From positions 1 to 58,219 of the forward strand of contig JAJXYE010000240.1 in the NCBI GenBank assembly GCA_021780735.1: 58,219 nt of DNA. Direction: 5' to 3'. This document shows positions 1 to 58,219 of the stretch, one piece after another. This DNA is from Pseudomonadota bacterium (GTDB lineage: Bacteria; Pseudomonadota; Gammaproteobacteria; Xanthomonadales; Rhodanobacteraceae). The notes below the pieces were generated by a model that saw only the letters and a program-made list of their open reading frames with translations, was not told the DNA's origin and did not search any database. Numbering within the stretch: position 1 is the first letter of the stretch; each line of letters opens with the position of its first letter. A program made the position numbers and the translations under genes.

Positions 1-281
1 CAACTCAGGGTGGTTGTGGCGGGGATGTTCAGCAGGTGGGCGATGGCGCCTGCTGCACGATCGGCATCGACGCTGAAAACGTCGCGGTCGCCATCGCGGA
101 CGATCGCCATGCGCGCCGCGGGCCGGTGCCGCGACATCGCGTACTGCTTCCAGCCCGCAGGCAAGGCGCTGCCCGGTGCCGTGTCGGAAAAGCGCAGCAC
201 CGTGGTCGTGCCGATGGCACTGGCCAGGGCGGCCGAAGGAACCAGCAGCAGCAAGATCAGGGCTTTCATCGACATGCTCAT
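1..281 (-). CDS. Secreted protein, probably DUF3047 family (partial, runs off window start)
   Basis: Not in the ORF track. ATG at 281 overlaps the upstream stop (ATGA). Translates MSMSMKALILLLLVPSAALASAIG...PAGWKQYAM...TTLS with a signal peptide. The family call rests on recalled resemblance and typical neighbourhood. Confidence 0.6.
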   Translation of the reverse strand, partial: MSMSMKALILLLLVPSAALASAIGTTTVLRFSDTAPGSALPAGWKQYAMSRHRPAARMAIVRDGDRDVFSVDADRAAGAIAHLLNIPATTTLS

Positions 282-2419
282 CCACGCCGCCAGCTGTGAT
301 AGCGCGCCAGCCAGCCCAGCACGCGTTGTGGCGCATGCGCCTTCTTCCAGTTGCCGGCAGCGTACTTGTTCGCCTCGGCCCAGGTCGGATAGGCGTGGAT
401 CGTGCCGAGGATCTTGTTCAGACCCAGGCCATGGCGCATCGCCAGCACGAACTCCGCCAGCATTTCGCCGGCGTGCGCACCGACGATGGTGGCACCGAGG
501 ATACGATCCCTGCCCGGCACGGTCAGCACCTGCACGAAACCTCGCGCCCGATCCTCGGTGATGGCGCGATCCAGATCGTCCAGCTCGTAGCGGGTCAGTT
601 CGTACTCGACCTCCTGTTCCCTCGCCTCGCGCTCGTTCAGACCGACGCGTGCGACCTCGGGATCGACGAAGGTGACGGCGGGAATCACCGAATAATCCAC
701 GCGGAAGCGCCTGAACTGGCCGAACAGCGCGTTGACCGACGCATACCAGGCCTGATGCGCGGCAGTGTGGGTGAACTGGTACGGGCCGGCGACATCGCCG
801 CAGGCATGGATATTCGGGTACAGCGTGGCCAGGTACGCGTCGGTATTCACCGTGCGCTCGACCGGGATGCCCAGCTCCTCCAGGCCGAAGCCGGTCGTGC
901 GCGGCTTGCGCCCGACCGCTACCAGCAACTGGTCAAAGGGCAGACGCACGTGCTCGCTGCCAACCTCGCAGATCAGGACATGGCCGTCGCCATCGCGCTC
1001 GACCGCCACCGCCCTGTGTCCGGTGCGCACGTCCACGCCATCATCGGCCAGGCGCCGCTGCACGAAGGCCGAGACCTCATCGTCCTCGCGCAGCAGCAAC
1101 CGATCCATCGCCTCGACCTGGGTCACGTGCGAACCCAGCCGCGCGAATGCCTGCGCCAGCTCGCAACCGATCGGACCGCCGCCCATCACCAGTAGCCGCG
1201 GCGGCAATTCGCGCAGCTTCCACAGGGTGTCCGAGGTGAGGTAAGCGCAGCCTTCGATACCGCTGATCGGCGGCACGAACGGCTCGGCACCGGAGGCGAT
1301 CACGATCGCCCGCGTGCTGATCGGCTTGCCGTCCACCTCCACGACCCAGGGCGAGACGATACGCGCATGGCCGTGCTGCACGTCGACGCCCAGCTCGCGA
1401 TAACGCTCGACCGAATCATGCGGCGCTACCGTGTCGACCGCCTGCTGCACGCGCTCCATCACCGCACGGAAATCCACCTGCACGGAACCCACCCGCACGC
1501 CGGCCCGGCCTGCCTCGCGCGCCTGCGCCGCCAGCTTCGCTGCGTGGATCAGCGCCTTGGACGGCACGCAACCGGTATTGAGGCAGTCGCCGCCCATCGC
1601 GTGCTTCTCGATCAGGGTAACTTTCGCCCGCACCGTGGCAGCAATGTAGGCACTGACCAGCCCGGCCGAACCCGCACCGATCACCACCAGGTTGCGATCG
1701 AATTTCGCCGGCTTCGGCCAGCGCACATACACGCGCCGCGCCTTCACCCGAGCCGTGATCCAGCGCGCCAGCAATGGAAACACCCCCAGCAGGGCAAACG
1801 AACCAACGATCCGCGGCGACAGGATGCCTGACAATGAGTGCAGGCTCGCCAGCTGGGTGCCGGCGTTCACGTACAACACGGTGGCAGCCAGCATGCCGAG
1901 CTGGCTGACCCAGTAAAACGTCCATGCGCGCAATGTCGTCAGCCCCATCACCAGGTTGACCGCGAAGAACGGAATCACCGGTACCAGCCGCAGCGTGAAC
2001 AGATAGAACGCACCCTCGCGATGCATGCCCTCGTTGATGGTCGACAGGCGCTTGCCGAAACGCTGCTGGACGGCGTCGCGCAACACGAAGCGGCTGGCCA
2101 GGAACGCCAGTGTCGCGCCCACGCTCGAGGCAAAGGACACCAGCAGGGTCCCTTCAAGCAGGCCGAACACCGCGCCCGTCGCCAGGGTGAGCAAGGTCGC
2201 CGCCGGCAGCGACAGCGCCGTGACAGCCACATAGACGAGGAAGACTCCCGCCGCCAGCCAGATCGGGTGACTCAGCCGAAACGCCTGCAGATCGTGCTCA
2301 CGCGCCTTCAGGGCATCCAGGCTGAGCTGGTGTTGCAGGCCCAGCGCGAAGAAGGCCACGATCCCGCCGAGCAGCACGATGACCACCAGCCAGCGGAACG
2401 GCGTGAGTTTTCTCTTCAT
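278..2419 (-). CDS. VTT/TVP38 (DedA-like) membrane domain fused to a pyridine nucleotide-disulfide oxidoreductase
   Basis: N-terminal TM region with LRLVPVIPFFAVN, then GAGSAG, redox GGDCLNTGCVPSK, GGGPIGCE and HAYPTWAE. Start reassigned to MKRKLT (2419). Confidence 0.9.
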   Translation of the reverse strand: MKRKLTPFRWLVVIVLLGGIVAFFALGLQHQLSLDALKAREHDLQAFRLSHPIWLAAGVFLVYVAVTALSLPAATLLTLATGAVFGLLEGTLLVSFASSVGATLAFLASRFVLRDAVQQRFGKRLSTINEGMHREGAFYLFTLRLVPVIPFFAVNLVMGLTTLRAWTFYWVSQLGMLAATVLYVNAGTQLASLHSLSGILSPRIVGSFALLGVFPLLARWITARVKARRVYVRWPKPAKFDRNLVVIGAGSAGLVSAYIAATVRAKVTLIEKHAMGGDCLNTGCVPSKALIHAAKLAAQAREAGRAGVRVGSVQVDFRAVMERVQQAVDTVAPHDSVERYRELGVDVQHGHARIVSPWVVEVDGKPISTRAIVIASGAEPFVPPISGIEGCAYLTSDTLWKLRELPPRLLVMGGGPIGCELAQAFARLGSHVTQVEAMDRLLLREDDEVSAFVQRRLADDGVDVRTGHRAVAVERDGDGHVLICEVGSEHVRLPFDQLLVAVGRKPRTTGFGLEELGIPVERTVNTDAYLATLYPNIHACGDVAGPYQFTHTAAHQAWYASVNALFGQFRRFRVDYSVIPAVTFVDPEVARVGLNEREAREQEVEYELTRYELDDLDRAITEDRARGFVQVLTVPGRDRILGATIVGAHAGEMLAEFVLAMRHGLGLNKILGTIHAYPTWAEANKYAAGNWKKAHAPQRVLGWLARYHSWRRG

Positions 2420-3087
2420 GGTACGGGCAAGCCTGGAAAGTCGTTGGCAACCAGCATACTGAGCCCATGCGGCCATGAAGGCTCCGCATGCGCACTCGCG
2501 GATCCTGTCAATGCAATGGCATGAGGCACCTGCGGCCGAGCCCATGCCATCGTTTTCGCTGCAGCGAGGCGGTCGGTTACGCGCAAGCCTGACTTGTATT
2601 GCCCGACCCTGCATGGCCGCAAGCGTTGGCCGGGCACGGCGCGGACACGCTGCCGACATCAGGATGCCTGTGCGATGGGGCGCATGTCCGGGCGACAGGC
2701 GGCCAGCAATGGCTCCGCCGCCGCCCTGTCTCCCTGACGCACGTCCAGAGCACTGGAACATGCACAGTTGGCAAGCAAGGCGGCATGAATGTGCTGACTC
2801 CGTTGTTCGTCTCCAACCCCGGCCTGATCTCGCGGCAAGGCAAACCCGCGCAGACCGGACCAGAGCGAGACGGCGCGAAATGACGGCGCCACAGACGCGC
2901 GAACCAGCTCAACGCTATCCGCAATTTTCATGGTGGGAGTACCCGCCGCTCACCCTGATCGATACCGGTCTGACCAACACCATTTCGGATGGATTGCACC
3001 AAACCCCCGAAATTTCGCTACATTGTGCGGGCCGCAAGGCCTCCGAGCCCTGAAAAGCCGGAGTTTCCCACTATCGAGATGAAATCC

Positions 3088-3495
3088 ATGGCTACCAAAA
3101 CCACTGCCAAGAAAGCTCCTGCGAAGAAAGCTCCTGCGAAGAAGGCTCCTGCCCAGGCAGCCAAGGCCGCTGCACCGGTCAAGCCGCTGAACGAGACCTT
3201 GTCGAAGTCCGGGCTGATCGCGCACATCGCCGCTCAGACCAGCGTCGAAGCGAAGGCGGTCAAGGCCGTACTCGCCGGTCTCGAGGCAGCGGTGCTTGCT
3301 TCGGTGCACAAGAAAGGCGTCGGCCAGTTCACCCTGCCCGGCCTGTTCAAGATCAACGCGGTCAAGGTGGCTGCCAAGCCGAAGCGCAAGGGCAAGAACC
3401 CGTTCACCGGTCTCGAGCAGGTGTTTGCTGCCAAGCCGGCCACGGTCAAGGTCAAGGTGCGTCCGCTGAAGAAGCTGAAAGACGCCGCTGTCTGA
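3088..3495 (+). CDS. HU-family DNA-binding protein with Lys/Ala/Pro-rich N-terminal tail
   Basis: LSKSGLIAHIA helix, RKGKNPFTG arm, (KKAPA)x3 N-terminus. Confidence 0.85.
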   Translation: MATKTTAKKAPAKKAPAKKAPAQAAKAAAPVKPLNETLSKSGLIAHIAAQTSVEAKAVKAVLAGLEAAVLASVHKKGVGQFTLPGLFKINAVKVAAKPKRKGKNPFTGLEQVFAAKPATVKVKVRPLKKLKDAAV

Positions 3496-3500
3496 TACGG

Positions 3501-3550
3501 CACCATGACGCCGGCCAGGTGTGTTCCCCGCGCCGGCGTCATGGTGGTTT
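3501..3550 (+). terminator. Probable intrinsic terminator after the HU gene
   Basis: Perfect 15-bp stem CACCATGACGCCGGC/GCCGGCGTCATGGTG followed by GTTT. Confidence 0.65.
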
Positions 3551-3719
3551 CAGTCATTGCATCGACACACGTGCGCGCAACGCCGCCCATCAGGCTCGAC
3601 GTTGTGGCGACGCGCGTGGCTCCCGCCACGCGACCGGTTCATGCCAGCCTCGCCTCGCTTGATGCCGGCCCGGCCGGCACCGGAGTCGATCCCTGCGGCG
3701 CCGATACCTTGAGCGTGCT

Positions 3720-4030
3720 TGCGCTCAGCCAGTACATCGACGACCAGCACGTCAGCCAACGCGACTTGCAGCGCGCCGACCAATGGCACCCGCCACTTCT
3801 CGTCCTGGCGCTTGCCGCCCGTGGCATGGGCGAAGATGCCCACCAGCGGACGTGGGCCGGACAGCGGATACGATGCATCGATGATCGCCTCCAGGGCGCG
3901 TTTCGACGACTGCTTCTCGCCTGCGGACAAACGCAAATTCAGTGAAAGGCACGGCTGATCGATCTGGCCGGCGCGGGCAGTGCGCTGCGGCAGCGCGCTG
4001 TGCCGGACCAGGATCGCCGCATGGTCGCTT
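3720..4030 (-). pseudogene. Possible remnant of a glycosyltransferase family 9 gene
   Basis: Minus-frame segment LSLNLRLSAGE...RPLVGIFAHATGGKRQDEKW...VLVVDVLAE resembles the GT9 C-terminal domain (from memory). No credible start or full-length frame. Confidence 0.35.
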
Positions 4031-4099
4031 TTGCCGGATGGACGCTCATCGCAGGGTTCACTAGTATCGAACCACAAGTTCTTACGCAAGGTGACTACC

Positions 4100-5752
4100 G
4101 TGAAGCGATTGCTCCTGTCCGCCCTGATCATGTCTGCGTGCTGCGGCGCGCTGGCCAACGAGACACCCAAGTTCAGCACCGAACGCCTGTCCGCTGAAGT
4201 GAAGACGCTTTCCTCTGACGCATTCGAAGGTCGCGGCCCGGCGACCCCGGGCGAAAGGAAAACGATCGACTACGTGGTCGCGCAAATGAAAGCCGCCGGC
4301 CTGCAGCCCGGTGGCGATCTCAAGCACGGCAAGCGGACCTGGACCCAGGCCGTGCCGCTGCTGCGCACTGAAATCATCGACATGCCGAAGCTGGGCCTGA
4401 ACCTGGGCAACCGACACGAGGCGTTGACCCAGGGCGAGCAGATTGCCGTGCGCTCTCCGATGGACGGCTCGACCTCGGTGGCGATCGCCGATGCGCCGCT
4501 GGTCTTTGTCGGCTACGGCGTCAAGGCACCAGAGCGCCACTGGGATGATTTCAAGGGCATCGACCTGCACGGCAAGATCGCCGTGGCGCTGGTCAACGAC
4601 CCGGATTTCGAGACCGGCAAGGGCGACTTCGGTGGCAAGGCGATGACGTACTACGGTCGCTGGACCTACAAATACGAGGAGGCCGCCCGCCGGGGTGCGC
4701 TTGGCCTGCTGGTGATCCATGAAACCGCGCCGGCATCGTACGGCTGGGCCACGGTGAAGAACTCCAACATCAACACCATGTTCGACATCGTCCGCGCTGA
4801 CCCCTCGTCGGTGCATCCGCAACTGGAGGGCTGGATCCAGCACGACCTGGCGGTGCAGATGTTCAAGCATGCCGGCCTGGATTTCGACAAGCTGAAGCAG
4901 CAGGCACAAACCCGCGCGTTCCGACCGGTGCTGCTCAAGGGCGAAAGCCTGTCGGCCAGCTTCAAGGTCGACAAGAGCGTGATCACCTCGCACAACATCG
5001 TCGGCCGCGTGATCGGCAGCAAGCACCCGGATCAGACCGTCATCTACAGCGCGCACTGGGATCACCTGGGCGTCGGCCAGCCCGATGCACGCGGCGATCG
5101 CATCTACAACGGTGCCGTGGACAATGCCACCGGAACGGCGGCACTGATCGAGCTCGGCCGCGCCTTCGCGCACGCGCCAAGGCCGCAGCGCTCGGTGGTG
5201 TTTCTCAACGTCACCGCCGAGGAAAAGGGCCTGCTCGGTTCGGAGTACTACGCCGCCAATCCGCTGTATCCGCTGGCCACCACCGCTGGCGTGCTCAACA
5301 TGGACGCGCTTGATCCGCACGGGCCGGCGCGCAACTTCACCATCTCCGGCAACGCGAAGCTCGGCCTGCTGGATGACCTGATCGCCGACGCGAAACCGTA
5401 CGGAATGGTCTATACGGCGGATCCGAAACCGGAGGCCGGCCACTTCTTCCGCTCCGATCATTTCTCGTTCGCCAAGCGTGGCGTGCCGGCGATCTCGTTT
5501 GGCTCCGGCAATGACTGGGTCGATGGCGGCATCAAGGCGGGCAAGGCGGCGGAAGACGAATACGTGGCCAGGCACTATCACCAGCCGTCGGACGAATGGC
5601 AGGCCAGCTGGTCGTTCACCGGCATGGCGCGCGACCTGCAGTTGCTCTACACGGCAGGCAGCCAACTGGCGAATTCGGATCAGTGGCCGGACTGGAGCAA
5701 GGATTCCGAGTTCCGCGCGGCCCGCGACGCCAGCGCGGCCGAGCGCAAGTAA
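4100..5752 (+). CDS. Secreted M28 family metallopeptidase with PA domain
   Basis: Signal peptide from GTG 4100. Motifs SAHWDHLG, GAVDNATG, TAEEKGLLGS, NMD, RSDHFSF, YHQPSD. Confidence 0.92.
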   Translation: MKRLLLSALIMSACCGALANETPKFSTERLSAEVKTLSSDAFEGRGPATPGERKTIDYVVAQMKAAGLQPGGDLKHGKRTWTQAVPLLRTEIIDMPKLGLNLGNRHEALTQGEQIAVRSPMDGSTSVAIADAPLVFVGYGVKAPERHWDDFKGIDLHGKIAVALVNDPDFETGKGDFGGKAMTYYGRWTYKYEEAARRGALGLLVIHETAPASYGWATVKNSNINTMFDIVRADPSSVHPQLEGWIQHDLAVQMFKHAGLDFDKLKQQAQTRAFRPVLLKGESLSASFKVDKSVITSHNIVGRVIGSKHPDQTVIYSAHWDHLGVGQPDARGDRIYNGAVDNATGTAALIELGRAFAHAPRPQRSVVFLNVTAEEKGLLGSEYYAANPLYPLATTAGVLNMDALDPHGPARNFTISGNAKLGLLDDLIADAKPYGMVYTADPKPEAGHFFRSDHFSFAKRGVPAISFGSGNDWVDGGIKAGKAAEDEYVARHYHQPSDEWQASWSFTGMARDLQLLYTAGSQLANSDQWPDWSKDSEFRAARDASAAERK

Positions 5753-5786
5753 CCCCCGCACCAGACGCGGCCATCGCCGCGCAGAC

Positions 5787-5823
5787 AAAACGCCGCGTCG
5801 GCATACCGGCGCGGCGTCTTTTC
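5787..5823. terminator. Bidirectional terminator between convergent genes
   Basis: AAAA-CGCCGCGTCGG...CCGGCGCGGCG-TCTTTT hairpin. Confidence 0.6.
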
Positions 5824-5859
5824 TGGCAGGGACAGGGGCGTGAAATCGGCTGGCCGGGT

Positions 5860-7482
5860 TCAGCCGAGCCGCGCGAACCACACACCGTAACCAGGCAACT
5901 GCAAGCGGCCTTCAAGCAGCCGTGCCTGCGGCAGGCCATGCCCCTCGACCGCTGTTGCCGTGCCCAGCGCCTGCGGCAGCACGATGTCGATATCGGCGGC
6001 GGCAAGATTGAACACCACCAGCAAGGCCTCGTCACCGAGCCGGCGGGTAAAGGCGAGCACCGGCTCCGCCGTGTCGAGGAATTCCACATCGCCCCAGCGA
6101 AGTGCCGACTGCGACTTGCGCCAGTGCATGAAGGTGCGAAAACCGTTCAGCACCGACTGCGGGTCGAGCTCCTGCTGCTTCACCGCGCGTACCCGATGCT
6201 CCTCCGGCACAGGCAACCAGGGCATGCCGTCGCTGAAGCCGGCCTGCGCATCCTGGTCGCTCCACGGCATCGGCGTGCGGCAACCATCGCGCCCCTTGAA
6301 CTGTGGCCAGAAGGCAATGCCGTAGGGGTCGCGCAACGATTCGTAGGGAACGTCCGCCTCGGTCAGGCCGAGCTCCTCGCCCTGGTAGACACAGACCGAA
6401 CCACGCAACGAACAGACCATCGCGGTGAGCAGGTTGGCCCTTTGCGCCGAGGCGTCGCCATTGCCCCAGCGGGTAAGCACGCGCTCGACGTCGTGATTGG
6501 AGATCGCCCAGCACGGCCAGCCCTCGGTCATCTGCGACTCGAGTCGCGTCACGGTGCCGCGAATGTGCTCGACACTGAACTCATCGGTCAGCAGCTCGAA
6601 GCTGTAGCCCATGTGCAGGCGACCATCGCGGGTGTATTCGGCCATCGTGGCCAGTGAATCCTCCGAGGATATTTCGCCCAGCGCGGCGATATCCGGATAG
6701 CGGTCCATCAGCGCACGCAACTCGCCGAGAAAGGCCAGGTTCTCCGGCTGGGTGTTGTTGTAATGGTGGTACTGGAACGCATACGGATTGTCGGGACTGA
6801 AGCCTCGGCCAACCCGCATTTCACGTGGCTTTGCCGGGTTGTCGCGCAGCTGGCGATCATGGAAGCAGAAGTTGATCGCGTCCAGGCGCACGCCATCCAC
6901 GCCCTTGTCCAGCCAGAAGCGAATGTTGTCCAGCGCAGCCAGGCGCACCTCCGGATGATGGAAATTCAGATCCGGCTGCGAAGTCAGGAAATTGTGCAGG
7001 TAGTACTGCCCGCGTCGCGGCTCCCACTGCCAGGCGCAGCCACCGAACAATGACAACCAGTTGTTCGGCGGTGTGCCATCCGGCCGCGCGTCCGCCCAGA
7101 CGTACCAGTCGGCGCGTGGATTGTCGCGGCTCTGCCGGCTCTCCTGGAACCACGCATGCTCCATCGAGGTGTGGCTGAGCACCTGGTCGATCATCACCTT
7201 CAGGCCCAGACCATGCGCCTTGGCCAGCAAGTGGTCGAAGTCCTGCAGCGTGCCGAACAACGGATCGACGTCACGGTAATCGGCGATGTCGTAACCGAAG
7301 TCGGCCATCGGCGACTTGAAGAACGGAGCGATCCAGATCGCGTCGACGCCGAGGCTCGCGACATAGTCCAGTCGCTCCACGATGCCCGGCAGATCTCCCA
7401 CACCATCACCATCGGTGTCGAGGAAACTGCGCGGGTAAATCTGATAGATGACGGCACCGCGCCACCAATGTGAGTCGCTCAT
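5860..7482 (-). CDS. Cytoplasmic alpha-glucosidase, GH13
   Basis: YQIYPRSFLD, DFGYD, DQVLSH, QPDLN, GVRLDAIN, GEI, ISNHD, GRDGCRTPM. No signal peptide. Confidence 0.93.
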   Translation of the reverse strand: MSDSHWWRGAVIYQIYPRSFLDTDGDGVGDLPGIVERLDYVASLGVDAIWIAPFFKSPMADFGYDIADYRDVDPLFGTLQDFDHLLAKAHGLGLKVMIDQVLSHTSMEHAWFQESRQSRDNPRADWYVWADARPDGTPPNNWLSLFGGCAWQWEPRRGQYYLHNFLTSQPDLNFHHPEVRLAALDNIRFWLDKGVDGVRLDAINFCFHDRQLRDNPAKPREMRVGRGFSPDNPYAFQYHHYNNTQPENLAFLGELRALMDRYPDIAALGEISSEDSLATMAEYTRDGRLHMGYSFELLTDEFSVEHIRGTVTRLESQMTEGWPCWAISNHDVERVLTRWGNGDASAQRANLLTAMVCSLRGSVCVYQGEELGLTEADVPYESLRDPYGIAFWPQFKGRDGCRTPMPWSDQDAQAGFSDGMPWLPVPEEHRVRAVKQQELDPQSVLNGFRTFMHWRKSQSALRWGDVEFLDTAEPVLAFTRRLGDEALLVVFNLAAADIDIVLPQALGTATAVEGHGLPQARLLEGRLQLPGYGVWFARLG

Positions 7483-7575
7483 CCCTAGAAACCCCTGACC
7501 TGATACGCCCTTCGAATCACGAAACTGGCGAAGGGGGCCAGCTTATCCGCAGGTTCCTGCTGGCTAGCAGGGGTT

Positions 7576-7589
7576 TGCATACGTATTCA
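7576..7589. promoter_or_regulatory. LacI-type operator A, copy 1 (reverse orientation)
   Basis: TGCATACGTATTCA is the reverse complement of TGAATACGTATGCA. Lies upstream of the alpha-glucosidase. Confidence 0.8.
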
Positions 7590-7767
7590 TGTGTGCTGCA
7601 TACGCACATTTTGACCTCATGACAGCGCGATCCTCGATTTTTCGCTGACCTTCCGATGAGGAGTAACAGCAAAGTAGCGGCAAGGGGTAGTGCCGAAAAT
7701 CATGGTCTCGAAGCACCGCCATGGCGCGGGATGTTGCAACGCAAGGACTGCCAGATCGTGCCAACCA

Positions 7768-7781
7768 TGAATACGTATGCA
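7768..7781. promoter_or_regulatory. LacI-type operator A, copy 2
   Basis: TGAATACGTATGCA upstream of TonB-dependent receptor 1. Confidence 0.8.
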
Positions 7782-7935
7782 GGTATGCGTGCCACGTTGA
7801 AACGCGGCTTTAACATCGCCCCACGTCGCTGGCCTGCACCTCTGCCAGCGCATCCTGCCGACGGTCGTCGCCGACGAAAGCGCAGGAAACCCAGAGCTCA
7901 AGCACTACGGCGACTATTCGTGGGGAGACGAGAAC

Positions 7936-10842
7936 ATGCTACTCAAACGCAACCTGATGGCTCTGGCTTTGATTTCGGCTGGACTGTGCTGCACCGCCGT
8001 CGTATACGCAGCGCCAGCCGACACTGCCGCTCCGGCGACAGGCGCAGCGCAAGGCACGCAGGATCAGGCATCGCCGCAGGCTTCTGCCGACGGCAACAAG
8101 GCGGACGAAGTTCGACGCACCAAGGCCAAGAAACTTGCAGCCGTGCAGGTCACCGGTTTTCTCAGCAGTATCGAGAACTCCACGGCGATCAAACGCAACG
8201 CCGACAGCATTGTCGAGGCAGTCTCGTCCGAACAGATCGGCAAACTGCCCGGCACCAGTATTGCCGACGCGCTGGGCCGCTTGCCCGGCCTGGCCGTGCA
8301 GACAGTCAGCGGCCGCCCGCAGGCGATCAGCATTCACGGCCTGGGCGGGGACTTCTCCACCGCGCTGGTCAATGGCGCCGAACAGGTATCGACATCCAAC
8401 AACCGTGACGTGCAGTTCGACCAGTACCCCTCCAGCTGGTTCAACGCCGTCGTGGTGCACCTGAGCCCCCAGGCCAACCTCATCGGCCAGGGCCTGGCCG
8501 GCACGATCGACATGCAGACCATCCGTCCGCTCGAGAAGGACAAGGAAGAAGCGGCGGTCAACGCCCACTACATCTGGAACAGCGCATCCAAGCTCGCCAG
8601 TGGCCCCGGAGTACCGGACAAGGGCTACAACGTCAACGGCGTGTGGGTGAATCAGTTTGCCGATCACACACTGGGCGTCACCCTGGGTGTGGATCTGGAG
8701 TCCAGTCCGACGCAGATCGAGCACCAGGCACCCTGGGGCTACCCGACGGCTGCAGACGGCAACGTCGTGGTCGGCGGCTCGAAGAACTACGGCATCTCCG
8801 ACAACTGGAAGCGCCAGGGCCTGCTCGGCACCATTCAATGGCAGCCGAACGAGCACTACACCGGCACGATCGACATGACGTACGACAACTTCAGGGAAAT
8901 CCAGCAGGCCAAGGGCATGGAACTGCCGCTGTTCTGGGGCTCGGCCACACTGCAGCCCGGCGGCATCGTGCAGAACGGCCTGGTCACCCAGGGTATCTAT
9001 ACCAATCTGTCACCCGTCATCCGCAACGACTACAACAGCACCAAGGCGCGCGTCTACAACTTCAACTGGGACAACAAGTTCAAGATCAACGAGAACTGGT
9101 CGGTCGACCTGGTGGGCAACTACTCGCGCGCCACCCGTCGCGACGTCAATCTCGAGAGCTACTCGGGCAGCGGCTACAACAAGAGCGGTCCGCTCGGCAC
9201 GTTGAACTTCAACGAGCTCAGCAGTGGCTTGCTGTACGTCAACAATTCGGTCGACTACGGCAGCGGTGCCGTGCTGACCGACCCGCAGGGCTGGGGCGCG
9301 GGCAACAACGTGGTGCAAACCGGCTTCATCAACGCGCCGCACACGGTGGACTACCTGGCGAACCTCAAGCTCAGCGCCGAGCGTGATTTCATGAGCGGCC
9401 CGTTCTCCAGCGTCGAATTCGGCGTCGCCCAAAGTACCCGCAACAAGACCTACAACATCGATCAGAACTTCCTCACTCTTGGCGGCGGTCTGCTGGATCA
9501 GGGTGCCGTGCAGTCGCTGCCTTACACCGGCGGCACCTGCTCGCCGCTGTCCTGGATGGGGCTTGGCGCCCAGCCCTGCTACAACCCGCTGGCACTTATC
9601 GCCAACGGCACCTACACCGAGATCCCGGTGTTCATGTCCAGCCTGCCGTTGCCGCCGAACTGGAAGGTGCACGAGCGTGACACGACGCCTTACTTCCAGT
9701 TCAACCTGGACACCCAGCTGGGCAACGTGTCCCTGCGCGGCAACATCGGCATGCAGGCGGCCCGCACCCACCAGACCTCGACCGGCGAGCGCGTGGTTCC
9801 GGGCAGCTCCGTCACGGGAGGCCATACCGCACTGATTCCGGTCACCGGTGGCACCACGTACACCCGCTACCTGCCGAGCGCCAACCTGATCTTCGGCCTG
9901 ACCCCGGATGACGATATCCGCGTCAGTGCGGCCCGTACCATGGCACGTCCGCGCATGGATCAGATGAATGCCAGCCAGTCGATCAGCGGCAATATCACTT
10001 ACCTGGCCTCGACCAATCCGAGCCAGTCGTTCTTCAGTTCCTCCGGCGGCAATGCCAAGCTGATGCCGACCATGGCCGACAACTACAACGTCAGCTACGA
10101 GCATTATTTCTCGGGTGGTGCGTCGGGCTATCAGTGCAACGCATCCGACTCCAAGCAGTCCGATTTGTGCAAGGGCGGCGGTGGCGGCTACTTCGCCGTG
10201 TCGGGCTACTTCCTGGAACTGAAGGACTACATCAACCCGAACTCGGCCTACCTGTATGATTTCTCGGCCTTCATACCGTCCTACCTGACCCCCGCGCAGC
10301 AGACGCAGCTCGGCACCCCGCTGGGCATCGTCAGCGGCCCGACCAATGATGGCCACGGCTACGTGAAGGGCGCCCAGGTGACCCTGAACCTGCCTGCCAG
10401 CCTGATCACTCCGGTGCTCGACGGCTTCGGCACGATCCTCACCGTCAACCGCACCAAGAGCTCGCTGGTCTATGCCGGCAACAGCAACCCGATCACGGTG
10501 CCGGGTCTGTCGAAGTGGGTGGCCAACGGCACGCTGTACTACCAGCACAGCGGCTTCGAAGCCCGTATCAGCGACAGCTATCGTTCCAGCTTCCTGGGCG
10601 AGGTGTCCGGCATCAGTGCGTCGCGTATCGAGCAGACGCTCAAGGGCGGCAGCAGCTTCGATGCGCAGGTCAGCTACACCTTCGACCACGGCCCGCTGGA
10701 CGGCCTCACCCTCATTGCACAGGGCTCCAACCTGGGCAACAAGAAGTTCATCACCTACCAGAACAACGATCCGCGGCAGGTGCTGAACTGGGAGAGCTAC
10801 GGCCGCCGCTACGAAGTGGGTGTCTCCTACAAGTTCAAGTAA
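7936..10842 (+). CDS. TonB-dependent receptor 1, probably maltodextrin uptake
   Basis: GGGGAG RBS, signal peptide, VQVTG TonB-box region, plug (IADALGRLPGL), barrel ending YEVGVSYKFK. Substrate inferred from context. Confidence 0.93.
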   Translation: MLLKRNLMALALISAGLCCTAVVYAAPADTAAPATGAAQGTQDQASPQASADGNKADEVRRTKAKKLAAVQVTGFLSSIENSTAIKRNADSIVEAVSSEQIGKLPGTSIADALGRLPGLAVQTVSGRPQAISIHGLGGDFSTALVNGAEQVSTSNNRDVQFDQYPSSWFNAVVVHLSPQANLIGQGLAGTIDMQTIRPLEKDKEEAAVNAHYIWNSASKLASGPGVPDKGYNVNGVWVNQFADHTLGVTLGVDLESSPTQIEHQAPWGYPTAADGNVVVGGSKNYGISDNWKRQGLLGTIQWQPNEHYTGTIDMTYDNFREIQQAKGMELPLFWGSATLQPGGIVQNGLVTQGIYTNLSPVIRNDYNSTKARVYNFNWDNKFKINENWSVDLVGNYSRATRRDVNLESYSGSGYNKSGPLGTLNFNELSSGLLYVNNSVDYGSGAVLTDPQGWGAGNNVVQTGFINAPHTVDYLANLKLSAERDFMSGPFSSVEFGVAQSTRNKTYNIDQNFLTLGGGLLDQGAVQSLPYTGGTCSPLSWMGLGAQPCYNPLALIANGTYTEIPVFMSSLPLPPNWKVHERDTTPYFQFNLDTQLGNVSLRGNIGMQAARTHQTSTGERVVPGSSVTGGHTALIPVTGGTTYTRYLPSANLIFGLTPDDDIRVSAARTMARPRMDQMNASQSISGNITYLASTNPSQSFFSSSGGNAKLMPTMADNYNVSYEHYFSGGASGYQCNASDSKQSDLCKGGGGGYFAVSGYFLELKDYINPNSAYLYDFSAFIPSYLTPAQQTQLGTPLGIVSGPTNDGHGYVKGAQVTLNLPASLITPVLDGFGTILTVNRTKSSLVYAGNSNPITVPGLSKWVANGTLYYQHSGFEARISDSYRSSFLGEVSGISASRIEQTLKGGSSFDAQVSYTFDHGPLDGLTLIAQGSNLGNKKFITYQNNDPRQVLNWESYGRRYEVGVSYKFK

Positions 10843-10864
10843 GCCAGGAAGGCTGCTTCCCTCC

Positions 10865-10899
10865 AGCCCCGTTGAGTGAATTCAACGGGGCTTTTTTTT
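10865..10899 (+). terminator. Intrinsic terminator after TonB-dependent receptor 1
   Basis: AGCCCCGTTGA...TCAACGGGGCT followed by a long T run. Confidence 0.85.
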
Positions 10900-10954
10900 G
10901 ACAGGATCGTGGCGAACCGCTACTTGACTGCTTTCACCCAACTCGGACGCACAC

Positions 10955-12517
10955 ATGCAGGCCAACCCCATCCAGCAGGTGGTCATCGTCGGCGGCGGCA
11001 CCGCCGGCTGGATGACTGCCGCCCTGCTCGCCCGCGCGCTGGGGCCACAGGTGCAGATCCGGCTGATCGAGTCCGAAGAGATCGGCATCGTCGGCGTCGG
11101 CGAGGCCACCATCCCGTCCATTCGCCTGGTCAACCAGTTCCTTGGGCTGGACGAGGACGACCTGCTGCGCGCCACCCACGGCACCTTCAAGCTCGGCATC
11201 GAATTCAATGACTGGCGGCGGCTGGGCGATTCGTACATGCATGCCTTCAGTGACATCGGCCTGCCGCTGGGACTGATCGGCTTTCACCACTACTGGCTGA
11301 GGGATGTGCATGGACGCACGCAAGCCGCCAGCGCAGGACGCGCAGGAGCGGCTGATCGCCAGCGCGCCGGCGCAGCGGACCTGTGGGCCTACTCGCTCAA
11401 TGCGACGGCGGCACGGGCGCATCGTTTCGGCCGCATGGAGCGTGTCGGCAGCAGCCCGCTGACCGGTATCAAGTATGCCTACCAGCTCGACGCCTCCGCC
11501 TATGGCCAGTACCTGCGCCGCCATGTCGACCCAGCCATCGTCAAGCACATCGAGGGCAGGATCGTCGACGTGCAGCTGCGTGCCGGGGACGGCTTCATCG
11601 AGTCGGTGCAGCTGGCCAGCGGCGAACGCGTGGCGGGCGACCTGTTCATCGACTGCTCGGGCTTTCGCGGACTGCTGATCGAGGGCGCGCTGAAGACCGG
11701 TTACGACAACTGGCAGCAGTGGCTGCCGTGCGACCGCGCACTGGCGGTGGCCAGCGAACGGGTCGCGCCGATGCGGCCATACACCCAGGCCAGTGCACGC
11801 ACCGCGGGCTGGCAATGGCGCATCCCGCTGCAGCATCGCAACGGCAACGGCCATGTCTACTGCAGCCAGTTCCTCAGCGACGATGAAGCCAGCGCCCAGT
11901 TGCTGGCCAAGCTCGATGGCGAGCCGCTGGCCGACCCGCGCCAGCTGCAATTCACCACCGGCATGCGGCGGCAGTCGTGGCACCGCAACTGCGTGGCACT
12001 GGGGCTGTCGGCCGGCTTCATGGAACCGCTGGAATCGACCAGCATCCATCTGATCCAGTCGGGCATCAATCGACTGCTTGCGCTGTTTCCCGACCGCCAC
12101 TGCGATGTCGCACTCAGCACCGAGTACAACCGCCAGACACGCTTTGAATACGAGCGCATCCGCGACTTCCTGATCCTGCACTACAAGGCCACCGAGCGCG
12201 ACGACAGTCCGTTCTGGCGGCAATGCGCGCAGATGGCGATCCCCGAGTCGCTGGCGCGGCGCATTGCCCTCTTTCGCGGCAACGGCAGCATCTTTCGTGA
12301 TGCCGACGAACTGTTCACCGAGGTTGGCTGGATTCAGGTCCTGCTCGGCCAGGGTATCGAACCGGAACGCCATCACCCGCTGGCCGATGCGCTCGATCAG
12401 AGCCAGCTCGACGAATTCCTGGGCAATATCCGCAGCCTGGTCGGCCGCGCCGCCGACTCCTTGCCGCCGCACGAACGCTTCATTGCCGAACACTGCAAGG
12501 CGGCGACTGCGGCCTGA
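10955..12517 (+). CDS. Flavin-dependent halogenase (tryptophan halogenase family) 1
   Basis: [20 protein letters not shown] (catalytic Lys), [15 protein letters not shown]. Confidence 0.93.
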   Translation: MQANPIQQVVIVGGGTAGWMTAALLARALGPQVQIRLIESEEIGIVGVGEATIPSIRLVNQFLGLDEDDLLRATHGTFKLGIEFNDWRRLGDSYMHAFSDIGLPLGLIGFHHYWLRDVHGRTQAASAGRAGAADRQRAGAADLWAYSLNATAARAHRFGRMERVGSSPLTGIKYAYQLDASAYGQYLRRHVDPAIVKHIEGRIVDVQLRAGDGFIESVQLASGERVAGDLFIDCSGFRGLLIEGALKTGYDNWQQWLPCDRALAVASERVAPMRPYTQASARTAGWQWRIPLQHRNGNGHVYCSQFLSDDEASAQLLAKLDGEPLADPRQLQFTTGMRRQSWHRNCVALGLSAGFMEPLESTSIHLIQSGINRLLALFPDRHCDVALSTEYNRQTRFEYERIRDFLILHYKATERDDSPFWRQCAQMAIPESLARRIALFRGNGSIFRDADELFTEVGWIQVLLGQGIEPERHHPLADALDQSQLDEFLGNIRSLVGRAADSLPPHERFIAEHCKAATAA

Positions 12518-12598
12518 TCCGGTCGAAATGCATGTGGCGAGCGATCGCGACGAGGGCACCGCCTTCATCGCGACGGGCCGGAGTCGAGGTGCAAAGCG

Positions 12599-13168
12599 CT
12601 AGCGGGTGATGGCCGCGAGGTAGGTGTCGAGCATGGCCGGGTCGTGCTTGACGCCCCGCTCGGCGACAAGAATGGAGCGGGCGGCCGCATGTGTCCGGCC
12701 GGGATGGTACGGGCGGCTCGATGTCATGGCGTCATGACTGTCGGCCACCGACACGATCCGCGACAGCAGCGGGATCGCCTCGCCCTGCAGTCCATCAGGG
12801 TAGCCCGTGCCGTCCCAGTGCTCGTGATGGTGTCGCACGATGCGCGCGATCTCCTCGCGAAAAGGTATGTCGCGTTGATCGAGAATAAACCTCTCGCCGC
12901 GTGTGCTGTGCGTGCGCATGATGGCCCACTCGGCATCATTCAGCGCCCCGCGCTTGAACAGGATCGAATCGGGTAGATCGATCTTGCCGATGTCATGCAG
13001 CCGCGCGGCCATGGCAACGACCAGCAAGTCGTGCTGTTCGAGGTTGATCGCTTCGCCGAGTCGAACCGCCATCCTGGCAACGCGATCGCAATGCTGCGAG
13101 GTATGCCCGTCGCGCGCCTGCATGGCGCGATCAAGATGAGGAGCGATGCTGTAGATCCAGGAATCCAT
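12599..13168 (-). CDS. Stand-alone HD-GYP domain phosphodiesterase
   Basis: HCDRVA, LHDIGK, HHEHWDGTGYP, ADSHDAMTSSRPY. Start at MDSWIY is uncertain. Confidence 0.88.
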   Translation of the reverse strand: MDSWIYSIAPHLDRAMQARDGHTSQHCDRVARMAVRLGEAINLEQHDLLVVAMAARLHDIGKIDLPDSILFKRGALNDAEWAIMRTHSTRGERFILDQRDIPFREEIARIVRHHHEHWDGTGYPDGLQGEAIPLLSRIVSVADSHDAMTSSRPYHPGRTHAAARSILVAERGVKHDPAMLDTYLAAITR

Positions 13169-13340
13169 GGGCTGGCTGGCAGGCGGTCGTCTTGCGTGAT
13201 GGCTCCATGCCCGTGGTTCGTCATTGGCATGACGGCAGCTTCGACAGCAGGGTAGCTGACGCCGCGCGAGCTTAGTCGGTGGTGGCTGCCTTTGGAATAC
13301 GCCCGCGTCACATCGCGGCAAAAAACCGCGCTGTCGCGCG

Positions 13341-14843
13341 CTACGAAGGTGAGCGGCAGTGCCGGTCGATGTATTGCCTGTGCGTGGGCATGCCGCGCGC
13401 CGCCTCGGCAATCACCCGCCGCATGCCCTCAAGGCGTCCGGCCGCATCGACCTGGCTGCGCATGTCGGTCAGCGGATGGTATCGCTGCGGCCACACTTCC
13501 TGGCCCACCAGCACCGCCAGCCAGTTGGGGTTCTGGAACAGCTCCATGTCCTCGGCGACCAGCCGGCCGTATCGCCGGAAGTGCTCGATCTTGTATTGCA
13601 AGGTGTCCGGGATCGACATGCTCGAGGTCTGCCGCCACAGCGGCTCGTCGCGCTGCACTGCGTGATAGTGCAGGATCAGGAAGTCCCTGATGCGCTCGTA
13701 CTCCATTTGCGTGAGCCGGTTGTATTCCTGCGCCGCGAGCGGGTCGAAGTCGCGATCGGGGAACAGCGCCAGCAGGCGGGTGATGGCAGTCTGGATGAGG
13801 TGGATGCTGGTCGATTCCAGCGGCTCCATGAAGCCGGCCGAGAGGCCGATCGCCACGCAGTTGCGGTGCCATGACTGCTTGCGCCGCCCGGCGCTGAAGC
13901 GCAATTGCCGCGGCGACCCCAGCGGCTCACCGTCGAGATGGCGCAACAGCGTCGCGGTGGCCTCGTCGTCACTGATGAACTGGCTGCAGTAGACGTGACC
14001 ATTGCCCATTCGGTGCTGCAGCGGAATACGCCACTGCCAGCCGGCCGCGTGCGCCGTGGAGCGGGTGAAAGGCGTCAACTCGCTGTGGTGAGTGCAGGCC
14101 ACCGCCACCGCGCGGTCGCAGGGCAGCCAGTGGGTCCAGTCCTCATGGCCGGTCTTCAGCGCGCCCTCGATCAGCAGGCCACGAAAACCCGAGCAGTCAA
14201 TGAACAGGTCACCCTCAACGTCCGCGCCACTGTCCAGCCTTGCGGCATGGATGAAACCGTCGTCTCCGCGCAGGGTGACGTCAACCACCTTGCCCTCGGT
14301 TCGCCGGACACCACGTTGCTCGGCGTACTGGCGCAGGAAACGCGCATAAAGGCTGGCGTCGAAGTGATAGGCGTAATCGTGGGAAGACTGCACCTGGCGG
14401 CGATCGGCCACCGGCAGATCGAACTTGCCAGCCTGGGCAGCCACCCAGGCCAGTGCGTAGTCCTGCAGCGGCGTAACGTCACCGCGTTCGCGCTCGCGCA
14501 GCCAGTAGTGGTGCAGTGGCACGGCGTCGAACTCGCTGCCGAACTGGCCGAACGGATGAAAGTAGCGTTGCCCGACACGGGTCCAGTCAACGAACTCGAT
14601 ACCGAGCTTGAAGGTTCCCTGGGTCGCCGCAAGGAAGGCATTCTCGTCGATGCCCAGGCTGCGATTGAAATACTTGAGCGGCGGGATGGTGGCCTCGCCC
14701 ACGCCGACGATGCCGATCTCCTCCGACTCGATCAGCTCGATCTGGCAGCTGCCTTGCAGCGCGTTGGCCAGCGCGGCCGCCGTCATCCAGCCGGCCGTGC
14801 CGCCACCCACGATGATGATGCGACGGATATTCTGCTCAGTCAT
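13341..14843 (-). CDS. Flavin-dependent halogenase (tryptophan halogenase family) 2
   Basis: [35 protein letters not shown]. Close paralog of halogenase 1. Confidence 0.93.
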
Positions 14844-15098
14844 GTCGCGATTCCTTCGATAAGCACAACCGGGTCTCCGTGCACCACCTGGGAATCAGCT
14901 TCGACATGATATTGAGACCTTTGGGCTGCATGATATCTACAGGAACTGCGCGAAATTCCATCATGCGACTCTCTGAATAACCGCACGACTCATCACCGTG
15001 CCACTGCGCGCGACCTTGCCAACAAGCGTAACCGACACCGTTGCCCTGACAGCGCAAACACCTTGCGTCGCAGCATGGAAAAGTGTCCACATGCGCAA

Positions 15099-15112
15099 TG
15101 AATACGTATGCA
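15099..15112. promoter_or_regulatory. LacI-type operator A, copy 3
   Basis: TGAATACGTATGCA in the divergent halogenase 2 / amylase intergenic region. Confidence 0.8.
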
Positions 15113-15240
15113 GAAACCGGTCGTCGAGCGGGCCATCGACCTACTATGAAACCAGCACGAAATCGAATCGGCGCAGTGCTGGATTACCACGCCCGCACAA
15201 CGTCGCGCATGCCAAGATCCTCTGACAAACGGGAGTCACG

Positions 15241-16814
<1,574 letters not shown>

Positions 16815-16818
<4 letters not shown>

Positions 16819-19196
16819 TGGCGCCGATCCGCAGCGTCGCACTGTCGCTGGCACTCGGCATGATCGTGTCGGCGTCACCGGCTCATGCCGGCACCCAGCC
16901 CGGCCAGCCCCGCAGTACCAGAACCGCCGTCCACACGGGCGCCCATGGTCATGGCCTCACCATCGCGATGGGTAGCGATCGGGTGCAGGTCGACCTGATG
17001 ACGGCGAATATCGTGCGGATCCACTTCGAACCGGCGGGCGTCAGCAGCCCGCCCACGTTGCTGATGGATCCGCATGCCGCGCGACCGACGCGGAACGGGC
17101 AACGGGTGAAGCGCGCGGTTGGCGGCGAAGAGCTGGTATCGAACAGTGCCCGGGTGCATTGGGATCGACACACCGGCGTGCTGCACGTCGATGACGCGCA
17201 GCATCACCCGTTGCTTGCGCTGAACCTGCCGGCCTTGCAGCATGGCCAGTTGCAACTGCAACACCATGCCGGTGACGCGCTGTATGGCATCGGCGGCTAC
17301 AACGCCACCGAGAATGTCGATGCCGGGCTGTTGCGCCAGGGCGTCATGCAGGCCGAGTCCGGCGAGCAGGGCCATGCCGGCGCGCCGCTGGTGTGGAGTA
17401 CCGCCGGCTATGGTGTGCTGGTGGACACCCTCGGTGGCAAGTTCGCATTGACCGGTGATTCGATCACCGTCTCCGCCACGTCGCGCAAGGACATCGACTG
17501 TTACGTCGTGCTGGGCACGCCGGCACGGATCTTCGCCGCGGTGGCGAGACTGAGCGGGCATACACCGCTGTTTCCGAAATGGGCGATGGGATTCACCAAC
17601 AGTCAGTGGGGCATCGATCAGAAGGAGCTGCTGACGATCGTCAACACCTATCGCGCCAGGCACATCCCGATCGACAACTTCACGCTCGACTTCGACTGGA
17701 AGGCCTGGGGTGAGGACAACTACGGCGAGTTCCGCTGGAATTCGCAAAAATTTCCCGACGGGCCCGATGGAAAGCTGGCCGCGCAGCTGCATGCATTGGG
17801 CATGCAGATCACCGGCATCATGAAGCCCCGACTGCATTTCGACACGGTCGAGGGTCGTTACGCCACCAGCCACGACTTCTGGGTACCCGGCGAGAAGGCC
17901 AGCTTCGACTATTTCTCGCACAAGCTGGTAAAGAACATCGACTTCGACATTCCTGCCGCGCGCCACTGGTTCGGTGGCCTGGCGTTGAAGTACGGCTTCG
18001 ACGACGGCATCGCCGGCTGGTGGAATGACGAGGCGGACACGACCGGCAGCGATACCGAATTCATGAACATGCAGCGCGCGCTTTACGACGCGCAGCGCGC
18101 GGCATCGGACGTACGCGTGTGGTCGATCAACCGCAACTTCTACCTCGGCTCCCAGCGCTATGCCTACGGGCTCTGGTCCGGAGACATCCCGACCGGCTTC
18201 GCCAGCATGGCGGGGCAACGCGCACGCATGCTCAGCGCAATCAACGTCGGGGCCATGCAATGGGGCATGGATGGCGGTGGATTCACCGGCCACCCGAGCG
18301 ACGAGAACTACGCGCGGTGGATCGAGTTCGGTGCTTTCACGCCGATCTTCCGCGTGCACGGGGTGCTCAACGAGAAGCGTCAGCCGTGGGTCTATGGCCC
18401 GGTGGCGGAAAAGGCGGCCAGCGCTGCGATCCGCCTGCGCTACGCGCTGATCCCCTACATCTACAGCTACGAGTACCAGCGCCATGTCGATGGCGTCGGT
18501 CTGGTGCGGCCGCTGCTGTTCGACTGGCCGCATGATCCCAGGGTGGCCAACGACGTCGACAGCTGGCTGTTCGGCAGGTACCTGCTGGTCTCGCCCGTGG
18601 TGCAACAGGGCCAGACCCGCAAGGACATCTACCTGCCTGCCGGGCGATGGTCCGACTGGTTCAGCGGCAAGGTGTACCAGGGTGACGAGGACATCCAGCT
18701 GGCGCTTGACAGCAAGGGCTGGGGCGACATCCCGCTGTTCGTGCGCGATGGCGCGATCATCCCGCTGCAGCCGGTGATGGATTACGTCGGGGAGAAGCCG
18801 GTGACCGAGCTCGCGGTCGAGGTGTTCCCTTCCGACCGGCGCAGCACGTTCGATTACTACGACGACGACGGCAGCACTTACGCCTATGAACACGGCGCGT
18901 ATTTCAGACAGACCCTGGCGACACAGAACCACGCGAACTCGGTGCAGTTCGATATCGGCGCCGTCAGCGGCACGTTCAAGCCGGCGTTGCGTTTCTATCT
19001 GCTGAAAATCCACGGCCGTCCCGCCAGCAGCGTGATCGTCAATGGCAAGCCACTGGCATCGCGTGACAGCCTCGGTGTGCTGCAACAGGGCGGCAGCGAG
19101 GGTTGGGCCAGCGGCCATGATCGTTTTGGCGCCGTCACTTACGTACGGATCGCGGCCGCTGCGGCGAAGACTGTCTTGCTGGCACCGGCGCGCTGA
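16815..19196 (+). CDS. Secreted GH31 alpha-glucosidase/transglucosylase
   Basis: Signal peptide, LDFDW, nucleophile WWNDE, acid/base WSGD, FRVHG. Translationally coupled to the amylase. Confidence 0.9.
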
Positions 19197-19429
19197 CGCA
19201 CGGATCCGGCTCCAGGCATCGGCTCCGCCATGGCGCGAGCCGATGTTCGATGATCACGCTGGCCAGGAGCCCGATCAGTCGCCCGCGCTGTTTTGTCTAT
19301 GCCGAATCGGCCCGAATGCCGGGCCGGCATCAACGGGACGCCCGCGCTTGGGCCCTGCGTGCCCCACAGCTCATGCCATGCTGCACGCAGGCCAGGGCTT
19401 TCGCCTTGACCTGCACATCGCTCCGCGCG

Positions 19430-21205
19430 TCAGTAACCGGCGGCCAGGCCCGCGGGACGGCGCCGATCGTTGGCACCCTCCAGCAAACCGGTCTCCGGGT
19501 TGACCAGGATCGCCTCATCCGCGCCCCACGACTTGACCGCCTTGAAGTGGTGGCCCATGCCCTCAAGCTTGCGCTGTGCCGCCGCCGTCAGCAAACCGGG
19601 CTCGACGAATACCTGATCGGGCAACCACTGCTCGTGCAGGCGCGGCGCATCCACCGCCTGCTGCATGTTCATGCCGAACTCGGCCACGTTGAGGAAGCTC
19701 TCCAGCGTGGTGGAGATGATGGTGGAGCCGCCCGGGCTGCCGGTGACCATGAACAGCTTGCCGTCGCGCAGCACGATCGTCGGCGACATCGAGCTCAGCG
19801 GACGCTTGCCCGGCTCGATCTGGTTGATCCTGCCTTGCACCAGGCCGAAGGAATTGGGCACACCGGGCTTGGAGGTGAAGTCATCCATCTCGTTGTTGAG
19901 GAAGAAGCCGGTATCACCGGCGATCTGACCGACGCCGAACAGGTAGTTGATGGTGTAGGTCACCGCAACGGCGTTGCCATGCTGGTCGACCACCGAGTAG
20001 TCCGTGGTGTTGGTGCCTTCGACCGGGCCCAGGCTGCCCTTGATCTCGGACGACGGGGTGGCCTTGTCCGGCTTGATGGTCGCGCGCATCGCGGCCACAT
20101 GCTGCGGCGACAGCAGTTTGTCTATCGGGTTCTTCACGAAGGCCGGATCACCGAGGTAGGTGTTGCGGTCGGCGAAGGCGCGGCGCTCGGCCTCGATCAT
20201 GGTGTGCACGCTGTTGACCGAGCCATAACCCCACTGGGCCAGCGGATACGGTTTGAGAATCTGCAGGATCTGGCAGATGGTGGTGCCGCCGGAGCTGGGC
20301 GGCGGATCGGAGACGATGGTGTAGCCGTGGTAGTCACAGCTGACCGGCTTGTCCCAGGTCACCGAGTAGTCGGCAAAATCCTTCATCGACAGGATGCCGC
20401 CCTGCGCCTGGCTGGCCGCCACCACCTTGCGCGCGATGCTGCCGCGATAGAAGGCGCGGGCGCCGCCCTTCTCGATCAGTTCCAGCGTGTGTGCCAGCTG
20501 CGGCTGGCGCAGGCGATCACCCACCACGTAAGGTTTGCCATGGTTGAGGAAGGTCGCCGCCACATTCGGGTACTTGGCGAAATCCTTGACCCGCTCGTTG
20601 AGGATGTTGATGTCACCCTGCTGCAGCACGAAACCGTCGCGGGCCAGTTTGATCGCCGGTGCGATGACCTGCTGCAGTGGCATGCTGCCGTACTTCTTCA
20701 GCGCGGCATCCATGCCCATCACGGTGCCGGGCACGCCGACCCCGAGATAGCTGCCGGTGCTCTTGCCCGGAATCACGTTGCCGCTGGCATCCTGATACAT
20801 GGTGGGAGTGGCTTTCAGAGGCGCCTTTTCGCGGAAGTCCAGGAACAGGTTCCTGCCATTGGCCAGGTGCACCACCATGAAGCCGCCACCGCCGATATTG
20901 CCGCAGCACGGATGCACCACGGCCAGCGCGTACCCCACGGCCACCGCGGCATCCACCGCATTGCCACCCTGCTTGAGGATGTCCACCCCGACCTGGCTGG
21001 CCAGGTGCTGCGCGGAAACCACCATGGCGTGCTTCGCGGTAACCGGCATCGCCTTGGCCAGCGCGGCCATCGTGGTGGGGGCGGCGGTGGCGTCGAGCGC
21101 CTGCCGGGGAATTTTGTGCCGGGCCGACGAAGACTGGGCTGCCCACGTCGCTGGCGTCGCGGCGAGGATGGCGATCGCCACCCATGCTGGGAATGCGTTG
21201 CGCAT
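19430..21205 (-). CDS. ggt: Gamma-glutamyltransferase
   Basis: GGNAVDAAVA, DFREKAP, catalytic TT, NNEMDDF, PLSSMSPT, GSPGG. Signal peptide from MRNAF (21205). Confidence 0.93.
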   Translation of the reverse strand: MRNAFPAWVAIAILAATPATWAAQSSSARHKIPRQALDATAAPTTMAALAKAMPVTAKHAMVVSAQHLASQVGVDILKQGGNAVDAAVAVGYALAVVHPCCGNIGGGGFMVVHLANGRNLFLDFREKAPLKATPTMYQDASGNVIPGKSTGSYLGVGVPGTVMGMDAALKKYGSMPLQQVIAPAIKLARDGFVLQQGDINILNERVKDFAKYPNVAATFLNHGKPYVVGDRLRQPQLAHTLELIEKGGARAFYRGSIARKVVAASQAQGGILSMKDFADYSVTWDKPVSCDYHGYTIVSDPPPSSGGTTICQILQILKPYPLAQWGYGSVNSVHTMIEAERRAFADRNTYLGDPAFVKNPIDKLLSPQHVAAMRATIKPDKATPSSEIKGSLGPVEGTNTTDYSVVDQHGNAVAVTYTINYLFGVGQIAGDTGFFLNNEMDDFTSKPGVPNSFGLVQGRINQIEPGKRPLSSMSPTIVLRDGKLFMVTGSPGGSTIISTTLESFLNVAEFGMNMQQAVDAPRLHEQWLPDQVFVEPGLLTAAAQRKLEGMGHHFKAVKSWGADEAILVNPETGLLEGANDRRRPAGLAAGY

Positions 21206-21605
21206 GCTGGTCACTCTGCAAATGCGGGTGATGGAAAGGCGGGTCGGAACGCGAAGTTCGCTGCCGAGGTGGCAATTGTGCCGGAGTAGCACGCGTCACT
21301 GAAGGCGAACGGCAATAATCCGGTGTGCGGCAGGACACCGTGGCACTGCCTGGAGCTGCTGCTCTTCTCCACATTGACGCGGTAGCAACTTGCCCAGCGC
21401 ACATCCACATCGGTGCCAGGTTCCACCGCACACCCTTTCCCATTTCTGCAAGAATACGCCCTGCTCTGGCCGGGACTCCTGGCGCTGCACGACGACTGCC
21501 GCGAGGATTTCGACGCAGCGCATCAGGTCACCGTCTGACACGTTGCCATCTGAACCGTGACGTTATTCATCAAGCGCCATCAAACCAGACCAAGGATCCG
21601 CACCC

Positions 21606-22505
21606 ATGCGTCAGCCGTTGAACCTGTCAGGCCCTTCCCTGCGCCTGATCATTCCCGCCATCGTGCTTGTGGTGCTGCTGTCCGGCTCGTTCTTCGTGGT
21701 GCCGCCGAACCAGATGGCGGCGATTCGCTGGATGGGTGGTACTGTCACGACCGCGCAGCCGCTGGGCACCGGCGTTCACTTCAAGGTGCCGCTGTTGGAG
21801 CAGGTCGACTATCTGCAGACCTCGCAGTCGACTTATCAGTTGCCCGAGCTGTCGGTGTACACCAACGACAACCAGGCCGTGGCCATTTCCATTTCGGTGA
21901 TTTACCAGGTGCCCGCCTCCGCCGTGCTGCACTTGCTGTATGACGTCGGCCGTGCGGGCAACACCGATATTGACGCCACCATCGTGCCGGTCGTGCGCGA
22001 TCGCGCGCTGGCGGTTTTCGCCAAATACAACACCTTGAACATCTCGGACTCGCGGGCGCAGATCACCGAGCAGATGAAAAAGGAAATCGCCGAGGCGCTC
22101 GGGCGCCTGTTCGGCATCAACGTGGTCGATGTGCAGCTCACGTCGATCAAGTATTCACCGGTGTTTTCCGAGTCGGTGGAGAACGCGGTCAAGGCCAAGG
22201 CGCAGGCGGTGCAGGCGGAAAACACCGTGCTGCAACGCAAATACGAAGGCCAGCAGAAGACCGTTACCGCGCAGGCCGAGGCGCAGGCCAAGATCGAGCA
22301 GGCCAAGGGCATCGCCGAGTCCAACGTGCTGGAGGCGACCGCCCAGGCCAAGGCCATCCAGATGGTCGGCCAGGCCCTGCAGGCCAATCCGCAGTACACC
22401 CGCTTCTACGCCACCCAGCACTGGAACGGCATCCTGCCGCAATACGTCGGTGGCAGCGGCGCCGTACCGTTCGTGGACATCGGCGGCAAGGGTGCCAGGC
22501 AATAA
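21606..22505 (+). CDS. SPFH/Band-7/prohibitin family membrane protein
   Basis: N-terminal TM, GVHFKVP, Ala/Glu/Gln coiled coil, WNGILP. Confidence 0.88.
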   Translation: MRQPLNLSGPSLRLIIPAIVLVVLLSGSFFVVPPNQMAAIRWMGGTVTTAQPLGTGVHFKVPLLEQVDYLQTSQSTYQLPELSVYTNDNQAVAISISVIYQVPASAVLHLLYDVGRAGNTDIDATIVPVVRDRALAVFAKYNTLNISDSRAQITEQMKKEIAEALGRLFGINVVDVQLTSIKYSPVFSESVENAVKAKAQAVQAENTVLQRKYEGQQKTVTAQAEAQAKIEQAKGIAESNVLEATAQAKAIQMVGQALQANPQYTRFYATQHWNGILPQYVGGSGAVPFVDIGGKGARQ

Positions 22506-22647
22506 CCCGGGCTGCCGTCGCCGGACTCGCCGCGCCTTGCCTGACGGGCGCGGCCTTGGCGAAGTGAGGACGCAAGGCTCGATGCCACCGGCAATTCCGC
22601 AGGCGTCGGAGGCGCCGCTGTGCTGACTCGGCGCCGCGCCGTGTCAT

Positions 22648-24240
22648 TCAGCCCTCCGTCGCCGCCGTCCGCTTCACCGCCATCGGCTGGCGTTGTGCAT
22701 GTTCCCGGCACAACTGCTCGACCAGGGCACGATGATCCGGCAAGTCGTTCAGTGCATGGCCGGCCACCTGCCGGATCATCGAAAATTCGCGGCGTGCGGA
22801 GTCCATCTGCGGATAGGCGCTGCGCATGGGTTGCAGATCGGTCTTGAACTCCATGCCGTAGAGCACGTACTGCCAACTGGCCGGCATGAACATTTCCAGG
22901 TCGGTGACGAAGTCCAGCCGATGTGGCGGCCTGTGCCGCCACAGCGCCAGCCGTTCCTGCAGGGTTGCGGGAATGCTCGCCGGATCCGTATTGTCGACCC
23001 AGAAAGCCGAGTCGCGCCGCTGTGACAGGCAGTAGTGCATCTTGATGAAGTCGATGATGCGCTCGTAGCGCGCCACCATCATTTCATTGAACTTCCGGGC
23101 CGTGCCTTCCATCTCGTCGTGATCGCCAGGCATGAGGTGGGTGAGCATATAGGCGGCCAGTTCGATCAACGCGATGCCGGTCGATTCCAGCGGTTCGACG
23201 AAACCGCCGGCCAGTCCGATCGCGACGCAGTTCTTGCGCCAGTGCTCCGGTCGGTAGCCCGTCTCGAACTTCAGCTGGAGGGCCTGCAATCCGTTGGCGG
23301 CCGGACCGACATAGCGCCGCACCACCTCTTCCGCCCGCGCCTCGTCGCTGTGCCTGGACGAGTACACGTAACCGATGCCCCGCCGCTGCTGAAGTCCGAT
23401 ATCCCAGATCCAGCCGGCTTCCTGCGCGGTGGATCGGGTGAATGGCAGGATCGGCGAGTCCGCCTGAGGATAGGGCACCTGCAGGGCAACGGCGCGGTCG
23501 GCGAACAACACATCGCGCCGGCTGCGGAACGGCGACTGCATGGCGTTGCCGATCAGGCTGCCGCGCAGGCCGGTGCAGTCCACGTAGAGGTCGGCCGACA
23601 GCGCGCCAAGCTCGGTGGTGACGATACGCTCGATCGCACCGTGCTCGTCCAGTTCGGCGCGCTCGACCGTGGCCAGGTGGCGTTTCACGCCGAGGCTCTG
23701 ACCATGTTCGGCCAGGGTTGCCGCGAAGCAGGCGGCATCGAAGTGATAGGCATGATTCAGCGGCCCCTGGTAATCGGGATCGGTGGCACGCTTGGGTGCC
23801 CGCCCGTGATCGATGACGTGCGTCTGCATCGTTACCGCCTCGGCAAACGAGACGCCCTCGGGGGCGCCGCCGAGCAGCCAGTAAGGCAGCAATTCGGGGC
23901 TGCCGCCGCGCTGACTGGGCGTGCTGAACGGGTGGAAGAAGCGATCCGCTCCCGGCGCCCCCGGCGGCCGCACCCAGTTGACGTACTGGATGCCCTGTTT
24001 GTAGGTCGCGGTTGCGCCGACCAGGAATCGCCGTTCGTCCAGGCCGATGGCCGCCAGGGTGCCACGGATCGATGGAAAGGTGGCTTCGCCGACACCGAGC
24101 AGGCCGATGTTGGCCGACTCGACCAGTTCAACCTGGATGCTTTCCGCGGCGGCGCTGTTCAAGGTTCTGGCCAGATAGCATGCCGTCAGCCAGCCGGCGG
24201 TGCCACCGCCCACGATCAGAATCTTCTTTATGCGTGACAT
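22648..24240 (-). CDS. Flavin-dependent halogenase (tryptophan halogenase family) 3
   Basis: GGGTAG, GVGEAT, TYKQGI, WIWDIG, FVEPLESTG. Confidence 0.92.
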   Translation of the reverse strand: MSRIKKILIVGGGTAGWLTACYLARTLNSAAAESIQVELVESANIGLLGVGEATFPSIRGTLAAIGLDERRFLVGATATYKQGIQYVNWVRPPGAPGADRFFHPFSTPSQRGGSPELLPYWLLGGAPEGVSFAEAVTMQTHVIDHGRAPKRATDPDYQGPLNHAYHFDAACFAATLAEHGQSLGVKRHLATVERAELDEHGAIERIVTTELGALSADLYVDCTGLRGSLIGNAMQSPFRSRRDVLFADRAVALQVPYPQADSPILPFTRSTAQEAGWIWDIGLQQRRGIGYVYSSRHSDEARAEEVVRRYVGPAANGLQALQLKFETGYRPEHWRKNCVAIGLAGGFVEPLESTGIALIELAAYMLTHLMPGDHDEMEGTARKFNEMMVARYERIIDFIKMHYCLSQRRDSAFWVDNTDPASIPATLQERLALWRHRPPHRLDFVTDLEMFMPASWQYVLYGMEFKTDLQPMRSAYPQMDSARREFSMIRQVAGHALNDLPDHRALVEQLCREHAQRQPMAVKRTAATEG

Positions 24241-24307
24241 CTCGCCCTCTCATGGCTTGTTGCTCCGCAGCAAGCTTATCGCGGAAATTCGCAGTAGGAT
24301 CGGCCAA

Positions 24308-24343
24308 TGACAGCGCTGTCATGAAAGTATGACAGCGCTATCA
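24308..24343. promoter_or_regulatory. Tandem LacI-type operator B (two copies)
   Basis: TGACAGCGCTGTCA (24308-24321, perfect palindrome) and TGACAGCGCTATCA (24330-24343) between divergent halogenase 3 and receptor 2. Confidence 0.82.
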
Positions 24344-24389
24344 TCGACAGACTAATGCATGATCACGACGAATTGGGGAGAGGGTGAAA

Positions 24390-26813
24390 ATGAAACTACG
24401 TTACTCCGCACTGTACATGGCCATGACTGCCGTACTGGCCTCGGGCGCTGTTCACGCAACGGGGCAAGATGCAGATTCGGCGCCGAAGAATGCCCACGCT
24501 GGCGACAAGGTCAAGACCCTGGCGACCATCCAGGTCACCGCAACCAAGCGCGAGACGCCGCTGCAGAAAACCGGCATCGCGATTACCGCGATCGGCGGCG
24601 ACACGCTCGACAAGGAACGCGTCATGACCGTGCAGGACATCACCAAACTGGTGCCTGGCCTGCAGGGCACGTCCGAAGGTGATCATGGCGTCGTCACCCT
24701 CACCTTGCGCGGCATCGGCAACGACAGTGCCAAGACCGAGTATGCCGACCCCGAAGTTGCCACCTTCGTCGACGGCGTGTACGCCCCCCGCGCCGAAGCA
24801 GCCTCCAGCCTGCTGCTTGACATGGATAGCGTGGAAGTACTGCGTGGCCCGCAGGGCACGCTGTGGGGTCGAAATTCCACCGCGGGTGCGATCAGCTTCA
24901 CCACCATGAAGCCGGACATCAATGGCGGTTTCAACGGCAGTGGCACGATCGAGGCCGGCAACTACAACCAGAGTGGCGTGCGAGCAGCAGTGAACCTGCC
25001 AATCAGCAGCACTTTCGCCATGCGAGTTGCCGCCGCGCACGAGCAGCACGATGGCTACGTCAACTATCAGAATCCGATAGGCCAGATTCCGTCGGTGGCG
25101 CAGCAGCAGGCGAACTATCTCGCCTCCGGCGGCACCCTGGCGACCTTCCAGCCGATCGATACGAACCTGTTCGTGCAGCGGGGCAAGAAATACGACGCGC
25201 AGGATCAGACCGCCTACCGCGTGAGTGCGCGCTGGAAGCCCAGCGACAACTTCCTCTGGGATCTGTCGTACGAGGATTTCCAGGATCGCGGCACGCCCAG
25301 CATGAACCTGATGCAGCACCCGCGCCCGGGCCAGGACTTCTGGTCGGCTTTGATCGACACCGCGCCCTACCTGGATCGCAACTCCAGGTCGGTGCGCAGC
25401 CGCATGGACTGGACCATCAACGACGACATGGAGTTGACCTACACCGCCGGCTACAACCGCTACTCGGGCAAAAGCGACTTCGACCAGGATGGCGGCGTGA
25501 ATGTGCCGACCAGCTTCACCACCGGCGGCTCGCACCAGGAAGACCGCACCAACTTCTCCAACTACGTCAGCTCCAGCCACGAGTTCGATCTGAAATCCAC
25601 CGGCCAGAAGACCGTAGACTGGATTCTCGGCGCCTACTACGAGCATGAAAACAACAACATCCGCTTCGATATCCCGATCATGAACGGCACCCAGCAGGGC
25701 ACGGTGGGTTGGCAGGGTTCGTTCATCCAGCCGGAGGAGCTGGTGACCTCGACCGCTGCGTTCGGTCAGGCAACCTGGCACATGAGTGACAGCTGGCGCC
25801 TTACCGGTGGCGCACGCTGGTCGCACGACAAGCGCCAGAACAGGGGCGGCATCAACTGGGGCTGGGGCTACGATCCGACCTACCCGCAGGTACCGATTTC
25901 CCCCGGCGAGCAGCCAGGCGACGCTGGTTTCACCATCAGCCAGCGCAACGATGCGACGTACAGCAAGAGCAAGCCGACCTGGCTGATCCGGCTGGATCAC
26001 GACCTCGGCGCGGATGGCCTGATGTATGCCAGCGTCTCCACCGGCTACAAGTCAGGCGGCACCCAGGACGGAGGCGCGCTGTACAAGCCGGAGACGCTGA
26101 CCAACTACGAAGTCGGCGCGAAATTCTCGTTTCTGGACGGTCATCTGACCTGGAACAGCGCGGCCTACTACGAGGTCTTCAAGAACTACCAGCTGTCGGC
26201 ACCGATCACCTATTCGAACGGGAACCACGGCCTCGGCTTCGTCAACGTGGGTGGCGAGACCAAGGTCGCAGGCTTTGAATCGGAGTTCGCCTACCAGCAG
26301 GCCAACGATCGCGCCAACCTGATCCTGTCGGTGATCCCCAAGAAGAAGCTCGGCACCGAGAAGTACGCCGGCAGCAACGACTACTACATCGCCACACCCT
26401 GCCCGGCCGGCGCTCCGCTGGGTGTCAGCAACTGCGCGGATATCTCGGGCAACGACCTGCCGCATGCACCGAACCTGTCGCTCACCGCGATCTACGAACA
26501 TGACTTCGTGCTGGGCAATGGCGGCCGCCTGACCCCGCGCCTGAGCGCCCAGTACCAGAGCGCGCAGTGGTTGAGCTGGTTCAACTTCGGTGCCGGCGAC
26601 CAGCAGAAGGCCTATGCCCGCGGCGACCTGTCGTTGCGCTACACCGAGCCAAACGACAAGTGGTACGTGAACGCCTACGTGCAGAACGTGACCAACGACA
26701 AGATCAAGAGCAGTGCCGCGGGCAGTACCTTGCTGGCCAATGGCAGCGTGGTATTCACCTCCCAGTACCTGCCGCCACGCACCTACGGCGTGCAGTTCGG
26801 ATTCTGGTTCTAG
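24390..26813 (+). CDS. TonB-dependent receptor 2, probably beta-glucan oligosaccharide uptake
   Basis: Signal peptide, IQVTATKRE, EVLRGPQGTLWGRNSTAG, terminal FGFWF. Substrate inferred from GH3/LacI context. Confidence 0.93.
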   Translation: MKLRYSALYMAMTAVLASGAVHATGQDADSAPKNAHAGDKVKTLATIQVTATKRETPLQKTGIAITAIGGDTLDKERVMTVQDITKLVPGLQGTSEGDHGVVTLTLRGIGNDSAKTEYADPEVATFVDGVYAPRAEAASSLLLDMDSVEVLRGPQGTLWGRNSTAGAISFTTMKPDINGGFNGSGTIEAGNYNQSGVRAAVNLPISSTFAMRVAAAHEQHDGYVNYQNPIGQIPSVAQQQANYLASGGTLATFQPIDTNLFVQRGKKYDAQDQTAYRVSARWKPSDNFLWDLSYEDFQDRGTPSMNLMQHPRPGQDFWSALIDTAPYLDRNSRSVRSRMDWTINDDMELTYTAGYNRYSGKSDFDQDGGVNVPTSFTTGGSHQEDRTNFSNYVSSSHEFDLKSTGQKTVDWILGAYYEHENNNIRFDIPIMNGTQQGTVGWQGSFIQPEELVTSTAAFGQATWHMSDSWRLTGGARWSHDKRQNRGGINWGWGYDPTYPQVPISPGEQPGDAGFTISQRNDATYSKSKPTWLIRLDHDLGADGLMYASVSTGYKSGGTQDGGALYKPETLTNYEVGAKFSFLDGHLTWNSAAYYEVFKNYQLSAPITYSNGNHGLGFVNVGGETKVAGFESEFAYQQANDRANLILSVIPKKKLGTEKYAGSNDYYIATPCPAGAPLGVSNCADISGNDLPHAPNLSLTAIYEHDFVLGNGGRLTPRLSAQYQSAQWLSWFNFGAGDQQKAYARGDLSLRYTEPNDKWYVNAYVQNVTNDKIKSSAAGSTLLANGSVVFTSQYLPPRTYGVQFGFWF

Positions 26814-26864
26814 CCTTCCGTGCAAGTTCCTCCCGGCGATTGATTGACCCCTCCTGTCGCCACT

Positions 26865-26893
26865 GGATGCCCCGTACTGGGGCATCCTTTTTT
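26865..26893 (+). terminator. Intrinsic terminator after receptor 2
   Basis: GGATGCCCC-gtact-GGGGCATCC followed by TTTTTT. Confidence 0.85.
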
Positions 26894-27171
26894 GTGCCGT
26901 CGGACCTGAAGCGGGCAGCGTGATGCGACACGCGCCCAAGGCAGGGCGCGGCAGCTTGCGGCCAGCGTCATTCGCCACAGGCAAGCCATGGCCTGAGTCT
27001 TCAGGGTATACGGAGCTCTTCGGATCATGACCGGAACTGGCAGACACCGCCTGCGATGCTCTGCGCACGAGAAATCCCTGCGCCAGCAAGTGCTGCCACA
27101 GCAACAGGTGGACATCGAGTCATCGGCACGCGGCCCCGGACGGGGCCGAACTGCGCGGAATCGGAAATCAG

Positions 27172-29739
27172 CTAATGCTGCTGGCAGTCCACGGTCGTGT
27201 CCGCCACCGTGCCCAGCGCCACATCGGCAAGGGCGATTTGCTCACCAGCGGCGCTGCTCCAGCGAAAGGGGGTGTCCAGTTTGCTCATGTCGGCGCCCGC
27301 TGCGCGAAAGCATTTCAATGGAATGCCCAGGCGCAGCCACTTGCCGCGTGGCAGCGTGGCGAGCGCCTTGCCGATTGGCACGCTGGCACGACAGCCGCTA
27401 CCGCAGGACACCCCAAGCGTGGTGCCCTTGGGTGACAGCGCCGTGACGCGCATGGTGGTTACCAGCAGCACGTCGCCGTTGGTCTGGCGATCCAGATCCA
27501 CCGGAGCAGCCGCAGTCAGCGCAACGCTTGCTTCGCCTGCACTGAACCAGCGCAAGCTGCGGGCGTCCTCCTGCGCCTTGTAGTCGAGGGCGCTCACCGT
27601 CAGGCTGCCGTCCGCCGTGGACACCGGCGTGGCGGTCACGTGCGTCGACTTGCCGTTGGCTGCCGTGATGTCGAGGGTGAAATCCGGTGCCGGTTTGCCG
27701 TGAGAAAAGTAGACGCCGGCGCGAGTCGCTTCCAGCTTCATGCCCGCCACTTCGGGCAACCGACCGACCTTGGCCGGGTGTGCGTAGCTCAGCCCATAGC
27801 CATAAGGAAATTGCGGGTGGTAGTCAGGCTGACCGACGTTGAGTCTGGTCTGCACCGCGGTGCGCGGCCACGAAAAGCTCAGCTTGCCGTGGAAGTCGTG
27901 CGCAATCTGGCCGTCGCGCGTACGCAGCAGGACGTCGGCGATACCTTCGCCTTCGCTGCCTGGCAACCAGGCCACCACGAAAGCATTGGCGGCATTGATC
28001 TCCCGATTCACCCACAACGGGCGCCCGGTAATGAACACCGCCACGACCGGCACACCCTGTTTGCGCAGGCGGCGCAGCAGGTCGAGGTCATGATCGTCGC
28101 CCGGCCGATAAGCCAGATTGGGCAGGTCGCCCTGAAACTCCGCGTAGGGATTTTCACCGAATACCACGATGGCCGCATCGGGCTTTTGCTTGTAGCTGCC
28201 ATCCACCGACAGCACGGGGGTGCCGCCGGCCGCCTTCACCTGCGCCTCGATACCAGCCCAGATCGAAGTGGCGCCGGGGAAGTTCGCGTTGGTCAGCCCG
28301 GTACCCTGCCAGGTCAGCGTCCATCCGCCATTCTGCTTGGAGATGTTGTCGGCGCCATCGCCAGCGACCAGGATCCGCTTGCGCGGATCGAGCGGCAGCA
28401 GGCCATTCTGGTTTTTCAGCAGCACCAGCGACTCTCGCACCGCGCGCCGTGCCAACGCGCGATGCGCCGGATTGCCGATCACGGACGCAGAGTCGACCGC
28501 CAGCGGGTTGGCGCTCGGCAACCCCGGCTTGAACATGCCCAGACGCATCTTCACGCGCAAGATCCGGGTCACTGCATCGTTGACGCGGCTCATCGGGATC
28601 ACCCCCGACTTCACCTCGGCCAGGGTATGCACGTACAGCCCCTTCCATGAATCCGGCGCCTCCAGCATGTCCAGGCCGGCGTTGTATGCCGCGGCGCAGT
28701 CCTCGTTGGTGCAGCCTGGCACCTGGCCGTGCGCGTTCCAGTCACCCAGCACCATTCCGTCAAAGCCCATGCGGTCCTTCAACACATCCGTGATCAGGCC
28801 CTTGTTGCCGGCCATCTTGACTCCGTTCCAACTGGAGAACGACACCATCACCACCTGCACACCTGCCTTGATCGCCGGTGGGTAGCCCGCCGCGTGCACG
28901 TCGCGCAACACGGTCTCGCTGACTTCGGTGTCGCCCTGATCCCGGCCATCACGGGTGCCGCCATCACCGACGAAGTGCTTGGCGGTGGCAATCACATGAC
29001 GGGCATCGAGGAACTGCGGCGTGTTTACCCTGCCCTCCAGGCCCGCGACGATCTGGCTGGCATATTCCGCCACCAGCTTCGGGTTCTCCGAGTAGCCCTC
29101 GTAGGAACGACCCCAGCGTCTGTCCTGCGGCACGGTGAGCGTGGGCGCGAACGTCCAGTTGATGCCGCTGGCTCGCAACTCCTGTGCCGTGACGGCACCG
29201 ATTTCCCTGATCAGCTGCGGATCGCGGGTGGCGCCCAGACCCACGTTTTGCGGGAACAGCGTGCTGCCGACCAAGTTGTTGTGGCCATGCACGGCATCGA
29301 TACCGAACAGCACCGGGATGACCGGTGTGCCCGGAGGCCGGTCGATCGAGGCGCGATAGAAAGCGTCGGACAGCTTTTTCCACTGCGCGGCGGTGCCGTA
29401 CTGGCCACCATCCGGCCCGGAATTGCCACCGGCCAGGATCGAGCCCAACTGGTACTTGTGCACATCCGCGGGAGTCACATACTTGATGTCGGCCTGGATC
29501 ATCTGGCCCACCTTCTGCTCCACCGACATGCGCCCCAGCAACGCCTTCACCCTGGCCTCCAGCGCGGGATCGTGCGCCAGGGGCGAGCTCAGCCTGGGCC
29601 ACAGTTGCGGATGCACGGTGGCAGCGCTGTTGTCCGCCGTTGGCATCGCCGAAGCCGTCGGAACGCTCAGCGCAACAGCCACCGAGAGGATCAGAGAGAG
29701 TTGCTTCAGACCCCGGGTCTGGGCAGTGGACAGTGGCAC
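27172..29739 (-). CDS. Periplasmic GH3 beta-glucosidase / exo-1,3/1,4-beta-glucanase with C-terminal accessory domain
   Basis: DAVHGH, WGRSYE, AKHFVGDG, nucleophile LGDW, GENPYAE. GTG start at 29739 after a GGAG RBS. Confidence 0.92.
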   Translation of the reverse strand: MPLSTAQTRGLKQLSLILSVAVALSVPTASAMPTADNSAATVHPQLWPRLSSPLAHDPALEARVKALLGRMSVEQKVGQMIQADIKYVTPADVHKYQLGSILAGGNSGPDGGQYGTAAQWKKLSDAFYRASIDRPPGTPVIPVLFGIDAVHGHNNLVGSTLFPQNVGLGATRDPQLIREIGAVTAQELRASGINWTFAPTLTVPQDRRWGRSYEGYSENPKLVAEYASQIVAGLEGRVNTPQFLDARHVIATAKHFVGDGGTRDGRDQGDTEVSETVLRDVHAAGYPPAIKAGVQVVMVSFSSWNGVKMAGNKGLITDVLKDRMGFDGMVLGDWNAHGQVPGCTNEDCAAAYNAGLDMLEAPDSWKGLYVHTLAEVKSGVIPMSRVNDAVTRILRVKMRLGMFKPGLPSANPLAVDSASVIGNPAHRALARRAVRESLVLLKNQNGLLPLDPRKRILVAGDGADNISKQNGGWTLTWQGTGLTNANFPGATSIWAGIEAQVKAAGGTPVLSVDGSYKQKPDAAIVVFGENPYAEFQGDLPNLAYRPGDDHDLDLLRRLRKQGVPVVAVFITGRPLWVNREINAANAFVVAWLPGSEGEGIADVLLRTRDGQIAHDFHGKLSFSWPRTAVQTRLNVGQPDYHPQFPYGYGLSYAHPAKVGRLPEVAGMKLEATRAGVYFSHGKPAPDFTLDITAANGKSTHVTATPVSTADGSLTVSALDYKAQEDARSLRWFSAGEASVALTAAAPVDLDRQTNGDVLLVTTMRVTALSPKGTTLGVSCGSGCRASVPIGKALATLPRGKWLRLGIPLKCFRAAGADMSKLDTPFRWSSAAGEQIALADVALGTVADTTVDCQQH

Positions 29740-29795
29740 GTGATCACTCCAGGCTGATGCGCAGGCAATGCGCGGAAGTCGCAGAGTGACACAAA

Positions 29796-29809
29796 TGACA
29801 GCGCTGTCA
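29796..29809. promoter_or_regulatory. LacI-type operator B
   Basis: Perfect TGACAGCGCTGTCA upstream of the GH3 gene. Confidence 0.82.
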
Positions 29810-29859
29810 ATTTGCAAAGCAACATTGACCGGCAAGGTGCACGGGACACCGCCGTGCCC

Positions 29860-30873
29860 TCAGGGAATGGCGGCAGTGGATTCGCGGATCTGCAGCGAAA
29901 ACGGCATCTGCACCAGCTGCCCCTGGCCACGGCCACGCAGCACTTCCAGCAATTGCAGGGCGGCGATCTTGCCCATTTCGCGACTGGGCTGGCGGATGGT
30001 GGTGAGTGCCGGCCACAGCTGGCTGGCCAGCGGAATATCGTCGAAGCCGCACACCGAAAGATCCTGCGGCACCTTCAGCCCGCTCTGGTTTGCCGCCCAC
30101 ATCACGCCGCTGGCCATGTCGTCATTGGCAGCGAACACGGCGGTTGGTCGTTGCTTCAACGCGAAAAGCTGCCGCGCCGCAGCAACGCCGGAGGCAAAGG
30201 TGAAGGCACCCTCCACCACCAGGGCCGGATCTTCGGGCAGGCCCGCAGCAGCCATCGCCTCGCGATAACCGGCAAGGCGCCAACGGCTGGCGCCGTGATC
30301 GGCAATACCCGACACATGCGCGATCCGCCGATGCCCCAGTGACAGCAGATGCTCGACCATCGTGCGTGCGGCCAACTGCTCGTCCATGGCGACGCCGATG
30401 TTGTCGGTGCGTGACATCGGCGACACACTGGCGAACGGCACATGACGTTCGCGCAGACGTTGCAGCAACGGCGCGTAGTCGGTGATCGGCGGAGTCAGCA
30501 CGATGCCGTCCGGGTGGTGATCGGAAATCACGGCGTCGAGTCGCCGGACGAAGTCGTCGCCACGCATGCGCAACGGGCGCACCATCATGCTGTAACGATG
30601 CAAGTCACAAGCCTCGAGCACACCGTCCTGGATCTCGGCAAGGTAGGTCGACGCGGGGTTGTCGTTGTTGTCGTACAGCATCGCGACCAGGAACGAGCGG
30701 TTGCCGGCCAGGCTGCGCGCCGAGGACAACGGACGATAGTCCATCGCTTCCATCGCGGCACGCACGCGCTTGCGCGTGTCGTCGCTTACGTTGGCCTCGT
30801 CGTTGAGCACGCGGGACACGGTCTTGGGCGATACGCTCGCCGCGCGCGCCACATCTTCGAGGCGTACCCGCAT
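29860..30873 (-). CDS. LacI-family regulator, probable beta-glucoside regulon repressor
   Basis: LEDVARAASVSPKTVSRVLN HTH, ARSLA hinge, VCGFDD, LTTIRQP. Confidence 0.93.
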   Translation of the reverse strand: MRVRLEDVARAASVSPKTVSRVLNDEANVSDDTRKRVRAAMEAMDYRPLSSARSLAGNRSFLVAMLYDNNDNPASTYLAEIQDGVLEACDLHRYSMMVRPLRMRGDDFVRRLDAVISDHHPDGIVLTPPITDYAPLLQRLRERHVPFASVSPMSRTDNIGVAMDEQLAARTMVEHLLSLGHRRIAHVSGIADHGASRWRLAGYREAMAAAGLPEDPALVVEGAFTFASGVAAARQLFALKQRPTAVFAANDDMASGVMWAANQSGLKVPQDLSVCGFDDIPLASQLWPALTTIRQPSREMGKIAALQLLEVLRGRGQGQLVQMPFSLQIRESTAAIP

Positions 30874-30990
30874 GGTTTCTCCGACTGTCGCCAGCTATTC
30901 GATCCACTATGCCGTCATCAGCGCCAGCAACACAAGAACCGTGACACGGCAAAGGCCATCGTTGCATGGAGCACTGCCCATGATCGGCCA

Positions 30991-31004
30991 TGAATACGTA
31001 TGCA
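30991..31004. promoter_or_regulatory. LacI-type operator A, copy 4
   Basis: TGAATACGTATGCA upstream of the six-hairpin glycosidase operon. Confidence 0.8.
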
Positions 31005-31178
31005 ATCGCTGGTTGCTGCAGTGCGACGCTCCCTACCATGCAAGGCTGCTGACTGCACTCGCCGCAGATTCATGCTGCGGATGCAGCATGCGGCGAGGAT
31101 GCCACCGTGACATAACTGCCGCCGGAGAATCCATCGAGTGACCCGCATGCCCGACATCACCCTCCCCTTGCCCCAGCC

Positions 31179-33371
31179 ATGCTGAGCCTGCTGCTGGCCG
31201 CCACCCTGGCGAGCGCCCCCACGGCTGCGCCACCCTGGCAAGACGGGCTCGACTGGCACGGGGTGCATGTGAGCATGCAGCGCGATTCAAAGGATGCCTA
31301 CACTCTGGCCTGGCCCTTCGGCCAGCGGGTAATACCTGCGCCGCCCTTGCGGGTGGACAGCGCCAGCGTGCTCTTCAATGGGCTCTACGCCATGGCGCAG
31401 GACGACCTGCGGCTCGACTCGGTCACGGCGATCCGCGATGGCGCGTTCGATCACGGCCAGCCGATTCCCTGCCACTGCTTCGAGACCGGTCTGAAGTGGC
31501 CCTATGTGTGGACGCGCGACCTGTCCTATTCGATCGACCTCGGGTTGTGGCGGTTCGACTCGACACGGGCGCGCAACGGCCTGCAGTTCAAGCTGTCCGG
31601 CGTGCGCGTGCCCACCGCGCCGCGGGGCCTGTACGTGATGCAGGACACCGGCTCGGGCGGCAGCTGGCCGATCAGTACCGACCGCGTGGTGTGGTTTCTC
31701 GGCGCGCAGCACCTGCTCAATGACCAGGCGTTCGCCGACAAGGTGTGGCCGGCGTTGCAAGACACCCTGGCGCAGGATCGAAAGTACGCGTTCGACGCGG
31801 CGTTCGGCCTGTATCGTGGCGAGACCTCCTTCATGGACTGGCGCGAACAGAGCTACCCGGCATGGACGGCGAACAATGTCACCTTCATCGCCCAGTCGTA
31901 CGCGCTGTCCACCAACGTGCTGCATTACCAGGCGCTGCAGCTGGCGTCCTCGCTGGCCGACGCACACCACGAAATGCAGGCCGCTGGCGCCTACCGCGCC
32001 GAGGCAGCCGCGCTGAAGCAGGCAATCAACCGGCACTTCTGGCGCGCCGACCGCGGCATGTACATGAGCTACCTCGGCGGTGACGGCACGCCGGTCGACA
32101 CCTATGACCTGCTCGGCATCTCGCTGGCAGTGACCAGCGGCGTCGCCGAGGGCGAGCGCGCGCGGCAGACACTGGCCAACTATCCGAGCTGGCCCGCCGG
32201 CAGCCCGATCATGTGGCCCGAACGCGCCGACCAGCCGATCTATCACAATCGTGCGATCTGGCCGTTCGTCAGCGCCTACGCGCTGCGTGCCGCACGCACG
32301 GTGAATGACCCGGCGCGTATCGCCCACGAGATCGAGTCGGTGATGCGCGGCGCCGCGTTGTACGGCTCCAATCTGGAGAACTACGAGCTGCTGACCCAGG
32401 GTCAGCATGTCGACGAAGGCAAGCTCAGCGGCCCGGTGGTGAATTCGCCGCGCCAGCTGTGGTCGGTGGCAGCCTATCTGGACGTGGTGACCGAAGGCGT
32501 GTTCGGCCTCACCGAAGACGGCAAGGTCGAGCCGAAGCTGCCCACGGCGCTGCTGCCGATGCTGTTTGGCCCGCGCTCGTCCATCACGCTGAACCTGCCC
32601 GATCGTCGCATCACGCTGGAACTGCCGAAGCAGCGCACGGGCAACCTGCTGGTCGCCGATCACATCCGCACCCGGGGCAGCACCACCACGGTAATGCTGA
32701 AGGCGGTGCAAGTGAACGCCGCACCACTGCGCACCGGCGCGCCCCTGTATGCACCCGCGGCGCCGGCCGCGCCGACGCTCACCGCCGCAGGTGACCGCTG
32801 GCAGGTCAGCGGCGAGGGCAAGTTGCAGCTTTACGTCAACGGTCGACGCGCCGGCACGATCGATGGCCATGGCACGCTGCCGCGCAGCGGCGAGCTGACC
32901 TGTGTCAGCGCCACTCGCGTCGATGCCCATGGGCTTCAGTCACTGCCCAGTCCGGCCACTTGCGCAGGCGATGTCGCCAGGGTCGCCGGCAACTGGCCGC
33001 GTCAATGGATCGCGCCCGCCAGCGGCCACTATCGCGTCTCGGTGGATTACCGCAACGAGCATGGCCCGATCAGTACCGGCGTGACCGCCGCGGTCAAGAT
33101 GCTGGTCATCCATTGCGATGGTCTCCCCGTGCAAAACGTGCCGCTGGTGATGCCGCATAGCGTCGGCACCCAGCGTTCCACCTATGGGGAGTTCAGCGCG
33201 CCGGCGCACGCCTCGTGCCGGTTCGCGCTGGAGGACGGCTTCAACATGAGCTACCTGCAACACTTCGCGCATTACACCGGCGGCGCCGGCGGCATCGACG
33301 GTCCATTGAACGATGCCAGCATCGACGATCTGCTGATCGCGCCGCTGGCCGGGGAAACCACCACACCATGA
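31179..33371 (+). CDS. Secreted six-hairpin (alpha/alpha)6 glycosidase-like protein
   Basis: Signal peptide. WTRD, SFMDWRE, YHNRAIWPF, QLWS resemble debranching-enzyme-like (alpha/alpha)6 hydrolases. Confidence 0.78.
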   Translation: MLSLLLAATLASAPTAAPPWQDGLDWHGVHVSMQRDSKDAYTLAWPFGQRVIPAPPLRVDSASVLFNGLYAMAQDDLRLDSVTAIRDGAFDHGQPIPCHCFETGLKWPYVWTRDLSYSIDLGLWRFDSTRARNGLQFKLSGVRVPTAPRGLYVMQDTGSGGSWPISTDRVVWFLGAQHLLNDQAFADKVWPALQDTLAQDRKYAFDAAFGLYRGETSFMDWREQSYPAWTANNVTFIAQSYALSTNVLHYQALQLASSLADAHHEMQAAGAYRAEAAALKQAINRHFWRADRGMYMSYLGGDGTPVDTYDLLGISLAVTSGVAEGERARQTLANYPSWPAGSPIMWPERADQPIYHNRAIWPFVSAYALRAARTVNDPARIAHEIESVMRGAALYGSNLENYELLTQGQHVDEGKLSGPVVNSPRQLWSVAAYLDVVTEGVFGLTEDGKVEPKLPTALLPMLFGPRSSITLNLPDRRITLELPKQRTGNLLVADHIRTRGSTTTVMLKAVQVNAAPLRTGAPLYAPAAPAAPTLTAAGDRWQVSGEGKLQLYVNGRRAGTIDGHGTLPRSGELTCVSATRVDAHGLQSLPSPATCAGDVARVAGNWPRQWIAPASGHYRVSVDYRNEHGPISTGVTAAVKMLVIHCDGLPVQNVPLVMPHSVGTQRSTYGEFSAPAHASCRFALEDGFNMSYLQHFAHYTGGAGGIDGPLNDASIDDLLIAPLAGETTTP

Positions 33372-34864
33372 CCAGAAAACCCGAGCTGTCGTTCTGGCAG
33401 ATATGGAACATGTGCTTCGGCTTTCTGGGCATCCAGTTCGGCTTCGCGTTGCAGAACGCCAACGTCAGCCGGATCTTCCAGACGCTGGGCGCCAACGTCA
33501 ACGACATCCCGATCCTGTGGGTGGCCGCGCCACTCACCGGACTGATCGTGCAACCGATCATCGGCCACTACTCGGATCGCACATGGAACCGCTTCGGTCG
33601 ACGCCGGCCATACTTCCTGATCGGCGCGCTGCTGGCGACCCTGGCCTTGCTGGCAATGCCCAATTCGCCCGCGCTGTGGGTCGCTGCAGGCGTGCTGTGG
33701 ATCATGGATGCCTCGTTCAACATCTCGATGGAACCGTTCCGCGCCTTCGTCGGCGACCAATTGCCGGTGCAGCAGCGTCCGCTGGGCTTCTCGATGCAAA
33801 GCGTTTTCATTGGCGTCGGCGCGGTGGTCGCCTCGCTGATGCCGTGGCTGCTGACCAAGGTCGGCGTCAGCAATATCGCTCCAGATGGCAGGATTCCGGA
33901 CACGGTGAAGTACGCGTTCTACGCCGGCGCTGCGGTGCTGCTGGGTACCGTGCTGTGGACCGTGCTGTCCACCCGCGAATACCCGCCCGAGCAGTTGCGC
34001 GAATTCGACGACCCCGTCGAACAGCCTGCAGTGGATGCTTCACGGGCCTGGATGCCCGGCCTGCTGCTGCTGCTTGCGGGCACGCTGGTGTTGCTGGCCA
34101 TCGAACATTTCGCGCTGGAAAAGGAACTGTACGTGCTGGTCGGCGGCCTGGTCGTCTTTGGCTCACTGTTCGTCTGGTTGTCGATGACCCACAGCCGCGG
34201 CATGTTGCGCGAGGTGATGGGCGACCTGTACAGCATGCCCGACGCGATGCGCCGGCTGGCCGTGGTGCAGTTCTTTTCGTGGTTCGCGCTGTTCGCGATG
34301 TGGATCTACACCACCCCGGCGGTGACCGCGGTGCAATTCGGCAGCGCCGATCCGCATTCGGTTGCCTACAACACCGGAGCGAACTGGGTCGGCGTGCTGA
34401 TGGGCGCCTACAACGGCTTCGCCGCGCTGGCGGCGATCGCGATACCGCTGCTGGTGCACCGCATCGGCCTGCGCTGGAGTCACCTGGTCAACCTGTGGCT
34501 GGGCGGGGCGGGACTGCTGTCGTTCCTGTTCATCCGCAACCCGGACTACCTGCTGGTGTCGATGGTCGGCGTGGGCTTTGCCTGGGCTTCGATCCTGTCG
34601 CTGCCGTACGCGATGTTGTCAGACAACCTGCCGGCACAGAAGATGGGCGTGTACATGGGCATCTTCAATTTCTTCATCGTCATCCCGCAACTTATGGCCG
34701 CCAGCCTGTTGGGTCTGTTGCTGCGACTGTGCTTCCACGACCAGCCGATCTATGCGCTGGCACTGGGCGGCGCCAGTTTGCTGATGGCCGGCCTGTTTAC
34801 CCTGCGCGTGCGCGAGCCCCGCGGTGAAGCGCCAGCCACACCTGCCGTTGCCGGAGGCCGCTGA
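33368..34864 (+). CDS. MFS maltose/sucrose-type permease
   Basis: WNMCFGFLGIQFG, SDRTWNRFGRRRPY, MGIFNFFIVIPQ. ATGA overlap with the upstream gene. Confidence 0.9.
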   Translation: MTRKPELSFWQIWNMCFGFLGIQFGFALQNANVSRIFQTLGANVNDIPILWVAAPLTGLIVQPIIGHYSDRTWNRFGRRRPYFLIGALLATLALLAMPNSPALWVAAGVLWIMDASFNISMEPFRAFVGDQLPVQQRPLGFSMQSVFIGVGAVVASLMPWLLTKVGVSNIAPDGRIPDTVKYAFYAGAAVLLGTVLWTVLSTREYPPEQLREFDDPVEQPAVDASRAWMPGLLLLLAGTLVLLAIEHFALEKELYVLVGGLVVFGSLFVWLSMTHSRGMLREVMGDLYSMPDAMRRLAVVQFFSWFALFAMWIYTTPAVTAVQFGSADPHSVAYNTGANWVGVLMGAYNGFAALAAIAIPLLVHRIGLRWSHLVNLWLGGAGLLSFLFIRNPDYLLVSMVGVGFAWASILSLPYAMLSDNLPAQKMGVYMGIFNFFIVIPQLMAASLLGLLLRLCFHDQPIYALALGGASLLMAGLFTLRVREPRGEAPATPAVAGGR

Positions 34865-34866
34865 CG

Positions 34867-36558
34867 ATGTTGCGCCCGAACCCCCTAGCCCTCACTCTCG
34901 CCCTGCTGGTCGCGCCTGTCGCCAGCACCATCGCCAACGCCGCGCGCTCGCCCGAGTTCGTCGGCACCGACGCGCCGATGGCCTCCAACGCGATCTACTT
35001 CGTGATGACCGACCGCTTCGTCAACGGCGACACGTCGAACGACCATCGCCATCAGGGCGGCGCGCACCCCACCTGGAACATCCCGGTACCGGGTGCGCCG
35101 AAGGGTGAGAGCGCGAACATCGGCTACCTCGGTGGCGACTTCAAGGGCGTGCTGGACAACGCCGGCTACATCAAGGGCATGGGTTTCGGCGCGGTCTGGA
35201 TCACCCCGATCGTCGACAACCCCGACCAGGCCTTCACCGGTGGCGACCCGGTGCACTGGGGCTCCAAGTTCACCGACCGCGGCAAGACCGGCTACCACGG
35301 CTACTGGGGCGTCAACTTCTACAAGGTCGACGAGCACCTGCCCAGCAAGGGCCTGGACTACCGCCAGTTCACCGCCGGGATGCACGCCGACGGGCTCAAG
35401 GTGGTGCAGGACATCGTGCTCAACCATGGCTCGCCCGCCTTCACCATGCCGGTGCGCCAGCCGCAGTTCGGGCAGATCTTCGACAAGAACGGCAAGCTGA
35501 TCGCCGACGAGCAGAACCTGCCGCCGTACCAGCTCGACCCCGTGCGCAACCCGCTGCACCGCTTCTATCACGCCTATGACGATCTGGTGCAGCTGTCCAA
35601 CAACGACGACCAGAGTCCCATGGTGCTGAACTACATGGTCGGCGCCTACGAGCAGTGGATCGACGAAGGCAGCGACGCCTTCCGCATCGATACCATCAGC
35701 CACATGTCCACCACCTTCTGGAAGCAGTTCAGCGCGCGCATCCGGGCGAAGCATCCGGGTTTCTTCATGGTCGGCGAGGCGTTTGACTACAGCCCCGACA
35801 ACATCGGCAAGTTCACCTGGCCGCAGAACGGCGGCATCAGCGTGCTCGACTTCCCGCTGCGCGGACGCATCGCCGACGTGTTCGAGCACCCGCACAGCGA
35901 CTACGCACAGATCCTCGACCGTCTCTACCTCACCAACGGCCCGTACCAGAACCCGTACGAGCTGGTCACCTTCTACGACAATCACGACATGGCGCGCCTG
36001 AACGCCAGTGACAACGGCTTCATCGATGCGGACAACTTCCTGTTCACCGCGCGCGGCATCCCGGCGATCTACAACGGCTCCGAAATCGGCTTCGAGCGCG
36101 GCAAGGCCGAGCACGAGGGCAACCGCAACTACTTCGGCCAGCAACGCATCGACAACGCCCCGAAGAGCCCGATCTACCAGCACCTCAAGCGCATCGCCAC
36201 GCTGCGCGAGCGCACCCCCGCGCTGCAGCGCGGCCTGATGTTGCCGATCCGCTTTGCCGGCCAGCAGGCGTCGTTCTATCGGGTGTACCAGAAGGGCGAC
36301 ATCCACCAGATCGCGCTGGTACTGCTGAACAAGGGCGACCAGCCAGCCGCATTCAACGTCAGCGACAAACTGCAGGCCGGCACATGGAAGCCGGCGCTCG
36401 ACGGCACGGCGGTCGACGTGCCGGCCAATGGCAGCCTCAAGGCGACCGTGGCCGCACACGATGTGCAGGTTTACCTGCTGAATGCCCAAGCCAGTCGCCC
36501 TGACCTCGTTGCCGAGCTGACCCGGCTGATGCAGGAGCGCGGACACCCGCCACACTGA
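34867..36558 (+). CDS. Secreted GH13 amylase / cyclomaltodextrin glucanotransferase-like enzyme
   Basis: Signal peptide. YFVMTDRFVNGD, GGDFKG, YHGYWG, DIVLNH, FRIDT, GEAF, FYDNHD. Confidence 0.9.
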   Translation: MLRPNPLALTLALLVAPVASTIANAARSPEFVGTDAPMASNAIYFVMTDRFVNGDTSNDHRHQGGAHPTWNIPVPGAPKGESANIGYLGGDFKGVLDNAGYIKGMGFGAVWITPIVDNPDQAFTGGDPVHWGSKFTDRGKTGYHGYWGVNFYKVDEHLPSKGLDYRQFTAGMHADGLKVVQDIVLNHGSPAFTMPVRQPQFGQIFDKNGKLIADEQNLPPYQLDPVRNPLHRFYHAYDDLVQLSNNDDQSPMVLNYMVGAYEQWIDEGSDAFRIDTISHMSTTFWKQFSARIRAKHPGFFMVGEAFDYSPDNIGKFTWPQNGGISVLDFPLRGRIADVFEHPHSDYAQILDRLYLTNGPYQNPYELVTFYDNHDMARLNASDNGFIDADNFLFTARGIPAIYNGSEIGFERGKAEHEGNRNYFGQQRIDNAPKSPIYQHLKRIATLRERTPALQRGLMLPIRFAGQQASFYRVYQKGDIHQIALVLLNKGDQPAAFNVSDKLQAGTWKPALDGTAVDVPANGSLKATVAAHDVQVYLLNAQASRPDLVAELTRLMQERGHPPH

Positions 36559-36589
36559 CAGGCCGGTCCATGCCGGCGAGGGGATCGAG

Positions 36590-37330
36590 ATGAGCCTGAA
36601 AGTCATCGGCGCCGGCTACGGGCGCACCGGCACGTTGTCGACATGGACGGCGCTGCGCGAGCTCGGCTTTCCCTGTTACCACATGATCGAGGTACTGGAG
36701 AACAAGGCCAACAAGTCGCATCTCGATTTCTGGCGCACGGTCGCCAACTCCCCGCCGGGCGCCCCGCACGACTGGGACCAGGTGTTCTCCAGCTACACCG
36801 CCGCCGTGGACAATCCCGCCTGCTGTGTCTGGCGTGAACTGATGGATGCCTATCCTGACGCCAAGGTGCTGCTGACCGTGCATCCACGCGGTGCCGAAGC
36901 CTGGTACGAAAGCACCATCGACACCATCTACTTCACCGAAACGATGTGGCAGTTCAAGGTGCTGGAATGGACCACGCCGTTCGGGCGCAAGTTCGGCGAC
37001 ATGTCGCGCAAGCTGATCTGGCAACGCTCACACCAGGGCTGCATGGACGACCGCGACGCGGCGATCGCGCTGTATCGGCAGCACATCGAGGAGGTACAAG
37101 CCAGCGTGCCGCCCGAGCGCCTGCTGGTTTTCTCGGTGGAACAGGGCTGGCCACCCTTGTGCGAGTTCCTCGATGTAGCCGTGCCGGCAACAACCTTCCC
37201 CAACGTCAACGACCGCGCCGCCATCAGGCAGACCCTGCGCCAGCTGACCCGTGGTGCCTATGTGATCGTGGGCGTGGCCGCGGCCGCGTTGAGTGGGCTG
37301 GGCTATCTGGCGTATCAGCTGCTGTCGTAG
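36590..37330 (+). CDS. Sulfotransferase-family (P-loop) protein with C-terminal membrane anchor
   Basis: KVIGAGYGRTGTLS, CYHM, YPDAKVLLTVH, GWPPLCEFL, FPNVND, hydrophobic C-terminus. Confidence 0.82.
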   Translation: MSLKVIGAGYGRTGTLSTWTALRELGFPCYHMIEVLENKANKSHLDFWRTVANSPPGAPHDWDQVFSSYTAAVDNPACCVWRELMDAYPDAKVLLTVHPRGAEAWYESTIDTIYFTETMWQFKVLEWTTPFGRKFGDMSRKLIWQRSHQGCMDDRDAAIALYRQHIEEVQASVPPERLLVFSVEQGWPPLCEFLDVAVPATTFPNVNDRAAIRQTLRQLTRGAYVIVGVAAAALSGLGYLAYQLLS

Positions 37331-37344
37331 TCATCCTCAAGAGC

Positions 37345-37758
37345 AGCCGCGAGAGACACTGGACGACATGCGCGGGAATCTGCTCACTCGTCCGCTCCAC
37401 GACTATGCGGTGCACGGGTCCGGGCGCATGGCCCGTCTCCGGAGAGCAGCGGACAACTGGTCGGATTCTGCGGGCTCAAATACCTGGATGACCTGCAGCA
37501 GGTCGACATCGGCTACCGCCTCCTGCCCGACTGCCGGGGCAAGGGTTACGCTACCGAAAGCTCCCGGGCGGTCATCGCCGAAGGGGTTTGCGGCATGGGC
37601 TGAGCCGGCTGATCGGCCTGGTACTTCCGGCCAATCTCGCCTCGGCACGGGTGCTCGGCAAGTTTGGCCTGGGCTTGGAACGAAAGGTGCGGCTGCACGA
37701 CTTCGCGGAGGAGCTCGATTTGCATTACATCGTGGTGTCAGCTGCCCGAAGCAGCTGA
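37345..37758 (+). pseudogene. Degraded RimJ/RimL-type GNAT acetyltransferase
   Basis: Three frames join as RPLHDYAVHGSGRM / SSGQLVGFCGLKYLDDLQQVDIGYRLLPDCRGKGYATES / LSRLIGLVLPANLASARVLGKFG. N-terminus missing. Confidence 0.8.
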
Positions 37759-37777
37759 GGCAGGCAGGACCTGTGCG

Positions 37778-38800
37778 TCAGCGCAGGCTCGAACGCCGCA
37801 CCATCAGCTTCACCGGCAGCACTTCACTCTCCACCGCCTCGCCGCGAATCAGGCTCAGCAAGCTGTCGACCAGCACCTCGCCCGCCTGACGGGTGTCCTG
37901 CAGCACGGTGGTCAACGGCGGGTTGACGAAGCTGGCGATGGCGATGTCGTCGAAGCCGGCCAGGGCCACATCCTGCGGCACGCGCAGACCGTGGTCGCTG
38001 AGGGCACGCATCGCGCCGATCGCGATCAGGTCGCTGGCGGCGAACACGGCGTCGAAACCCACCTCGCGCAGGATCAGCGTGCGCATTGCCTCGTAGCCGG
38101 AATGCTCGGTGCTTTCGGCGTTTTCCTGCAGCACGGGGTCGACTTCGATGCCCGCATTTTCCAGCGCCTCGACGTAGCCACGATAACGCCCGAAGAACTC
38201 GGGATAATGGCTGGACGCGTCACCGAGGAAGGCAATCCGCCGGCACCCGCGCTCAAGCAGGTGGGTGGCCACCGCGTGGCCTCCGAAGAAGTTGTCGCTA
38301 CCCACCGATACACCGGGCTGGTCTGCCAGCACCGGACCCCAGCGCACGAAGCGGGTGCCCTGGGCGACAAGCTTCTCCAGCTTGTCGCAATAGGCCAGGT
38401 AGTCGCCATAGCCGAGCAGGATGATGCCATCGGCTTTCTTGCTGTCGGCGAAATCGGCGTGCCAGTCTGCGGACGATTGCTGGAACGAGATCAGCAGGTC
38501 ATAGCCCCGCAGCGCACAGGCACGGGTGATCGAACCGAGCATCGACAGGAAGAACGGATTGATGTGCGACTCGTCGGCCGTCGGATCCTCGAACAGCAGC
38601 AGGGCCAGCGTGCCGGTGTGCATGCGGCGCAGGTTGGAGGCGTTCTTGTCGACCTTGTAATTGAGCTGCTCGGCAGCCGCCTGGATGCGCCGCCGGGTTT
38701 CCTCGTTGACCAGCGGACTACCGGCAAGTGCGCGCGATACCGTCGCCTGGGAAACCCCGGCGAGGTGGGCAATGTCGATCGATGTGGCCTTTCCCTTCAT
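37778..38800 (-). CDS. LacI-family regulator, probable maltose regulon repressor (MalR-like)
   Basis: [36 protein letters not shown]. Start at MKGKAT. Confidence 0.93.
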
Positions 38801-38992
38801 CCGCGGCGTGATCCGGAAACCTCTCGTCAGAGCGCAATGGCGCGGCCATCTCGCCGCCGCCGTCAATGCCGAATCCTAACCGCTTTGCGCGCCGACTGTC
38901 GTAAACAGCTTGGCGCGCCTCGACGCAACAGCACGCGCCAGTCACGACCCGGGTGCCGCCGTAGCGATCTGCCGCCGTCCGCGCGAGGCGGC

Positions 38993-40414
38993 TCATGCCT
39001 GCATATCCTCCAGTTCGACACCCTTGGTCTCGCGTACCGCATACAGCACGAAAATCAGCGACAACAGGGCAAAGCCGGCGTACAGGCCGTAGGCGAAGGT
39101 CAGTCCGATCTCGGCCAGTGCCGGGAAGGTGCTGGTGATGGCGAAATTGGCCAGCCACTGCGCCGAAGCGGCCACAGCCAGCGCCGTGGCGCGGATGCGG
39201 TTGGGGAACATCTCGCCCAGCAGCACCCATACCACCGGACCCCAGCTCACTCCGAAAAACACCACGTAGGCATTCGCTGCGACCAGCGCCACGATACCGA
39301 CCGAACCGGGCAAGCTCAGTTCGGCGCCAGTGCCGGTGGCCTGCGAGAAGCACCAGGCCATCGCGCCCAGGGTGATCGCCATGCCGGCCGAACCGATCAC
39401 CAGCAACGGCTTGCGACCGATCTTGTCGACCAGCGAGATCGCCACCAGGGTCACCAGTACGTTGACGATCGAGGTGGCCACGGTGATCGTGAACGAATCG
39501 GCCTCGCTGAAGCCGACCGAGTGCCACAAGGTGGACGAGTAGTAGAAGATCACGTTGATGCCGACGAACTGCTGGAACACCGACAGCAGGATGCCGACCC
39601 ACACGATGGGCAGCAGACCCGCGGCCGCCCCGCGCAGGTCGCTCAGGCGCGGCTTGTGTTCCGAGCGCAGGCTGCCCTCTATGTCGGCCAGCTTCTTGTC
39701 CAGGGCAGGCGCGCTGTGCATGTCCAGCACCTGCTGCAACACCACCCTGGCCTCGGCCAGGCGGCCCTTGGCCACCAGATGGCGCGGCGACTCCGGCACG
39801 GCCAGCACCAGCAGGCCGTAGATCAACGCCGGGGTCACCGCCGCCAGGAACATCCAGCGCCACGCGGGCAGACCCAGCCAGAGCACATGCGCTGCCCCAC
39901 CGGCCACGTCGGCCAGCCAGGCATCGCACAACAGCGCGGCGAAGATGCCCAGCACGATCGCCAGCTGCTGCATCGAGCCGAGCCGGCCGCGGATCCGCGC
40001 CGGCGCCACCTCGGCAATATAGGTCGGTGCGATCACCGAAGCCACGCCGACGCCGATGCCGCCGACCAGCCGCCACACGATCAGATCCCATACGTGGAAC
40101 GCCAGGCCCGAGCCCAGTGCAGCGGCCACCAGCAGCACCGCGGCCACCTGCATGGTGCGCACGCGACCCCAGCGATTGGCCAGCATGCCGGCGTACCAGG
40201 CGCCCAGCGCCGAACCGAGCAGGGCGCAGGACACCGCAAAGCCGGTCTGCGCCGCATCCAGCGAAAAGCCGCCGCGAATCGCGTCCACCGCGCCGTTGAT
40301 CACGGCCGTGTCGAACCCGAACAGAAAGCCGCCCAACGCCGCTACCGCCGATATCAATACCACCCGCACGGTCGCGTGCTGACCCAGGCCGTCTGTCGCG
40401 TTCACTGAACTCAT
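38993..40414 (-). CDS. Sugar porter family MFS transporter (probable glucose/H+ symporter)
   Basis: GGFLFGFDTAVI, PESPR, QQFVGIN, DKIGRKP, GEMFP, ETKG. Confidence 0.93.
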   Translation of the reverse strand: MSSVNATDGLGQHATVRVVLISAVAALGGFLFGFDTAVINGAVDAIRGGFSLDAAQTGFAVSCALLGSALGAWYAGMLANRWGRVRTMQVAAVLLVAAALGSGLAFHVWDLIVWRLVGGIGVGVASVIAPTYIAEVAPARIRGRLGSMQQLAIVLGIFAALLCDAWLADVAGGAAHVLWLGLPAWRWMFLAAVTPALIYGLLVLAVPESPRHLVAKGRLAEARVVLQQVLDMHSAPALDKKLADIEGSLRSEHKPRLSDLRGAAAGLLPIVWVGILLSVFQQFVGINVIFYYSSTLWHSVGFSEADSFTITVATSIVNVLVTLVAISLVDKIGRKPLLVIGSAGMAITLGAMAWCFSQATGTGAELSLPGSVGIVALVAANAYVVFFGVSWGPVVWVLLGEMFPNRIRATALAVAASAQWLANFAITSTFPALAEIGLTFAYGLYAGFALLSLIFVLYAVRETKGVELEDMQA

Positions 40415-40483
40415 GTCGTCTCCCCCCAACGTGATGGCGTGTCTTGCGGTCGATTCTGGGATGCGTCCGCGGCGCTGTCTGAT

Positions 40484-40497
40484 TGAATACGTATGCA
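40484..40497. promoter_or_regulatory. LacI-type operator A, copy 5
   Basis: TGAATACGTATGCA upstream of the sugar porter. Confidence 0.8.
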
Positions 40498-40581
40498 ATG
40501 GCACGTGCAGCCGTGTCGCCGGCCGGCACAACTCGCTGCCCGCGCCTTGAAACCGATCTCGGCGATTCCCTTTCAACAATA

Positions 40582-40595
40582 TGACAGCGCTGTCA
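40582..40595. promoter_or_regulatory. LacI-type operator B
   Basis: Perfect TGACAGCGCTGTCA upstream of the sugar porter. Confidence 0.78.
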
Positions 40596-40739
40596 CATCA
40601 GCAAGCATAACGCGTCCTTTTCATCCACGGGAACACCGATCACGAGGCACGGCCGATCGCCTGGCTGGCCGCTTCCGGCGGCAGGTGCACCATCCATGCG
40701 CATCACATGGCGCACGCCCAGTCACCGCGCCGGTTCGAC

Positions 40740-42578
40740 TCATTCGGCCGCGTTGATCACCGCAAGGAAGTCGCGCCCGTAACGCTTGAGCTTGGCCTCG
40801 CCCACGCCACTGATCGTGGCCAGCTCGTCCTCGTTCGCCGGCAGCGCCCGCAACATCGCCAGCAGGGTGGCGTCGTGGAACACCACGTACGGCGGCACGC
40901 CATGCTGTCGGGCCAGTTGCGTGCGCAAGGCGCGCAACTCGTCCCACATCGGCTGCTCGTACGCCTCGATGCCGAGACTGCCGCCACTGCTCTTGTCGCC
41001 GGTGATCAGCTTGCTGTCACGACGGCGACGGCTGCCGCGCTCGGGGCGGGCGTCCTCGCGCAACTTCACCAGCTGGCCGCCGCTGAGCACGCTGCGGCTG
41101 GCAGCGGTCAGCCGCAGCGTACCGTAGCCTTCGGCGTCGGCCTCGAGCAGGCCGGCAGCCAGCAGCTGGCGGAACACCGAGCGCCATTGCTTCTCGTCCA
41201 TCTCCGCGCCGATGCCGAACGTGCTCAGCCGATGGTGATCCAGACTCCGCACGCGTTCGGTCTCCTCGCCGCGCAGCACGTCGATCACGTGGCCGGAGCC
41301 GAAGCGCTGGCCGGTGCGATAAACCGCCGACAAGGCCTTCTGCGCCGGCACCGTGGCATCCCAGGTCTTTGGCGGCGCGATGCAGTTGTCGCAGTGGCCA
41401 CACGAACCCGGATAGGTTTCGCCGAATGCACCCAGCAGCAGTTCACGGCGACAACCGGTAGCTTCGGCATAGGCCAGCAGCGACTCCAGCTTCTGCCGCT
41501 CGACCCGCTTGCGTTCGTCCGCCGATTCGGACTGCGCGATCATCTGGCTCATGGTGACCACGTCGGACAGGCCGTAGATCATCCAGGCCTCGGCCGGCAA
41601 GCCATCACGGCCGGCACGACCGGTTTCCTGGTAGTAGCCCTCGATGCTGCGCGGCAGATCCAGATGCGCCACGAAGCGTACGTCGGGCTTGTCGATGCCC
41701 ATGCCGAACGCGACCGTGGCCACCATCACCACGCCCTCCTCGCGCAGGAAACGCTTCTGGTTCTGCACGCGGGTCGCCGCATCCAGCCCCGCGTGATACG
41801 GCAAGGCCTCGATGCCGGACTCGGCCAGCCACTGCGCGGTGTCGTCCACCTTGCGCCGGCTGAGGCAGTAGACGATGCCGGACTCCCCCTGGTGACCGAG
41901 CAGGAACTCGCCCAGCTGGCGTTTCGCATTGTGCCGCAAGCCGACCCGGTAGCCGATGTTTGGCCGGTCGAAGCTGGAAACGAACTGGCGTGCCTGCTGC
42001 AGCGACAGGCGCTCGACGATCTCGTCGCGGGTACGCGGATCGGCCGTCGCGGTAAGCGCTATCCGCGGTACGGCGGGAAAGCGCTGGTGCAGGATCGCCA
42101 GCTCGCGGTACTCGGGCCGGAAATCGTGGCCCCACTGCGACACGCAATGCGCCTCGTCGATCGCGAACAGGGCTACCTCGGTACGCTCGAGCTGGGCCAG
42201 GAAGCGTCCGGTCAGCAACCGCTCCGGCGCCACGTAGAGCAGGTTCAGCTCGCCGGCCAGCAACTGCCTTTCGACCTCGCGCTGGTCTTCGGCGCTCAGG
42301 CTGGAGTTGAGAAAGGCTGCCGCCACGCCGGCTTCGCGCAGCGCATCGACCTGATCCTGCATCAACGCGATCAGCGGCGACACCACGATGCCGGTGCCCT
42401 GCCGCAGCAGGGCCGGGATCTGGTAGCACAGCGACTTGCCGCCGCCGGTCGGCATCAGCACCAGCGCGTCGCCACCGTCACTCAGATGGTCGACCACGGC
42501 CTGTTGCTGGCCGCGGAAACTGGAGTAACCAAAAACGCTTTGCAGAAGCTCGAGGGCAATTGAATTCATCGACGACAT
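40740..42578 (-). CDS. recQ: ATP-dependent DNA helicase RecQ
   Basis: [38 protein letters not shown], Zn-binding CGHCDNC, HRDC tail. Confidence 0.97.
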
Positions 42579-42691
42579 GCTAGCAAACCGGCCAGACGCC
42601 GGGTCGAAAGCGATGTCGGAATACGCCGATTTCCTGGCCGGCAGAGCAGGCAATCCGACGTAGGGGCGAGTGCCGCGAAAGTCCTTGTGGC

Positions 42692-43033
42692 TCAGTCCCC
42701 GGGCATGCCCCACAACGCGCGATCCAGATCGCCGTCCAGCCCGAAGCGTGACAGCGGCACCCGGCCATTTATTACTTCCACGCCCTCGGCACGCAGCAAC
42801 CGGCTTTGTTCGCGGAAACCGCGGCTTTCCGGCGCGAACGCAAGCTGGCCGCTGGAGCGCAGCACCCGGAACCAGGGCAGCTGCATGCCATCGGGCACCT
42901 CACCCAGCAACCGACCGACCAGGCGGGCCCGCCCCGGCAGACCGGCGCGGGCGGCGATCGCGCCGTAACTTGCAACCCGACCGCGGGGGATCGCCGCAAT
43001 CGCGGCATACACGCGCTGGTGGCTTTCGATCAT
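42692..43033 (-). CDS. Alkyltransferase-like (ATL/YbaZ-type MGMT family) protein
   Basis: [23 protein letters not shown] (Trp at the catalytic Cys position). Confidence 0.88.
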
Positions 43034-43114
43034 GTGCATCCACCTCGGTTTGACGGGACTTGAACAGGTAGACGTGGCAGAGTAGCAGCGCCCCTCACCA
43101 GCGGAATCCGCAGC

Positions 43115-43519
43115 ATGCGTCACTTTGAAGCCGTGCGATCGCACATCGGCAGCGAGCACCAACTGCACCACAACGATCCCTACCTGATCAGTTTCGATCT
43201 GGAACTGGCGCGCGAACGGTATCAGGGCATCTACCTGGCGGAACTGGAGGGTGAATCCGGCCGGCGCTACCTGCGCGTGTCCACCCCTATCGGCCCGCTT
43301 TCAGGCACTGATCCGATCCGCTGCCTGCGCTTCAACTGGCAGCAGCGCACCGGCTTTCTGGCCGTCGCCGACCTGGACGGCTCGCCCTACCTGCACCTGT
43401 GCGAAAACCGCCTGTACGAGTTCCTCGACGCGGTGGAACTGGAACGGGTGATAGGTGAGCTGGGCACGCTGGGAGACCAGCTCGAGCAAGTCATCGCCAC
43501 TGGCGACGATACGCTCTAG
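43115..43519 (+). CDS. Hypothetical protein (possibly YbjN/CesT-like fold)
   Basis: Clean ORF with host-like codon use. Acidic C-terminal GDQLEQVIATGDD. The fold is a guess. Confidence 0.7.
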   Translation: MRHFEAVRSHIGSEHQLHHNDPYLISFDLELARERYQGIYLAELEGESGRRYLRVSTPIGPLSGTDPIRCLRFNWQQRTGFLAVADLDGSPYLHLCENRLYEFLDAVELERVIGELGTLGDQLEQVIATGDDTL

Positions 43520-43679
43520 AAGCGTGGGCGGCAGAAATCTTTGGGCTGCGATGGTGCTCTCATCCATGGGCCACGCCTCTCGTCGGGCTTGCATGGAATA
43601 ACCATGCGCACCCTCCGACAGACGCGTCCCATGGCGATAGCTCCATCTCGCTATCCAGAGTTTGTACCGCCCACACTCC

Positions 43680-44460
43680 TTGGACAGCAGCCGGAGCAGC
43701 GTCACCAGGGCATAGGCCAGCAAGGCGGTCACCGGCAGGGTCAGCACCCACGCCCGTACCATGCGTCCGACCACCGACCAACGGATCGCGTTGAATCGCT
43801 TTGCCGCGCCAACGCCCATGATCGACGCCGACACGTTGTGCGTTGTCGACACCGGAATGCCGAAGAGCGAGGCGGTCAGGATCACCAGGGCAGAACTGGC
43901 TTCGGCAGCAAATCCATTGATCGGGTGCAGCTTGACCATCTTGTGGCCGAGCGCCTTGATGATGCGCCAGCCGCCACCGGCGGTGCCGGCAGCCATGGTC
44001 AACGCGGACACCCCCTTCACCCAGCCGGGGATGGCAAAGCCACCGACCGGGTTCTCGGCGATGCGCAGGAAATCCAGCCAGGCCGGCAGCGGATCGAACT
44101 GATGCGCGGTGGTGGCGCCGGCCAGGGCCAGCGCGATGATGCCCATGCTCTTCTGCGCGTCGTTCATGCCATGCGCCACGCCCATCGCCGTGGCGGAGAC
44201 GATCTGCGCCTTGCTGAAAAAGGGCATTGACGAAGGGAGTGCGCCCCAACCGGCGCGACCAGCCGTGGCGGTTTGCGAACCACGCCAGCAGTGCGTAGAG
44301 CGCGCCCATCAGCAGGATGCTGATGACAAGACCGGCAGCCGGCGAATGCACCATCGGAATGACCACCTTGGGGATCACGCCATGGCTCTTGAGCCAGCTG
44401 CCCTGCTTCCGGATCACCGCCGTGAAGTTGCTGCCCGAATCGGCGATCGCCGCCATGCGC
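43680..44460 (-). pseudogene. pit: Inorganic phosphate transporter (PiT family), truncated and frameshifted
   Basis: AHGMNDAQKSMG and PVSTTH motifs present. +1 frameshift near 44222-44224. N-terminal half absent and native stop apparently lost. Confidence 0.85.
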
Positions 44461-44585
44461 GCGCTGCGGGTCGCAGGAACATCGGGCAGACCCGAATGGA
44501 CGGTCGACCCGGCTGCAACGTCGCCTTGAACGCGGCCCGGCATCGCTTACACTGTGCCCATGCACCCTCCGCCACCATTGCCGCG

Positions 44586-45908
44586 ATGCTGACCGAAATC
44601 GCGCTCGTGTTCGTGCTCTCCCTGTGCAACGGCTTCTTCGCGCTGTCGGAGATGGCGCTGGTGGTATCGCGCAAGAGCCGCCTCAAGCAGATGGCCCGAA
44701 CCAGCCGCAAGGCCGCGCTGGCCCTGCGTCATGCCGAGGCACCGGAATACTTCCTGTCCACCGTGCAGGTCGGCATCACCATGGTCATGCTGATCACCGG
44801 CGCGGTGGCGGGCGATGCCCTGGGCACGCACATTGCCGAAGCGCTGCAGGGCGGCAACCTGGCCTGGCTGGTGCCCTATGCGCGCATCGTCGGCATCGTG
44901 CTCGGCTTTGTGCTGATTTCCTTCATCCAGGTGGTAATCGGCGAGCTGGTGCCCAAGCGGCTGGCGCTGGCGGCACCGGAATTGCTGTCGTCCTACGTCG
45001 CCATACCGATGCTGGTGCTGTCACGGATTACCGCGCCGTTCGTGTGGCTGCTGAACCATTCCAGCAACCTGTTGCTGCGGCTGCTGCGAGTCAGGCAGGG
45101 CAGCAGCGGTGTGGTCACCGAGGACGAGATTCGCCTGCTGGTCGCCGAGAGCGCCGAACAGGGCGTGCTCGATCCCGATGAGCACAACATGGTCAACCGC
45201 GTGCTGCGCCTGGGCGATCGCACGGTGGACAGCGTGATGACTCCGCGCATGCGCATCGCCTGGCTGGACATCGCCGCGCCGCGGGAGGAGAACATCGAGG
45301 TGATGCGACAGACCCCGTATTCGCGCTACCCGGTCTACCGCGGCGACGAGAGCGAGGTGGTCGGCGTGGTCGAGGTCAAGCTGATGCTGCACAGCTTCGC
45401 CGAAGGCAGCCCGGAGCTTTTCAGTCATCTTTCCCGGCCGCTGTTCGTGCCCGCTGCCGCCCGTGCACTGGATCTGCTGGAGGAGTTTCGCGACGCCGAG
45501 ACGCCGCTGGCGCTGGTCGTCGACGAGTACGGCGACATCGAGGGCGTGGTCACCGTCAACGACCTGCTGGCGGCCGTGGTCGGAGCCAGCCAGATCGGTC
45601 ACGCCGGCAGCGACGAAAGCGGCCCGATCGTGCAGCGTGCCGACGGCAGCTGGCTGATCGACGGCAGCCTGTCCACCGACGACCTGCGCGAACTGCTGCG
45701 CATCAGCGAGCTGCCCGGCGAGCAGGATCACGATTTCCGCACGGTCGCCGGCATGGTCATGACCGCGCTGGGTCATGTGCCGCAAACCGGCGAAGTGTTC
45801 GCCTGGCGTGGCATCCGCTTCGAGGTGGTCGATCTCGACGGTGCGCGCATCGACAAGCTGCTGGTCACCCCGGCGCCCTCGCTTGAACCGGCCGACGACG
45901 AAATGTAG
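44586..45908 (+). CDS. HlyC/CorC (CNNM-CBS) family transporter
   Basis: NGFFALSEMAL, GELVPK, VMTPR, YSRYPV, VVDEYG, CorC tail. Confidence 0.92.
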   Translation: MLTEIALVFVLSLCNGFFALSEMALVVSRKSRLKQMARTSRKAALALRHAEAPEYFLSTVQVGITMVMLITGAVAGDALGTHIAEALQGGNLAWLVPYARIVGIVLGFVLISFIQVVIGELVPKRLALAAPELLSSYVAIPMLVLSRITAPFVWLLNHSSNLLLRLLRVRQGSSGVVTEDEIRLLVAESAEQGVLDPDEHNMVNRVLRLGDRTVDSVMTPRMRIAWLDIAAPREENIEVMRQTPYSRYPVYRGDESEVVGVVEVKLMLHSFAEGSPELFSHLSRPLFVPAAARALDLLEEFRDAETPLALVVDEYGDIEGVVTVNDLLAAVVGASQIGHAGSDESGPIVQRADGSWLIDGSLSTDDLRELLRISELPGEQDHDFRTVAGMVMTALGHVPQTGEVFAWRGIRFEVVDLDGARIDKLLVTPAPSLEPADDEM

Positions 45909-45975
45909 GAGCGCACCCTGTGCGCGAATGCGCTGGGCCGCGACGAGAGTCATCGCGCACAGGGTGCGCTCCTAC
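45905..45975. repeat. GTAG-family REP doublet (REPIN)
   Basis: GTAGGAGCGCACCCTGTGCGCGA at 45905-45927 and its exact reverse complement at 45953-45975. Confidence 0.88.
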
Positions 45976-46742
45976 ATGGGCTTGCCTTTGCCCCTGGCCA
46001 GATCCGCCATGCGCTGGGCATCGGCCAGAATGCCGTGCAGTACCCGCAGCTCGCGCTCATCCATCTGCGCGCGCTGAAACAGCTTGCGCAGGCGCAACAT
46101 GATCGTGGTCGGCGCGCGGCCCTTGTGGAACTCGATGTCGTCCAGGGTCTGCGCCAGATGCTCGTAGAACCGTTCCATCTGCGCGGCATCGGCCGGCAGT
46201 TCCTCCGCTGCCGGCGGTGCCGCCGCCGGCGTCTCCTCGAGCATCGCCACGCGCAACTCGTAAGCCATCACTTGCACCGCCTGCGACAGGTTGAGCGAGC
46301 TGAAATCGTCCACACTGGGAATCCGCACCATCGCGTGGCAACGCGCCAGTTCCTCGTTCTCCAGCCCGCTGCGCTCGTTGCCGAAGACCAGGGCGACCTG
46401 CTCGCCACGCGAGGCTGCCGCCAGCACCTGGGCCGCTGCCTCGCGCGGCGACAGTTCGGGCAGGGTTATTCCGCGCCGGCGCGCCGACAGCCCCAACGCC
46501 AGATTGCAGCCGGCCAACCCGTCGACCAGCTCGGCGTGCACGCCGGCCCGGGCCAGCACGTCATCGGCACCAGCCGCCAGCGCGCTGGCCTCGCGATCCG
46601 GGAAACGTGCCGGCGCCACCAGCTCCAGCCGCTCGAAACCCATCGTGCGGATCGCTCGCGCGGCGCTGCCGATATTGCCCGGATGCGAGGTACGCACCAG
46701 CACGTGGCGGACGCGGGCGGCAAGTTCAGCGATGGCGGTCAT
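45972..46742 (-). CDS. trmJ: tRNA (C32/U32-2'-O)-methyltransferase, SPOUT family
   Basis: TSHPGNIGSAARA, VFGNERSGL, SSLNLSQAV. Divergent from suhB. Confidence 0.9.
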   Translation of the reverse strand: MTAIAELAARVRHVLVRTSHPGNIGSAARAIRTMGFERLELVAPARFPDREASALAAGADDVLARAGVHAELVDGLAGCNLALGLSARRRGITLPELSPREAAAQVLAAASRGEQVALVFGNERSGLENEELARCHAMVRIPSVDDFSSLNLSQAVQVMAYELRVAMLEETPAAAPPAAEELPADAAQMERFYEHLAQTLDDIEFHKGRAPTTIMLRLRKLFQRAQMDERELRVLHGILADAQRMADLARGKGKPM

Positions 46743-46885
46743 GCGGTAGCCGGTTGGAAAATCGCCGCCTAGGATAGCGGATGCGCCGCCCCGACCAACC
46801 AGCCCGGCCGGCATTGCGGGCCGGCACGGGCCGCCTCTGCTAGAATCGCCGACCGCAACCCCGCTCTCTTCCAAAGTCGAAACCC

Positions 46886-47689
46886 ATGGCCCGACCCCAC
46901 GTCACGATCGCGGCGCGCGCCGCCCGTTCCGCAGGCAATGTGATCCTGCGCTACATGAACCGCATCGACGGCCTCAACATCGTCGAGAAGCAGCAGATGG
47001 ATTTCGTCTCCGAAGTCGACAAGCTGGCCGAGGCGGAAATCATCAAGGAGCTGCGCCGCGCCTATCCCGACCACGCCATCCTGGCCGAGGAAAGCGGCGC
47101 GATCGGCAAGGGCCCGCTGCAGTGGGTGATCGACCCGCTCGACGGCACCCACAACTACCTGCGCGGCATCCCGCACTTCAGCGTGTCCATCGCCCTGCTG
47201 GAAAAGGGCGTGCCGATCCATGCGGTGGTATTCGACCCGCTGCGCGACGAGCTGTACACCGCCAGCAAGGGCGACGGCGCCTACCTCAACGACCGCCGCA
47301 TGCGCGTCAGCAAGCGCGAGAACCTCGGCGGCGCAATGATCGGCACCGGCTTCCCGTACCGCCAGCGTGAGCATCTGGTGGCACAGCTGGACATGACCCG
47401 CGCACTCCTCGGCCAGGCCGAGGATATCCGTCGCTCCGGCTCCGCCGCGCTGGATCTGGCCTACGTCGCCGCCGGCCGCTACGACGGTTATTTCGAGATC
47501 GGCCTGAAAGCCTGGGACATGGCCGCCGGCGTGCTGCTGGTGCACGAAGCCGGTGGTCGCTATTGCGACTTCGCCGGCCGCGACGGCATCCCCGCCAGCG
47601 GCAACATCATTGCCGGCAACCTCAATGTGGCCAAGGCGATGGTCGATGCGATCGGGCAGCAGGCGACTCCGGCGTTGCTCAAGGCCTGA
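46886..47689 (+). CDS. suhB: Inositol monophosphatase family protein SuhB
   Basis: WVIDPLDGTHN, RRSGSAALDL, WDMAAG. Confidence 0.95.
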   Translation: MARPHVTIAARAARSAGNVILRYMNRIDGLNIVEKQQMDFVSEVDKLAEAEIIKELRRAYPDHAILAEESGAIGKGPLQWVIDPLDGTHNYLRGIPHFSVSIALLEKGVPIHAVVFDPLRDELYTASKGDGAYLNDRRMRVSKRENLGGAMIGTGFPYRQREHLVAQLDMTRALLGQAEDIRRSGSAALDLAYVAAGRYDGYFEIGLKAWDMAAGVLLVHEAGGRYCDFAGRDGIPASGNIIAGNLNVAKAMVDAIGQQATPALLKA

Positions 47690-47799
47690 GCATAGCCAGG
47701 TGGCTGCTTGAATGAAGGCGCCCAGTGGCGCCTTCAGTTTTCTTCCAGTCACCGTGCCTTGCCGGTCACATCGGAGAAAGCCGGGGCACAGCAGCAAAA

Positions 47800-48501
47800 T
47801 CAGCCAGCGCCGGCGTCACGCAGAAAGCCCCGCAAGAACGGCACCGTGATCCGCCGTTGCGCCGCCAGCGACGCCTGATCCAGTTTGTCCAGCAGATCCA
47901 GTAGCGCCCCGAGATCCCGTGCATAGCGGGCAAACAGCCAGTCCAGCACGCTGTCGTCCAGCTCGATGCCGCGCGCGGCAGCCTGCGCCTTCAGCACGGC
48001 GCGGCGTTCGTCGTCATCGAGCGGCTTCAGCGCGAACTGGGTGCAGGCGCCAAGACGCGAGCGCAGATCAGGCAGCTCGACGCCGAGTTGCGCTGGCGTG
48101 GTGTCCGCCGCGAACAGCAGGGCGCCGCCTTCAGCACGGGTGCAGTTGTACAGGTCGAACAACGCGTGCTCGGCTTCGCGCCTGCCCGCGATGGCGCCGA
48201 GGTCGTCCAGTGCCAGCAATTCGCTGCCGGCGACGCCACGCAAGGCGGCGGCCTGGTCGGTGATGGCAGCCAACGGCAGGTACTGTGCGCGCCGGCCGGC
48301 CGCCGTCGCTGCCTGGCAGGTCGCCAGCAGCAAGTGGCTGCGACCGCTGCCGCCGGAACCGTGCAGGTAGATCCACGGTGCGCCGCGCTCGATGGCCAGC
48401 GTGCTTGCCGCGGCCAGCGCAGGCGCGTTGGCACCGGCATGGAATTGCTCGAAGCGCTGGCGACGCGGCCAGCGCAGAGCCAGCGGCAATTGCGCAGTCA
48501 T
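47800..48501 (-). CDS. hda: DnaA regulatory inactivator Hda
   Basis: N-terminal QLPL clamp-binding motif, GSGRSHLL, DLRSRL, synteny with purM. Confidence 0.92.
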   Translation of the reverse strand: MTAQLPLALRWPRRQRFEQFHAGANAPALAAASTLAIERGAPWIYLHGSGGSGRSHLLLATCQAATAAGRRAQYLPLAAITDQAAALRGVAGSELLALDDLGAIAGRREAEHALFDLYNCTRAEGGALLFAADTTPAQLGVELPDLRSRLGACTQFALKPLDDDERRAVLKAQAAARGIELDDSVLDWLFARYARDLGALLDLLDKLDQASLAAQRRITVPFLRGFLRDAGAG

Positions 48502-49670
48502 GGGGCGGCCCGATCGTCCTGCGGCGGAGCGGCGGGCGCAGCGGTCGCCACTTCAGCATGCCCGGCTTCCTTGGCCCGGACTTCGGCGACCACCGGGTCG
48601 TCCGATCGGGCCTCGGTATAGAGCTCGCTCAAGCGATAACGCTCCAGCAGATAGCGCAGCAGCACCATGATCACCGAAGCCGCCGGCAAGGCCAGCAGCA
48701 CGCCGAGGAAGCCGAACAGATAGCCGCCGGCCAGCACCGCGAAAATCACCGCCACCGGGTGCAGGCCGATCTTGTCGCCCACCAGCTTGGGCACCAGCAC
48801 ATAGCCTTCCAGCAACTGGCCGAGCATGAATACGCCGCAGACCAGCAACAGGTGGAACCAGTCGCCATACTGCACCAGCGCCGCAATGATCGCGGCGACG
48901 AAGCCGACGATGAAGCCCAGGTACGGCACGAAACTGAGCAGACCGGCGACCATGCCGATCAACAGCCCGACGGAGAGTCCGACCAGGCCCAGGCCGGTGC
49001 CGTAGAAAACGCCCAGCGCCAGCATCACCAGCAACTGGCCACGCACGAAGGCGCCAAGGATGTGATCGGACTCGCGCGCCAGGTGGGCGATGGTCGGCTG
49101 CAGCGAGCGCGGCAGCATGCGGTCGACCGTGGCCACCAGCCGATCCCAGTCGCGCAGCAGGTAGAACGCCACCACCGGAATCAGCACCAGGTTGGTCAGC
49201 CACATGGCGATGCCCACACCCGAGCGCGATACCTTGCCCAGCACGACCGAGGCCACGCCGCCGATCGAGCCGATGTGGGTCTTGAAGGCAGCCAGCAGGC
49301 TGTCGCTGTCGAAGGTATGCGGATCCAGGTGCAGCCGGGCCTGCAGCCACGGCCAGGCCACATTCTGCGCCCAGTCGCCGTAGCGCGGCAGGTTGTCGAG
49401 CAGGTTCTCGACCTGACGAGAAATCAATGGTATGAGCAACAGCAGGATACCGATGACGACGATCAGCAACACCACGAAGACGATCGCCGCCGCCCAGATG
49501 CGATTGAGCCCGAGCCGCTGCAGCCGATCGGCCAGGGGGTCACCCAGGTAGGCCAGCATCGCGGCAACCGCGAACGGCATCAGCACCGGCCCCAGCAGCC
49601 AGATCAGGTAGACGATGACCGCCGCGATCGCCATCAGCTGCCAGCGGCGAGACCGCTCCTGGGCATTCAT
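48498..49670 (-). CDS. AI-2E family transporter
   Basis: FYLLRD, FVRGQ, FVPYLG, LHPV, ALPAA. Confidence 0.9.
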   Translation of the reverse strand: MNAQERSRRWQLMAIAAVIVYLIWLLGPVLMPFAVAAMLAYLGDPLADRLQRLGLNRIWAAAIVFVVLLIVVIGILLLLIPLISRQVENLLDNLPRYGDWAQNVAWPWLQARLHLDPHTFDSDSLLAAFKTHIGSIGGVASVVLGKVSRSGVGIAMWLTNLVLIPVVAFYLLRDWDRLVATVDRMLPRSLQPTIAHLARESDHILGAFVRGQLLVMLALGVFYGTGLGLVGLSVGLLIGMVAGLLSFVPYLGFIVGFVAAIIAALVQYGDWFHLLLVCGVFMLGQLLEGYVLVPKLVGDKIGLHPVAVIFAVLAGGYLFGFLGVLLALPAASVIMVLLRYLLERYRLSELYTEARSDDPVVAEVRAKEAGHAEVATAAPAAPPQDDRAAP

Positions 49671-50659
49671 CAGTGCGCCTGCAGCCAGCGCAGGTTGGCA
49701 TCGGCGCCGGCATGCGAATCGCCCTGCAGCAGCAACCGCCCGCCGGCGGCGAGACTTGCCGCCAACGCAGTCATCGGCACCGAGGCCTTGACGCCCAGCA
49801 GCACGCCGTCGTTCTGCGCGCCCAGGGTGATCACTTTCTGGACGGATGGGTCGGCATCGAGCGTGGCCAGCAGGCTGGCGTAGTCGGTCGCCGACTGCAG
49901 CCCGCTGACCCACAGCTTGCCTTCGTTGGCGCCAGCGCCAATCACGTTGAGCTGCTTGCCGAGCCGATCGACCAGGCCGTTGCCGGCATCGCCGAGAATG
50001 GCGGCCGCACTGGTGCCGCCGTTGCTCCAGTGCTGCACCTGTCCACCGGAGATCAAGGTCCAGTCGGCGGCGGCGCCATGCATCTGGCCCAGCAGCACGA
50101 GGCCGGTGTGGTATTGCCGGTTGATCGCCGCCAGGGCAGCCGGGTCGGCAGCGGCCAGCTTGCCCGCATCGAGCGAGGCGGGATTGTCGGGATAGATCAG
50201 GCTGGTGCCGCGCGCAGCGGCGGCGGCGGCCAGGCTGCCCAGCGCCTGGCGGTCGAGCTGGCTGCCGTCAGAACCCTGCACCAGCACCAGCACCGGCGGC
50301 TTGATGCCGGCACTGGCGACACCGAGCCTGGCGACCAGTTGCCGCACGGAGGCGGGCGCAAAGTCGACGTCGAGCACCAGTCCGGTCGCCGCCTTCTGGT
50401 ACTGGAATTTCTGCACCATCGCGCCGGCGCCAGCCAGGGCATCGGCATACCCGGGCTGGCTGCGCAGATCCTGGCCGCCGGCAACCCGTGTCATCACCTG
50501 GCCCAGCGCCGTGGCGAAGGCCTGGTCGCGCTGCGCATTGGTGGTGTCGGTGACCGGCACGGTGACCGAGTAGGGGGAGCCGGAAGACTGCGCATGCAAT
50601 GCGGGCAGCGCGGCGAGACCCAGCAGCAGGGTGACGATCAACAGGCGGGAGAGGCGCAT
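49670..50659 (-). CDS. DUF2066-type exported protein
   Basis: Signal peptide, ALGQVMTRVAG, position between purM and the AI-2E/hda genes. Confidence 0.75.
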   Translation of the reverse strand: MRLSRLLIVTLLLGLAALPALHAQSSGSPYSVTVPVTDTTNAQRDQAFATALGQVMTRVAGGQDLRSQPGYADALAGAGAMVQKFQYQKAATGLVLDVDFAPASVRQLVARLGVASAGIKPPVLVLVQGSDGSQLDRQALGSLAAAAAARGTSLIYPDNPASLDAGKLAAADPAALAAINRQYHTGLVLLGQMHGAAADWTLISGGQVQHWSNGGTSAAAILGDAGNGLVDRLGKQLNVIGAGANEGKLWVSGLQSATDYASLLATLDADPSVQKVITLGAQNDGVLLGVKASVPMTALAASLAAGGRLLLQGDSHAGADANLRWLQAH

Positions 50660-50809
50660 GGACACGGGTGTCTTTGGTGGAAAGCTCGGAGAAGTCTGCC
50701 CAATTGCGCCCCCAGCGTCCATCCGCCGTGCCATCGAAGTGACCGCAGCCACCGGATTCGACGGCGCATGCTGCTAAACTAGCGCGTTCATTCCACGCCG
50801 GTTTCCGCC

Positions 50810-51838
50810 ATGTCTGACGCCCTCACCTACCGCGCCGCAGGCGTTGATATCGATGCCGGCAATGCCGTGGTCGAACGCATCAAGCCGCTGGTCAAGCGCA
50901 CCTTCCGCCCGGAGGTGATGGGCGGACTGGGCGGCTTCGGCGGTCTGTTCGATCTCAGCGGTCGGTACCGGGAACCCGTGCTGGTTTCCGGTACCGACGG
51001 CGTCGGCACCAAGCTGAAGCTGGCGCAGATCCTCCAGCGCCACGACACCATCGGCATCGATCTGGTCGGCATGTGCGTCAACGACGTGCTGGTGCAGGGC
51101 GCCGAGCCGCTGTTCTTCCTCGACTACTTCGCCACCGGCAAACTCGACGTCGACACCACCGTGGCGGTGGTTGGCGGCATTGCCAGGGGTTGCGAGCTGG
51201 CCGGCTGCGCCCTGATCGGCGGCGAGACCGCCGAGATGCCCGACATGTATCCGCCGGGGGAATACGATCTGGCCGGCTTCACCGTCGGCGCGGTGGAAAA
51301 ATCGCAGATGCTCAGCGGCGAGACGATCGTCGCCGGCGACGTGATCCTCGGCGTGGCCTCAAGCGGCCCGCACTCGAACGGCTATTCACTGATCCGCAGG
51401 ATTCTCGAGCGCGCAGGCAACCCGCTCGACCTCGACCTTGATGGCGTGTCGCTGGCCGATGCACTGATGGCGCCGACCACGATCTACGTGAAGGCGATGC
51501 TTGAATTGTTGAAGGCGAGCCCGGTACACGGCATGGCCCACATCACCGGCGGCGGCCTGAAGGAGAACATCATCCGCGTGGTGCCGGACGGGCTGGGCAT
51601 TGCCCTGGACGCGTCGAGCATCGTGCTGCCGCCGGTGTTCGACTGGCTGATGCGCGAAGGCAGCGTGGCGCGCGAGGAAATGTGGCGCACGTTCAACTGC
51701 GGCGTGGGTTTCACCGTGATCCTGCCGGGCGATGCGGTCGCCGCCGCCGCCGCGTTGCTGCTCAAGCATGGCCTGGCCAGCTCGGTGATCGGCGAGATCG
51801 TACCCGCCCAGGGCGATGAGCGCGTGCAGATCGGCTGA
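50810..51838 (+). CDS. purM: Phosphoribosylformylglycinamidine cyclo-ligase
   Basis: [37 protein letters not shown]. Confidence 0.97.
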
Positions 51839-51857
51839 TCGAACGGCAGCACCGATC

Positions 51858-52529
51858 ATGACGTCACAGCCACCACGCGTTGCCGTGCTCGCTTCCGGGC
51901 GCGGCAGCAACCTCGCCGCCCTGCTCGATGCACGCGAGCACGGCGAGCTGCCGGTCGAGTTCGTGCTGGTCGGCAGCGACAAGGCCAGTGCCGGTGCGCT
52001 GCGGCTGGCGGAAGCGGCGAATATCCCCACTCTGGCGCTCGATCCGCGCAGCTACCCGGATCGTCTCGCCTTCGATCTTGACCTGTTCCAGCGCATCGGG
52101 GCCAGCGGGGCCGAATGGCTGGTGCTGGCCGGCTTCATGCGCATCATCGACGGCGCAGCACTGCGCCCCTGGGCTGGCCGGATGATCAATATCCATCCCT
52201 CGCTGCTGCCCAAATACCGCGGCCTGCATACGCACCGACGTGCGCTCGAAGCGGGCGACCGCGAACATGGCGCCAGCGTGCATTTCGTCACCGCCGAACT
52301 CGATGGCGGGCCAGTCATCGCGCAGGCACGACTGACGATTGAGGCTGGCGACGACGAACAGCAGCTGGCGCATCGCCTGCTGCCGCTGGAACACCGCCTT
52401 CTTCCGGCGACGCTGGCCCTGCTCGCCAGCGGGCGTCTGCAGTGGGACGGCCACGCACCCTGCCTCGATGGGCGGCCCCTGCACGCGCCGCTGCTGCTGG
52501 GCGAACACGGCCTGCGCTTGGCGGAGTGA
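51858..52529 (+). CDS. purN: Phosphoribosylglycinamide formyltransferase
   Basis: SGRGSN, LAGFMRI, NIHPSLLP, LDGGP. Confidence 0.96.
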   Translation: MTSQPPRVAVLASGRGSNLAALLDAREHGELPVEFVLVGSDKASAGALRLAEAANIPTLALDPRSYPDRLAFDLDLFQRIGASGAEWLVLAGFMRIIDGAALRPWAGRMINIHPSLLPKYRGLHTHRRALEAGDREHGASVHFVTAELDGGPVIAQARLTIEAGDDEQQLAHRLLPLEHRLLPATLALLASGRLQWDGHAPCLDGRPLHAPLLLGEHGLRLAE

Positions 52530-52564
52530 TCCAGGGTTCAGTCGGTCATTGGCAAACTCGGGGC

Positions 52565-53272
52565 ATGACTACCCGACCCTTGCTCGCCCCCTTTCTCGGC
52601 TTCGCCCTGCTGCTTGCCGCGCCGCTCGTCAGTGCCGCCACGCCGGCCGCGTTTTCCGCCACCTACAACGTGCTGCAGGGCGGCGACCCGGTGGGTGTCG
52701 CCACGATCACCTTGCGCGCCGGCGGCAACGGCGAGTGGATCTACAGCAAGAGCGTCAAGAGCACCGGTGGCCTGGCGGCGATGCTCGGCGCCAGCGTCAA
52801 GGAAAGTTCGCGCTTCCGCTGGAAGGGCGAACTCCCCGAAGCGATCAGCTACGACTACCAGTTGCATACCGGGATCAAGAACAAACAGCGCCACCTGCGC
52901 GTCGACTGGGCAAAAAGCCAGGTGAGCGTCGACGATGGCAAGGGTGCGCAGCACTATCCGGCCAGGCCCGGCATGGTCGAGCGCAACACCCTGCCGCTGG
53001 CACTGGGGCTGGCGCTGCAGGAGGGCAAGCAGCAGGTGGCACTCGCCGTCGCGGTGCGCCAGGAAGTGCAGACCCAGCGCTTCAAGGTAGCCGGCAGGCA
53101 AACCGTCAAGGTGCCGGCCGGAAACTTCAACGCCGAGCGGATCGACCGCACCGATGCCGATCGCGGCTTCAGCGCATGGTATGCACCCCGCCGCTATCCG
53201 CTGCCGGTGAAGCTGTCGCAGCACGACGGCGGTGACCTGGAGCTGGAGCTGGTCAGCTACAAAGTGCCGTAG
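52565..53272 (+). CDS. DUF3108-type exported protein
   Basis: Signal peptide, [19 protein letters not shown], located downstream of purN. Confidence 0.78.
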
Positions 53273-53330
53273 GAGCGCACCCTGTGCGCGATGCTTTTGG
53301 CATGCTGGCGCAAAAGCACCCGCGCATCGT
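53269..53330. repeat. GTAG-family REP with degenerate partner
   Basis: Exact GTAGGAGCGCACCCTGTGCGCGA at 53269-53291, then inner stem TGCTTTTG/CAAAAGCA and a decayed second arm. Confidence 0.8.
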
Positions 53331-53339
53331 GATTTCCAG

Positions 53340-54885
<1,546 letters not shown>

Positions 54886-55089
54886 CGGCGGTTCCATGGG
54901 GGTTCGAGTCGGCTGAGGCATGCTGTTCCGCGCGGCGGAGAAGGCATGGCGCTGACTTATGACGTTAAAATGCGAATGTGCCATGGTAATGGAAATCTAC
55001 TGGCACAGAAACGACAACGCAGCCGGATCGGTGGCAACGTTGTCGACAGGCAAGCCTGCCCACCCCTTCCCTTCGCTGCCAGAGCCCGC

Positions 55090-56100
55090 ATGAACGCACG
55101 CATCGCCCCACCCGCGTCGATCAACCTGAACATGGACGCCATTGCCCGCAGCGCGCGTACCGTGATCGCCACGGAGGCGGCTGCCGTGCAGGCGCTGGAA
55201 CAGCGTATCGGCCCGGAGTTCGTGGAGGCCTGCCGCCTGGTTCTGGGTTGCCAGGGGCGTGTCGTCGTCAGCGGCATGGGCAAGTCCGGCCATGTGGCAC
55301 GCAAGATCGCCGCGACCCTCGCCTCCACCGGCACGCCGGCGTTCTTCGTGCACCCCGGCGAAGCGAGCCACGGCGACCTGGGCATGATCCTGCCGCAGGA
55401 CGTGGTGCTGGCCATTTCCTACTCGGGCGAAACCGACGAGCTGCTGTTCATCCTGCCGGTGATCAAGCGCCAGGGCATCCCGCTTTTGGCCATCACCGGC
55501 AAACCGGGCTCGTCGCTGGCACGCGAAGCGGACGTGCATCTGGACGGCAGCATTTCCAGCGAAGCCTGCCCGCTGGGTCTGGCGCCAACCACCAGCACCA
55601 CGGTGGCGCTGGTGCTCGGCGACGCACTGGCAATCGCCTTGCTGGAAGCGCGCGGCTTCACCTCGGATGATTTCGCCCGGTCGCACCCCGCCGGCGCGCT
55701 GGGTCGGCGCCTGCTGCTGCACATCAGCGACGTGATGCACAGCGGTGACGATGTGCCGCGGGTTCCACCGGATGCCAGCCTTACTGCCGCCCTGGTCGAG
55801 ATGACCCGCAAGCACCTGGGCATGACCGCCGTGGTCGATGCGCAACAGCGCCTGCTGGGCGTGTTCACCGATGGCGACCTGCGCCGGGCACTGGACGACG
55901 AGGACGTGGATCTGCGCGGCGCCAGCGTCGCCGACCTGATGACCCGCGGGCCGAAGACGATCGGAGCCGACAAGCTCGCCGCCGAAGCGGCACAGCTGAT
56001 GGAAAAGCACCAGATCCATGCCTTGCTGGTGGTCGACGACGAACAGCGTGTGGTCGGCGCGCTCAATATTCATGATCTGCTCCGTGCCCGCGTGGTCTGA
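55090..56100 (+). CDS. kdsD: Arabinose-5-phosphate isomerase
   Basis: GMGKSGH, HPGEASHGDLG, APTTST, CBS pair. Confidence 0.95.
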   Translation: MNARIAPPASINLNMDAIARSARTVIATEAAAVQALEQRIGPEFVEACRLVLGCQGRVVVSGMGKSGHVARKIAATLASTGTPAFFVHPGEASHGDLGMILPQDVVLAISYSGETDELLFILPVIKRQGIPLLAITGKPGSSLAREADVHLDGSISSEACPLGLAPTTSTTVALVLGDALAIALLEARGFTSDDFARSHPAGALGRRLLLHISDVMHSGDDVPRVPPDASLTAALVEMTRKHLGMTAVVDAQQRLLGVFTDGDLRRALDDEDVDLRGASVADLMTRGPKTIGADKLAAEAAQLMEKHQIHALLVVDDEQRVVGALNIHDLLRARVV

Positions 56101-56154
56101 TTTGTCTCGACAAATCAGACAAATCAAGCAAGCTCGCTCTTGTGCTCTGAAGCC

Positions 56155-56718
56155 ATGACCCTAGCCGTGTCCAATTCTCCATACCTCACCAATGCTTCAG
56201 GCAACGTCCTCGAACGCGCCGCGAAGATTCGCCTGGCGGTGTTCGATGTGGATGGCACGCTGACCGACGGGCGACTGTGGTACTCCGAGGATGGCCACGA
56301 AACCAAGGTGTTCCATGTCCACGACGGACTCGGCCTGAAGCTGCTGCAGGCCAATGGCGTGGAAGTGGCGCTGATCACCGCGCGAATCAGCCATCCCGTC
56401 GCACTGCGTGCCGAGGAACTGGACATCGCCCACGTCTACCAGGGTCAGGGCAACAAGCGTGCCTGCCTGCTGGAACTGCTCGACGCGCTGCATCTGCAGC
56501 CGGAACAGGCTGCCTTCGTCGGCGACGATCTGCCCGATCTGGCGCCGATGCGCCTGGCCGGGCTCGCCGTGGCGGTGGCCAATGCGCATCCGTGGATCGT
56601 GCAACAGGCGCATTGGCAAACCGCCAAGCGGGGTGGCGAGGGCGCGGCGCGCGAGGTATGCGACCTGCTGCTGCACGCCCAGGGCAAGAGCGATGCCGCA
56701 CTGGAGCAATGGCAGTGA
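56155..56718 (+). CDS. kdsC: KDO-8-phosphate phosphatase
   Basis: FDVDGTLTDG, DGLG, GDDLPD, GAAREV. Confidence 0.94.
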   Translation: MTLAVSNSPYLTNASGNVLERAAKIRLAVFDVDGTLTDGRLWYSEDGHETKVFHVHDGLGLKLLQANGVEVALITARISHPVALRAEELDIAHVYQGQGNKRACLLELLDALHLQPEQAAFVGDDLPDLAPMRLAGLAVAVANAHPWIVQQAHWQTAKRGGEGAAREVCDLLLHAQGKSDAALEQWQ

Positions 56719-57395
56719 AGCTCCACCTGTGGCTGCGCGACCGGCGACTGCCGGTCGCCATCACCGTCATCGCACTGGCCGCCGGCGTGGGCCAGCTGCT
56801 GCTGTGGTGGCTGGGCCCGGCACCGCAAACCCACGATTTCGTCGGCCCGCCACGTTCCGGCTACACCCTGACCAACGCCGATGTCACCGAATACAACGTC
56901 GATGGCAAACCCGGCCTGCGCGTGCAGTCGCCGCATCTGGAGCGCCGCGAAGGCGACGACTCGCTTTATCTCAATGCGCCCACCTTCCAGATGCCGGCCA
57001 AACAGCCCGGTGTGCCGGACTGGCAGGGTCAATCCCTGTACGGCTGGGTGAACAAACCCGGCACACTGCTCAAATTGCAGGGGCCGGTTTTCATCCATCG
57101 CCAGGCCTATGTCGATCAGCATGGCAGGCAGCAGCCGGAAACCACCATGCACACGTCCGAAGTGACCGCATGGCCGAAGGAAAACCGCATGGAAACCGCG
57201 GAGCCGGCACACATTGTTCAAGGCGCACGTACAATGGACGGGATCGGCATGCGCGCCAATCTCGACGACAATCACCTGGAGCTGCTCGATGCTTCCCACA
57301 TCGTTTTTCCGCCACGCGCGCCAAAACTTTCGCCGGCCCGGCCTGGTTCTGCTCGGTCTGCTCATGCTGCAACCGGCCCTGGCCAAACAGGATGA
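56709..57395 (+). CDS. lptC: LPS export periplasmic protein LptC
   Basis: N-terminal TM, GPPRSGYTL, GIGMRANL, synteny. Confidence 0.85.
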   Translation: MAVKLHLWLRDRRLPVAITVIALAAGVGQLLLWWLGPAPQTHDFVGPPRSGYTLTNADVTEYNVDGKPGLRVQSPHLERREGDDSLYLNAPTFQMPAKQPGVPDWQGQSLYGWVNKPGTLLKLQGPVFIHRQAYVDQHGRQQPETTMHTSEVTAWPKENRMETAEPAHIVQGARTMDGIGMRANLDDNHLELLDASHIVFPPRAPKLSPARPGSARSAHAATGPGQTG

Positions 57396-57927
57396 CCGGC
57401 AGAAACCGATGGATGTGCACGCCGTGCATACCGACGGCTTCTATGCACCCAATTCCGTAACGACCCTCACTGGCAAGGTCGTGCTCACCCAGGGCACGCT
57501 GAAGGCCACCGGCGATGTGGCCAAGGTCTACATGGACGCCGATCAGCAGATCAGCCGGATCGTGATCACCGGCAAGCCCGCGCACATCCAGCAGCTGGAC
57601 GACAACGGCAACCTGATGACCGGTGACGCACAGACGCTCGACTACGACAATGTCAACGGCATCGCGACCCTGATCGGACAAGCCGTGGTGCACCAGCAGG
57701 GGCGTGGCGAAGCCCATGGCGACAAGCTGACCTACAACACGCAGACCAGCTACATGACCGGCAGCAGCGGCAGCGACGGCCTGGTGCACATGATTTTCCT
57801 GCCGAAGCCAAGGCCGGCGAGCACTGCGACACCGGCCGGCAAGCCTGCTGCGAGCTCCACTTCGGCGCTGCCGCAGACAGCGCCGGCGGGCGCCGCGAGC
57901 AGCGCCGCAGCGCAGGGGCATCGCTGA
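57289..57927 (+). CDS. lptA: LPS transport periplasmic protein LptA
   Basis: Signal peptide, DRQKPM, LTQGTL, GDKLTYN. GGAG RBS before ATG 57289. Confidence 0.9.
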
Positions 57928-57931
57928 TTCC

Positions 57932-58219
<288 letters not shown>

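What the first reader, a model, noticed from the sequence alone, without database searches (positions are those of the whole stretch)
10955..26813. Candidate novel system: three intact flavin-dependent halogenases wired into two sugar-uptake regulons
Seen: halogenase 1 follows receptor 1, halogenase 2 shares a divergent promoter and operator A with the amylase/GH31 operon, and halogenase 3 shares tandem operator B with receptor 2. All keep GxGxxG, the catalytic Lys and FxEPLEST. No flavin reductase, NRPS/PKS or prnBCD-like genes occur in the window. Established: PrnA/RebH-family enzymes need FADH2, and related enzymes from Xanthomonas and Brevundimonas (BrvH) halogenate indole-type substrates rather than tryptophan in vitro. 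Such genes are known to neighbour TonB receptors, but I know of no established native role. Inference: each glucan-import module carries its own halogenase-fold enzyme, induced by the sugar. Options are making a halogenated signal or antagonist when a food patch is found, modifying aglycones released by the glycosidases, or a non-halogenating reaction or sensing role on sugar-linked substrates.
Basis: partly seen in the sequence, partly recalled or inferred. Interest (0 to 1): 0.82.

Follow-up and report, generated by a model that had tools for sequence, protein, structure and literature searches.

The report
Halogenases riding with glucan uptake receptors
Three intact halogenase genes do sit beside two sugar-uptake receptor genes and their predicted sugar-responsive switches, but the pairing is widespread and has been in print since 2007-2010; the enzymes follow the receptor rather than the sugar and likely modify a peptide or protein tied to it, a target that remains unshown.

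Summary
Observation confirmed. H1, H2 and H3 are full-length, under purifying selection, and keep GxGxxG, the Lys and FxEPLEST; H3 has WIWDIG in place of WxWxIP. They belong to the BrvH/Xcc4156/2PYX group, not the tryptophan halogenases. Both operators are real. The system is not new: halogenases appear in maltose and xylose receptor loci in Blanvillain 2007 (Fig. S2) and in Iyer 2010, and this scan has reported the cassette in at least eight other findings. Added here: H1 follows 37 of 42 MalA-type receptors, and H3 adjoins 26 of 30 receptor-2 orthologs, staying put after an inversion. Halogenase trees track the receptor (10 of 15 splits shared), not the sugar (r=0.11, not significant), and one receptor+halogenase pair crossed classes without glycosidases. 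H2's wiring is weaker: operator A is fixed to the amylase gene, and 10 of 21 H2 orthologs examined lie elsewhere without it; yet all 19 genomes with H2 (of 121) carry MalA and H1. GlcNAc, trehalose and mannoside receptors lack halogenases. Best reading: dispensable, receptor-linked accessory halogenases, likely acting on a peptide or protein. The substrate is unshown.

The parts
5860..7482 (-). GH13 alpha-glucosidase-like gene, divergent from receptor 1
   Evidence: PF00128
7576..7589 (.). Operator A copy (predicted site of the maltose-locus LacI repressor)
   Evidence: conserved in relatives
7768..7781 (.). Operator A copy upstream of receptor 1
   Evidence: also found before maltose receptors of Alishewanella and others
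7936..10842 (+). Receptor 1: MalA-type TonB-dependent receptor (TIGR01782)
   Evidence: MalA assignment inferred from neighbours and Blanvillain 2007
10865..10900 (+). Intrinsic-terminator-like hairpin plus T run between receptor 1 and H1 (predicted expression step-down)
   Evidence: hairpin+T5 in 29 of 63 direct receptor-halogenase pairs
10955..12517 (+). H1: flavin-dependent halogenase of the BrvH/Xcc4156 type, 520 aa
   Evidence: follows 37 of 42 MalA orthologs
12599..13411 (-). HD-GYP phosphodiesterase gene downstream of H2 (true start probably near 13170)
   Evidence: same place in G011, G007, G024
13341..14843 (-). H2: second halogenase, 500 aa, of the 'second halogenase' clade of maltose/GH32 loci
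15099..15112 (.). Operator A between H2 and the amylase operon; position fixed relative to the amylase
15241..16818 (+). GH13 alpha-amylase (SusG-like C-terminus)
16815..19196 (+). GH31 glycosidase
22648..24240 (-). H3: halogenase of the 2PYX/9LU2/9LTB type, 530 aa, WIWDIG motif
   Evidence: adjacent to 26 of 30 receptor-2 orthologs
24308..24343 (.). Tandem operator B (24308-24321, 24330-24343), overlapping a predicted -35/-10 pair for receptor 2, 68 bp from the H3 start
24384..26813 (+). Receptor 2: TonB-dependent receptor of a different subfamily, in the beta-glucoside locus
27172..29835 (-). GH3 beta-glucosidase, with operator B at 29796
29860..30873 (-). LacI-B, predicted BglR-type repressor of operator B
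   Evidence: operator B lies between LacI-B and GH3 across relatives; assignment inferred
31179..37330 (+). Rest of the maltose regulon: six-hairpin glycosidase, MFS transporter, GH13, sulfotransferase; operator A at 30991
37778..38866 (-). LacI-A, predicted MalR-type repressor of operator A
   Evidence: co-occurs with operator A in maltose loci; assignment inferred
38993..40579 (-). Sugar porter (GlcP-like) with operators A (40484) and B (40582) upstream

Best explanation
These are intact BrvH/Xcc4156-type flavin-dependent halogenases inherited together with glucan-uptake TonB receptors as dispensable accessories, likely switched on with the receptor by the sugar and likely halogenating an aromatic side chain of a peptide or protein tied to the receptor rather than free tryptophan or the sugar. 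Steps. Shown: intact genes, operators, co-inheritance with the receptor, independent losses. Inferred: maltodextrin lifts LacI-A from operator A, the receptor mRNA is made, and H1 is made at a lower level by read-through of the hairpin; beta-glucosides lift LacI-B from the tandem operator B, so receptor 2 and H3 are made from back-to-back promoters; H2 acts in trans with H1 and need not be under operator A. Inferred from family knowledge: FADH2 comes from a housekeeping reductase, and FAD, O2 and halide give HOX, which the Lys delivers to a substrate in an open cleft. Guessed: the substrate is the receptor precursor or a partner in its uptake machinery, met in the cytoplasm.
For: H1 follows 37 of 42 MalA orthologs. 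H3 adjoins 26 of 30 receptor-2 orthologs, 19 downstream and 7 inverted to divergent. Halogenase and receptor trees share 10 of 15 supported splits (shuffles at most 3), including an 11-member clade mixing Caulobacter beta-glucoside and betaproteobacterial maltose loci. L238 holds a receptor 72-79% identical, and a halogenase about 71% identical, to betaproteobacterial loci L091/L102 with no glycosidase or LacI near. Halogenase distance does not track sugar class. The H1 model matches Xcc4156 and BrvH best (TM 0.92 and 0.90); their site is open, they do not take free tryptophan, and the authors propose peptides (Widmann 2020). No Trp4-like motif in H1-H3. In other loci the partners are cupin_8/JmjC, SapC, DUF6445 and 2OG oxygenases. 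In 12 relatives the amylase has no operator of its own and depends on the receptor promoter; in those inspected (for example L024, L032, L033, L034, L038) the same hairpin lies between receptor and H1, so read-through is likely.
Against: No receptor residue tracks the halogenase: 5 receptors lacking an intact adjacent H1 keep their Trp/Tyr pattern, and no aromatic column separates 55 halogenase-linked from 20 unlinked TIGR01782-type receptors. The receptor-halogenase correlation is not significant across classes alone (r=0.22, p=0.135), and many shared splits are kin pairs. H3 is on a separate transcript here, H2 is often far away, and in G063 H1 moved with the amylase, not the receptor, so strict cis action is unlikely. 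The H7 type and standalone H2 have no receptor near (5 of 13 halogenases in three complete genomes). Receptors are exported, so the window for cytoplasmic modification is short (general knowledge). No expression or activity data.
Confidence: 0.35

Rival explanations
1. Sugar-triggered synthesis of a diffusible halogenated small molecule (indole-type signal or antagonist); each regulon has its own copy only to be switched on by its own sugar.
For: BrvH and the Xcc enzymes halogenate indoles in vitro. H3 stayed under operator B after inversion. Paralogs are recruited to several regulons in one genome. A sulfotransferase ends the maltose operon here and an HD-GYP gene follows H2.
Against: It does not explain co-divergence with the receptor or transfer of a bare receptor+halogenase pair. 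No exporter, reductase or tailoring gene is conserved beside the halogenases. No halogenated product was known from the BrvH organism (Neubauer 2018).
Confidence: 0.2
2. The enzymes act on what the receptor imports: aglycones or aromatic co-cargo released by the glycosidases.
For: Tracking the receptor could equally mean tracking its cargo. All 4 glycosidase-linked receptors in this genome have a halogenase and 0 of 28 others do.
Against: Starch and maltodextrin carry no aglycone (general knowledge), yet maltose loci are the commonest hosts in the sample. No correlation with sugar class. Pairs occur without glycosidases (L238, L108, L111). H1 was lost or moved repeatedly from intact maltose loci.
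Confidence: 0.15
3. The fold serves a non-halogenating redox, sensing or scaffold role (O2, halide or flavin-redox sensing that tunes uptake), with H1 and H2 possibly forming one complex.
For: A 15-member clade lacking the Lys, WxWxIP and FxEPLEST persists in tandem arrays of alphaproteobacterial loci. H2 occurs only with H1/MalA in 19 of 19 genomes. Na+/H+ antiporter and O2-using oxygenase genes recur in the loci.
Against: All three window enzymes, and 176 of 200 full-length homologs by strict pattern, keep the Lys that is essential for halogenation in BrvH.
Confidence: 0.17
4. The linkage is only historical: the genes ride in mobile sugar islands and do an unrelated job.
For: H2 orthologs left the locus at least twice and survive without operator A. 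Cross-class tree correlation is not significant.
Against: Adjacency persists across three proteobacterial classes and at least three receptor subfamilies (45 of 58 long loci within 500 bp). It survives inversion. Other sugar receptors in the same genomes carry none.
Confidence: 0.1

Closest known systems
Halogenase genes in carbohydrate-utilisation (CUT) loci, Blanvillain et al. 2007 (PMC1790865), Fig. S2
   Same: The maltose panel labels tryptophan halogenase genes in the loci of Caulobacter (CC2287 malA region), Novosphingobium, Maricaulis, Sphingopyxis, Pseudoalteromonas and Erythrobacter (two copies); the XCC2828 receptor locus has SapC, Pass1-related and halogenase genes.
   Different: The main text never mentions them (0 hits for 'tryptophan') and offers no function; the X. 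campestris maltose locus has no such label. The receptor-2/H3 pairing was not in the part I read (part 1 of 3).
Conserved neighbourhood JOR/JmjC + one to three tryptophan halogenases + TonB receptor + SapC, Iyer et al. 2010 (PMC2938197)
   Same: Receptor plus 1-3 intact halogenases in alpha- and gammaproteobacteria. The full cassette lies on contig C39 of this same genome (L001).
   Different: The window has the minimal form without SapC or JmjC. Iyer predicted a halogenated siderophore; here receptor 1 is TIGR01782, not a siderophore type, and sits in a glucan regulon.
BrvH (PDB 6FRL), Xcc4156 (6Y1W), Pseudoalteromonas sp. L11 halogenase (9LUQ)
   Same: Best sequence and fold matches of H1 and H2 (45-49% identity, TM 0.89-0.92). 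Same catalytic motifs, open site, unknown native substrate.
   Different: Activity of H1 and H2 is untested; those enzymes prefer bromide in vitro.
PDB 2PYX, 9LU2, 9LTB halogenases
   Same: Best matches of H3 (E 3e-127 to 3e-111); 2PYX shares WIWDIG.
   Different: I found no function for them. That 2PYX is from Shewanella frigidimarina is recalled, not from a call.
Tryptophan halogenases PrnA, RebH, PyrH, Thal
   Same: Fold, FAD motif, Lys and FxEPLEST.
   Different: Only 29-33% identity to H1; no tryptophan-binding loop motif; no partner reductase or biosynthetic cluster.

Membership tests
Flavin-dependent halogenases (PF04820) | Full-length profile match and fold | tested here: met
Flavin-dependent halogenases (PF04820) | GxGxxG, catalytic Lys, FxEPLEST | tested here: met
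   all three
Flavin-dependent halogenases (PF04820) | WxWxIP motif | tested here: inconclusive
   met in H1 and H2; H3 has WIWDIG, like 2PYX and its clade
Flavin-dependent halogenases (PF04820) | Halogenation activity with FADH2, O2 and halide | not testable with these tools
   needs an assay
Tryptophan halogenases (PrnA/RebH/PyrH) | Substrate-binding loop (Trp4 motif) closing over free tryptophan | tested here: not met
   no Trp4-like motif by pattern (motif table); closer to BrvH and Xcc4156
Tryptophan halogenases (PrnA/RebH/PyrH) | Biosynthetic cluster with partner flavin reductase | tested here: not met
   none among the window ORFs scanned; no PF01613 or condensation domain found in the 87%-complete genome
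BrvH/Xcc4156-type indole halogenases | Closest sequence and structure relatives; short loops | tested here: met
   H1 and H2; H3 is closer to 2PYX
BrvH/Xcc4156-type indole halogenases | Halogenate indole but not tryptophan; prefer bromide | not testable with these tools
   needs an assay
Iyer 2010 receptor/halogenase/SapC/JmjC neighbourhood | TonB receptor with 1-3 intact halogenases | tested here: met
Iyer 2010 receptor/halogenase/SapC/JmjC neighbourhood | JmjC/cupin_8 and SapC genes in the locus | tested here: not met
   absent from the window, present on C39; the window is the minimal receptor+halogenase form
Proteobacterial CUT locus (Blanvillain 2007) | TonB receptor, glycosidases, inner-membrane transporter and LacI regulator clustered | tested here: met
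Proteobacterial CUT locus (Blanvillain 2007) | Induction by the cognate sugar | not testable with these tools
   no RNA holder listed; induction of XCC2469 by maltose is published

The most novel reading that the evidence does not exclude
Proteobacterial sugar receptors come with dedicated protein-halogenating enzymes: H1 with H2, and H3, halogenate the receptor precursor (or its uptake machinery) in the cytoplasm, a post-translational mark that masks it from phages and bacteriocins or tunes uptake to oxygen and halide supply. This would give the large BrvH/Xcc-type halogenase group its first native substrate.
Probability: 0.15. Interest if true: 0.9.

Novelty: new member of a known kind. Interest (0 to 1): 0.4.

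Why it matters
The native substrate of BrvH/Xcc4156-type halogenases is stated to be unknown (Widmann 2020), although the genes are common: 79 of 121 family genomes have a full-length copy. This locus does not solve that, but it narrows the search. The conserved partner is the receptor, not the sugar; the enzymes are dispensable for the catabolic locus; and H2 depends on the H1/MalA unit even when relocated. That points experiments at receptor-linked protein or peptide modification and at H1-H2 cooperation, and it supplies natural knockouts and cultured models such as the Caulobacter malA locus. As a discovery it is modest: the pairing is published and this scan has met it many times.

Tried and rejected
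Expression: no RNA holder listed. Three same-study RNA assemblies laid on 7400-27300 gave mostly short, partial matches under 95% identity, probably from other organisms; not usable either way. Complex prediction of H1 with receptor 1 residues 1-205: 'no answer', score 0.00, controls not folded; not evidence. Receptor-as-substrate signature: none found. Sugar-specific halogenase clades: rejected (r=0.105, p=0.156; cross-class r=-0.20). Siderophore reading of Iyer 2010: not supported for receptor 1 (TIGR01782). A conserved small partner gene beside standalone H2: none beyond close kin. A degenerate operator A before standalone H2: best matrix scores all negative in 10 of 10, against at least 18.7 for true sites. 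Tandem operator B as a mark of divergent control: rejected, since tandem sites also occur where H3 lies downstream. Literature: ten searches found no paper giving a native role or an expression study of these genes. The library lacks most subscription papers. Fisher 2019 was not held; the Xanthomonas xylan-locus work of Dejean 2013 is recalled only (one search found nothing). Rodionov 2010 text and six supplements have no 'halogenase' and no operator sequences, so the names MalR and BglR for the two LacI proteins are inferred.
Full report
1. Observation. The window is contig C345 of a 3.57-Mb, 87%-complete genome; a Rhodanobacter-like gammaproteobacterium is my inference from its relatives. 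H1 (10955-12517 +), H2 (13341-14843 -) and H3 (22648-24240 -) are full PF04820 matches. All have GGGTAG, the Lys and FxEPLEST; H3 has WIWDIG for WxWxIP. dN/dS of 0.10-0.20 shows purifying selection. Operator A has 5 genome-wide copies at up to one mismatch, all in the window; operator B has 5, four in the window and one on C39. Exact copies are expected about 0.004 and 0.013 times per genome. No reductase, NRPS or PKS family was hit in the 74 of 220 ORFs scanned. The genome has no PF01613 or condensation match but four PF03358 and four PF00970 matches that could include a housekeeping flavin reductase.

2. The rest of the genome. There are seven halogenases. One follows a third receptor in a LacI/GH144/GH1/ABC locus (C181); two lie in a receptor-halogenase-SapC-cupin_8-halogenase-LacI-GH3 cassette (C39); one has no receptor or sugar gene near (C32). 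Of 32 receptor matches, 4 have a glycosidase within 8 kb and all 4 have a halogenase; none of the other 28 does (Fisher p=3e-5). Many contigs are short and my glycosidase queries were limited. In three complete relatives, 8 of 76 receptors adjoin a halogenase: 7 of 18 sugar-type (LacI within 10 kb, or MalA; counted by hand) against 1 of 58 others. Receptors beside GH20, GH65, GH92 or GH2 genes had none. The link is real but not universal.

3. H1. Among 121 family genomes, 42 have a receptor-1 ortholog at 50% identity or more, and 37 are followed by a halogenase within 2 kb. The five others: one split across contigs (G130, where L172 shows H1 then H2), one broken (G151), one moved with the amylase (G063), two cleanly lost (G158, G055); G017 is a further clean loss. 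The five receptors without an intact adjacent H1 fall on separate branches, so H1 is dispensable for the maltose locus. A 12-bp stem plus T8 lies between receptor and H1; 29 of 63 direct pairs have such a feature. In 12 relatives the amylase has no operator closer than the receptor promoter, so read-through is the likely route.

4. H2. Operator A at 15099 lies 228-310 bp from an amylase anchor codon in 10 loci but 129-1528 bp from H2. It also precedes the amylase in five loci without H2. An Na+/H+ antiporter gene lies between operator and H2 in L169, and similar DNA does in L012 and L020, so a divergent regulated operon is not excluded. Of 21 H2 loci examined, 11 are in the maltose locus and 10 stand alone without operator A; these 10 form two separate clades nested among maltose- and GH32-locus copies that reach Kordiimonas, Algimonas and Erythrobacter. 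Yet all 19 genomes with H2 among the 121 also have the MalA receptor and H1, which 38 of 121 have (7 genera, kin not independent). One genome from another draw, G007, has H2 at a contig edge and lacks the whole receptor-H1 segment: an exception or an assembly gap.

5. H3. Of 41 receptor-2 orthologs I inspected the best 30: 26 have H3 within 1.5 kb, 19 downstream on the same strand (one a fragment) and 7 divergent as here; 4 have none. The divergent layout is probably derived, and H3 stayed beside operator B. The tandem sites overlap the only promoter-like match in the region scanned, pointing at receptor 2 (3.5 such matches are expected by chance, so this is weak).

6. Across proteobacteria. 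The best 80 of 660 confirmed loci from named genomes (ranked by likeness to H1, so biased) span alpha-, beta- and gammaproteobacteria. Of the 58 loci of 15 kb or more, 51 hold a receptor, 48 sugar genes, 44 both, and 45 have a halogenase within 500 bp of a receptor (ORFs were filtered by composition, so some genes were missed, and L130 later proved to hold a receptor). Hosts include maltose, xylan, beta-glucoside, GH144, GH32 and GH92 loci with up to five tandem halogenases. For 34 genus-thinned pairs, halogenase distance correlates with receptor distance (r=0.46, p=0.001) and with class (0.32) but not with sugar type (0.105, p=0.16). For 26 TIGR01782-type pairs r=0.425 (p=0.005), within maltose loci 0.42, across classes only 0.22 (p=0.135); 10 of 15 supported splits are shared, against at most 3 in 2000 shuffles. 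No host tree was used, so part of this is kinship. The mixed 11-member clade and locus L238, a bare receptor+halogenase pair closest to betaproteobacterial ones, are the clearest signs that the pair is the unit.

7. Mechanism. H1 folds like Xcc4156, 9LUQ and BrvH (pLDDT 91; TM 0.89-0.92); H2 matches the same three best by sequence and H3 matches 2PYX. The proteins begin directly with the Rossmann motif, so they are cytoplasmic. Widmann 2020 reports an open site, no activity on free tryptophan and a possible peptide substrate (passages). Together with receptor tracking and JmjC/2OG partners elsewhere, this makes a receptor-linked peptide or protein substrate my best reading (0.35). Against it, no receptor aromatic residue tracks the halogenase, and H2, H3 and the moved H1 of G063 cannot act strictly in cis. 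Rivals: small-molecule signal 0.20, non-halogenating or sensing role 0.17, cargo/aglycone 0.15, hitch-hiking 0.10.

8. Prior knowledge. Blanvillain 2007 (passages; supplement search and part 1 of 3 of Fig. S2 read as text without layout) shows halogenases in six maltose loci and in the XCC2828 locus. Its Shewanella panel places one near Sfri_1314, which Rodionov 2010 lists as bglR (supplement search). Iyer 2010 (passages) describes the receptor/halogenase/SapC/JmjC neighbourhood and predicts a siderophore. Neubauer 2018 and Jeon 2021 were seen as passages; two preprints seen as passages added nothing. Supplements of papers I could not see may hold regulon or fitness data. Eight earlier notes of this scan describe the same cassette in other genomes; none was returned for this locus's relatives or for the maltose wording.

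9. Verdict. Real, conserved and still unexplained, but a new member of a known arrangement. Interest 0.40; the most novel reading, receptor halogenation, has probability about 0.15.

Noticed in passing
L114:5787-7469, L135:7244-8986, L073:6000-7454, L081:4516-5961 and 11 more: A 15-member clade of halogenase homologs lacking the Lys, WxWxIP and FxEPLEST, mostly in tandem arrays of alphaproteobacterial receptor loci.
   Followed up: partly
L238:5907-10764 (G148): Receptor+halogenase pair closest to Rugamonas/Duganella/Massilia loci, between acyl-CoA dehydrogenase and RF3 genes with no sugar genes: likely a two-gene horizontal transfer.
   Followed up: partly
L001 (G000:C39): Full receptor-halogenase-SapC-cupin_8-halogenase cassette with a LacI-B paralog (69%), operator B and GH3/GH39 in the same genome.
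   Followed up: partly
L002 (G000:C181) 8344-18854: Third glucan module: LacI, a different receptor subfamily, halogenase, GH144-like gene, ABC transporter and GH1, conserved across the genus.
   Followed up: partly
L003:7093-8700 (G000:C32); L042, L046, L050, L052, L053: A halogenase clade with no receptor or glycosidase near, in varied neighbourhoods.
   Followed up: no
window 38993-40595: The GlcP-like porter has both operator A and operator B upstream, joining the two regulons.
   Followed up: no
window 36590-37330: A Sulfotransfer_4 gene ends the maltose operon; also in G008, with related matches in L199 and L205.
   Followed up: no
L069, L074, L094, L169, L193, L197, L199, L203: An Na+/H+ antiporter gene recurs in maltose receptor loci, sometimes upstream of H2 and divergent from the amylase across operator A.
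   Followed up: partly
window 12599-13411; L176-L180: An HD-GYP gene follows H2 in four genomes of the genus, and GGDEF or HD-GYP matches lie near several standalone H2 copies; this may be chance.
   Followed up: no
L189:7458-8717 (G151); L057:9206-10897 (G004): Broken H1 and broken H3 in otherwise intact sugar loci.
   Followed up: no
L085, L125: Four halogenase ORFs between a Gfo/Idh/MocA, xylose-isomerase-like, gluconate-dehydrogenase-subunit block and a receptor.
   Followed up: no
phage collection: 66 records carry distant homologs, mostly cyanophages and pelagiphages at about 30% identity beside 2OG oxygenases; two unannotated 'Bacteriophage sp.' records at 52% may be bacterial DNA.
   Followed up: no
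window 278-2761: VTT-domain/pyridine nucleotide-disulphide oxidoreductase fusion; not a flavin reductase family.
   Followed up: no
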